A DNA stretch of 64,000 nt from Haplodiscus bocki (lineage: Eukaryota). This document shows, one piece after another, positions 1 to 64,000 of the stretch (within the stretch, counting starts at the first letter, position 1; every line of letters begins with the position of its first letter). Below the pieces are notes generated by a model. That model saw only the letters and a list, made by a program, of their open reading frames with translations. It searched no databases and was not told the origin of the DNA. The position numbers were made by a program, and so were the translations under genes. The stretch is from positions 101,556,001 to 101,620,000 of the forward strand of contig OZ296648.1 of the NCBI GenBank assembly GCA_965655095.1, in the 5' to 3' direction.

Positions 1-1565
1 AAAACGAACAACGAGACGCTCAATTAAAAGTTCAAAAATTCACATTTACTCTTAATTTTTTCAACAGATTTTTAAAGTTTTAACTTTTCGCGGCTTCTCT
101 TAAAATCAAAATTTCCTTCGAATACTTGTGAAATATTTTGATTAAAAACGATTTCTTTCTAGTACGTCGGAAAAATGATATTTTTGAGACAAATCGGGCC
201 ACTTTTCAATAAAACCTAAAATTTGTTGAGGAAACCTTGTTTTGCTATCAAAGATTAGTCGGTAACAATACAATAAGGAGTAAATAAACTTATTAAAAAA
301 TGTGGCCTATAGCGAGATTCGAACCTTCTACTTCAGTTTCTATAGTCGTAGTGACACCCCACCTATACGTATCTTACAAAACACTATCGAATCTGCGGAA
401 AAATTGAGCGTCATGGGCAAAATCTATTACAGCAAAAAAACTATCTACTGACAGAATTTTTTTCCTTTCGATGCTTTTTTCTTGGCGGTAAACAACACAA
501 AAGTTTTTGTCGAAATGTTAAAAAACTGCTAATGGATATCAAATACCTAGCATGGCCTATATCTTACAGGTAATTTCTCTGGAGACTTGAAGGCTGCGAA
601 AAGTTTGAACTATGAGAAATTTTCCTACATTGTTTGCAGGTTACCATTTTTATCAAAACATCATTTGAATCGGCAGGTATTTCCAGTTTGAGATGGTTAA
701 AGACTGTTCTTGATCTATACCTTTTTGTCGAAATTTTTGGGTCCACATGACGTCCAGTTGGGCAACTACAACACTCCTGACTGGTCTTTTCACAGCTTTT
801 CAAATCAGTCACATAGTCGTTCCTTTGTTGTCGGGTTTTTGCATTTCTCAAGTCATCCGGTAAGCGTTCCATTGGCTGTGCAAAATTTATGTCTCTGATA
901 TTCTCTCTTCCATGGTATTTGTCGGTGTCACGATGTAAACAAAAGGTCGTGAGATCAAATTTTTCTTTCTTTTCCATTGAAATATGCCGGTGCCATTATC
1001 AAAACCAAAACCACAAAGTTTCCACCTCTTCATAAATTTGGTGCTCGGGTTACTTCTCTCACAAATTACTCCAAGATAGACCTGGACGTCTTTCATTCCA
1101 ATGTGTTGGTGGGTAACCTTTCCTGCGTTTTTACATGGCAATGCCTGCTAGAAATTACTTTTACCTTGTAAGCATTTCATTTCGAAATGATTTGACGCAC
1201 GCAGGTGTAGACCTTGGAGAAAAGAAAATGCGCAAGGGAATTTGCTCTTACTCGAGTAGAAATTAACACGCATTGATTTTTTAGAAAATAGGCAATTTGA
1301 CTTTCCCAGGCTTAAATTCCTTTTTAAACGCTTTTTGTCGTCTTCAGGAGATTTCAACCTCACTTGATTGAAAGTTTCCTCCTGTCTATTTTCGCTCGCT
1401 GTGTTCAGCGTGATTTTATGAACTTTTTGTGCGTTCTGTGATCTACCAAATCATTTTTTTAACCCAAAACAGTAAATTTGATTACATCAGAATCATGATT
1501 TGAACTTCCAACTATCACTGCAGCTATGTTTGTTGGTTTTCCAATTCCAGTGCCCCGCTTTTTGT

Positions 1566-1723
1566 NNNNNNNNNNNNNNNNNNNNNNNNNNNNNNNNNNN
1601 NNNNNNNNNNNNNNNNNNNNNNNNNNNNNNNNNNNNNNNNNNNNNNNNNNNNNNNNNNNNNNNNNNNNNNNNNNNNNNNNNNNNNNNNNNNNNNNNNNNN
1701 NNNNNNNNNNNNNNNNNNNNNNN
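1566..1723. other. Assembly gap (158 N)
   Basis: Run of N. Confidence 1.
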
Positions 1724-3087
1724 AATGCGACCTATCTATTGAAAACTGAAGATGAGTATTAATTAGTCTGGCAACGTTTCTTCCAAAACCTTCAACAGGG
1801 CTACAGTTTGGGAAACAACCCATTGGCGAAATTCAACTCAGCTAAAACCGATTTGATTTGACAGGAGAAGATTTCATGTGGATATTCTTCATTTTTCTTT
1901 ACCAATTTTTTAAATGTTTTCGTATCATTCTTCAGTTTATCATGTAAATCACCTAGATCTTAGTTCACATACGCCTAGTAATTCTTGAGTTATGTCATGG
2001 AATTACTTTTCAAAATTACGTAACTGACAACAAGTGTACAACAATATGCTTGACTCGAAAAAGTGTTTTGGTCAGAGTTTCCAAAATGAACAGCGAACCC
2101 TTCAAACTTGTTTTTGTGGAACTCACAACCTTTGATTTATACCCTAATCGAAGCTGCAAGCTGGTTTTGGTAGATTTTTGATGTTGCATACACTTTTTAC
2201 AAGTTTTCAGAAAGTGCATCAAATTTTTGTATTGCGCTGCAGAATGACTGCAGCATGAAAGTTTGTAGAAATTTTTTCGTTGCAATTTTCAAAAAATCTA
2301 TGCATTTTTAATAATGCAACATACAAAACTTAGAAAATTTCTGTTGTCCATTTTTGCGAAATTTTCTTTTTCAAAAAAATTCAATTGAAAATTTATTTTG
2401 GTATTTTTACAAAATTTTTCATGCAACTTAGAAATTTTTCCGTGCATGTTGTTCACCATTACATGGAATCAGAAGTTGAGTTTTAGTTATAATTTAATCA
2501 TTTCACAGACTTCTTTCTTTGACTACCAGAAAGTTTCATCTCGGGAAATTTTTTATTAATATGTAAAGTATGGCGTTTCAAAGCCTTTTAAGACGATTTT
2601 TCATGAATTCACTGAAATGTTGACGAAACAAAATGATTTCAATTGTCCAAGGGAATGAACAACCAATATACTGCTCGATAAAAAAAGTGCAAAAAAATAC
2701 CAATTGCGCGATAACGTGAGTGCGAATTTTGACGGGGTCGGAAAGATGGTCAATATGCTCACAAAGACTTCATGCTAGTTCGTTTCGACGAATTGGTCAA
2801 TATATAATAAAAATTTGAATTGCCCTTTGGACTTTTTCTGTAGAATTTTTTAAAACGCTTGAAATATTTTGTAAGTTTTTGTAAAATTCTTGGAAGTGTT
2901 TCTAAAATTCTTTGAAGTTTTGGAAAACTTTGCAAGTTGCATGGATGTTTTGTAATAATTTTCCATGCATGCTTTCTGAATTTTCTATGTTTTATTAAAA
3001 ATTTCATCTGCACGCATCGAAGCAACATGCAAAACTTCCATGGCTTTTCAACTAGGGTACTAAACTATTGAAAAAAATTGTACAAAC

Positions 3088-4296
3088 CTCACAGTTTACG
3101 GGCAGAGTTTCCAAAGTGTCAACATCCACAATTTTTACTTCATTGTCACTTGTAACTTTTCCCACAGTCCCCGAAAGAATCACTTCTCTGGGAGTAAAAT
3201 ATGGCACACTGGTTGCCCCTCCTTCGGTCATACCGTAACTCTGAATAACAGAGACAGGATGGTCTGGTTCAAACAGGGAGTAGAACTTCTCAATTGTATC
3301 TTTAGACAACGAAGCTGCACCTGTCATTACGTTTTTGATGGAGGTCAAAGTTCGATTTTTGACGGACGGGTCTTTCACGAGTTTTGTCATGATCGCTGGC
3401 AACATGTAAATTGTATCTACTTCGTATTTTTCGATAGCATCCAGCATAGTTTCATAATTGAATCGACGTTGCATTATCACTCTGCAGTTTAAAAATGGCG
3501 AAATTGCCGCCCCACATGCAAGACCATACAAGTGAAACATGGGGGGTATCAGAAAAGCGGTTGACAGTGGCTTACAATCGAGGTGGTCCAGATTAAGCAA
3601 CTGGATCTTGTAGAACAGTTTCAAGAAATATCTCCAACTTTCCTGCATAAAAGGGACCCCTTTAGAAGTGCCAGTGGTTCCGCTGCTGTATAACAATGAA
3701 GTCACTTCATTATTGAAGTCTCTCTCAATTTTGGGAAAAGCTAAACTAGCACCGGAATTGTAATCGTAAATGTCTTTCATCAGAAGAATTTCAGTAATTG
3801 TTGACCCGGACAACTCGCTCAGGTCGAAATCAGGTTCTGTCAGCAAGATGATTCGATTCACTTTAGAGCCTTCTATCGCTTTCAGAGATTTTTCCAGGAA
3901 ATTGCGGTCACCAGGAATGAACAAAAGGCAGCTGTTGCTGTCAACCAATTGATGGTTCATTTCGAAAGCAGAATAGAGGGCGTTGCACCACATTGACGTC
4001 ATAGCAACAAGGTCACTTCCATAAAAGGCAATCGGACATTCTGGTAAATTATAGGAGCATACGCATAAGCAGTGCCCTTTTCTGTAGCCCAGTTTCCACA
4101 AACCATTAGCCAGAGCAATGGAGTTGTCCCTCACCTCTCCACAGGTAACTTCTCTCCCAGAGGGAAGATCCACAAACAAAGTCTGAGATAGTTTAGTTTC
4201 TAATTTGTCCAGAAGGATATGCCCAAAAGATTCGTTTGGCAACACAACCTCTTCGGACACAGGTCCGATAAAATGAGCCAGTTTTTCTTCGACCAT
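3088..4296 (-). CDS. 4-coumarate-CoA ligase-like / firefly-luciferase-like adenylate-forming enzyme (ANL superfamily), first coding exon; downstream exon(s) not seen
   Basis: AMP-binding P-loop LYSSGTTGTSKG, PMFHLYG, TGAASL, SYGMTE, GTVGK and KIVDVDT motifs. Similarity stops at ...PVNCE, followed by a phase-0 donor GAG|GTTTGT (3087). The ORF-track tail VCTIFFNSLVP is intronic. Confidence 0.88.
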
Positions 4297-7200
4297 CTCC
4301 AGTTTTTTTGGCTTGAGTAATAATTTATGCTTGAAATTTTGCTATTACCGTGTTTTCGATGAACTTGAACAATTATTTGATCTTCTGGATGTTAACTTCA
4401 ACGTAATTGGTTGTTAACATAATTGATAACAAGTTAAAGTTTACATTTCAGGCGTTAGTTCAGCGCCTCAAAGACCTTAAAAACCATTGGAAGATCAAAG
4501 TTCCTGATATGTCAATTTTCAGGATACCGGAAAGCTCAAAGGCCTCAAAAATTAGATTTCGAAAAAATTGAATAATTGAAGATATTCAAGACAAAGCTGT
4601 TGAGATTGAAGGCATTGATGGTTCTTTGATTTTTGCATAATTTAGGGTTACTTGAAAGAGTTTCAAAAAAAACAAGAAGCGTCGAAAAGTACACTGCAAA
4701 AACGGTGCTCAATTTACCTGTGGCCAGAATGTATTTTGGGCCCACATGCGGCTTAACTGCGGCTTACCTACATGCAACGGCAGGTAAAATTACACGCAAA
4801 TTTGCGGCAAGTATTACTTAAAATTTACAGGTAATTTCACCTGTCGTTAATTTGCAGGTAATTTTGCTCGCAAGTCGCATGCAATTTTACAGATAGATGC
4901 CGGTAAAAGTATGTTAAATTTTTTACATCGTGTAAAACTTCGCGCTAATACCTGCATTTTTTCTTTTTCAGAAAAAACTGGTTATTGGAGAAAATTGATA
5001 AAATATTTAGTGGACTCTCGTTTGAAAACCATCAAGAGAGAATACCTCTGTGGGAAGGGGAAAATCGAACTCCCTCGTTAGCGAAAGGTGAGTTTAAAAT
5101 AGGAAAATATCCCCAGTTGACCCAATAAAATGACATTTTAATGTCGGAATTTTTGAGAAAATCAATTTTCTATACAATTTACCAATCAATGCCACAATAT
5201 ATAGTCAGTGTAGAAAAATTTTCATTTCTGAACTGAGAATGAGAAAAAAGGTGAAGAGAGAGTGAGCGTTGCCGGTTCGTCTTCCGACACCCTAGACTAA
5301 GTCGTAGTAATGTCTCAGCGAGACACATGGACCAATCTCCTGCTAGATAATTTCCGCGGAAAAATTTACGTGTATCAGCCAATAATTTTAACTGCGGCTG
5401 TCAGGCAATTTTGCCTGTGCCATTTTTACTGTGTACAATCAAGTAATTGATCTAAGTATTTGTCCAAGTCTTATAGACCTGCAATGCTCCAAAATTTGAA
5501 TGTCTTGAAGGAAATAGTGACTCTGCTGAAATGCACAGTTCAACTGAGTTTAGAGAAAGTTTCTTATCTAGCGCGATAAGAAATTAGCGCGAAATTTCTT
5601 ATGTAAATTTGACTTAATTGTTACGCAAACTGCGACAAAATTTCGAATTGAACTCATGCTCAATTGCAGCAGATTATGATGTTGTGTAGCTGTTCTGTTT
5701 GAGTCCATAATTGCTTATGAAGTTTAGTAGATAACTTTCTATCATTTCTCGAATAATTTGGGATAATTATAATTATACCAAAGTATTCTAGTAATCATAA
5801 AACATCAAATTATGATTATCCCAAAATATTTGAGAAATCATGAAACGTCATCTACGCAAGTCATTAGCAATTATGGACTTTAACAAAACAACTAGACCCG
5901 ACGCATTCGAAGTTTTTGGAATTCTTGAATAATTCAAGTTATGAAAACAAGATATGAATGGGTGTCGGTCTTTCTCCTTTGACCTACCTCAGAGAAAAAG
6001 TGAAAATTTCGCGCTGAAAATGCACCTGAATGATCGTAGAAGGGTCTTTCGATCCCATTATAGAATATGACTTTTCCATTAGTTTTTGGAGTCAATGTGG
6101 AAAAACATCGAAATGCTGTAAAATGTTCGAATAACAAGACATTTGCCCGAAATCAACCATTTAGAACAAACATAGGTGCGACTAACCTTACCTCTGGGCT
6201 TTGGGAAAACAGTTTGAATAGCACCCCGACAAAATGAAGCAGCATTGATTTATTGTTCGTCTTTTTCATTGGAGGAAAATGCCAAAACCCCGCCAAAAAA
6301 CTGGAACAATGCATCATCCATTTATTTTTTGGCGGAAACCACATCTTTCTATAGAAAAATTTCGATATCAAAAAAAAATCACCGATTGCTTCTCTACAAA
6401 ATAGGCACGCACCACTTCCAGCAGGTCACAAAAGATCTGTCAGCAGCGAGGGTATGATATTTCAACGAAAACTTTGACAAAATTTATCAGAAAACCCTGA
6501 AAACACGCGAATTACACGAATTTTTGAATTAAACAGACACATCTTCGAAACACTTTCAGGATCAAAATATAGCACCGGAAGTGAAAATCAGCGGATCGCA
6601 GTCGTACACCGGCCACAGACTTAAATATGTCAATTGAGGTAAAACTTTTGCGCCAGTTCTAGAAATTTTGGCGTAGAGATTGAACTTTTGGAGAATAGCG
6701 CCAGAACAAAACGGCTGACCACCAACCGAGCATTTTCCTCACTTCAAGTATGTTAAAAGTGCTGACAAACTGGCTACCAGATGCTCACGAGGATCCTTGT
6801 CTCGGATTATTGATTTCCTCGTAACGTCTCATTGAAGCATGATTTAAAACCTTCATGAGATCATTCAGCCATTCTAGCTGTCTGGTCAAAGGATCTTTTA
6901 CTGCTTTTTACTGTCCTGTTGCCTCCATAGACGTAACGGGAGTTTCCTGGGAATCATTGTAACTGTTCATGTCCAATGCTGTGTTACCGTTCAGGCTATT
7001 AGTCTTGTCGTCAATGTCGGTAGTGTTAACTTCTCTTACTAGTGTGGCTCATAAGACTCGAAGACAATGTGTTTTGATTCATGAAATGAATGAATTGAGA
7101 GAAGAGGTGATAAAACATAGTGTAAGGAATACACAATGGAATTTGTAAAAGTTAACAAAAGGAGAAATTTACTTTGGAGAGTTTTATCTTCGCAGCAAAT

Positions 7201-10200
7201 TGTACCGTTGGCAAATTATCTTTGTTGACTGTGCTAGGTGACCAAATACTGCGAGTTGATCAAATGACACCATACTCTACTGTCATTGGCTACTTGCCGT
7301 AGCACATCAAACAAAACGCAGATGGTAACGCTAGATAGTCCATGAAACAACACAATGGCCGTGGAAATGGACTGCCCTTTTAATGGTTGAAAAATGATGT
7401 CTGTTGTTCGTGGCAGTGCCAACTTTTTAAAATGCTGGAAAATTATCCCCTAAGCAGCTTTTCTAGCTTTTTACTCAAAAACACATGTCTAACAACTTGG
7501 TATCACATTCTTTCATTTGAGCCACAAATGTTGATGTCTAGAATGTTTGATGCACTTCGTTTTACAGCACTTAGGAAAGATGCTTCCGTTGGGTGTTGGC
7601 GCCAGAGATTTGGAAAACACTAAAACATGAAAACTTGTCCAACATAGCTGAAGTGTTTGATATTTCGATTTGACCCAAAATCAGGCCTTGACAATTCCCT
7701 TGCATGTGGAATTTTCAATTTGCTGACATCTTGCAAACTTTGACCCTCAAAAATTTAGAAAACAATGATATTGATATCTGAACTCGTCTTGACCTTCAAA
7801 CTGCTGTATCTCAAGGTCACTTAAAGGCGATCTAGTTTTGATTTGTCGTCTATTTATGTTGAGTGGACTAGCTGCCCACCAAGATTCAGCCGAATTGGAG
7901 ACAAAAAGTTTTTTCCGCGCCCTACGGCGGACTTGGAGAAGTTTATTTTTGGTATGCGTTTCAGTAAGATTTTTCAATTTTTTTTCTCACTGTTTATTCT
8001 TCCAATGTTTCAGATCAATCACTGGTGCTTCAAGGGTGTGTGATGTTTCCATATGGACCCAATTGACATGTATTTAATGCCTAACGTGGAAGGAATAAGC
8101 AGTATTCGTGAGATTTAGTTAAAAAGCTTGTCTTTTATAGCTTGACTTCCCGTTTTCTGTGCCTTTTGTCCCTCTCAAACCATCATTCACGTTGCACCTA
8201 CGCAAATCATGTGTTTCGGATTTTCGTGCTTGTTGGATGTCACATACCCCTTTCTGATATTGAGTTGATTTACTTAAATGGATATATTCAATGATTACTG
8301 AATCAGCTTTTACCATATTTTAAATATTTTATTAAATGAGTGAATATTCGTTCATATGGAGTTGTTTAACCCACATCTACCACTTTTAGGCAACCACATG
8401 TTAATTTGGTCTTGACCGCAACCAGTCCACTTTCTGTTCACGTTTTAAACAATCAGTTCTTATGCATTAGAGAGTTTCTTTGTTATGTAAACAATGCATT
8501 TTATCGTTAAGGTAGTTGGACTTAGATGAACGCTAACGAGCGGTCGATAAAAAACTTGAGATTAAATTGTTCAATATTTCACAGTCGAGCGTCAAAGACA
8601 GATTCTAGTCATTAAATGGCAATTTTTTCAGCAAGACTGTCTAGTTCGAGAAGATTTGGAGATTAAAAATCTCAAAGTTAGAAATAGCTAGCTTTTGGAG
8701 CTATTTCGCATCAGCTTCCAGATATATTCTTTTCCAGAAAATGAATTCCTTTTTATGATTGAAAAGTGGGACTGACCAAAGACCGTCATAAGATTGACCA
8801 GCTTGTTGGGATTTGAGTCAGCCGTCACATTGGGAGTGAACAAAATCTCTCCTGACAAAGAAATTAATGCTCAAAGTTTGAATAAAACTTATTCAGTGGA
8901 CTGAGTGACGTTCATCGATTCGATCCTAATGTTATACCAGTGTTTTGGCTGGTATCTCGAAATAAGGAGCATGGTGCATTGAAACGACGATATAGTGCTA
9001 TAGGAGATACATGTCACATAATCACGTTCTAAGCAAATGGGAATGAAACAGCTAGACGTAGCGGCGTTCAGATTGGGTGTATTGTTTAATTGAAGTTGCA
9101 TAAACTACTTTTGTATAAGACTATAATAACTAAATTGAGGGCTTCACATGTAGAACGCAAGGTAATTGCATGCTTTTTGAAACGTTCATATTTTGCCATC
9201 ATGCAGGGATATGAAACTCACTTCCTTTGAGTTTTTTTTGAAAGGGTCACCCAATTCTGCAGATAGTGCTTATCGATGAAGAAAACATGTCTTTCTTCGC
9301 TGATTCCCTTTGGGAATGGTTTCAATTCTGACACAAGTTTGCTGGATTGGGTGAATGGTAGGCATATCACGGAGAGTACACTTTTTTTACGTACAGTCGT
9401 GTAAACTCCGCTCTGTATCTCTTTGATGGTTGAGAGACTCCCAACGATCCAATCTTGACTGTAGTGCAAATTTGACGTTCAGCTTGGTTTGATATGGCAA
9501 TAGTGTTGTCAGTGAGTCAGTCGGCTGGGATTCTGGGCGCCATCAGGTGCTTTCCGATAGTTAAATTTGATAATGAGTTGGTTTCAGAGGTAAATCATAA
9601 AAAAATGAGCTGACTGAATTATATGAAGTGCTGGCCACTGTCTCGGCAGTGTAATTTATCAAAAATAAGCAACGGCATCCAGTAATGCGCTGATAACTTT
9701 CATCAATTTTAGGTTGTCCGCGTGTTTAGTGAACAAATCAACAAGAACCACGGCACTTTGTCGTCATAAAACGCAACTCAAATTTGCGTCAAGGACCATT
9801 CAATGCGTTGCTCATTGTGTGAGCTTTGGTCTTTTGATTCCTCTCTCTTGCAGTAAATTTTTCGAACACAAATCAATTTCCAAGCTCTTTGAAAGAACCT
9901 GCATGCATCCTTACGCAATAATCAACAGTTGCCGTGGGACTCCGTTAACGTTTCAGTATGGTAATATTTCGTATTTTTCCAAGTAGATAATTTCGAACTT
10001 CATGATGATTTGCTTGTTTTGACGTTTGTAACAGTACAAGTTGAAACGTCTCGCGGTGCTGCCTTTGTTGAAATGTTTCAATTTCCGGCAGGATCTCATT
10101 CAAAAATGTTTATTTTTGTAAGTGATCGGTGAATTGTGTCTTTAAGAATTGCTCCAGATCATTCTAGTACACAAAGTTGACGTTTTAGATCTAATTATCA

Positions 10201-11599
10201 CTGCAGTTGTTGGTGAGCTCCTCATAGATGTATATCCTGATTGTGCTCTCGAACAGCTGCAGCGGGCTTTTGAGGGAGATCAAACAGTTGCTTCTTCTAT
10301 TCTTCAGGTAGAGAGTGAAGATCATTTTGTTGTTTCGCTCGGAATCATTGCACTTTTACAAACACTTCCTTACTTTAGATATTGCATATCAATGGTTAGG
10401 GTCTCGTTTGCTCGATTGTCATTTTTGAAAAAAAAGACACTGTTATTCTGCCGCGTAAATTCCATGCCGACAGACATTATTCTCCGTAAGCGTGAGCCTC
10501 TGACACAATAAGGACATAACTGGTGCGAGATGGTTGGAATCAACTAGATTCTGTCTCGGGGCTTAGCCATACTGTGCATAACTCTGCTGTCCTTGAGTGT
10601 CATTTTTCTTCATAGTGAGCGTACTTTACCTTCATTCTTCTGTCCAGGTGTCCTCTCGGCGTTTTAAGTTGAATCAACTCACACATCTTTGTCCTGACGA
10701 TTGCTTCTTCCTGTTCAGTGCGCAGTGATGGCAATTAACCGTTCTCCAGTCTGAGTGTCAATGGGCACAGAAATCATTTATAGCTATGTTTGTGATGGTG
10801 TCAGCCAGTGTCTTCTTTCTGCAGCGGCCTTTGCATCGCACATCCGTGTGCCCTTTGTGCAGGTCTTAAGAGTGGTAGCCAGTGTGTTTGCCGGTCCCGC
10901 GTCAGATTTATCCGTACCTGTGATCCCTGAGGCTGATCCTGCATCATTTCCTGGAAGGAATACTGCTAGATCACTGATCACTGCGGAGCCATTTGTTGAT
11001 CCTCCCCTGTCTCTTGGAGCTACTTCTGGTACGAAATTATCAAGATCATGTGAGATTGGACGTAAACGAGGCGACTTATTGGTGTCGTAGGAACGCTTCG
11101 TGTGATGAAAGGACTGGAAGTTACCTAGTGAGGTGCATCATGAGTGTTTGGGGAAAACTCAATTGAAAAGTGTGAGCAACATTACGTTATAGGCAGAACG
11201 TACTGCTCAGAAGTCTTTTTAACCTATAGCGAAGGTGAATAACGCGGACGCTCGCATGCTACTTTTGCGAAGATCGGTACAACGAATCGACGCGTAATAT
11301 GGGTTTCAGACACCATCACCATTTTTGATCATCATTTTTGATATCAGTTGAGGTTAGAGCCTCTAAATTATGCTGTCATGTTCAGCATGAGCATCGCCAG
11401 GGCTGCTTTGTTAATTAATACAAGCATTTAATAATCGTGGTGGAAAATACAGTCCAGGATTGTAACGTACACTGGAACTGGAGCTGGTTGCTCGTGCAAC
11501 TGGTTCTGGAGGTTCTTGAAATTCAATATCAGCAACAAGTAGAGGAAGTCGTGGATGTAGGTGGGTTCATTTCAAGTAGTGTGACTTCAGGAGAATGAA

Positions 11600-14500
11600 T
11601 ATCTTGGTAAACATTTTCAGTTGATATGGAATGGTGATCCGGTAGATAGTTCAGCTATTTCAGCTGGAGGATCCACGAGAGGGTCGTGATACGTCTCCGG
11701 AAGAGACGGTGATGGTGTGATGACAAGGTCGTCAACTGGGATTGACTGGCGTGCCTCGGGTTGGAAAAGCATGATGTTATCTGGTGGAGTTTCGTTTTTG
11801 GATTCCATAGTGTCCTATGGAGTAATATCATGTTGATTCGTCTGGGATGCTATTAAAGTGTTCTGGCTCGGCGATCAAGTCAGAATCATTGTAGAACTGT
11901 AGAGTCAAGGACCTTCTCCTGTGGATTGAATTTGCGTAGACGCAAGCAGAGAACGCAGTGAGTTTTGTTTGAAACATTCAACCAAATGATGTGCTTCGAT
12001 TACGAGAAGACCGTTTTTACTTTGTAAGGACCGTTCTAGTGGACTGTTTTGGGCTGTGATTTGCCCAACTGTTTGTTGTTCTCAGGACTGAATAAGAATG
12101 TATAATCAATAACTTTCAAAGCTAATATGCTGTTTTTGGTTCGTGGGAGTAAATTTGTTTGTGAACGGCTCCAAGTTTAATACAAGTTTCTCCTTTATAA
12201 TTTTAGTTGACTCCATCAATCGATGTTTTGATGTCAGTTTTCACTGACTGTGTTTGAATGGGATTGCTGGAATTGACATTGAGTTCATTGTGGGAAAATG
12301 TCTGCGGGACGTTTAAGTCGGTGTGTTTTTGATGGGCTGATGGTACTTATTGGGAGCTAAAACAGCTAATTTGGCCTATTTATCCCAGTGAAGTGTGTCA
12401 TTTTTGACATCGATTTTCAGAATCTGCTGAAGTTTTTATTGTTTACATTCGATCATATCAATGTTCTGGGCAGGTTTCGAAGTTGGGTGGTTGTTTTGAG
12501 TGCCAGATGCTTCCAACATTTAACTCATGACCTGGGTGATAAATGCGGTTTCCCTTCCAGTGAGGACGTGCTTCCGTACATAGGCGCTCTGTTCCAAGAT
12601 TTGTCAGAGTGTCTGGTCAACTGAGGTAGTGTCGGGTCAAGGGAGTGTTAAGGCAAACAGGTATCCGAAGAACACATAGCAGGCAGCCAAGACGTTGTGC
12701 ATCAGTTTGGAGTAGGTAGTTCGCCTATCAGGTCGATTTTCAACATATTTTCAGGCCCAATACACAAGTCGTAGATTCACTATGTTGCTGTTGTATTTAC
12801 ATGATTTAACTCTAGTTTACAATTGGCATTTGTTGATGCACGACTTGACATTAGGAGGTAAGTTACGTGTGTCAAAACACTCTAACTTTTTTAGCATATT
12901 TAATGAGCCAGGATGTCACTGCATCGGTTCTCTTATACAATCTCCCATCTTCGATGATGCTGTCCAACGCCGCCAGCTGTTTTTTTGGACTCTATCACTG
13001 TGCTCAAAGCACTTGCTAAATATGAATCTGCTAAAAACTCAAGTCTATTACTGTGAACAGTTTTTGAAAAAAGCTGCTTTCTAAGTTTATTTAATTAGGA
13101 AGGAGTTCACCGTCGCTGGGAGATTTTGGATCATCCTTTGCATGTCGGGGTCCTTCAGCCGTGTTAAAATTACATTAGTCTCTCTTTGTGTGTTTGCTTG
13201 GTTCCTTGACATGTGATGGTGCGAACTCTTCTTAAAAATCGCTTGAAAAAGTCAGAGTCACTTGTGGTGCCTTTTTATTATACTTGAGTCGTTGTCTGAT
13301 GAATTCATGCCTGCATCTGTATTTATCATCAGTCTTTCCATCAGATTTAATGAACACCACCAGAGTGATGTCAACGTGCTCCTCCTGTGGACTCGTGGAC
13401 ACATGGCGGTGATCTGATGAGGTCACTTACTTGGAGTTGAAGTCTTCTTCTATTTCATCATGTTTTGGTGCTTTGGAAGCTATGTCTGTCTCATTGTAAT
13501 GGATTGGGGTCGAATCAGTCAATTTCAGGTGAAGTTGATTGGTCGCTACTATGTGTAAACGAGACAGATAGTAAACAGCGGAGTTTTTGAGGCCTGGACT
13601 ATGGGTTGAAATGAAACTTAAATGAATGGCTTGATCACAGAGGTGTCATATTTTCAGAGAAATATGCTTTGCCTCGAAGAATGAATTGAATTCTGTGATG
13701 TCCGTCATTACAATCAGGGCTTTTTAATGCCCCACAGTACGTGGCCACACTCGTCGAAAGCAAAGTGCAAAACTAAAATTTCTTTAATTTACATTTTCCC
13801 ATTGTAAATCGTTGAAGCTGATGGCTGGAGCGTCATTTGTTTTAGTTTGCTCTCCATTGGCTGCACTGTGGCCTTCAATTATCAGAAATTAGCCTGCTGC
13901 GTTCTCGCTTGCTCTGCACATGATTATGAATTGTAGATCGAGAGGCGCACGTAAGGACAGTTCTGCAGCTTTGGCTAGGTTTTCATTTATGTCAAAGATG
14001 GTGTCGTTTTTCGCTTGTGTTGGTTGAAACATTACGTCCTTCCGGAGAAGTTTATGCACAAGTTTCAGTATCTCGGCTAATAGGGTGATATTTTGCCTGC
14101 AAAAAATTGCAAAACCTACTTTTTGTTACAGTGCTTTCACTGGAAAACGCAGCAGAATTTTCACTAAATATAAAGACAGCAAAAAAGCGATTGGTTCTTC
14201 ATTTTGAAAATGTACTGAAAGGCGTCTTCCCTAGTTTGGCAGATTCATGTTAGTAAAGTTATTGAATGCAATACACCTTCATTTCGGATCTCGGGGAAGA
14301 CGAATTCTAGAAGACCATATCTTTCATCATTTGATACTTCTTGTGGTAAACGCAACTCTGTACGAAATTACTCCGCTGCTAACAGAGGCTTATTGATTAC
14401 AGGATTCAATTCAAACAATTTCCGGAGTAGCTTCTTGTTTATCATAATTTCATTTTCTTCAGGCGGTTCTTTCAACGTTCGATGTGCGAACAATTTACCC

Positions 14501-15310
14501 GGACTGCAACAAAAACACTTCTAAATATTAGACTCCTTTTGTTGTCATCTCGAACCTATATTACTATATCCGCGATTCAAAATTAAAGACGCTTTTTGGG
14601 GTTTCTTAGAAACTACTTACCGTGGACACATGGCAGTTGACACATATGCGTTACGAGCTTTACGCAAACTCGATCCAACAGATCCGGATGTCATCAAACC
14701 CATATGATGTGAACAAATAGCCTTTTAGTAATGGAGTCCAAAAACCGATAATTTAACCAATACCGTAGCTCAAATGTTAATGTTGCATATCCATCTAACT
14801 CGTGTTTATCTACCAACTTTATAAGGAGGCTTTGGCTTGATTGGAATCATTTGACCCTTGATTGGATTCCCATGTAAACACGAGCGACTTTTTCAGGAAA
14901 CGATGTTTGAATTCCCTGGGTTCATCTTTGTCGCTCAGCAAGGATGATATTTAGCAAATTGAGATTCAGAGGTCTCTCGTGCGCAGTATACGGTTGCTTA
15001 GCGCATGTCAAACCATACATGCAATAATGATTCTCAAAACCTATCACCGATGTTGGAACTGCAAAAAGTATGATGTGAAGAGTTTAGTATTATTGAAACG
15101 ATTGCCGATTTTGCATCTGTCAAGTAAGACGGCTTGTAATAACAGGCTCGCAAATAACGTATTTCAAAAGGTAAAAAATAGGGACGAAGAACTTGACTAC
15201 GGTGAATAAAGAAGGCATAACCAAGTTAGGGACCTAGTGGCAGCAGAGAGCACTGGGACAGAAAACTAGCGCAGCTAGTTGGAATAGGAAGTCTCATCCA
15301 CCAAAACAAA
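11600..15310 (-). mobile_element. Highly degenerate Ty3/Gypsy LTR retrotransposon pol (RNase H and integrase recognisable); boundaries approximate
   Basis: Manual minus-strand translation gives KEILVLHFAFDECGHVLWGIKK...IVMTD (RNase H, ~13690-13790) and LKIDLIGELP...VFFGYLFA...(HVLT)G..TAFITQVMS...LQQILKI (integrase core, ~12400-12745), with many stops and frameshifts. PBS-like TGGTGGATGAG near 15293-15303. Confidence 0.75.
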
Positions 15311-16613
15311 AATATTTTTGCTAGAGTTAGATAACTGGGACCACTCTCCAGCCCCTGTAATCTACAAATTCAACTTTCCTGGGTTCTAGATAGTTCGCGA
15401 AAATCAAAATTCTTTCCAAAATTATATTTTACTTCTTGCTCGCGTCAACTTTGGTTCTTTTCGGCTTTTAAATCTTGTTCTCTATTGGCCATTCCTGATT
15501 TAGTAACAATTGAACCCATCGTTTAGGAACTTTTTCGATCGACACAAAGTTATAAATTTGCGTATTTCCGATCGAAGTATTTCTTGTGCACAACGAGTTC
15601 TATTTTTATCCCAAAACATCCCATTTACTTGGATTGCCTTCCAACATTTTGCGTCATCGCTTGCAAATCGTTGGTGACCTAAAGTGATGTTGAGCAGAAA
15701 CAGATTATGATGCTTTTTTGAAAGCGATTTATAGAAAAAAATCGTGTAACCTGTTCCAAATTTAAGTTGAAATAAAGCACGTTTGAATCACGCCTGAACA
15801 TTTCTCCGATAGCTGTATTGCTTACTCCCTCTGAATACGCATCTATTCATTTCCCATTGGAATTATTATTCACTCATGTTCTCCGGATCTATTGCTAGTC
15901 TCCAGTGAAATTTCACAGGATTCAATCAATTGCATGACCTTCACTCCAAGTGAAAACGGTCCCTTTTATGCTCCAAACTATCCGTATTTAGAACATTTCC
16001 TTTTTTCTTATACAATTTACTGAGCCTTTTGATTTCCCAAATCAACTTTTTGGTTACGAATTCAGCATAAGTAAACAAACTTTGCCAAGTCTTGAAATTT
16101 TTTTTTCGTCAGTCTTCCCCAAAGAATGCATCTTTTATTAAAAGTAAATGCCGAGATTTTTCTTATAAATTCTCCCTTTACATCTGCACTTTTTTTGAAT
16201 TTACAACTTCTCAAAACTTTGTAATAGCCTTAACACTTTTTTTCTGAATGAGTAAATGCAAGAATGTCATGATATGCCTCCTCCACCAAGAGCAGATTTT
16301 ATTTCACATTTTCCCGTGAAATTCGAAGGCCGGAATTTTCATGATACCCTTCTCATGTGGCTCATTAGAGTAGAGGAGAACTAAGGCATGAAGACATGCA
16401 TTTTATGTACAAATTCCATTTTCAACTAGTTTTTTCCACGGAATATTGTTTACTTGAGACAGAAAAGGTAGACTCCGAACACACATGTTACAGTTTTCTA
16501 ACCACTTTTGAGAATGTTATCTTGGGCTTGTTTCTGAACCAAGAATGGTCTTCCTCGCGCCCTGGGTCTCATACACTTTTTTATTGACAAAACGATCAAC
16601 GTTAAAATAAATT

Positions 16614-17476
16614 TCATGAAAAGAAAAAGGTAGAATCTTTGACTCTCTCTAAATTCAAATCTCCTCTCTCAGGTATATTTCTCAAATGCTTTTCCAGTTT
16701 AATTTTCAAATCAGGGTCTTCAACTTTGGGCACCAAATTCTCTAGCACGTAATTTGATAAATCGTTCAGCAGAGGTAGAGAATGAAGTTTGATGAACTCG
16801 TCTCGGCAAATTCGATTCATTTCCTCGACAGAACAAGCGTGAGTCCAAAAGCAGTCGTGAACGTGAACAAATGACACTCCGTTTTTGAAACAACTGTGAC
16901 TGGTCAAAAGCATGTGAGCTGCGTCTAAGCAATGAATGTAATTGGGAGCAAACGCGTTTCTTTGTTTTGTACTGTTTGGTTTGTTTTTCAGGGTAACTAT
17001 GCTACTATTACCACAATGCAAATATTTTCGAGTGGCTTTTTTAGAGTATGGTTGTACGATAGGTAGACCCAAAGGCGAGACCCATTCTGTGAAAATTCCT
17101 GCTTCAGATAAGTACCATGCCATGGTTCTCAGCCACTGCTTGATTTTAGCAGTAGCTGTGAACAAATCTTGAACGCCGTCGAACACCTGTTTAGTAATGT
17201 AGGAAGCAGATGTGTAGAGCTGTTGGCCTTGAAGAGAAGAGGCGTCTTTCAGTTTGGATTGTATTTGTTGTCTACCTCCGTAAAAGGTGACCCCGTATAC
17301 TTGGGTCATGACCGTTTGTTTGACAACCTTTCGATTAATCATCCCTTGGAGGTTTTTGCATATCTCAACAAACTGTTCACACTTCTCAAGCTTTCTCTGC
17401 TTTTCTACAATGTCGCTCACTGCTTGATAAACATCTTGCGGCTCATCACCAGGAAGTACATTCACTTGAACAGCAC
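16614..17476 (-). CDS. POLRMT: Mitochondrial DNA-directed RNA polymerase (T7-like single-subunit), exon 2 (C-terminal)
   Basis: Motif B RKVVKQTVMTQVYGVT, FAPNYIHCLDAAHM, motif C HVHDCFWTH and the characteristic C-terminal FFFS-stop. Acceptor tttttag| at 17477; joins exon 1 in phase 1 to give ALGRDSEGAVQVN. Confidence 0.96.
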
Positions 17477-18218
17477 CTAAAAACAAACGAACGTTCAGAG
17501 CTCAAGTCGCAATCCGGCTAATTCCTAGCCCTGGCGACCGCATAAAATCGTATCAAAAACAAGCAATGCCAATTAGCCTGATTTCAATACATTATTTCCT
17601 TCACAATCGGTTCAAAACTGAATACGAATTAAACAATTATCCGAACTGTGAAGATACGAATTAACAGGATTCTACTGTATAAGGGGGGATTGTTAAATGG
17701 AGGAAAGGATGCTAGACACAAAAACACCAAAATTGGGCATTTTCTTTGAAAAAATTGGAGTAATCTTGGATTTATTCTTTACAAAAATGGCTTAAAGCCT
17801 CTTCATCCAACCCTCTAGAACACAGGGGCTTTCTAAAATATGGGTCAGTTTTTTTGGTTTGGTCATAAATTCTCACTGAAACTTTGACGTTTTAGCGGTA
17901 CAAAAAAACGAGTCACTGCTAATAGTTGGCTTTTTACCGCAGACTAAAAATCAAACTGAACAAAGATAAAATTTGACAACAAAATCACAAAGCTCATATG
18001 TAGGTTTCCAACCATCTACTAGATAGGCACGTATTCATAAAAAATTGTTCAAAATAAATAAAAATCGGTTTTCTAAAAATGTTTCGAGCCATTAGTTTGA
18101 CTAAAATTCCGTGTTTCATCCTTCATTAAAAAATGGCTACTAAACACAGCAAAAATGCTAAAAGTTGAGTAAAACATAGCATGAAAAATCGAACACAATT
18201 CTAAACTGTGGCCATTAC
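17477..18218 (-). other. POLRMT intron (742 bp, GT-AG, phase 1)
   Basis: G|GTAATG donor at 18218 and tttttAG acceptor at 17477; spliced CDS is 4146 nt, a multiple of 3. Confidence 0.9.
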
Positions 18219-21200
18219 CTTCGCTATCTCGTCCAAGAGCAGCATAATGTTGTAGACCATTGCAAGATCCGTCTTGGTGTATGGGTAGATGAGACACATA
18301 CTTTGCTATATCTCCACTTTTCACTGCATTTGATATCTCAAAGCAACACGCAAGACATTGGAAAGGCTCGTCGAGAGTTGTCCACCATCGGAATCCAGAC
18401 AGAGGCTTGGCAGCACTGTCCAGAATCAGATCCATGTGCGAGTCAACATACTGAAGTCTATCAGAATACCCCATCCTCTTGCAGTTCCCACTCAAACTAG
18501 CAAATTGAAGTTTCAGCCACATGAAACCAGTTTCACCCAGCGGTTTACCCTGAGCAAACATAAGCAGAGCTCTTGTTTTGTCATCACCGATGTGATTGAA
18601 CACAGGCGGAATGTCGTAGCAACGCCCTCTGAAATCCATATTACTCGGAAACCAAAACGCCTTCTCGTTCTTCAGACGATCAGCGATTGACAACTGGTAC
18701 AGTAAACTCATTCTCAGCCCGTAATTGTCAGTTTCAGCTTGTTTTAGTTCTTTTGCGCGCTTAAAAATTTGTAATTCGTTGCCTTTCTTGGGAGAACTGG
18801 GATGATTTTTCTCCAGATGAAGACGCATATTTTTCTGATCCAACGGAATATCTAATTGTAAATCTCCGCCGCTTTTGAACAGATGAGAAACAACATCAAA
18901 AACTTGTCTGTTAATTCTCCACGGCACAGATGAGAAGGTGTAAACACTGTCGTAGATTGCATCCATGTCGGGATCATTCACAACAACTTTCTTGAGAAGT
19001 GCTTCTTTCACCAGAGTCCACGCCTCGCTAGACATTCCAATACGCATAAACTGACAAGGACTCACAAGGTAGCCGCCGTGGTTCTGACTGCACCATGGCA
19101 CTGGAGGTACCAAAGTGGGTATACAAGTGGCCAACATTTTGATCTTCGACCTATTCGTTTCACGAGCCATTAGCGTGAAAAACAAATGAGGGTACACAGT
19201 CAAATGTGTTCGGGCAGCTATAGTGGCGCTTCTAGCCCCTGTGTACGAAGAGTTCTGGGTGATGTAGCGAAACGACAGACATGGCAGAGACCTCCAGCGT
19301 GAATTTCTACTGTGTACATTCTGGTCGTTTTCGAATCCTCTGAGAGAAAACTTTTCAGCCACGTTTGTTGGAACTTGACAATGTTTAAGAAGAATTGTGA
19401 TCAGCAGACGGCACAGCTGGGAGCAACTTTTGGCAGACCATTGGCTCGGAAAGTCGTGAATTCCAGGTCCCAGTTCGCTGTATTCATTTTGCAAACTTAT
19501 CCATTTATCACGAGCACTAACCTGCAGACTCTCATCTTCTTCAAAAAACAGTTTTGCAAATTTTGGATAAATTATATCCAGTTTCTCCATGTAGCGCGTT
19601 CTCATAAGATACTGTTGATAAAAACTGTTAAACAAGAATTGTTCAATTTGGTTGCTGATTTCGAAATGAGGCATGGCGATTTCGTTAGCACCAATTGTCA
19701 GCGCAATCTCAATCAAATGGTCGACAAGAGCATTCAAATCTATAACTTGCAACACCTCGTAGAGGTCTTTGTCGAAAAAATTTCCCCGCTTTTGCAAATG
19801 AAGAGCTTCTACAATTTCGTCCGTCATCTTGCGATGCCAGTCTTTCAACACGTCATCTATTTCTCGCAAATTCTGCTGAGAACTTCTCTCTTTTCCTTTT
19901 AGAGAGCGCCCCTTTTTCCCATTGGTCGTTTTCGCAGATTGCACATCACAATCTACAGCTTCAATAGATGTTACAGGTACATTTACAAGGTTTTCATACT
20001 TAAGTTGACGATGATAATTGTGTATTAGTTGGTCGTATGTTAGAATATCGGTCAGTTTATATTGAGGTGGAATTTTATCTGAGCTCATAGGAACACAGAT
20101 ATCTTGGGAAGCTATCATGCTATAACGTTTGAAGAGCTGTTCCTGTGCAGCGCTCTCAAAACGTGGAAATATTTTGTCTACTTCCAGTTCTACTTCATAA
20201 AGTTTTGCCAAACGTGGCAAAATATTTGAGGCGAAACTTTGCAACTCGCCCATTGAGAAGCCTTCAATGTCACTCCATCCAATTTTCCCGTGGCTCATTA
20301 TTTGTTTGAGCAACTCTTTTCCTTTTCCGCATTTATCATTACATTTACCCAGAAGTGTTAAACTGGAAACAAGGAATTCCAGAGATGGTGTCAAATGGTC
20401 TCTAGAAAGCAGTTCCAGGGCCCAATCTACGTAAGAAACTCTTGGGTCTGCCAAACCAGCGTGTTTGAAAAACAGGCAAAATATTTGTTGGTATTTTTCG
20501 CTTTTCAGACTGCTGCAGTCAAAAGAAAGATCTACCTTCCGAATTCTTTCAATATAAAACAATCGCTTTCTGAAAGCTGTCGTGATAATGGGCAGAGCCA
20601 GCGGTAGTTTGTTGGACATGATACAAATCTGAGTTCCAATTTTGGCATTTTCAAAACATCGCTCAATTGAGTCCACGTTCTTAGCGCAGAAAAACAACGC
20701 TTTTCTTTCAGCAGATCCTAGCATTTCATCGTTTAGACATCTTACCGCTTTTCTCAGAAGACTCATGTCGAAAGGTAGAAGTTTTGGGTTGCTTTTTTCT
20801 TGCGCTTGCAAAATAGTTGCTGTCCGCTCAATGTCTTCTTCTGAAACAAGTTTTTTATCCTCGGTGTGATCACGCATATTCATCGCAAACAGTTTTCTCT
20901 TCAAGCTCTTCACACTAGTATCTGTATCGACCTGCATCTCTTTCATTTTGCCCCTCACGATTCTTCTACTGGCCTGGAATAACAAACTCTGCTGATAAAT
21001 TTCGAACATTTTCTTTTTGTTATACGTACTCGATGCTCGAGGTACATTTTCCCTTGTGGCCGCAATCCCCTCAGACAGCCGTGTGCTTTCACCTGTTACT
21101 ACGGGCTCAATTTTTCCACAAATAGCAGCACTGGTTTTGCGCCCACGGCGCTTTTCTTCCTTGACATTATTTCCCCCAGATAATATTCGATTGCAATTCT

Positions 21201-21501
21201 CAAATTTTTCCTCAACAGCATCAACGTTTTCCGACTTGGGTTTGATGTTAAGTTTGCCATGCATTATTACCTGTGATGACTTGCAAACCACCTGAATTTT
21301 TGAGAATGCAGAAAATTTTCTGGCAAGAGGAGGAACCAAATTGCTGCCTTCAGGGCCAGTTGGAGGACAATTGCCGCCATGTTGAAACAAGTCGCGTCTA
21401 TTTCGAGTGAAAGAAGGTGACAAGGTCCTACTTCGAAGCAATTGTGTAGTCTGAGCAACACCCCATTCTGAACTTCGTTCACATAAGCGAAAAAGTCTCA
21501 T
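18219..21501 (-). CDS. POLRMT: Mitochondrial RNA polymerase, exon 1 (Arg/Ser-rich presequence-like N-terminus, N-terminal domain, motif A)
   Basis: PTLVPPVPW, VPWRIN, FWFPSNMDFRGRCY, FAQGKPLG...WLK, WWTTLDEPFQCLACC and motif A PIHQDGSCNGLQHYAALGRD; N-terminus MRLFRLCERSS... resembles a mitochondrial targeting peptide. Confidence 0.96.
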
Positions 21502-22831
21502 GATGCGACAACTTCATTTCACCTCAAACCACAAGAAACCGAACTCCAAATGTCAAAATCGGCAATCGATTGAAACCAAAGTTATGCCAAGAGTCTGTAG
21601 CAATGCATTGCACCGCTACTAGTGAAAAGGACGCAATTTTGCCAGCGAAGCGGTTTAGGGGCTCAAAATGCGATCACTTAACGAAAACTGAGGTGCTACT
21701 GAAAACTCATCATTATCTTTGAATACAGCCGATTAGCGGTTGTTTTTGTTTTAAAAGCAGCATTAGGAATCAGTGGTCCACAGAAAAGCGCTATTAGCGG
21801 AGTTGCAATACACTGGTCCACGGTGAAGACGTCTAACTCTTAAAAGTCCCAATTTGTCAGCTTACGTTCTGCAGTATTTTAGCGATTGGTGAAATAGCGA
21901 CCGGAACAGTTATAACAAAGTGTTTCACATTCAAATTTCAATCTTTCGTGCAACCTCAAAAACTGATTGGCAGCGAGGCAATTTCGGTTGAACCAGTGCT
22001 TTCTTAGAAAGCTCTTATTTTTCATGCGCTAAGGCTGTGCAATTAATGAAAATTGACTTTTAATTAAATATCAATCAAGTACTGAAGCAAAATGTCGATT
22101 ATCGATGATTATCAATCACTGTTATTGCGACATTCAAAAAAAGTTTTGAAAACGTACACTATATACTGGACAGAATGGATGCATTTTGAACCCGTATCCG
22201 TAAAACACGTTTTTATCAGTGCTTATTAGTCTACATTTTTCTATGTCAACAAAAGAAATGGTGAATTTATGACTTGACTTTAGTCCAGTGATTGCAAACT
22301 TCGCTACTGAAACTCAGCAATTTAAAGTTGAAATTATTTAAAATAATAATCGAACTTGGTTTCGATTGTCAATGCTTTTTCAATCAATCCTCTATTAGTT
22401 CGTCGGACATCAATTAATCGCACAGCCATATCATGCGCAATAAATAAGCAATCGTGATCTTTCGACTCGTTTTCGCCTGGCATACCACTTCATCTGTGAT
22501 GTACGTTAATTATCGCTCAAAAGTACGTTCATTTCTTGCCCTTAAGTCAATAAATCAATCACATAAATGCAACACATAATAGTCAATTCGATATCGGTCA
22601 TAGGTCATAGCAATACATTTATTTTCAATTCACATGAAGTAAAATGAGGTTGTCAATTGGACTGATTGAAAAGAAGGAGCGAGTGAAGAATCAGTTTCCA
22701 GGGCGGGGATGTTGATTTATGATTAGAAATAGTCAAACAGATAAGTATAAGTCAACCAAACAGATACGTGGTTTAGCACTCACACGGGTTGCTAAGGTTG
22801 CGACCAATGACACAACGCATCATTGCTTTGT

Positions 22832-23542
22832 CTACCGGAAGAGAAAGCTGTAAGGGTATCCTTGATACTTTCCTCTAAAAATGGAAAGGAGCAAGCTGAA
22901 GAAGACAGTGATGACAATCAAAGCGCCTACCACCATCACTCTTCGTTTGCCCACGTCTTGTCCTGCACCACCAGAGGAACTGGTGCCAAATTTGCTGCCA
23001 GTTGCACTTTCTCCAGCAGGTGTAGACTCCGTTTTGGGCGCAGGGGTGGATCCCGATTTGATTAGAAGGATAAACCCAAACGACACCAAACCGTTCAGCA
23101 CTAGAATGAAGTGGGACTCAGCAATGAACTGTCCTTGGCTACTTCCATGGATGTAACTGATTTGTCCAGTCTGAGGGTTGCGGTGTGCGAAGGGAGGTCC
23201 GCGCATGTGATTCCACATCTGGCCACTAGTCATTGCCAAGATTGCCATTAGACAGATGACTCCCCACAGCTTGCTATTATAGATGAAATCGAGATTATTG
23301 CGTTTCATGAAAAGAACTCCGGCGACAATGATGAAGAGCAAACTCATGGCAATTGTTCCTGAATAGTTGGGTGGTCTAAACACTCGGATTTGGACCCCAG
23401 TTCGCTCCAACGCCCATTTAGCGATGCTCTCAGCGCTGAATCCGAGCTTCTGCATCTCAAACGTGTCGTCACTCTTTCGCTTTCCTTTCGGCGGGAAATG
23501 AATGATGACGGGCGCAGAGTTTAGATTCATCATTTGGAACAC
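22832..23542 (-). CDS. MAGT1: MAGT1/TUSC3 (OST3/OST6 family) oligosaccharyltransferase subunit, exon 3
   Basis: [74 protein letters not shown]; four TM segments; acceptor ttcag| at 23543. Confidence 0.95.
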
Positions 23543-23715
23543 CTGAATCAAAATAAGCTGAATGAACAAATTAAAATTCTTTTCAATTTATTATTTTCCA
23601 TCCAATATTCCATTTAGGAAGGAAAATCATTTGTTCACATTTTACCTAAAATTTGCCAATCGCACGATCGTCTAATTGTGCCCTGTTAGCATAAATAGCA
23701 GGAGTGATCGAATGC

Positions 23716-23853
23716 TCGATTCTGATTGGTCGAGACAAATGTGCGTGAAACGTGTTACCAAAAAAAAGCATGGCGTCACAAAAATATTCGATTCTGATTG
23801 GACGAGACGAAAAAATGCGGGAAATTTGTTACTATAAATAGCATGACGTCATC
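23716..23853. repeat. Two diverged ~71-bp direct repeats (tcgattctgattgg.cgagac...tgttac...agcatg.cgtca)
   Basis: Visible duplication starting near 23717 and 23788. Confidence 0.6.
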
Positions 23854-24201
23854 AGCTCTTGCGAATAGGAATCGAGTAGTTGAATTTTAATTTGACCATA
23901 GAGGAAGTCCTGCTGGCTCAACGGTTAATGCATTTGTGATAGTAGGACCTCTGGTCCAACTAGAGAGATTAAGTGCTCCAGTATCTGACGGAACTAAAAA
24001 ATTAACAGGAGGAAAATATGCCGGTGGTAGCCGAGCGTCTTGTTTACTCATTTTGAACCAAAATTCCTTTAATTACGCTCTCTCAAGACTTGAAATATGC
24101 CCCTTTATTCAGATTTGAAAAAATCTTATCACGGTGGATATGCGAAATGACGGGAAAACCCCGTCTTTGTGGACATTCACACTAAATACTGACCAAAAAA
24201 C

Positions 24202-24247
24202 TGCGTACATGACACTGCTTCAAATGCGTACATGACACTGCTTCAAA
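24202..24247. repeat. Perfect 23-bp tandem duplication tgcgtacatgacactgcttcaaa x2
   Basis: Direct reading. Confidence 0.9.
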
Positions 24248-27049
24248 TCATCTCCCTGAAAAATTTTTGTCCCTTTGTTCGCCTTTTCGTCCTTATTACG
24301 CATTTTATTTCAACCGAAACTAGCAATTTCTTCCACTCAAAAAATGCGTATTTCGCGGCGAAGGCGAATATGCCAATTTGGCGGCAATTCAAAAGGTACT
24401 AAATCGGTATCAGGCCATTTAGGGCGTTTTGCGAATTGACGGAAAATGGAGACTGCACTGTGCCCATAATTATGAGCAAGTGAATTTCTCAGGCAGCGAA
24501 TTGTTCAGGGCATAGAAGACAAAATTTTTTGAATAGAAAAACATGACTCAAGATTTACTATTCGAATTTTCTATTAAACTATTCAATTTCAATCAAAAAT
24601 TAACAGTTAAAACGAAACTTTTTGTGAATATCCAACTTGAAGGATGAGAGAAATTTCGAAACACATTCTGAATCAGCTGAGATCAAAGTTTTCGAAACAC
24701 CATCGTAACCATGATTGGCACTTTTAGAATTACTACACCAGCAGTCAATAAATCGCTTGTTCCAAAAAACCGAATTGAGAAAAGTAACTGTCATAGCCTC
24801 TCCCACTCAAACATTTGATTTTCCAATCAAGTCTTTTTAGTTTAGGCTATTCAACAGGCCAACATGACCGAGTTTGCACACTTGGTAACGCAAAAATGAA
24901 CAGGTACCTGACACAATGTCCCATAAAAAAAGAAAATTGATATGCAAGACACTTGCGAGCTCAGCAAAAATTCACTAGATTGACTACTCGAACGTTTAGA
25001 GTAATGCTCACAATAAAAGTGGCAAGGTAAAAGCAACAGAATGTGGAATCGACATGTTAATGGTCAAATGTTTAAATTTCATTCAAAAATAGAACTTCAT
25101 TATTGCCATCGGAAAATTTATGAAATTTGCACTTAAACATTCAATATGTCACAACTTTCATGGACGCTGTTGTTAATTTTTTCAGAACAATGCTTCTGAA
25201 ACATTAGCACTTTTTAGAACGCGCAAAACACTACGTCCCTGTCAAATGTCTCAAAAGAGGCCATTTTTGGCCACTCACACTACACTTCTACAGTTTCTGA
25301 TAACTTCAAAAAGTGCTGGTTTTGAATAGGATAAGTACATAGGTACTAACGACATAACAAGGATGAAAGGCATTGAGCGATGACAGTTTTGAATAATGAA
25401 AAAAATTGTGATTTATCACTCCCCGATTGCCGAAAATAAGTGGTTGAATTCAACAAAATTCCTATTGCGTCGTACATTCAAAGCGTCAAAAATTTTGGAG
25501 GGTTTTGATTTTTGAAAAAACTTCTACGCTTTGAATAACTTGCAACGATTTAATGCTATTGAAAATAGAAAAATTTCCCCATCCGATGAATGTCACCATT
25601 TTGAAAAATAGGCCCCTGACAGGGCCCGAAAATCGAAGCAAAAACATTAAATAGTCATAAATAAAGTCCCCTGGTTATACTTACCTAAAAGATAATCATA
25701 CCGAGGTCTAGGTGCTACAACAAAGGACTTAAACTTGATGAAGTGTCGTAAAAATAGCCAAACTCAGCTCGATTGAAGATTCTTTCTCAACAAAAACCTA
25801 TCAAAAAGTTTTCAAACCTCAAGTAAAACTTATCCGTTGACGGACTGGAGCCTGCTCATACTTTGTATGCAAATTTTGAATGATTTTAAAATCTAGGCGC
25901 AAAGATATAACATTTAAATCTGACGAAAAACCCATCAAAAATTTTTGAATCCATACCAAAACCTATAAGTTAATAAACAGGAGTTTGGTTGTAACGCCTA
26001 GTTCAAATTCAGCTGATCTGCTGATTTAATAGAAATCTCATTACCTAGCCGAAATATAATAAATCGCGAAAACTAGTTCGAATTTCAAAATTTCTAGCCA
26101 AAGGTGATGAAAAAAAGTGAAGAAAAATATCTTTCAGCCTCATACCAAAAACTAATAGTTGATGAATTTGCTATGCAAACTTCAGTGGTTTAGACAACTA
26201 GATGCAAGGATAGCCTTGAGAAAAATCTGAGATAGAGGAAGTAAGTTCGGTTTTAGAGATTTTTTCCAAAAAAAACCTAGGGAAGAACTTTGAAACTCAA
26301 CCGAAACTTGATAGATTGGAGTCCGCAAATTCGGGTAATTTGGTAGACCTAGGTGAAAGGATATAGCACTCAAATTTGACTTAACCTTGAAACCAAAAGC
26401 AACTTCCTTCCAGATTTCTTCGAAAATCCATCAAAAATTACATGAACCTCAACCTAAACGTATCACGTTGTAAATGAGAGTCTTATCGTGATGTCTTCGT
26501 AAAATCAGAAAAAATAGGCTTCAAGAGAAAAAACTTTGAAAAAAAACTGATGCAAAAATGTAACGGTAGAAAACAGAAGTTGCATATGAAAATTGTATGT
26601 TGATCTCTGAAGCTTCATTCCTCTTGCTTCATAGTATACGTGCACACACATAAATATTAGGAATCTAATTGAACCGCAGTTACAAGTGAGGTCAGTTGAA
26701 GTGAGGCAGAAGTGTCAATTGAAAACTTCATTCGAAAAATTTGGAACTATTTGGTACTAAAGAGTATTAATTAGCACACGTACTTGGAATCGCCGAGTAT
26801 ATAGCGAAGAGTAGCGTCTGTTCTAGCTTGAGGAAGCGAAGAGTAAATGAAAACAAATTAAAAAGTAAATAAAAACTATCATTCATTCTATCGCTCAGCC
26901 TCGCTCCATCAGTCAATCACGGCGCGTTTGCGCAGAAAAAAAGTAAAATCTATAGGCATTAAGTTTCACCTAATGCCTAAAAACTGGGCATAAGCCGGTT
27001 TCAATACACATCCTCCTTTCAGTTCGAAGGTCGCCTACCACCGGCATTT

Positions 27050-27420
27050 ATTTCACCGTTCAACTTTTACAAAGATGCTTTTTAGAAGGTTGAAATCGTT
27101 TTTTTTCTGATAAATACTTTTTCCTCAGCAATTTTTCAAACTTCTCCGAATTAAAAAAATTTCTAATTTATTGGAATAAAAACTGAATTTAGGAGGAAAA
27201 GAGACATTTTTAAGAAATAATATCACTTTATACGAATTCTACAGCAAATTTGCCAGAAACGATTTTGAAAAGAAAATCATGTTTTTATTTCTAAAAAAAC
27301 CCAGATTCTTTTCCCAAAAAAACAAATTTGTACGTATTTGAGAAATCTTACTATTTTGGTCGCATTCTACGGCGAATTTGCTATGATTTAGTAAGAGAAA
27401 ACTTTCAAATTCAGAATCGT
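27050..27420. repeat. Dispersed non-coding repeat, copy 1 (copy 2 at ~43180-43480)
   Basis: Shared blocks atgctttttagaagg, attctacagcaaatt, tacgtatttgagaaa, aatttgctat in the same order and orientation. Confidence 0.7.
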
Positions 27421-27754
27421 CAGTTTGCCGGACACGTACATTCTCAATTAGCAAGTAAATGTAAAAAAAACGACCGCGTTCACTCGTTGATTTTCTTTCC
27501 ATATTTAAATATGGGCGGAAATTACAAAAAATTGTGATCAAAAGATAAGATTTCTGGCAAACCCTATTTTTGGATTATCATTATTTTGACCGCCAGTTTG
27601 AGCCTAAAAGCAGAGTTCTTGATTCAGTGATTTTGCACATTGCACTTCCAAGAGAAAATATGGAATCTCCTCAGAAGTGTTGCATCGAATACGTAGCCTG
27701 AGCATGTAACCCAAAAAATGCAAGAGTCGATGTGACATAGATTGATTTACTTGC

Positions 27755-27942
27755 CTCAGATCCCTCGTCGAAATCAACCGATGCGAAATACAGTTCGGAA
27801 TTAGCGTAGGCACTAGAAAATCTCCATGAATTCGCCACAATTTGATACTCTTCCAAAACTTCACGACAAATTTGACATCCTCGTTGAGGTGATAGAGCAG
27901 TGAACATGACGATTGTGCTGTAATTCCGAGGCGATGCTCGAA
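27755..27942 (-). CDS. MAGT1: MAGT1/TUSC3 exon 2 (thioredoxin-like domain with CxxC)
   Basis: (V)RASPRNYSTIVMFTALSPQRGCQICREVLEEYQIVANSWRFSSAYANSELYFASVDFDEGSE; acceptor tttttag| at 27943, phase 1. Confidence 0.93.
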
Positions 27943-30639
27943 CTAAAAAGAACATCTGAAAATGTAATAATGTTTGGTCGTGTATGGATTCTTTGGTCGT
28001 AAAATTGCATATTGACGAACTTATCAGTAGCACAATGTACCTTTCTATACTCACACACAATTGCAATTCAGTTAATTTGAAAAGTATGCACAATCAGGAT
28101 GGATTCAATTCCAAAAGGCAAAGTAATCTGGTGGTGGCATAGATTGTCAAAAACGTTCAACTTTTTTCACTGTCACCAAAACAGTTCTAGAAAATTGGGC
28201 ATCGTTTTTCGTTGAGATATTCGCTAATTGTACAAACTCTCAAACCAGGAATCCTCAATAATTAATTGACAATTGTAATTGGATTTGAAAGTTCGAAAAC
28301 CAATTAATTGATCACTGGTATCCTCACCAATGAATTATTGCCATGATTGTGGCATAAAAAATATTCGAAAAACACAGCTTCAATTGAGACCTTCAAATCA
28401 TAAAATCAAATTCAACATTCGAAATCAAACCAATGTTGAACAAAAAGGCGAAGCTGTGCTTCGCATACACTTGCGACGAAAGTCACCAAGGGCATCGACT
28501 AATTAACAATCGACGAAAATGGTTTAATTGATTGTCAGTAATAAAGTAATGCGGGTTGCTGCAATGAATCCCGAATCGAAAAAATTTGGAGTCGAAAAGG
28601 TCAAAGCAGAAATCGATTGCATCTGAATTCTGATGACAAAGTTCACTGGATGTCGTTTATGACACCTCGCTTCGATTCAATTGACAATTATTCGTTCCTC
28701 AGTCGAACTTTGACAACTGATTTTACAAAGTGAAATATTTCAACTTTGAAGAATTTTTGAATTTGAGAGTAGAAATAAAGGACCGAAACCCCTGACAGAA
28801 GAATTAGCCATGCTGAACTAACCTTCCAAGCATGAATCAGCAAGGTAGTCAATATATTTTTTTTGGATGGAGCATTCGAAAAGTGTCGATTTTACTCCAA
28901 AATCGACAAAACCTAGGAAAAGTGGTACCAGCAGTATCGATTCCATACCTTACAACTTGCTAGCACATTTGGCCCACTCACCAGCAACTAACACATGCCA
29001 ATAGAAAATCGTTACGGCCAAGTACGCTTCTTCACTATTTAGAGGGAAAACTACATCGAATGGAAAAGTCCTCATCAAGTGGTGGGTGAGATAAAAACTC
29101 TCCAAAGGTTCATTTTAAACGATCCAACCTTATAATCAGTTGCGTACATATTCCACCATTTGAAACAAACGACAACTGTCCAGAGAATCTCCTTCAAAAA
29201 TTTGGTTGCTTCGATTTTATACGGACGAAACTACAACCATTGAGACGCATTTCAAATCGCAGGAAATAGGTTTTCTGATTCGACGTCTCTCAGTTTCTGC
29301 AAGGCTCATCAGATTCTCCGTGTGCTCGCTCAACGCTTAAAATCACAGCGGGGAACACCTCGAAAATGAAGTCAACTTTGGGCATCTGCAGGGAGTTTGT
29401 CAAACGCTGCCCTAGAATCATTATTATACCCTGCTCTATATTCCTGACTGTGCCAAGGCAGAAACTATTTTGAAGCAGACTATTCTTCAGGTTTTATCGA
29501 TAGCACACAATGCGCATGCAAAATTGATTTTCAGAAACAGAAAAAAAATCAGTCGCCAGTTCACAACAGTTCAGTTGCCAGTTCCATCCCAGTCAGCAGC
29601 GAGAAGATACAATCCCCCATGAATCGGAAGAGCACAGAAGGACTTGGTTGCAATTTCAAACATGCGTGGGAATATGAGAAACAATTTCATAGGGAACATC
29701 TGTGGGTAGAGGAGACACAGTTTTTCAACGTATGGTTCAGCCTGGAAAGTGACACGCACCTTTCAAAGAGCATAATATCACACAGTGACCTTCTCCCAAA
29801 AGGAATTCGGCAACTTTACGTACCAAAGCACAACCGCACAATGGATATTGATCAGGGTGTAGCAAATGCACAATGCACACGGTTCGATTGCATAACTGAA
29901 GCACTTGAAATAACTAGTTCGACGACAAGAGGCCAACAAGTACGCTTCAAAGCTTCTTCCTGTTTATGACGAGAATACAATTATTAATACATCATTTCTG
30001 TAAAAGTTTTGTTCTAATGCAGACGCTTGTCTTAATTCAAACTTTGCGCAATTCAATGTTTTCCTCAAAAGATAAATTCGAAAACTTTGCGGAATTAACT
30101 TTCTGGTTCCCCGAAACCACAACAATCAAAAATACTTTTCTTGCAATTTGTCTCTACGTAGACAAAACAATAGACTTGCATTTTGTTTAAATCAAGAATC
30201 AAGGATCCCTTTTGAGGCAATATGGGAGCAGACACCAAAAGAGGCAAAACCTTCGACGCAAAATCTTTTGTTGGCCAGGAAAAACCTAGCTTAGAATCGA
30301 TTCGCTCTAGTGGTAATCAAAGTGAACATTATAAGAATCAAAAACAAGTGGTGGAAGAACACGATTTCGCAATTATTTCTCAATGTTACATTGATCGCCT
30401 GGTTTTTGATGACAATATTCAGAAACAACCACCAATTAGTGTAAACTTGTGCAGCGGTGACGACTTCAAACTCAATCGATCTCTACTCGTAACACTGATT
30501 TATGATTTGGTTAGTTTGATTCTGGTCAATTTCTCATGAAACTGCCTCAACCTCTGCCAAACGGACAACAGATTCGCATCAAGCGTACAAGGGCTTTTGT
30601 CAGCTTGTTTAGGCCGTATCTTACCGATTCCAATGCAAG

Positions 30640-31200
30640 GAACAAGCCAATAAGCACTCAGTATGACTGCTTAATTCTGTTGCGGGGCCAGCAGCATCGG
30701 GAAATAAGACTGATGGGGCATATGATTGCCAATGAAGAAAAAATTTCAGCTATCTTTGACAAAATCATTTACTAGTATAAGCAATATCAACAACATCACG
30801 GAACTAAATCAGAGGATTGTGAGTCCAAACAGGTTGATATTGAATACATTCAAGGTTAAAATGGAACGCTTCAAAAAGCCTGAAGTACAAAAACAAATTT
30901 TAGTTGTGGATGATTTGGTCGAAAAAACGACACAAAGCAAAGAGTTCCAAGCACTAGTTATTTCTAGTCGAGAATCGAAGCGCTCAATTATTGCCTTCGA
31001 GAGGCAGTCTGCTCCAATAGCATAAACAATCGATTGAACGTCAAAGAGATAACTCTGTTCAAAATCCTATCGGATCTGGAGCAGATTCGTATTTTGGGGC
31101 GTCAATTGGGGGGAACGACATCTCGTTAAGGAAGTATATAAAAAAGCCTTTAAAAAACGATTCTGGTCATCTGATGATTGATCTATAGACCTGAAAAGTA
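30640..31200 (+). pseudogene. Polinton/Maverick packaging ATPase relic
   Basis: Disrupted Walker A VAGPAASG(N)KT, FDKIIY, Walker B ILVVDDL, then ITLFK...QIRILGRQLG and GHLMIDL across frameshifts. Confidence 0.75.
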
Positions 31201-31724
31201 AAATAACGCTATGCATTCTTCCAAGTATTCTAAGTATTCTAATGGAGTCACCATTATTTTACTGTTCAAGGGATCAACTAAACTTGAGTTTACGGAAGTC
31301 ACCTCGTTCAAAAATTTTCCTATAACCTTAAAAAGATTCTCCACTTTCAATTGTTCCGATGGAAAAATCAACTGGCAAGGATCGAGCGTTGATTTCTCAA
31401 ACCAATTTGAAATCAAGATTTTAGGACAGAGATAATGAAAGACACGAACATCAAAATCATAAGAAAACACTGCCCATCCACGGACAAAAAAGAGCGGGAA
31501 AAATTTCAGGCCGCCTACTACAATCGGTAAAAGCCGGAGGCAAAATTGATCGATTAAGATGTCGAAAAGGCCATCCAAAAAACGACTGCTCAAGCATTGA
31601 TGAGAGCAATCAAAACATTTTTGTCGATCAACAAGATGATAAGTCGAGCAATTTGCTTGCCATACTTGCTCAAAGGCACGGAGAATCGCCAACCAAACCC
31701 GTCAAACTTGACACTGATTGTCAT

Positions 31725-33170
31725 AATCTTGTTCAGATCATGTGATGGAACTTTCAAGAGTTCTTGATAAATTTGACTGGGAACATTATGTAATTTTGAA
31801 CTTCGGTTTGTTTTATATTTGAAATTTCTTGTTTCTCTTGATCACTTTTTGAGATTGGTGACATCAAGATCATTTGCTAAAATATTATTGAGGTCTTCTA
31901 AGTTTTGCGTCAAATCAAGGAATCAACAATACACGAAGCAAAATTAGACTTCATGAGATGGTGACCTGGATTGGTGCCTTCACGACAAACCATCACTATT
32001 CCGCAAAACAAACTTCAACTTGAAGCTAGCCTTAAAACTTGGAACGAAAGTGCGATCTTACAATCCATCAACAAGTGGCGAAAAGGAATTGGATTAAGAA
32101 AGTTGGGAACCATCAATTAGTTTAGTTTTCAGAGAGATGTCCAGGGTGAGGCAATGCGGGAAGAGCAATCTGACTGGCATCTACGGAGGTGACCGTACGA
32201 TCAACCAGGACGGATTCCGAAACCGCTCATTGGCCTCGCGATTATCGACCTTGCTGTTCGCTGCAGGAATATTTGGGAGCGCTGCAGTCTTCTTAGTGAA
32301 GTAGGGAAGTTTCAAAAAGGAGGGAAGTGTCAATCTTGTTCAGATTATGTAAAAGAACTTTCAAGAGATCGTGATAAACTTGACTGGGAACATTAGGTAA
32401 TTTTAAACTTCGGTTTGTTTTATATTCTACATTTCTTGTTTCTCTTGATCACTTTTCGAGATTGGTGACATCAACATCAGATGCTGAATTATTATTCACG
32501 TCTTATTAGTTTTGCGGCAAATCGAGAAATCAACAAAATACGAAGCAAAATTAGACTTCATGAGATGGTGACCTGGATTGGTGCCTTCGCGACAAACCAT
32601 CACTATTCCGCAATACAAACTTCCACTTGAAGCAAGCCTTATAACTTGGAACGGAAATGCGATCTTACAATTCATCAACAAGTGGCGAAAAGGAATTGGA
32701 TTACGGAAGTTGGGAACAATCAATTAGTTTGGTTTTCGAAGAGATGTCCAAGGCGAGGCAATGCGGGAAGAGCAACCTGGCTGGCATCTACGGAGGGGGC
32801 CGTACGATCAACCAGGACGGATTCCAAAACCGCTCATTGGCCTCGCGATTATCGACCTTGCTGTTCGCTGCAGGAATATTTGGGAGCGCTGCAGTCTTCT
32901 TAGTGAAGTAGGGAAGTTTCAAAAAGGAGGGAAGTGTCAATCTTGTTCAGATTATGTAAAAGAACTTTCAAGAGATCGTGATAAACTTGACTCGGAACAT
33001 TAGGTAATTTTAAACTTCGGTTTGTTTTAAATTTGACATTTCTTGTTTCTCTTGATCACTTTTTGGGATCGGTAAGATCATTAGTTGGTAATACAATATT
33101 GACGTCTTCTCAGATTTGCGGCAAATCAAGAAATGAACATTATAGAAGCAAAATTGGATTTCATGAGACT
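31725..33170. repeat. Tandem duplication with 607-bp period (~2.4 copies) inside the Polinton relic
   Basis: Anchor gataaa(t/c)ttgact(g/c)ggaacatta at 31766, 32373 and 32980; ~32140-32460 and ~32750-33060 are near-identical. Confidence 0.9.
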
Positions 33171-33394
33171 GATATAAGCAGCAGTTGGCTGAGCTTCACT
33201 CTACTGTTCGAAAAACGGAGCCACAGAAATGGTTCTACCGGTCTTTCAAAAGTGGTTAGGCGATGGAGCAAAAACCTGTCCTCCGGTCTGGTGCCAGGTG
33301 TTTGAATGGGTTCACTTGAATTGTTCAGGTTTGTAAACGAAAACTTAAAAACTTATAAGGATAGATACTTCTATCCTCAAGAAGTCTAAGTTAT

Positions 33395-34320
33395 GAGTGA
33401 AGACGATGAAACCTTCGCAGTTGCACATACCAACATTCGCGATATCCAGAGAAACCAAAAAAGACTACTGCAATATCGACCCACAGCAACTAACTGCTCA
33501 CCCACACATGTTAAACGCTATTTGAATTTGAGTGAAACTCGGACGAAGTTCAAAAACTGAAAACGTTTCCCGGGACTGAGACGTGTCAGCTATCGACTGA
33601 TTTTATATATTGAACCGGCTGAAAAGCAGCAATCATCCAAAGAAAGTTCGGGATTCAGGTGTCTGTAGCCGTCGACACTTTCAGTTGCTTTCCTTGGGTT
33701 ATCGGTGTAAAGTGGAAGACTCCTTCAGCTTGCGCTCAAGCCCTGAATAAAAATCATAGCAAACAATACCTGACGAAATGAAAAAGAATCTTGAGCAACC
33801 ACAAGCTTCCGGGGAAAATTATGGGCTGATCAAGGTGAAGAGTTTGCTGGAGAACTTCCAAAGTTTTGAAACCAGAAGTTGATAGATATATATTCCACAA
33901 GAAGCAGGACAGTCTGCCGCGGCTGCGAGATACATAAGAACATTGAAATCTTTCATTTCCATCTACCTAGAAGACCCTGACGCTAAGCGACATATTGACC
34001 AAGTTTTTCAATCATAAACAATAGAATCCATCAGATTGTTAAGTTGGCTCTAATCGCAATTGCTCAAAAAGGTGTTCCTTACTTAGTGTCTCTTTGAAAC
34101 ACTGTCACAACAACGATCAAAGTTCAAAATCAGGCACCGGATTCGCATAGGAAGGCCAATCCAAACGTTTCCTTGTTGTTGCAGGATACTATTCATTTCA
34201 AAACTTTCTACAATCTCACGTTTACCTCCGAAAAATCCGCCCCTCTACATTGAGGACGGTGACAACGGAATTAGTCAAGGTATATTCTATGAAACTGAGA
34301 TGCTAGAAATTGCCCCAAAT
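33395..34320 (+). pseudogene. Polinton/Maverick retroviral-like (c-)integrase relic
   Basis: VAVDTFS..W, KLWADQGEEFAG, ARYIRTLKS, KFKIRHRIRI and GIFYETEML correspond to Polinton integrase motifs; multiple stops and frameshifts. Confidence 0.75.
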
Positions 34321-34829
34321 TTCTGCCTTCGTCGTTACTTGACAATCAACCAAAGAGTAGGACCAACCCCTTTAAACTTTTAAACGCAAACTAATATACC
34401 AAAACCACCACCAATGGCAGCAGCCGCACTGGAGCTACCAGTATCATCACTATATATCAGTTGTGTTTTTGTGTTCATTCAAAAAGATGGATGTTCATTA
34501 TGATTCTCACAAAGCAGTAATTATCATTATCGTGTCACTTGCCAAAATATTTCTTATACCTCTCCGGCCCGCCAAGAGGGAGCGGAATCTACTGGCTTGG
34601 GTGAGTCTGCATTGCGCAGGGGAAAGGGCAATTCCAGTTATGCGGAGGAATTTTGTGCCTGTACCTGAACAGGTACGATAAATTCATGACAAGCTGCCAT
34701 ACCTACAAATAGCTACGTTTTGACTGTTGAAGAGACCCATTGGCAAAAAATGTAGAAACGGCAGCTAAAAAGCTTTGGAAAATTCATCCCAGCAACATGG
34801 ATGTTGGTGGCGGAGCTGAATTAACGCTA

Positions 34830-34945
34830 AATTGAACTTCGAATGCGTCCATGGAAACATTCCCAGGAAACAAACTGTCAAGTTTCACCACTCTTGCCCA
34901 AGCCAGTGAGTCTTTCTGAGGATTGGCAGATGGATTTGACGGAAA
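34830..34945 (+). pseudogene. Polinton minor capsid (penton-like) protein N-terminal fragment
   Basis: SNASMETFPGNKLSSFTT..PKPVSLSEDWQMDLTE resembles the Polinton SNASxxxFPxNxxSxFxxxLPxxxxLxxxWEVGLxE N-terminus. Confidence 0.65.
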
Positions 34946-35049
34946 AACTTTCGTCCGCATGATTAGCAGAATAACTCAGGGGTTAAAATTTCCAACTCAA
35001 AACCGATTGACCCTTTGTGATTCGTTGTGAATCGTAAGCAATACGCAAA

Positions 35050-38000
35050 AAAGTTGATCAATTTCGGAAAATACTTATCCTCGACCAATCAATAATAGAC
35101 TACTGTGCTTGAGTGAGGCAGATTGTTTCCTCTACATCAGGCTCCTCATCCAACTTGATATGCTAGGGCCACAACTCGTTTGTTTGGCAAAGCAATGCCG
35201 GTCCGGTTAGCCATCCGCTGTCGTTCAGTTGAGAAACTGTCACCTCACGAGTACCAATATCAGTTGGATTCATTGTGCCCTTGACATGTCACCATTCGTC
35301 AACACTTGCACAATCAAGGATTTATCCACTTCCATTAGCCATAAACACTTGTTGCTTCTTGCGAGGTTCATGTATCCATCGCAACACAGTCAACGAGTCA
35401 GTCCAATGATAAACCTTCACAATGTTGATATCATGAACCGCAATATTGAACTAAATCGAACAGCGTGTAAGGCAGCTTTGATTTCCAGCTTTGGAATTGT
35501 CTGCGGTTACATTGGTGCAATTCGACAGTTGCTGACAACAAAACAGTTGAACACCACTTTCTGTCTCTTCTCTGGAACAGGCAACTGTACATATTGCTTC
35601 TAGTGGGGCGTCAGAGAAAATGTGTAATTCCGCAGATTCCAGTTTACTGGTGAAGCTGTTCCGGTTCAGTTTCACATCCTTAAACTCCGTTGCCCACTCG
35701 AGGAAATTGGTTTCATCTGCTTCAGCTCTTTCATTGTCCCAAAGTTAACCATGTTTCGCCCATTATAGACTTCAAAAGAATCCGCATTCGCATCGTGAAA
35801 GGTGAAAAGACTCTCAATGGATAAAATACTGAGGCTACGAAACAAAACACCATTCTTTGGGTTCATTTTGTTAGAAAATACCTTCGAAGCGCCACCGCAT
35901 ATTTCAAGGGTGTCTTCTTCCATGTTCCGGTGAAGCCCAAACAAAGACCAGGCATCTGGTTCCACTGCAAAAGTTTTTTTTGTTGATTCTGCTCGATCGT
36001 TTTCAGGAAACGAACTCACCACGTTACCAATGCTGCTGATCCACTTCGTCAAGTTGAAGCCTGTTTTTTGCAGAGAAACTTTCAGTTGGCTATAGAGCTC
36101 AATAGCCTCTTCTTCTGCTTCCACCGATTTAGCGAAATCATGCATGTAAAAATTTCTATCAATTGTTTAGCACGCTAGCGGATAAGCGTCTTTCTTGTCC
36201 CTTTCAGTCTACTGGAGTGCGTAATTTGCACTGGTGGCAGAATTTTTAGCTCCAAAGACATGTCGCGTGTAATCGAATACTTTCACTGGCTTCGTCGGAT
36301 TGTCTACACATGAACCTCAACTACTTGCACTCCATGTCGCGTACTTGAACTTCCAGGAACAGAGCCTCGATATCCGCTGCCATAGCGGCGCTGTATTGTC
36401 GAAGGCGGAAAACAATCCCAACCAAAACTTGCAACAAATGGGGTCCGGCAGTCAATTCGTCAATGAGTGACACACCTTTGTGCTTTGACGCCGCATTGCA
36501 GACTCGTCGCAGCTTCTCAGGTTTTATTTGAGCTGGTCACTGGGTGATGCGTCAGGTACCACTAATGATCACTTCTAGTTCAATTAAATTCAGAATAGTT
36601 CAGCTTTCTGACATGTTTCTTGTCGATGTCTACGCTTATCGTTTCTTCAGATATGGATTTTTTCTATCTCCGCTCCAGTGAGGAAAGCTGAGTGTATACT
36701 GATACAAAATTGTTTGGAATTTCTTTACTTTCTGCCCACAGAAGACCAACTTCCTACCTAGCATTAACTCACTGCGTAGCTTTCTCCAGAATTCCAGTAA
36801 CTCCTTTGTGAACCCGAGACCGGCCACTGAAGCTGCAACGGGAAGCATAACATTCCATGCTCCACCATGATAACTTGTTCGGAAAGTTGCTCATTGTCAC
36901 TTGCTGCAAATGTAGCAAGTTGAGCCATTTCCTGTTTGGGAATCAGGTCCACTGAGAGTCCCAACGAGCTTCGTCTTGACCGCTCAGGGCTCATTCTTCC
37001 TTCCTTTCCTGTAATCTGTTGGTAACAGCAAATGAAAATTATCGTGACCAATGACAACTTTCACGTATTTCAAATCTTGATTGCTTGGAAGTGCTTTCAA
37101 AAGATGATAATTCTGTTTTATTTGGGAATAATCATACCTGCGGTTCCCCCGACACATTCTTTGGTGTACATGAAAAATAAATTCATCATGATCATTCGCA
37201 ATTAATTCTACCGAAACCCTCTCACTAGCCATGTCTTTTGTCCCGTTGATAACGGCAACACTCAGCGTCAGTTTTGTTCATTCGGTACCTAGCTGAGTCC
37301 TTATCTCCTCGTCAATGAAAGATAGAGTTGATCCAGTATCACATACAGCTAGCGTGTCAAATTGCTAGCACCATTGGAAAGTTGTACTGCTACCACTAGG
37401 AGCGAACTACTACACACGTTGGCGGTTAAAAAGGGATTCGTGGATCTATCGAATTTGACTTTTCGACTGAGTCCTCTCGTTTCTGTCAAGCAGTCGGTGG
37501 TGTTTCTTCGTTAAACCATCTTTGCCACAAGTTCTTTCCAACGAGAACTGACTCGCTCGATGTCCTCCACTCAAGCAGCAGAAACAGAGTTTGAGTTTCC
37601 TTCTGTTTTCACCTCTCTCGTCTGCTGTCATTTTCCTGAAGAGTGGACAGAACCAAAATTTATAGTCTCCATTCTTGAAAGGATATTTGGTTTCTGACAC
37701 ATCACTTTTCTCTGGAACATCAGATGTGAAAGTAGCTGCTTTCGGCTTGTCACGGCGAAACCTGCTTTTGTCCTCGGCCGTTCCAAATTGCATCTTCAAA
37801 TTATCTTGAACTTCAGGGATTGTCTTGATCCGTCCGTTAAGGACACGCATTGTTTCGAAACATGAATCGTACTTCTGCAGATATGTCAACCATATGGCTT
37901 TGAGATAGTTGGGTAATTTTCTGACACCACTAGCCAAAAGAGATTCAGCTATCAGGTTACTTTCATACCCAAACTGAGTGAAGACATCCGGAAACAATGT

Positions 38001-39120
38001 GCAAACTTGATCATTTCTGAGGAATCGTGAGGGTTCATAAGGGTTAAGAATGTATTCTCTTTAGTTGAGCATTTACCACCAATTTGAGACTCCAGCCAAA
38101 ATCTCTAGCCAGCGTTAGCCAAGCCAGTCTATACATGGTCCCATTATAATCCGTGCCTTCGTTTGCACCTTTGGCCTTCCCTGTCGGAAAAGTTCTCCAA
38201 TAATTCATCTTTACGTTCTCATCAACAGCGGCTCCGTCAACTGTCAACAAAAATGACACACCACTCTGGTCATTCCAAGGGATCGCCCGAAAACTTGTCG
38301 ACCACCAGTTTGGGTAATTTCATACCCATCAAAAGTAATATTGCTGGTTGACTTATGCAAGCATTAGCAGCAATTGATCCTGCAGTTGGGTTGGTACAAT
38401 CAGGGAATGAAGATCTTGCCGGGATCGTGAAGTGGGCTACTTTCTTTGCACTCAGATCAAAACTTGTCGAAGTAATGGTTGGCTTCGGATTGGATTCCGC
38501 CGGAGCCGCTCCAGCTCCACTTTTAAAGCCATTAACTTCTTGAACTGTCAGATTTCTATCGGTAGTACCGTCTAAGTCGTTCGTTGCTGAGTTCAACCAA
38601 ATTTTAGTTTTCTCTTCAGCTCTGAGGGAGATGCTAACACTTGGCAAATTGTCTCCTGAGCATCCGTTCGTGTCTTTTAACTGCAACCATTTTAGTTTGA
38701 TTTCCAACTCCATTTCAAGTTGAATAGCTGCAAATTCCATTGTTTCTCTTTTAACAAGAAGCTCCAACTTTCGTTGCTGCTCTCTCAACTCCATTTTTTC
38801 CCCTCTTGCGCGTCATTTCAGCGGCAACTTTCTCTTCCATGATTTTTGTTTCCATTTCGAAACGCTGGCTCGAAGACACATTAAATTTTCGAGGCAGCAC
38901 ACTTGTTTTGCCTCTCCCATCACATCTGCTCTATCTTCAAACAAATCAATCTTATATGGAGAGCAGCAATTTATAGTGGGAGTTTCTGGAAGATGGGGGT
39001 TTTCCTGATTGGTAGTGAATGGGGTTGTTCACCCGAAGCCGGTGGTTGGATCTCCTGATGGTTGAGCGCGTTGAAGTTGTGTTCTGGAAGAGCACTTGGC
39101 TCACCCTCACTCATCATCAA
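35050..39120 (-). mobile_element. Degenerate BEL/Pao LTR retrotransposon (gag, zinc knuckle, protease, RT, RNase H); truncated before integrase
   Basis: MKLPKLVVDKFSGDPLE and KMNY..T..TGKAK (Pao gag), CFCCLSGGH...C...HH.LL, CDTGST protease, KLRRVCNAA, YMHDF...GFNLTKW (RT), ELHIFSDA (RNase H). Confidence 0.88.
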
Positions 39121-42100
39121 GATGAAAGTAATCTCAAAGCCTCAATTACTGCGAGTCATTAGATATCCACTGACAACAAATTGTAAAGCAGAAAAAAAAG
39201 TACTGACTCATCATGAGATGCTTTTTTGTTAACCTAAGGTCCATCCAAGTAAGCATACCATAATTCAAGTGTGACACTAGCCTTCTGGGAGAACTATTGC
39301 GTCTTTTCCTTTTAGCGCGAACGAAAGAGTTTCCAGAAGCGCCAAATTTCCTTTTGAATACGCCACAGTCTGATCTCTTACTCGCAGCCAAGACTCAATG
39401 CGAGTCTTGATTTTTTCCTGGCCTCTCATTTGTATTGACAGAGCTTTGTAATTGTTCTCGAAGGATTTCTAAATCCGTCTTACTTTGCATTTGACCATCT
39501 GTATTCTGAAAGTAGGCTTGCAGGCTGGTCAAGATTTTGGGTTGATCTTTTCTGTTGAAAAAAGTTCACACACACTTGTTGAGTTCTACCCACTTAGAAA
39601 GGAATAACGATACTCCCTTGAGTACAACTTGAAGGTTACTTCTGAGCGTCGCAACTGGTCTTGATTTCAAGAGATTCAGTCCACACTTGCTAAGATTGTT
39701 GATTTTAGCCGAAAAATACAACTCCTAGTGTTCAATCAAATTGACCCATCTGAACAAAGATCCATCGTAAATCGTCAAACGAAAAACAGTAAACTCCAAG
39801 AGTATTAATGGACTAAATATTGAACACGTTATACACAAAGGACAGCCATTTTGAAAAATCCTCACTTCTCTTCAAGTCCTTTCCTCTGTATGGACCCCGG
39901 CACCAACTATCGTGTTACTTCTGTTGGCAGACAGACAGTTGACTTTCCTGTCACGATGCAGGAAAAATTTCTTGCTCAAAAAAGTCAGAACAAGCAAGCG
40001 TCCGGGTCGGCGGACCAAATGTAACGGCTGCCTTGAAGCACAAGAAATTGATCAAAAAATAACGCGGCCCCTGATAGTTGACTGCCGGGTGAAACAGTTC
40101 TCAAGCAGTCAAGAATCAAAAAAGATTGTATCTGAAAGCTTTTGGAATCGAAAAGAGCCCACTGGCTATTCGTCGAAAGTCTATCTTCAAAATCCTCTAT
40201 CCTCAAGCTATTCTGATTAGATCGCATCGATGATCAAAATTCAATTTTTTCTTGCTTGAAACTGGAGAGATCCCACGAAGAAAGATTAGACTCTGCTTAG
40301 GAACACTCAAACTTTGTTCTGACTCAATCATCAAAGTTATAATTTTACAGATGGTAGTGTATCTCATCAAAGTTCATACAAACACATGATTAGTCGAAAA
40401 AAATTCATCGCGTGATATTTGGAAGGAGTGAATCAAGCGTGTAAACTTTTCAAGGTAAAGATGAGATAAAATAGCGTACAAATCAAATATGAGTTATTAA
40501 GTTTGAGTTTAAAAATAATGATTTATGGACTTAATTATTAATGAAGGCTGAAAAATTAAAATCTGGCTCTATTATGGCGTTCAAATCAGCTTCTCTGGTC
40601 AAATTCAAAAACTAACGATTTGAAAGTGACATGCACAAATAAAGTCTAGGTTATTTGAACTGTACTAAATCAGGTACATTGTTCTTCAATTTCAAACTTG
40701 ACGTGTCCTTGAAACAAACTGATTTATAATTCATTTCCCATTGAAAACAATGGGAGAATTGTGTTTCTACAGAGTGACTCTATTCGCAATATTGAGTGGT
40801 TTCATTTCTGTACCTTCTGAATAAACATTTAAAAATATCAAAAACAAACTTTACAATGTCAATTAAATCCAATAATTAATCATATAATCGGTTATTTACT
40901 ATATATTGAGATTGAACACGAAAATTCCGTTATTACATTCTGTAGTCCGAATCATTAGCAGCACAAAGAAAAACGGCGCTGCTGGCACGTATTTTTGTAT
41001 GAAAGTCAGAAGTTCGATTTCAAAAATTTTGCTACCCTCTGTGGTTTAAAAAGTTCCAAGCTATTGGGGCCGAAAACTAAAAATCACCCACGATACGATT
41101 GTGCCTAAGAGCAACGAGCTCACATGTAGCGTAGTATGAGTGATATGTTATTGACCTCATGCAGGCGCTCCCATTTTGAGTGATGTAAATATTAATAACT
41201 TCACAAAACAAATTAGTTGCTTTGAAGCGAGTCAAACTGGCGAATGAATGAGAAAATCAAAAACCGCTCACGAGGCGTTTGTGAGCAATCTCCTAGAGCC
41301 TTAGTTGGGGGTGGTCACATTTTTTAACATTAATTTCTGGGAAATAGGTCCAAAAAGAGTGGCAAAAATTCTAGACGTTTGACTAAGTTTTTCAAGAAAT
41401 TGAAGGGTTATGAAGTTATTCAAGGCTTCTCCAAACCTTTCACAGAGCTGTAGGGAACTACAGTAGGTTCAATGTCAGGCCCAAATGAGTTTTGAACTGT
41501 TAACCGTATCTTCACGAATTAGATGTTTATGTTGAAATTGATGCGGTGGCGCCCACATTGGTTGTTAGAGTTGATAGTGAGGCCGCAATTACGGAGCTGT
41601 AACAAGAAAATTCGTAATCTTCATTTTTTTGCGTCTCATAACCTATTGTGGCGGTATCAACTTCCGACTAATTCTTTTTCAATGCATTGTCGATGCTGTT
41701 CAGTGTGCGGAGTGGGGTCCGGTTAATGGAATTCAGTTTCCCTTGGACACCTGTGAAGCAAGAAACAAAAAGGCGAAGCGGAACTTCGCAACACAATCAC
41801 TTCTCAGTTGAGATCACAGATCTTGAACAAGGCCGAGCTCCCGAGAGATATTTGAACCTTGATCGGATACACGATTGACACTTTTAGAAATAATACACCA
41901 GAAGTCTGTCAAAAAGTTGTTCGAAAAAGTCGAAATGAAACAACCTGTAAGAGAGTCTGATACTCGAAACGCTGATCTGTCAATCATGGCTTTTTGGATT
42001 CGCCATTTTGCGGCCTTAAAGATCTTCCAAAGTGAACAACGCCAAAAAATGAACAATACTATGTGTCCAAAAAACGTTACATGCAAAAAGTTTGAGCTCT

Positions 42101-42818
42101 CAAAATAGCCAATATTTGTCAACCAGACGTCAAAAGAACTCTACAGGTTTCTACCTTCGAAGTCTTTTTCACTAATATTAACCAATTTCAGAGCTCGAAT
42201 AACTTATATGTAACGTTTCTTTTGAGGAGAGCTAATACACTGTCCACAGTCTCATTCAAAACATTATTATGTCAAACATTACCTTTTAAAACGCTGTTGT
42301 TGGTTTTTCATACCAATTTTTGACAAATTGCACTTTCCAGAACGCGAAAATTAACAAGTACCTGCCAAAGTGTTCCAAATAGGGCACTTTTGGACCGTTT
42401 ACACTAGATGGCTAGACTCTTTGATGAAGTCACAAAATGCAACTTTTGGACAAGATAAAAAATTATGCAAAAGCAGGTTTCCAATACACATTCTTCTGAT
42501 CAGCGTCTTGGTAATTGCGAAGCAGGAAATGAATCTATAATTGCTCCAACTCCAAGTGCAATAACTGTGGGTCCCTGTATGTAATTTATGGCATAAAAAA
42601 TTACGCTATAACGAGGGTAATTCGCACCCGTGGATTTCTCGAAAATTTGGATTCGATGTATTACGGTTTGCATTATATCGAGGGGGCGTAATATCGAGAA
42701 TCAACTGTAACTTATATTAACTTATTTCAGCTTATTTTTCGATGGATTATCAGTTTCCCAACATTGGCTGGATTACGTGCGTTCCGTGTTGTTTCTTGGC
42801 AATTCATGGAGTACTTAC

Positions 42819-42996
42819 CAAGATTTCGAAACTTATCAGCGTTCATTTTGATGAACGATCGTTTCGAAGTCAACTCCGAAAGCATTCTGACTTTCTCTCC
42901 CAATGTTGAGCTCGGTTCTCTTGTGCTCAAGACGAAAGAGGCGAACAGCACAAAAGAAAGACATCCCAAAACTGCCAGACCGTCGTGCACCAACAT
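42819..42996 (-). CDS. MAGT1: MAGT1/TUSC3 exon 1 (signal peptide and start of lumenal domain)
   Basis: ATG 42996; hydrophobic signal then LGEKVRMLSELTSKRSFIKMNADKFRNL; donor G|GTAAGT at 42818. The three exons sum to 1077 nt (358 aa plus stop). Confidence 0.9.
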
Positions 42997-43179
42997 CAAT
43001 CTGAAAAACTAATTTGTTTCAGAGCCAGTGAATAAATCGCACTCTTAACAGATCAAAATTACAATAGTATATTTGACATTTAATTTGCCATGGTCAAAGT
43101 GCGTGAATAGATAAATTAGAGCAATAAACATTGCTAATGGATCGGCAGCAAGACACGCGTCTACCACTGAGATACTTCC

Positions 43180-43480
43180 CGCCCTCCAAGTTTGTCACAA
43201 ATGCTTTTTAGAAGGATGAGAGCGTTATTTTTGCAAGACCCTTTCCATTTTGCCAACTTTTCGAAAGTTACATTTTATAATTTTTTTTGCAATGTCTCAC
43301 TTTAGGTGAAGACAATTTGGAAAAAAATCATTTGATACGCATTCTACAGCAAATTCAAATTTTTATTCAAAAACCCATCTTTTCCAAAGAAACTCAAACT
43401 GCGTACGTATTTGAGAAAATTTTATAGTGCAATCGCATTGTACGTAAAATTTGCTATAATTTGGTGATTAAAAAATTCAT
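43180..43480. repeat. Dispersed non-coding repeat, copy 2 (copy 1 at ~27050-27420)
   Basis: Same shared blocks as copy 1. Confidence 0.7.
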
Positions 43481-46400
43481 TCAACCGTAGGATGTTTTCG
43501 ATACGCAAACGAACGAAAGAGCTGAACATTGGCTTCAAGTGAACGTTCCTAATAAATACAGAGCCTTAAAAACGCTTCCCAGAAAAGACTCGCTTCAACA
43601 GCTGTCAAACTATCTGGAAAAATTATGAACATTTATCCAAAAAAAATTCTATCTAGGCGTAGCATTTTGAAGCCATTCTGTAGTGAAAACCACATCAAAA
43701 GGATGCTAAAACAAAAAAGAACTTGATACAAATTGAGCCACGCTTAGAAAAGGGCTGGACGTAGCAAGACTTAGTGAATATACTTGAGATTCTTTCGCTG
43801 TCAGTAAAATGCAAAAAAATCCACGAGAAGACAAAGTACTTTCGTCAAAGTTTTAACATAAATTAGCAAGTTGTTAGCGCCATCCCACCCTACTCTTCAT
43901 TGTGTCTCGGTTTTCTCTCCTAGCATTTTAGTCCAGAAAAAAAGTGGCTTTTTTCCAGTGAAAATAGTCGAAAAATCAGCTTTTTACAATAAAATGCATT
44001 TCGGAGACTGTTACATCTCCGAAAAAATCAACAAACAGAAGTTTGACACTGAGAGCACATTTGGTTTTCGTTCAGGCTCGAAAATTTCCTATGCCGGGAG
44101 TTAGGCGCGCTGAGAAGACAAGTTTTGTTTAAAGACTCTAATTTCTGAGTCAAAACATGATTTTGGGGTCACTTTCCAGATGCCTGAAATTTTTAGCAGT
44201 TTTTGATAAGCCTTCGGCAACATATAAAAGTATCAGACATCATTCAAACAAATTACGAGGCAGTGAGGTACAGATCGGCGATACTAAAGCTAAAATGTTC
44301 CAAGTTTTAGGGATAAAGTTCAGGGCTCCAAGTTGTTCTGGCAGAAACCTTTTTTCAGCGAAAATTTAACTCGGATTTTTTGGAACTCTTTTGCAGCACT
44401 ACTTTGCTAAACGCGTGGTATGTTCTCCCAAATATGCACCTATGGTTTCCAATTCCGCCCTAATGCGATGACTACGGAGATCATCCTTACAAAACATTGG
44501 GGGGAAACTCGATTATTGGAGTTTCCAAAAGAACACGGACTGTTTGCAATTTTTGGACAAACCAATCATTGGCGAAAACTTTTTATAAGAAGAAAAGTTT
44601 CTTTTTAAAAACTATCGAAGCAGTGCAAAGCATCATCACAAGTTGTTGATGTATCAGAGGTACCAGAGCGAAAAACAAAACTGAAACTTTCGAAGTGTTT
44701 TCACCAAAAAACCCATTAGGGTGCAAACTTTCGAAGAGTCACTCTATTTCGACGAAATAAATTGACTCGTTTTTGGGTACTTTCTGAGAAGGTCTAATGC
44801 CCGGAAAAATCTACTCACAAAGGACCGACGAGGTACAATAAATTGAGACTTCAACCAATTTTCCACAAAAAACTGAAATTCTCTACTGCTATTCTATCTG
44901 TGATGAATAATTTGCACACACGATTGGAGCTTTGACTAAAACAATTGTAGATCCAGTGGAACATGAATCATGTAGACGAGGTCGATACTGCGTAAGAACA
45001 GTACATTTTGGGCCAAAAATTCCCAAACGTCTGCCCAAAAAATTCGGAATTTCAAAATGTTCTGTATAAAAGCGCGTGTTGGCAAAAATTTGTAGCCATT
45101 AAAAAACAGTACATGATCGTTCACAACTTTTTACGAAAAGGTTTTGGTAACCACAAAGAGTTTCAGCTATATAGGTAATTCGAAAAAAATTCCGAGAGAT
45201 GTCAAGTTTTCTGCTTTAACTTTAGGCAGTCCGAACTTGAACGTTGCAGCAATAAATTACCGAACGAGGTAGCAACCAAAACAAAAGCAACTTCTAATAC
45301 CGCCTCTTTCTGCGTAACTGTAAAACAAACCCCCGACCACCATTTTCTAATCGTCATCAACCTGCCAACAACATTAAACTGTTGCTTTCTTCGTGGGAAA
45401 AAATATACCTGGAATGAACTGGAACAATTAATTGTCGAACGTCAAAGAAAACGTGAGATTCTCTTCAATCTGAACCATAAACAACACACTGAAATTCACA
45501 CCCATTTAATCGCTATTATACTCGATTTGTTTTCAACAAAACGTTCTTTTATCGATATCCCGAACACTCAGCGCAATAGCCACTAAGAGCATTCAGATTC
45601 AGGCGGCTATGATGAGCTGAGAGTACCATTTCGCAAGATTAACAAATGCTTTTCACAGTATTTCTCACTTTGACGTCAACGGTCTATGCACAGAACCAGC
45701 AACTAATCAACTTGAATTCAATCACTAAACGAATGTCTACTTCTCCTCCTGGTACAATAACTTGACGGAATTTGTTCTACCTGTATATTGCGAAAACGAA
45801 GACGCTTAAGGCAACTCGCTTCTTGCATCTTATCTCTCTCACACGGTTTATCGGTACAAAATTAAACTTCCTGTCATTAACGCCAAAACGACTCCAGTAA
45901 GTGAATGGACAACTTTGGAAGCCCTTATTCAAAAGACTTCATTCGAAGAAGCCTCCATTGAATCTGAGAAAGTCAATTACTTCAAAAGTTTCGCACCGGA
46001 GTTGCTATCCTCAAAATGGTATTATCACCAAAATAGTCTTTTTCTAGTCTCTCCGATTGATATTTCCATCAATTGCGGTCACACAACTAGAAGTACCGAT
46101 AATACAAAACTTTCAGGATTAATTTTGTCTTAAAACTCATCATAAGAACAAAACGTTGAAAACGGAAAGCAAGGGCATCGATGTCTTTTGGAGTATACCA
46201 TCTGAAGAAAGATTGAAGGTATTTCAATCTTCCATCTCTATCCCGCATGGATCCGCAGCGTAGTATGCCAGTATGAAGCTAGCGGGAATTTTGGAGAAAA
46301 TGCAGTCTCTAGGAACGTCTTGGAATAGGAAATATGAGAAGTGGCTTAGAAGTTAGCAGCACCTCGTCCTTCTGATTTTAACCATATCGCCAACATTGCA

Positions 46401-47244
46401 GCTTCATGAATTGCTTCTGTTGATTGAGCCACTGAACGATCATTTTGATATTGATGAATATAGCTGCGTTCAGTTGAAATTTATATTATCAGCGCAAAAC
46501 AGCGAGAAAAGAGCGCAAAAGAAAGTTGCTACAGCCCGTTCCATCAAATTAACGGAAAAGCGAATCAAGCTTTTCTAGAGTGCATTGCATTTTTTTAACT
46601 GTATCCACACGAAGATACTGACTCTTCAGGACTAACTGTAATGAAAAGACTTGAAAAATCGGAAACTCCAAACGTTGTGACAAGCAATATCTACCTGCGG
46701 TCAACTTGGATTCGACTGACTTCACTTGTACTTACCTTTCTTTAGTGAACCATTCATGGAACATGACATCAAAACTGCAATTCATTCCTAGAGATTGGGG
46801 TTTTTTTCATGGTCTACCATCGGAGCATTTGCTGTCACACATTATGTTGTATACCCGCCAAAAAATATTTCGCTATATATATTTGACGATTTCGCAGATT
46901 TTGAAAAAAAGTTGATTTCGAAAAAAATGACATTCTGAAAATTGCTCCAGCTTATTCGATTTCACAATGTCAAAAAGTTGAAGCGAGTCACCCTGATCAA
47001 CTATTCATTGACAAAATCGAGCCCCTCGCTTTCAGGAAAAACTACTAGGGATATACCACAGCATTTTACATACATTACCTAAAACTTTTGTCAAATGCTG
47101 CAGACTGTCGACATTCAGACAGCGCATAAAGTGGAGTTAGAAGATGTTGACCGATTCTCCAACGAGGGAAAACCAAACAGAAAAAAAATCGATTCAAAGT
47201 GTTTTGCAATATTTCAACAACTCGACGGTGAAACTAAATGAAAC

Positions 47245-47310
47245 GTTCCTGCGAGAGTTGAAAATATCGAATGTAATGTTCCTGCGGGAGTTGAAAATAT
47301 CGAATGTAAT
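47245..47310. repeat. 33-bp tandem duplication gttcctgcg(a/g)gagttgaaaatatcgaatgtaat x2
   Basis: Direct reading. Confidence 0.9.
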
Positions 47311-48049
47311 AAGTCCCTAAAAACGGAATAGTATGATTTTCTCTGTTTGAAAAATTCATGCAATCAACTTTGAGTCAAAATGAAAAAAAAATATCCTCTG
47401 TATGTACGAATATATATGTGACATACCGAAAAACCCCAAATATTTATATATGTACGCACATTTGTGCAGATGTCCACGAACCAAAGACGCATTCCAATCT
47501 TAGAAGGCAATCCGAATCATGTCAGAATCGAACCTAATTGCTGTAATAAACTTATTGAACGGATCGATATGAATGTTTGAGCCTATCAAATATTATGTTG
47601 GGTAGCCCGCGAAGGATTTGAGAGCAGAAAATGACGATTAACGGAGACAGAGCACTTCTGGATCTGGAGACGATCTCTCATCTACCAGGTTGTACCATTC
47701 CATTCAAGATATAACCCTTGCAATTTCCCTATTCCCCCCTCAAAAAACTATCAATTAATTAATAGTTTAATTATTAATTTTACTAATACACTTTTTCTTA
47801 ATTGTTGCTGTCACCCTTTCATTGCTTATGCAGGGTACAGGCAGCAGATTCAAACCGAAGAAAGTCCGAGATTTTTACAAAAGATAATACTGGGTACCTC
47901 AAGAGCGAAATACATCAAACCATCAAGTCAAGTCAAGTCAACAGTACATTCGAACAAAGGAGCAACGTTGATCAACAATTGCAAAGAAGTTGAAAATTAA
48001 GCGCCAAATAGGTGAAAGTCTGTCACAATCATAGCTGGTTTCAACGACC

Positions 48050-50900
48050 ACTAATCCTAATCAAATGTACCAAATGCATGGAAGTATTCAAGGAATCCTA
48101 TTTTTGAAAAGATTAACCCTGATATTCTTACACTTCCAAAAACCATCGTTTCTGCTAAAAATCACCTTATCAATGATTTTTTTTAATTTAACCACTATCA
48201 AAAATCATTCCTCGAATGGTGTTTTTCCAAATTTCTAACCTATTCACCCAGTTTCTAAGAAAGCACATGTTTATTTTGTAGGGACGGTCTTTATCTCTCG
48301 ATTGCTGGAAATCAAGCTGACACAAATCCGTTGTGCTATCTACTTTTTTTCCAATTAATTTTTTGATCGACCTTCCCTCTTCGATATGAGAAGTCAGACA
48401 CATTGCGTGATCTGAAAGAGACAACTGCACGGCGGTGGTTTCTGGTGCACTAAATGTTTTGGCTATCGCCACGTTTCATCCAGCAGTCTAAAGACTGGTG
48501 AAAAAAACTGCCAGCTTTATGGTTGCAAGAAAAACTATGCGGAAAATCAAACACTGCATCATCAAACTGCAGTCTCATCCGAATTTTCAGACCCTTGCTT
48601 CTAGACATTTCTAACAGACGACACAATAGGAAAAATTTTCGAAGATTACAACGAAGTTGTACACTGGAAACCCGTCCTTCTTTTCTCGGCAAAAACAAGG
48701 CAAGATACGAATTCGTCAACCAGCTCAACATACTCCTGCAACTTTTGACGGATAGAACAAGCCGGAGGAATGTCAGCAAGATGGCCACAATGGTATTACC
48801 GCACCTGGTTCCTGCGAAGATGAAAGATTCCTATGACGGATCGGTAGAAAAAACGATATCACGGAGAAAAGGCCAAGGAAAAGAGGCAGACATCCAAAAA
48901 TTGTCCAACGAAGCTAGGGTTCTCCAGTTTTGGTTGCCAAGAAACTCGAACAAAAACGATAACAGTGAGATGAAGCAGTTCAACAGGATGATGGGTGCGG
49001 GTTAAGAACCCTAGTGTCATCGGTTAGTTCGCAGAAGAGCATTCTGTTATCACAGAATGTATAGCACAGGATCTCCTCGAACTCGGATCCAAAAAGCAAC
49101 TCTGCTTTGGACAAAAAAGCGCAACTGAGCCCATGCACTCACTCACCAAAAAGTTTGAAGAGAGCTATACCGAAGCACTTCTCCTATTGGAAGCAGAAAA
49201 TATCTTCAAATCGTTGAACCGCGAACTGGCGATGAAGAACTGCCAACTTCAGTGTCCCCACCTGTATCACCCAATATACAACTCCTACTCCAAAGCTTCT
49301 GCTCTGTTCGTCAATCAGAAGAAACTGCTGTCACGAGAAGACAAAACACAGGGCGACCCCCTCGCTATGACAGAGTATGGTATCAAAATTTTGCCGGTAA
49401 ACGAAAGAAAGGGAATGAATAAAGCAGCGGTGGTACGCATCAGCAGCAGGAAAGTTGAAGGAAGTGCACAACATACTCGACAACGTCAAAAAACATGGAA
49501 AAAACGTCGTATTTAAGGTGAAACCTTCAAAATTCCACATCGTTCTCGAAGAAGCCACCATCACTAAAGCCAGAACAGTCTTCCAGGGGACATCAATCAA
49601 TTCCACAGGTTTTTAAAGAGTCCTGTGCTTTATCATTGGAAACCAAAAGTCCTGTGAACATTACGCTTAATAAAAAGCAGACAAAGACAAAAACAGCATG
49701 AAATAATCTCAACCAGCGACCACATCGCCACAAAACACGTACTCTTGTCTGACAGATGTCCAAGAAAAACTGTTTTTCTTGTACAGATCAACACCAAACT
49801 TGGTGAAAGTGTTTGGCTAAAATGAGTAAACCCTCACGATTAAAGTCATTCCAGCCCTCGTAGACAAACCAACAATATCAGACGAGGGTCGGGATTTGTT
49901 TTCAGCACCACTCAAGATAGGCGGGCTAAACATCTGAAAACCAACAGGCCATTGCGATGAATATTTATGGCCTGAAAACATTGTAGAATACCTAAAAGTT
50001 GAACATTTTGGAAGCAACACGAAAACGAAAAGAAACTTCAGTTGAAATTGGACGGAAAAAACCTACAAGCGGAAAGTCAAAAAAGACAAACTACAGAAAG
50101 GCTAGTTGAAAAGAAACGCCAATTGGTTGAAGTGACCTCAGAAAAAAGTGCATCAAATTGGTTGAATGTCCTGCCTCTAACAAAATATGGCTTCAACTTG
50201 AAGAAGTCCGAATTTGGAGATGGATAACGCTTGAGATACGGAATTAAGCCCAAAATGCTATCTAAAACTTGCCCATATGGCAAGGATTTCACGATAGCCC
50301 ATGCACTGCATTGTCCTAAAGGTGGATATACACACTTACGCCACAGCGAAATCAGGGAAACCATTGCGAAAGTCATGAAAGGTGTGTACCACGATGTCGA
50401 ATTTGAACCTCTTCTTCAACCGTTGCAGGGCAAAAGCTTTGACAACAAGCCAACCACAAAAAAATAAGAAGCTCGGTTAGACATTAAAATGAATGGGCTA
50501 TAGGGACACCATTTAACTGGATGCTTCTCCGATGTGAATACCTTTCACCCGTTTGCCAAACGTCGAAAACGTTACGTGATTTCTACAAAAATCACGAAAA
50601 CCTGTTGAAAAAAATTGAAGTAGCAGCAACGCTTTTTTGGATGTCGAACAAAGCGTTTTTCTTCCCCACTAATCTGTTTAGGCACAGGTGGCTCTGCGCC
50701 CGGTGCAGCAAAAGCAATGCAACGACACGCGGAGCATAGGGAAAGAAGGTCGGAATCAATTGCCGACGCCATAAATTACTTCCAAAGCGAAGTGGGCCTT
50801 GCTCTTCTCCGTAGCTCGGTTCTTTGTTTGAGGGGCTGCCAATCAATAAAAAGGAATGAGCCACAAGAAAATTCAATTCGAACGACTTTTCCAAGAAGAA
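48050..50900 (+). mobile_element. Degenerate CRE-like non-LTR retrotransposon (RT plus restriction-like endonuclease)
   Basis: EAENIFKSLNR...CP, TQGDPLAM (RT), SASNWLNVLPL..GFNL.K.EF.D, RYG...CP.G..FT..HAL.CPKGG...RH.EIR (CCHC), ARLDIK (RLE) and C-terminal ALLRSSVLCLRG. Confidence 0.85.
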
Positions 50901-50999
50901 AGTTTGTAATTCCGAGTGCAAATTTATAACGTGAACCGTAAATTCCTGCCCTCCTGTTGTTTTGAATAAGTAAGCGGACCGTTCAGTCATTTTTTGCCG

Positions 51000-53900
51000 G
51001 AGACGTGAAGCATGCAACATATCAACGAACCGAACCCTGAGATATTCTCTATGACATAGTTGTTTCTTTTTCGCATCTCCAGGAGTCCTGCCTTCTCGCA
51101 GATCTTACAACTTTCGAGCTTAACTTATTTCTCTTCAAGTCATCATATGTAAGTTGCTTGAAATACCGATTTGCAAAGTCCCCTTATTTCATGCGTCCAA
51201 AACGTTAAGAGAAAAAATCTCATGTCAGCCATCAACACTAAAAGAACTACTAGCCATGTTCCGGAGAGAAACGCCAGAGATACTTTCGAAGACGCCTGCC
51301 AATCCAAAGTTGACGTCAAAGTTGATTAGACTGTCCATTTTTTTGTTCGGCAACTTCCGAGTGAACATGTGACCATCCAAAAATCCCTCAGGGCTGCCGG
51401 CAGGCAAAGTTTTTCTGGCTACGGAGACTCAAGACTTCATCCGTGGTTATCCAACCAAAAGTTGATGAGAACAAAGTAACTTCAAGCGGTGATTGAGCAT
51501 TGAAAAATTTTGTTGCATGGAAGGACAACAATTTGACAGACATCGAGAGAAAGAAGATCAGCCGTAAGCTGAAAAGAGTGGCTGTTGCATCTTCCGTGTC
51601 ATGGACCGCTGGTAAATACATATCCTAATAACGAGAATTGGCAAATCAAAAACGACCAACCACCGAAAAACAAAAACAAAACCCAAAATAAGAACAGCTG
51701 GAACAAACTGATGCTAAAAAGTCAAAAACCTTGCGCCCCGTTCGACCCAAGAATTGTCTGCCAAATCTGTGTTAAAAGGGGAAACTCAACTCTTGCTTGC
51801 AAATACTAAAAATCAGGCAATGCCCTATAAAGTCTCCCGCAACAGCGAGTAGCAACAGACGAAATCCGAGGCGGGTCTGACTCGGTTTCATACAAAAACA
51901 GAACAATATGGTGTCCACTGTGACGCATCGCAATTCGGAGAGAACGCTAATTATTGAAAGTTCTATAAAGACATTGTCTATGTCATTCCACTCCAACTAC
52001 TCATAAAAAATTGCTATACATAGTATCGTTTGTTAGCTATTCTACAATTAAGAACGACTCGAGTCAGACCAAAAAATCAAGAAAAACAAAATAACTAAAT
52101 GTAGTCGAAAGACGCCAGCCTTTCTGTAGCACGAAAAATCCATAGTCAGATTCACGATGAAATGGTTCGCAGACGACAAATACATTTTCACCAAAGCAGA
52201 CTTAAGAGCCAGCCGAGAGAATGCGATTGTTTACATGACGAGCACAGCAGTAAAGAGCCACTCAGCACTACATAGCCCAGCTGCTACGTCAATTGGTAGC
52301 ATGTACACCAAAAGCGATAAAATTGAAACGAAGACTGCATCCTCAGTCAAAATGATTCTTAACAGGAAAACGAATCAAGCGGACAATAATGCATTACGGC
52401 TGATCGCAGCAACTTTTCCACTGAGCAAAAATGACCGCATAGTCTACCCTTGTTGAAGTGCAAAAAAATGAAGAACAAAAAAACACGCAGTACTTGACCC
52501 GGGTGCCATCAAACGCGCCCTCTCAGGGGCCAAACTCAAAAGACTCTCGCCACGCTACTTCTGTATCATTACAGGAATTGCCACTACCAGACTGCTAGAC
52601 AATTAAACACTAAATGCCATTAGAGGATTTGTCCGTGTTGGAAAACAAGTTCTTCTCCGATTTTTTTGTGGCCGGAGTAGTGTTCGAGGAAATGATTTTG
52701 GTCCTCCCGACAATGAGGGAAAATTCAATTGGGAAAATCGTTTTCCAAAAACTACTCAGTATTGGTTGACTTCAGTAATCACTTAGTGAACTTCGCTGAT
52801 TGTTCATTGGAACACAAACAGGCCAACGGAGATTACAAATGTGACCTGTATGAACTCAGGTTGGCCCAGAAAAAAAGCCAGCCAACTTACCTCCAATTAC
52901 TTCACCCATAGTGCAGAAAGGAATCGATCCGTTCGACCGCTGATATGTAGAGGCCACGCCATCGGTCACACGGAAAGCAACATGTTCATTCGCTGCATTG
53001 GTTCGCCTCGAGATCGGCAGTGCAGTTCTCCAGGTGACTAATTCACGTGCTCGCGCACTAGTTCAGTCAGTGAAAAGTACTTGCAGTTTGTCCCTCCTCA
53101 CACCCAATCAGGCCAAAACATCACACCTCTAACTCCTGAACACTGGGCGTCTTTCCACACCATCCAAAGGACGCAATTGTCAAATGGATTGATCAACCAA
53201 TTGCATCGCGGCAACAAGAGACCCACGGACGTCAAGTATGACCTAACGCCGGGAACATGCAGTAAACCTCAAAACTCAATCTGCTCTACCGAAGAATTTC
53301 GATTGAACATTCAAAATAGAAGTCGAATGATTCTCAACTCAGATTGGATAAACGACAGCAAATAGAATATCTGTTGACTAAGTATCACAACATTTTTGCA
53401 CGTCATATTTTGAAAATACGCTTAAACACGGAAAAATGTTTGAACGCACAAAGTGCACGTATTCCGACTAATCTTCGGCATGAGAGTCCAGTCGAGATAA
53501 TTTTGATGCAGGAAGACGTTGACATAACAAATTTACCTTCCAGCAAGTCTTCGTCAACCATCTGTTCAAAGTGTGAACCTAACGGAGAATCAGAAGTTCC
53601 AGAGAATCTGGACGTAGTATTAATTTCTTGTAGCCTGATTGAAGAGAACACGATCACCTTGTTCCTACTGCCGCCAAAGCAGCCCATAACAAATCAAGGC
53701 AGTGGTACTTTTGCCAATTTAGACAAATCCCAGACATACGATAAATTGCAAACGGCTAACAAATTGTCCGTCTAGTTATTGTCCTGTAACATCGCCTCTA
53801 GGATTTTTGCGTACAAAAAGTTAGAAGAAAGTTAGAAGATAGACGGCACAGAGTATAAAACTATCCCTGTCTGTTTTCACTGGTTTCGTTCGCGACTACT

Positions 53901-54053
53901 TGCATAGAATTTTGAAGTGATTAGTCTGCACAGTACCTTGATAACATTGGAGTAGCTAAACACAGAAACACACACACACACACAAACACACACAGACACT
54001 CACAAGGACACCACAGTAACTCATTCACATTTTGCAACTTGTCTTCCAATGCC
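51000..54053 (+). mobile_element. Highly degenerate Gypsy-type LTR element (gag, protease, RT), cut off at the LTR of the adjacent env element
   Basis: Zinc-knuckle-like CQICVKRGNSTLAC, protease-like AVLDPGA (~52490), RT N-terminus IPTNLRHE..VE..LMQ...SK.SS.I...PNG, and YxDD-like QYLDNIGVA (~53930-53958) interrupted by a CA repeat. Confidence 0.7.
53959..54003. repeat. Imperfect (CA)n microsatellite
   Basis: aacacagaaacacacacacacacacaaacacacacagacactcac. Confidence 0.85.
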
Positions 54054-54056
54054 TCT

Positions 54057-54570
54057 TTTAAGATCGAGCCGGTCGCAAGCTCTAAGATCGTACTTCTTTT
54101 ATGTTTCGTAGTGATTTCTTTAAGCCTGAGCGGGTATTTAGTATTCTCAAAGTATTTCAGAATCAATGTTCTTGTTGGATGCGAGGTCCCGCGGTTTGAC
54201 TTGCTACAAGTGATCTGTTCTACAACTCTTCAAGCTATCGAAGAATTGGTTAGTTTTGCAGATTTTTGAATTCAACTTTCTGTACTGCGTCGCCGCTTGT
54301 TATATATCAAATTTTATATGTGCCGAAGTTAATGATAAGAGATAATTTAAATCATGAGGTATTTCCGTAATCTGACATATTTATCTAAATTAAGCATCAT
54401 TATGACTCTAAGATGAGTTCTAAAGTTTGAGTTCATCGAAAGAATGTGCCGTCATTAAATGATTGAAGGGTGATAAAGAGATTAGGAGATTAGGAGTTTT
54501 GAGTTTAAATGGGCGTTCTTCTCAAATGGACTTTGCTTTCAGCATTCCGATCGTAACATGGAATGCTACA
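54057..54570 (-). repeat. Putative 3' LTR of the env element (left boundary approximate)
   Basis: Minus strand: polypurine tract-like AAGGAGGGTAG (54581-54571) immediately followed by TGTAGC at 54570; TATATAA at 54306-54300; older Gypsy RT coding resumes at about 54053. The second LTR is outside the window, so this is not confirmed. Confidence 0.55.
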
Positions 54571-55115
54571 CTACCCTCCTTGCTGTTACTTCGCCGCTGG
54601 TTACTTCATGAAGAAGGAGAAGTTCATCTGCTATGGAAGAAGCCAACCCAAACTTGCATTAGTATAATTCCACATTCCAAAACCAAAAGGTGTAGTCAAT
54701 TACAGTGTATTGTTTTCCAAAATGTATCCAAAACAGTAGAGTCTTAACCATTGTAGGAGAAAAAGGATATTGTATTCAGTTGAGATTCCATCGGATGTTT
54801 TAAGTGAAGAATATTCATTGTCCAAAGAAGAAAAATTGTATCCAAGAGAGCATCCAGAATAAATGAAGAGGGTATTGAAAATGTTGAGAAACCAAAGAGT
54901 TCATCCAGAATATGTGATGTAAAGATTGCCAGCACACAGTCTTCTAGTCCCAGAGAGAGTTTTATATTTTATAAGTTTATTTGCACCACAGTTGAAGTGA
55001 ATAAAATGAGTTCAGTTAAAGATAAAATGAAGTCAATAAAAATGATCCGCTTGAAAATTTAAGAGAAATGGTCCCTTTTCCACGGATTGGAGAAAAGACG
55101 TCCATTGCACAGCTT

Positions 55116-57442
55116 TTAATCGCAGCGAATGTCACCGTGTGACTTGTAGTGTTCAGGCACATCAGCTGCTCTATAGGTGTAATGCGTATCTGCGTGCCGA
55201 GGAGCAGACGCGTGCGACATCGTGCGTTTAAGTGTTTCAGTCGCTGCATCAGTGGCGATTTGATTGAGAGTTTGCTGGGAGAGAGAGATAGTCCGAGCCA
55301 ATTGAGAATATTCACGGGGTGCAGTATCTACAACTGATAGTTGAGTTCCGTTTGACTGTTCGGGTTCAACAGCTGTTCGAAAATTTTTCGGACAGAATAA
55401 TCCGCACCAAAGTGGCGTCGCATTGTTGCGGTGTTTATATCTATGATATATCCAGACAACAATTACATGAAGCAACATTGATCCAGCAAATGATATCAAG
55501 CTCATCACGAGAGAGAGTCTGATAGAGAGATGGGAATCAAATTCCCTTGAGAGTGATGGACGCAATTGCGTCATTTTTGTCGTAATGGGGCGTGCTATTT
55601 CCAAAAGTTTTTTCGCGTCGCGCATTTTAGGGCTATCAAGTAGTGTTTCTCGCACTTTTTTTAACATTGCCATTCCTGCTTCTGCTTTCGTCGAATAATA
55701 AGGCATGTCATCAATTTCAGGAAGTTAACTCCACAATTCCAGTAGTGGGTCTGGAAATTTAACATTCACTTTAATCGCTTGCATTTCTTCACAAGTGCTA
55801 AGGTCTGACCGAATCTTTATATGGTCTCCTGACAATTGTTTATCACATTTCAGTTTTATAATACAAATGCGACATCCTGGATATTTAACAATGCCGGATG
55901 ATGTAGTTGACTCTGTGTCTGATTCAAATAAAGTATAAGCAGTAGTAGCAGACGTTATAAGCTAAACTCCATAACCTAATTTTTCTGTTTTTTCTGTTGC
56001 CGGCAGTACTATCTGCTCTGTTTCACAAACTTGTAATGCTGCCACGCTATCTTTGAAGTACAACGTTGCCAAACAGGAGTCATGACCTGTTTCTGTAGCA
56101 ATCATGTCTAGGCAAATTTGATAACGTGACGATCCAATGCATCTACCAAGATCATATTCAGTCAGAAATGCGGTTTTTTTTATTTTTTGATATCGGTAAG
56201 AAAGGCGCTTTGAATTTCCATTTGATTGCCAAATCTGGCTCCAGTTGATGTATAGGTACTGCAATTGCGCGGAAAACCGTGAACGCTGAATCTTTCGTTG
56301 CTAGTGGAATTGCAATGCGCATTAGGAGTCCTTGTTCAACCGATAAAACATCTCTAAGTAATTGCGATTCGTAATAAGCAATGTTTTCATCCATTGGTGT
56401 AGCTAATGAGAGTCGGTCCGATTTTCTCCATTGTTCTGATGCAACATCATCTAAGATAGCTAGAAGTGTTTGTCTAGGAACAAGTGACATCGGTAAATAG
56501 TTATTCGAAATTGGCTGTATCGAATTCATCATGTTAAATTTGTAAGTGTAAACAGCGCCTCGATAACTTTTGATGTTTGCAAATGTTAATGCAAGCAGCG
56601 ATGAGATTGTATCATAATTGAAATTAAATTGCTGTCTTGAGAATAAAAGTTGGTCACAATCTCGTAGTACATGAATATTATGTTGAAATACTTCAAAGTG
56701 CTCTTCGATAATTCTCCAGTTACGATTTTGGATTTCAAGCATTTCCTTTTGGACGGATTTAAGTGTTTCTACTTCCATGGTAATCATAAAGAATTTGTCA
56801 TTCACTTCATTTCGTAATTTGAAAACGTCCTGCGTTAGGCTTTCCGTAAATTCGCCAATTTTCTCTATATTGTTTGCATTTTGTTTTGCTCTGTCATGAC
56901 ATGATCCAAAAATATCTATTAATTTACAGCTACCGCTTCCTAAGGCTTTTCCGGATCCGAAAAGTCCGACTGATGCAAGCGCCATTATTGCAAGGGGCGC
57001 TGCCCTCGGCTTCCAATTTCGAGCTTGAGCGGTGGCGTCTTCAGTGTTCAAGAATGAGGAAGTATATATGCGATGAGCCTCAAGCTCTTTCTCTGCAAGC
57101 GTAACTTCGTTCTCAATTTGATGTAGTAACCAATCGGTATCGAATGTGGAATCATTTTTTTTTGAAAGTTTGTAGAGTAATCAAGATGACATTGCCAGCT
57201 AGACGCGTCCCATAAGGGTGCAAGTTTGTTAATGTAGGCGCCCAATTCGGCACTCACGTTCATTTCAAACTTTGGAAAAGGGACCAGAAAATCGACGTTC
57301 ATGAACTTTTCAGCTAAAAGTATTTTTGTAACATGATTGAAAATAATTCCATTTGCAAGAATTGCGCCAGAGTCCTGATCAGCGATAATGTCACATTTCC
57401 AGTAAGGCAGAGCGACATTTATGCCCAGTAGGACAGTAACCA
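55116..57442 (-). pseudogene. env: Envelope glycoprotein (class I fusion protein-like), frameshifted into 4 ORF pieces
   Basis: Hydrophobic N-terminus; RNWKPR|AAPLAIMALASVGLFGSG (cleavage site plus fusion peptide); heptad-repeat region (NIEKIGEFTESLTQDVFKLRNEVN...); Cys-rich ectodomain; TM LSLVMSLISFAGSMLLHVIVVWIY followed by basic HRYKHR and a cytoplasmic tail. Confidence 0.85.
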
Positions 57443-58329
57443 CTGAAAAAAAAACGTCGCTCAAAAAAAAATTATTTTTACGTCACTGTGCGAGTCACGG
57501 AAGAGAAACAAAACGACAGCCGGGAAATATGTTGTTTTTTTTGTTTTTTTGTTAGTTTTTGCTGGGTTTTGCTTATGTGTGTAAAAGGTATTCCGAGCTC
57601 TTCAGAGCTCGAAAAAAATGAGCATTCAATAGATCGTCCGAGGCTGGCCGTTCACTGTTGCCCGGATTCGACTTGTGTGGAAGAGCACTGTGTTTCTCGG
57701 GTGCTGGCGTTTTGTCAGCCTCAGGAGACCGCGGATGTGGGAGAGACTGGGGACAATTCTTGGCTGCTACTGTTGCTGCCACTGGGACTGCTACTCCTTC
57801 TATTCTGGCTTTACAAGTTTTGGTAGCGTGTTATGTCAAAAGAATCGGCGCAGTTTTTAACTCAGGAAAATGGGAAGCATAAAATGTAAAGCTAGTGCAA
57901 GAATTATGGCAGTCTTTGATTTTGTTTCGTGTTTAAGAACCAAGGAGTTTTAGTTACTGGAAATGTACCTAGCAATCTGTGTTTTTTTTCCGGTCGACAA
58001 GTATCAGAAGTAAAAAAATTACTGAAGGACGATCAAAACTTTTTTCAGAGAAAAGCCGGGGTGACAGTCCTGGATTGAGAACTTTGGGTCCAAAGATAAT
58101 CGAAAGGTGAGCTAAAACACGTGTTCGGCTTGGCTCAATACCGGTCGTAATAATTCAAAATTAAGAGTTCTGGCCATACGTTACGAAGGCTGGAAGTGTT
58201 TGGATAAGAAAGGAGCGAATTGAACCTGTTTTGTTTTTAATGTTTGCTTTATTTCTATTGGAGAAGATACACGGAAACTCGTTGGGCCAGCAAAAACGTG
58301 AATAAAGCTGCCCTGTAGGGTTTAACTGA

Positions 58330-59307
58330 AACAAATTTATTGGCGCTGGGATGGATATCTGTAAGGAAATTAGATGGATCTAGTTTGAATTCATGGCATG
58401 CAGTTGCTGAAAAAATGCTAGAAGGAGGAATGATCAATTTTATTCGGAATGGATTGCCTACTATTCTAATTATTATTGAGAATCAGCAGCTCTTCAAAAT
58501 GAAAAGTGGTTTTGTATAAAAAGTGAAATCAAGTATTGATGCGTCACAGTTGTTGCGTAGAATTGAGAGTCACCATGGGTATACGAAAATATCCAGTGGT
58601 GATCTCGAATTCACCAGTCAGTTCTCAGCATGGTCCTTGTCAGTTGATGGATTAGTGGATTATGAAAGACCTTCCGGGCTGCATTTGACTAAGTTGGATG
58701 CTATCGCTTCGTTTGGTCTATGGTATACTGGAGGTCACGTGGAAGCAGGAGGTGATGATAGTATCACTCATGTCCCAATAGGGAAAAAACTAATGATCAT
58801 TGCTGAACGTGGGTATCACTCGAGATTATTAGAGAAGCTCCTTCAAAGTACGAAAGCGTTAGTAAACTTTCTACTAAAAGGGCCTTCAACTAATGCTGTT
58901 CAAAATAAGGTAAGGTTTTATGTGACTACTCCGACTTCACTAATGATTCAACCTGGTTTATCTGCTCATACGGTGATAGCGCTCTCTGAAGGGCCTGCTA
59001 TAGTCGCTGGCTTTGAAGCTAAGCTTTTAGAGGATGACCTGCGACAAAGACAAGTGCTCAATTATTATTCCCCTGGATGCGCAGAGAGACGAAATTCTTG
59101 GCCGTCCAAACGTGTACCTACACTACTCTATCTAATTATTTACGTGATACTGGCGGAGTAAGACAGAGTTTGGGCAACATGTGGAGTGTTTCAAAGTGGA
59201 CGGACAAATTTTTGGTAGGGGCCAGAAAGGTCGAAAATCACGGCATCAGAGAAGAACAAATAATCTCCCGAGAGTGCAAAAGAAAGCTGCACGCATGCAA
59301 GAAATGA
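58330..59307 (+). pseudogene. JmjC/cupin-fold Fe(II)-2-oxoglutarate dioxygenase-like gene, antisense within the env element (core ORF 58523-59161 open)
   Basis: WYTGGHVEAGGDDSITHVPIGKKLMII ... LMIQPGLSAHTVIA gives the HxE...H triad with the T and K positions typical of JmjC. The frame extends upstream through a TAA at 58517-58519; apparent frameshift near 59077; AATAAA at 59445-59450. Confidence 0.7.
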
Positions 59308-60266
59308 AAAAAAGTAAGAGAGTGTTCGTGAGTCCTTTGTCGATACTGGTCTCAACGTAATGCTGTGTTGCACCCTATTTTGGTTAGTATTAATTGTATG
59401 TTGCAATGTGTTATAACAGGTTGGAAGCAGGCTGCCATGAGTGAAATAAATAAGAAACGGTAATTAAGCACCGTATCATGATTGTTATTATATCGCAAGC
59501 GGCAATCTGAGGATGCAACTGGTAAATACATGGATCAAAAATTTCTCTTGTTCCGAAAAAAAACGAACGCATGAAGCATTTAGAAAAAAAACAGAATAAA
59601 GAAATGAAAAACCGATTTTCAGAGGAATTTTGTCAGAACTCTGTGTTTTCAAATTTTGTCCCCCTTGAAGAGAGGTGAAGATAGGGATCCTATCCTCCAC
59701 CTATCAACGGCCAAACACCAGCTCTACCGAGCTTTGGTGGTGGATTTTTGAATTTCTGCCAAAAAGTTGAAAAAGAAGTGTTTGTTATCCGAAAAAAAAA
59801 CAGGTAAAAAAGACTCTTCGGCGCTGAGGTGTCGGAAGATAAAATGGCCTCGGTTTTTTTTATATATGTATGACGAATATTAGGCCATAAAAAGTGCTTC
59901 AAAAGAAGGCCAACAGGAGGGCGAAAAATCGTACATGGCGGTTTTTGTATTTTCGAGCACAAAATTGAGAAAAAGGTATGGTCATTGAGACTAGAAATTA
60001 CACACATATATATATATCATCAAGGTTGATGGTCTTGTTTGTCCAAAATTTTGCGAGGTCCGACTGCAAGTATTCAGGGGGTTGCCGTTACCATCTGACA
60101 ATTTTATCAGTGTCAGTTTTTTTCCAATTAAATTCCTTGTAGCGTCTCGTGCGATATAAGAGAAAACAAGGAAAATAAAGGTCATTTTTGAGAAAGTGTA
60201 AATTGAAAATTTATACTGGTAGAATGAATTAGAAAATTAAAGTTACTATGCAAAATGTTATTAGAG

Positions 60267-60575
60267 TCATTCGCTCTGATTATACCAAGACATGGATTGG
60301 ATGGCAAAGACGTCAAGGTGAATTAGCCAGTCGACGAGTGAATCTTGGCTGGCTGATTCCGCGTTACGGGCTGAGCATGCGATCAGCTCATTCCAAGCTG
60401 GCGTGTTAGGGAGTATAGGGTCGTGCTAATACCACAAATGGCCATAATTCCATCGGCGGAATATCAATATCAGTGGGGGGTAGCCAAATTCGCCGCTAAT
60501 ACCGACTAGTTGAACTCTCCCAAAAACGTCGCAAACGTAGTATTCGTGGGAATGAAGCCAATTTAAATGGTGCAT
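60267..60575 (-). pseudogene. Accessory ORF copy C (unknown ~95-aa domain), one premature TAG
   Basis: MHHLNWLHSHEYYVCDVFGRVQLVGISGEFGYPPLILIFRRWNYGHLWY*HDPILPNTPAWNELIACSARNAESASQDSLVDWL... aligns without gaps to the 60908-61189 ORF (19 identities in the first 72 aa). Confidence 0.75.
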
Positions 60576-60907
60576 TTTCAACACTGAAACTGCTCGAAAT
60601 TATTAGCATACGCGCAGGAGAATGCAACAATGACGAGAGTTGTCAAGCGTTCTCATAGTCTCTAGAAAGTCTAACTGCAAATTTGTTCGTTTTTCATCAA
60701 GCAAAACTGATGTCAAAGAAATATTTTGTCCTAATGAATGAACAATTCCTAAATTGGATTTTTAGAAACTCAGATATTGTGACTCAATGAAAAAGTTTGG
60801 GTGTTTTTTTATTTTTTCTCCTGGGAATATTCATGAAAAGATAGTTCTGTCTATAAGTATAATTAAGGTTATGATATCATGAGCTGGAGTGATGTCATGA
60901 TCTGAAT

Positions 60908-61189
60908 TCACAAATGGCTTCGAAATTGTCTGCTCATCCAGTCCATGAGATCTTCAGCCAAGTTGAAGTCAGGAGCGTAGGGAGCAGCGGAACTCATGAG
61001 TGTGCTCCATTCCGGTGATTCCCGGTAAATTGTAAAATCTTTGTATATGAGTTCTCCTTGACTCCAATAACGGATTGTGAAATCCACTCGGGGGGTGATG
61101 TATGAAGGGGTCACTCTCCAAACCACAGGAACGCCATGAATATCACAAGTGTATCCAGGGATGGGAATTCTCCAAAATAAACGACTCAT
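60908..61189 (-). CDS. Accessory ORF copy B, intact 93-aa protein of unknown function
   Basis: Intact ORF with ACCACC-ATG context, upstream TATA/Inr and two neighbouring paralogs. Confidence 0.75.
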   Translation of the reverse strand: MSRLFWRIPIPGYTCDIHGVPVVWRVTPSYITPRVDFTIRYWSQGELIYKDFTIYRESPEWSTLMSSAAPYAPDFNLAEDLMDWMSRQFRSHL

Positions 61190-61220
61190 GGTGGTATCTA
61201 ACGTTGAATGACTGAGTTAA

Positions 61221-61256
61221 GACTGATGATAGAGGTGGAAAAACTGTGTTTTTATA
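61221..61256 (-). promoter_or_regulatory. Putative internal Pol II core promoter (TATA plus Inr) for accessory ORF B
   Basis: TATAAAAA at 61256-61249 and Inr-like TCAGTC at 61226-61221 (+1 A is 32 nt from the TATA start); ATG 35 nt further on. Confidence 0.5.
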
Positions 61257-61315
61257 GAGGCTGATAAGATTAATGATGATTGATCCAAGATCAATAAGCA
61301 AGTTCAAGTGTCAAG

Positions 61316-61621
61316 TTACAAGACCATGAAGAATAATGTGCGCCTTTGTGGCTGCTCGACTGTGAAAAGCCAGTCAGCAAAACTTTGCAGTTCTTTGTTA
61401 TTAGCATATTGCCTGGCGGAGTCAATCAATGCACTCCATTCAAATGTATGCAGTAAGACAATAAATTCATCAAACACCAGCATTTAGTGGTGCCACCTCT
61501 GTGTATAAAGTCGAAGACATGGTGGAGTTAGTCCGCGATGTTCAATTCTTCTAATCGTGATATTTTGGAATATCTAGCATGTTAAAGTACGGTGCTGATA
61601 GCCCCAAAAGAGGTTATTCAT
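61316..61621 (-). pseudogene. Accessory ORF copy A (same unknown domain), two premature stops; possibly the C-terminal domain of a longer ORF or Pol
   Basis: MNNLFWGYQHRTLTC*IFQNITIRRIEHRGLTPPCLRLYTQRWHH*MLVFDEFIVLLHTFEWSALIDSARQYANNKELQSFADWL...; frame stays open 58 codons upstream to a TAA at 61798-61796. Confidence 0.7.
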
Positions 61622-62008
61622 TTGCAGTCGTCTGAACGTGCTGTAATGTGATCGGAGGAGCTTGTACGCTTTGCTAAGGCAATAAGTTGATCTTAGAGGG
61701 CTTTGGTTCTGAAATTTGAAATCTAATTTGACTTCTGATAAATATTGAGTGGCTATTTTTGATGAGAATTGATTGACAGCTAGTACTGCGAACTCTTATC
61801 TCAAGTAAATATTGAAGTCGCTTGTATCAGACAGTAAGACGCCAAAGAGCTGATAAAGGTATTTGCCAACTAATCGGTTTATCGCACTAAGTATCGGATT
61901 TGTGAAAATCGGTCAACGTCAAAATTGCATCAATTTTCGGTAGGCTGTGTATTCTAAAAAGGTCGCTCAAAATTAATTGCTCTCAGCTCGGTTGCGCGGT
62001 CGTTTCGG

Positions 62009-63634
62009 TTACTGATTAGGCGTTTTGAGCATTCCCTCAAAAGCTATTTTTAGTGCATTAGCCATGTGGAATATGTCCATTCGTGCTTTCTCGTCGTTCG
62101 GATATTCTTCCGCGAGAAGAGTATTGTCAAGGTTGGAATTCACGTGGATTTTCTGCAAGAAGATGTTGACCAGAATATCAGTATTGGCAAATAAGCACAG
62201 AATTATATTGAAAACTCGTGCCCATTCTAATTTATCAAGTCCACACCCGATTTGTGGTAAGTTGATTTCTTTAATTCCATACGTTAACATATGACTTTTC
62301 ATGCGACAGAGACTTTTTCGTAAGTTATAATAAGTCGGTTTATCATAATGTTTATTTTTTGTTACCAAATTGTAAATCCAATTGCCATTTTGGCTCAAAA
62401 AGTGCGCAATTAGAGATCCTGCCTTTAAATTTTGATAATGCGGGCGTAAGTTTTCCAATTCAGGGTATAGTTGCACAAATTGTGTAGCGATTCCTGCTGA
62501 CATTGCCAAATCATATGAAACACAGTGTCCAAAAATTGCGGTTTGGCCTCGGAATAGGTCTCCCTGTAAAATTTGATCATTTTCAGGAAGGTCAACACTT
62601 TCAATTGAATTAGCGCACATATTCAGTTGAAAACTAGCTGAATAAATGTCGTTAGACGGAGGAGGCTGTCCTCGATTAGAGCGTTCGGGATATCGTTTTT
62701 TCAAAATAGACTTCTCTGGTGTCTTATTTATGTTAGGAACTGGGATCATCGATTGTGAAATATGTCTCGTTTTTTGTGCGGTTTTTACTATTATTGTGCG
62801 TTTTTCTTGTTTTGAGAGCGGTAGCTCTAATTCTTGCTGATTTAGAAATTCATAGTAACCTCCTTCAGTTAGTGCTCTTCTCGTGGGAATGTCCCGAAAA
62901 TGGTCATAGCTATCGAATCTAAGTCTCTGCCGTGGCGGAATTTTTGTTAATGAACTATGAGATGCAATAGGTATTTGCGACTGTCTGGTCATCCGTTGAT
63001 GACGCGTAGGATCTTCCGTCGACAATGCGGCCCCCTCGTCAGTTTTTGTAGGATAGGTTCGTTCGGTCGTCGGAGAGAGCTGAGAGCTTGTGGCGTGTAC
63101 CTGGATCGGGTCGTTTAGGTATTTAGGTTCAAGAAAAATTTCGTCGGCCAATCGTCCGGTATCGTCTGATCCGGGTACGGGTGGTGGTGAGAACGGGGGC
63201 ACCGTGTCTGCCTCTTCAATAATTGCGGCTGGCTCTGCAGTTGCAGCAGACGCTGGCTGATCTGTCGTGGCTGGCGTTATTACACCACGTATTGTGTGTT
63301 GCACTTCGTCTGTTCTGTTATGTTCAGTCGTCAGAACTTCTGGGATCTCGATGATGTCCTCGTTTAGTGAAGTTTCAAGCGCTTCATCAAAGATTTCGTG
63401 CTCAGATCGATATTTGCCCAACGAAGGGTCAGGTGTGAAGTCTTGTTGTGTTACACTAATGTCTTCTACGTCATAATTAGGCGTTATCGGTCTTAGTCTT
63501 ATGCGGTGGACGCATTGCGTGTACGGTGTACCGATTTTTCTAATCAAGTAGTTCGATTTAGTCAAGACTTTTTCCATTTTGTATAATGAAAGCCATATAG
63601 TGCAAGATTTGGCTGCAAAATCACTTTGTGTCAA
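62009..63634 (-). CDS. Pol C-terminal region: integrase tail (GPY/F-like), Pro/Thr/Glu-rich linker and TARG1/OARD1-like macrodomain (~62158-62578)
   Basis: WLSLYKMEKVLTKSNYLIRKIGT...VHRIRLRP; macrodomain GDLF...GHCVSYDLAMSAGIATQF...IYNLVTK..YDKPTY..L..SL..MK......I..INLPQIGCGLDKLEW. Confidence 0.88.
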   Translation of the reverse strand: MTQSDFAAKSCTIWLSLYKMEKVLTKSNYLIRKIGTPYTQCVHRIRLRPITPNYDVEDISVTQQDFTPDPSLGKYRSEHEIFDEALETSLNEDIIEIPEVLTTEHNRTDEVQHTIRGVITPATTDQPASAATAEPAAIIEEADTVPPFSPPPVPGSDDTGRLADEIFLEPKYLNDPIQVHATSSQLSPTTERTYPTKTDEGAALSTEDPTRHQRMTRQSQIPIASHSSLTKIPPRQRLRFDSYDHFRDIPTRRALTEGGYYEFLNQQELELPLSKQEKRTIIVKTAQKTRHISQSMIPVPNINKTPEKSILKKRYPERSNRGQPPPSNDIYSASFQLNMCANSIESVDLPENDQILQGDLFRGQTAIFGHCVSYDLAMSAGIATQFVQLYPELENLRPHYQNLKAGSLIAHFLSQNGNWIYNLVTKNKHYDKPTYYNLRKSLCRMKSHMLTYGIKEINLPQIGCGLDKLEWARVFNIILCLFANTDILVNIFLQKIHVNSNLDNTLLAEEYPNDEKARMDIFHMANALKIAFEGMLKTPNQ

Positions 63635-64000
63635 TAACGAAGGGTTTAGTAGTAAGCAATACTGTTTTTGTACTAATGGTTTCGCTGCTGTTTTTTATCA
63701 TAGTAGGTTCGATATTTATGATAAGCATCTAATAAACGAGATTTGGTATGCGAAAACTTTTGCAGGAAAGAATCCTGCAAATCGACTAAATAGTCTCAGG
63801 TAAGTTCTTTTTGAGCGAGTGTATGACTTCTAGATCTCAAATCAATTGGTTTACTAGGCTCTCGTCATGAAATAAAGAACTAGGTGTGCATCCAATAGAT
63901 GATTGACACGAAGTATTGTGTATAAATGTTGCTAGGTCAACATATTAGTACCACGTTGTCCATTTCTCGTCTGTATTGAGTTTCAGAATCCCCTTCAATG
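63635..64000 (-). pseudogene. Gypsy integrase core, C-terminal part (disrupted), running off the window edge
   Basis: LKGILKLNTDEKWTTWY*YVDLATFIHNTSCQSSIGCTPSSLFH. Confidence 0.8.

Follow-up and report, generated by a model that had tools for sequence, protein, structure and literature searches.

Retroelements in the 1.5-Gb genome of Haplodiscus bocki carry a real family of genes with a predicted JmjC fold that is under selection and borne by the elements; these would add to the mobile elements known to have a 2-oxoglutarate enzyme of their own. One member lies at 58271..59390 (+) of the window, by which we mean the whole 64,000-nucleotide stretch of DNA analysed here; it resembles genes for JmjC-fold Fe(II)/2-oxoglutarate oxygenases and occupies the strand opposite to gag, pol and env of the surrounding element. 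An earlier note on this DNA had recognised the gene but overlooked the death of the window copy, the exchange of the gene as a cassette and a second lineage of elements in which the gene lies in the LTRs.

The window gene and its host element

The window gene sits inside a complete minus-strand Ty3/gypsy LTR element of ~15.56 kb that continues from the window into the next 10 kb (L031). A primer binding site was seen adjoining the 5′ LTR, and gag is followed by protease, RT, RNase H and integrase, the order of Ty3/gypsy LTR retroelements, to which the element belongs. The following features were identified in the window:

54076..54080 (no strand): 5-bp target-site duplication CAAGC, repeated at L031:5642-5646
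54081..54570 (-): 3′ LTR (TGT...AGA), one of two 490-bp LTRs, 95.7% identical to the 5′ LTR at L031:5148-5641
54571..54581 (-): polypurine tract ahead of the 3′ LTR
55116..57482 (-): env-like gene, here in three pieces
57400..60140 (no strand): exchangeable block; the DNA ceases to match that of sister elements with a different JmjC version between 57.4-57.7 and ~60.14 kb
58727..58789 (+): first active-site motif, with Thr(-3), His 58736-38, Glu 58742-44, Ser(+8), Gly(+15) and Lys(+17)
58946..58981 (+): second motif, Q-P-x4-H-x-V, with the distal His 58967-69
59445..59450 (+): AATAAA, candidate poly(A) signal
61621-61322, 61189-60911 and 60575-60270 (-): three paralogous accessory ORFs of ~100 codons between pol and the JmjC block
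62009..63694 (-): Pol C-terminus with a macrodomain-like end (Pfam Macro E 0.003, below cut-off); gag-PR-RT-RH-IN continue in L031

Since the minus strand encodes both gag-pol (L031 and 62009-63694) and the env-like gene (55116-57482), the JmjC-like gene is antisense to them and divergent from env, in the head-to-head layout that the earlier note had described. The macrodomain-like region at the end of pol spans 62009-62550 (-). Env-like frames comprise ~780-820 codons in many copies, and inspection by eye revealed a furin-like site, a hydrophobic peptide, a heptad stretch and a C-terminal hydrophobic stretch. These motifs suggest an env of the F type; Pfam and PDB sequence searches with this protein gave no match. 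The three accessory ORFs are 26-29% identical to each other and 86-93% conserved in a sister copy; two of them are broken in the window copy, and no family could be named for them. LTRs of this lineage (lineage 1) end in TG...GA, or TG...CT in a more distant subfamily, instead of the TG...CA found in lineage 2.

The codons of the metal triad, His (CAC, 58736-58738), Glu (GAA, 58742-58744) and distal His (CAT, 58967-58969), share a single plus-strand frame of 213 codons (58520-59161). The earlier note had placed these codons correctly, and both peptides that it quoted fall within the same frame. Its description of intact metal ligands is accurate for the triad codons but not for the gene, which is dead. 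Compared with a natural relative, the window copy has no start codon at 58271, where relatives begin, and it is interrupted by two in-frame stops (58316-58318 and 58517-58519) as well as by frameshifts close to 59075 and 59150. This copy is a pseudogene whose metal ligands are intact.

A protein search identified 28 relatives among 246 candidates, the best being a natural 372-residue protein 92% identical to the window copy. Natural relatives are single open frames of ~350-400 codons with no intron, in agreement with the intronless core described in the earlier note. When the last 12 residues were left out, 9 of the 20 closest full-length copies aligned end to end without an internal stop. We rejected a sequencing artefact of the whole family as the source of the break, since these nine close copies are open. 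The AATAAA that had been noted after the gene is present at 59445; AATAAA or ATTAAA occurred between -30 and +250 of the stop in 24 of 40 long frames by raw count, and is not a constant feature.

Other features were observed in the window and the wider genome. Three host genes with a long single exon lie on the minus strand, namely a phage-type (mitochondrial) RNA polymerase (16614-21513), an OST3/OST6 family gene (22832-23587) and an AMP-binding enzyme (3052-4341). The region 31725-33080 contains three repeat copies with 607-bp spacing that are ~90% identical. Degraded ORF pieces with the motif ALHCPKGG...RHSEIRE occupy 48500-50740 (+); they had no Pfam match, and we take them to recall a non-LTR or Penelope-like element. 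A histone gene array with a 4.6-kb period was found at G000:C4:15.6-16.3 Mb (L181-L194). Its H3 tail differs in 7 of 14 fetched copies (Thr3->Arg in two, Arg26->Gly in two, others near Ser28-Thr32), and these differences may be assembly errors or variants.

Predicted fold and active site

An ESM Atlas search returned JmjC clusters at 0.96, and a profile search over 1.84 billion representatives gave 217 matches at E 0.001 or better. The alignment used for fold prediction comprised 92 sequences, picked for length and spread from the 150 profile matches listed and from the first search. On this alignment the natural protein P0001 was modelled with a pLDDT of 90.9 and a pTM of 0.84, whereas the same protein folded on only 18 sequences reached a pLDDT of 41. 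The top Foldseek matches of the P0001 model were PHF2 (E 5e-9), ceKDM7A, KIAA1718, PHF8 and KDM2A (E 5e-9 to 2e-7, 10-16% identity), and KDM7/KDM2 entries filled the first ~25 places, ahead of FIH, JMJD6 and TYW5. VIA-align over 48,161 chains gave Z scores of 14.8 for ceKDM7A (rmsd 4.7, 260 aligned), 14.0 for KDM2A (rmsd 4.5, 247 aligned), 13.8 for PHF2, JMJD6 and JMJD5, 13.7 for TYW5 and 8.6 for AlkB. Five JmjC subfamilies (KDM7, KDM2, JMJD6, JMJD5 and TYW5) tie within ~1 Z unit; in these comparisons the JmjC fold is clear and the subfamily is not. The JmjC-type double-stranded beta-helix implied by the earlier note is thus predicted, with the pLDDT, Foldseek E and top VIA-align Z just given.

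Residues H156, E158, K173 and H233 are invariant in 20/20 cassette types (clustered at 80% identity), and T153 is present in 18/20, so the metal ligands named by the earlier note are conserved across the family. Of 53 open frames, 45 keep the complete metal triad, five end before the last His and three have lost a ligand. In the relatives' alignment (A2), the triad residues are kept in 72/85, 75/87 and 61/75 rows. In JmjC oxygenases Thr/Ser(-3) and Lys(+17) bind 2-oxoglutarate. The spacing of T(-3), GG(+4,+5), G(+15) and K(+17) is that of PHF8, the K(+17) spacing is common to JMJD6 and a host JMJD4-like gene, and the Glu ligand together with Ser(+8) matches host genes that we take to be of the KDM4/5/6 type. 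We consider it likely that the protein is catalytically active as an Fe(II)/2-oxoglutarate oxygenase.

Sequence comparison places the family far from known JmjC proteins. Searches against Pfam, proposed in the earlier note as a check for JmjC and Cupin_8, gave nothing above cut-off for these families: no JmjC match was obtained for lineage-1 proteins, and four of five lineage-2 proteins matched JmjC_2 at E 0.02-0.04 with 14-15 bits, below the cut-off of 22. PDB sequence searches gave no match to any JmjC protein. HHalign against one host JmjC placed the motifs in register with a probability of 1.5%. Among viruses, a search of a structure library gave a giant-virus JmjC as best match (E 2e-6, 11% identity) and no close relative, and no relative was found in viral contigs (query P0001) or metagenome contigs (query P0206). 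Pfam identified no PHD, CXXC, F-box, Tudor or zinc finger in the full-length proteins. The likeness to KDM2/KDM7 proposed by the earlier note therefore holds in part: the PHF8 spacing and the Foldseek ranking favour it, but the family cannot be assigned to KDM2/KDM7, since all 20 types carry Glu where PHF8 has Asp, the reader domains are missing, no sequence match exists and five subfamilies are tied.

Most full lineage-1 frames carry a basic tail with 10-16 K/R in 30 residues near the C-terminus. The patch is weaker in lineage 2 (7-8 K/R in 30), and net charge across the proteins ranges from -3 to +25. A weak match to Spp1 (PDB sequence search, E 0.008) was dismissed because it rests on the basic tail.

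Occurrence and constraint

The genome was searched with five divergent proteins, and because each search scored 100-128 matches of about 950-1230 candidates, the copy counts of JmjC-like genes are lower bounds. In all 50 fetched lineage-1 loci, chosen for varied JmjC, the gene is surrounded by element genes that run on the other strand; env sequence is present in 48 of these loci, and RT was found in 26 of 30 long stretches. Selection of loci by env gave the same picture: the best 30 of 40 scored, which include the window and are partly shared with the first set, all carry a JmjC gene within 1.5 kb. The version was that of the window in 14 and another in 16.

Pairwise dN/dS between cassettes had medians of 0.30, 0.35, 0.29 and 0.14 in rising dS bins to 1.0 (16, 38, 37 and 4 pairs, respectively), values that come from non-independent pairs and open frames only, with 1189 of 1330 pairs saturated. 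Constraint on the JmjC gene is looser than that on RT (0.09-0.13) or env (0.14-0.21). These ratios show that the JmjC-like gene is under purifying selection. The frame is present and constrained in other copies (50/50 and 30/30 loci, dN/dS ~0.3), as the earlier note's account of it would demand. We rejected a chance antisense frame, because no long frame on the other strand accounts for the gene and dN/dS is well under 1.

The earlier note had called the gene captured; the one host JmjC gene compared, as a candidate donor, was not detectably similar. Recent capture from the host was considered and rejected. Pfam JmjC gave six matches in the host, a search in which intron-rich host genes may have been missed. 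A group of homologues (P0119 and P0204-P0209) has no close match in this genome, which indicates that the family exists in other samples, beyond this genome.

Exchange of the gene between elements

Two elements, L073 and L081, are 98% identical in RT and 98% in env, and their JmjC proteins are 23% identical. Except in a 3.4-kb block, the two match at 93-95% in DNA. Both are young, judging by LTR pairs with identities of 99.7% and 100%. The exchanged block measures 2.5-3.4 kb, and in three of six sister elements ~100 bp covering the first active-site motif keep their identity inside the block. JmjC identity is below 70% in 79 of the 125 pairs whose RT is at least 88% identical, above 80% in 46 and between 70 and 80% in none; the loci were chosen for varied JmjC, so this biased sample gives no genome estimate of the share of swapped elements. 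For 22 elements, the RT alignment rejects the JmjC tree and the JmjC alignment rejects the RT tree (2000 replicates, below the program's advice). Taken together, the alignments show the JmjC-like gene behaving as a swappable cassette, traded as a block between near-identical elements. The versions are about 20-50% identical to each other, and saturated synonymous sites combined with dN/dS below 1 among close versions indicate that old versions are reshuffled, as opposed to a recent burst of change.

A tandem array at G000:C8:27574117-27601786 (L021-L030) contains 15 units ~1.93 kb apart, each including sequence equivalent to window 58795-59857, which covers the 3′ half of the JmjC gene and DNA beyond it.

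A second lineage with the gene in its LTRs

Distant homologues occur as same-strand pairs ~14.4 kb apart. In 6/6 fetched elements of this type (lineage 2), the homologue lies antisense inside both LTRs, within the first 1.5 kb, which is U3 by position. These LTRs are 3.3-4.1 kb long and 97.3-99.8% identical within a pair. Lineage 2 is also Ty3/gypsy, its RT being 21-28% identical to that of the window element, and it likewise has an env-like gene and a macrodomain-like region, placed ahead of integrase (L162, L165, L168 and L171). Two further loci are LTR-like, with no internal genes seen within 10 kb. At G000:C9:24542943-24572721, three same-strand lineage-2 JmjC matches 14.6 kb apart suggest tandem elements sharing an LTR.

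The lineage-2 JmjC gene has a dN/dS of 0.11-0.20. In a tree of 47 rows, rooted only for drawing, a branch with support 100/98 separates the lineage-1 from the lineage-2 genes, consistent with a long stay in elements.

Possible function and alternative explanations

We consider that the product most likely removes or alters a methyl mark of host silencing, either on a histone lysine or on a silencing protein, in the nucleus, and we put the probability of this reading at about one in two. The gene would have a promoter for its own transcription, which in lineage 1 would be divergent from env and in lineage 2 would lie inside U3; an internal env promoter has been shown for Oikopleura Tor elements (PMC4402516). 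The protein may then enter the nucleus by means of its basic C-terminal tail and oxidise a methyl mark or a protein of the silencing system, and the element would benefit as host silencing is undone, an effect that the earlier note had suggested. An old and deep pool of versions, presumably reshuffled by recombination between co-packaged RNAs, would be kept by conflict with the host. Observed/expected CpG ratios of 0.77-1.23 in host and element DNA hint weakly at a target other than DNA methylation. Three reports provide precedents for 2-oxoglutarate demethylases in mobile elements (PMC9289625, PMC12730594, PMC11244446).

The chromatin reading is weakened because JMJD6, JMJD5 and TYW5 tie structurally with the demethylases, because the protein has no PHD, CXXC, Tudor or zinc finger that would direct it to chromatin or to the element, and because an unchanging substrate such as the H3 tail by itself fails to explain versions that are 22-50% identical. 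JMJD6, JMJD5 and TYW5 are hydroxylases of proteins or tRNA. The same points suit an active oxygenase with a target outside chromatin, which we regard as possible though rather unlikely. It would hydroxylate or demethylate a protein of host defence, a factor for translation or splicing, tRNA or RNA of the element itself, in the manner of JMJD6, JMJD4, JMJD5, TYW5 or the AlkB of orchid gypsy elements. Such an enzyme would fit the K(+17) spacing shared with JMJD6 and the JMJD4-like host gene, and a fast-changing protein target would account for the many versions. These elements also have an ADP-ribose-type macrodomain, which points to chemical marks as a general means of defence. The Foldseek order, with KDM7/KDM2 before FIH, JMJD6 and TYW5, speaks against this reading, as does the match of HxE and Ser(+8) to the presumed KDM4/5/6-type host genes. 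An RNA demethylase is described in a gypsy element (PMC9289625), but the fold here is JmjC-type, with AlkB far lower. A non-catalytic role, in which the protein would bind methylated chromatin or a silencing protein, serve as a decoy for either, or sequester iron or 2-oxoglutarate, appears improbable given three metal ligands and a Lys that are invariant in 20/20 versions otherwise 20-50% identical. Its model would be Epe1, a fission-yeast JmjC protein for which non-enzymatic anti-silencing has reportedly been observed.

Rivalry among elements, or germline drive, would have each version act on cells or elements that lack the same version, so that rare versions are favoured. The coexistence of several versions in very young elements of one backbone agrees with this, as do the 16 of 30 closest env matches with a version other than the window's and the unexplained flanking DNA held in the exchanged block. 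The nine elements with ORFs listed have no conserved partner gene inside the block, however, and there is no direct evidence of toxicity or exclusion, and we judge this explanation to have a slim chance of being correct. That the gene is a neutral passenger, a chance antisense frame or a host gene picked up repeatedly without use is very improbable. The dead window copy and a dN/dS higher than that of pol and env speak for it; it is contradicted by the 30/30 env-picked loci, by dN/dS well under 1 in lineage 1 and lower still in lineage 2, and by the 20/20 invariant residues. Moreover, no long opposite-strand frame accounts for the gene, every examined locus lies within an element or LTR, and the well-supported branch between the two lineages fits long residence in elements.

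Returning to the counter-silencing reading, we tentatively propose a fuller form of it, in which at least two distant envelope-type lineages encode their own histone-mark eraser, from an undescribed JmjC family, and swap dozens of versions like effector alleles to outpace heterochromatin silencing. In one lineage the gene would have been transferred to the LTR, with the result that solo LTRs carry it too. Animal retroelements are usually viewed as largely passive in the face of silencing by piRNAs and heterochromatin. If the proposal is true, a JmjC gene that is under selection in retroelements, moves from backbone to backbone and has been copied to LTRs would directly counter this defence. 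The family also provides a large natural set of JmjC proteins that Pfam misses and that combine a common active site with 20-50% identity, which makes them useful for learning how substrates are chosen.

Comparison with known systems

Our literature search found no JmjC gene in a retrotransposon among the mainly open-access papers that it covered. In the main text of a survey of metazoan errantiviruses (PMC13524379), a word search gave no JmjC, demethylase, macro or antisense gene, and two reviews (PMC6431247, PMC9406493) gave nothing relevant. Errantiviruses in the wide sense (PMC13524379) and the Oikopleura Tor elements (PMC4402516) resemble the elements here in being Ty3/gypsy with gag, pol and env; in Tor3b/4b, pol and env are separated by a gap and env has an internal promoter (PMC4402516).

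Among JmjC proteins, the best fold matches are to KDM2/KDM7 (ceKDM7A 3n9l, KDM2A 2yu1, PHF2 8f8y and PHF8). PHF8 shares T-x-x-H, GG at +4/+5, G-x-K at +15..+17 and the distal P-x4-H-x-V with equal spacing. In contrast with KDM2/KDM7, the element proteins are 11-16% identical to them with no sequence match, have HxE in place of HxD and are without PHD, CXXC or F-box, and their genes are intronless, multicopy, element-borne and swapped as blocks. Like JMJD6, JMJD5, TYW5 and FIH, they consist of a stand-alone JmjC domain (Z 12.8-13.8) with K at +17, but they differ in HxE, in the basic C-terminal tail and in giving no sequence match.

JmjC genes are known from other genomic parasites. Published reports describe KDM4-like JmjC in Amoebidium endogenous giant viruses (PMC11244446) and JmjC ORF11/13 in LbFV (PMC5381508). 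These viral genes are similar in having only the catalytic domain and in their proposed action on host chromatin; unlike the element genes, they belong to large DNA viruses, are recognisable by Pfam and can be traced to a host subfamily.

The closest parallels in mobile elements involve other dioxygenases. Phalaenopsis Ty3/gypsy elements carry an AlkB-type m6A demethylase whose activity was shown in vitro and which was read as counter-defence (PMC9289625). They share with our elements an extra 2-oxoglutarate dioxygenase ORF in a Ty3/gypsy backbone, but that enzyme is AlkB and not JmjC, and it represents a recent capture in a plant with close host homologues. The family described here is animal, env-bearing, ancient and exchangeable. 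In fungal DNA transposons, TET/JBP dioxygenases occur in several lineages and have moved among them, with anti-silencing proposed, and that study found none in retrotransposons (PMC12730594). These elements and ours are alike in that 2-oxoglutarate enzymes are present in several transposon lineages and have moved among them; they differ in that the fungal enzymes reside in DNA transposons and have DNA as their substrate.
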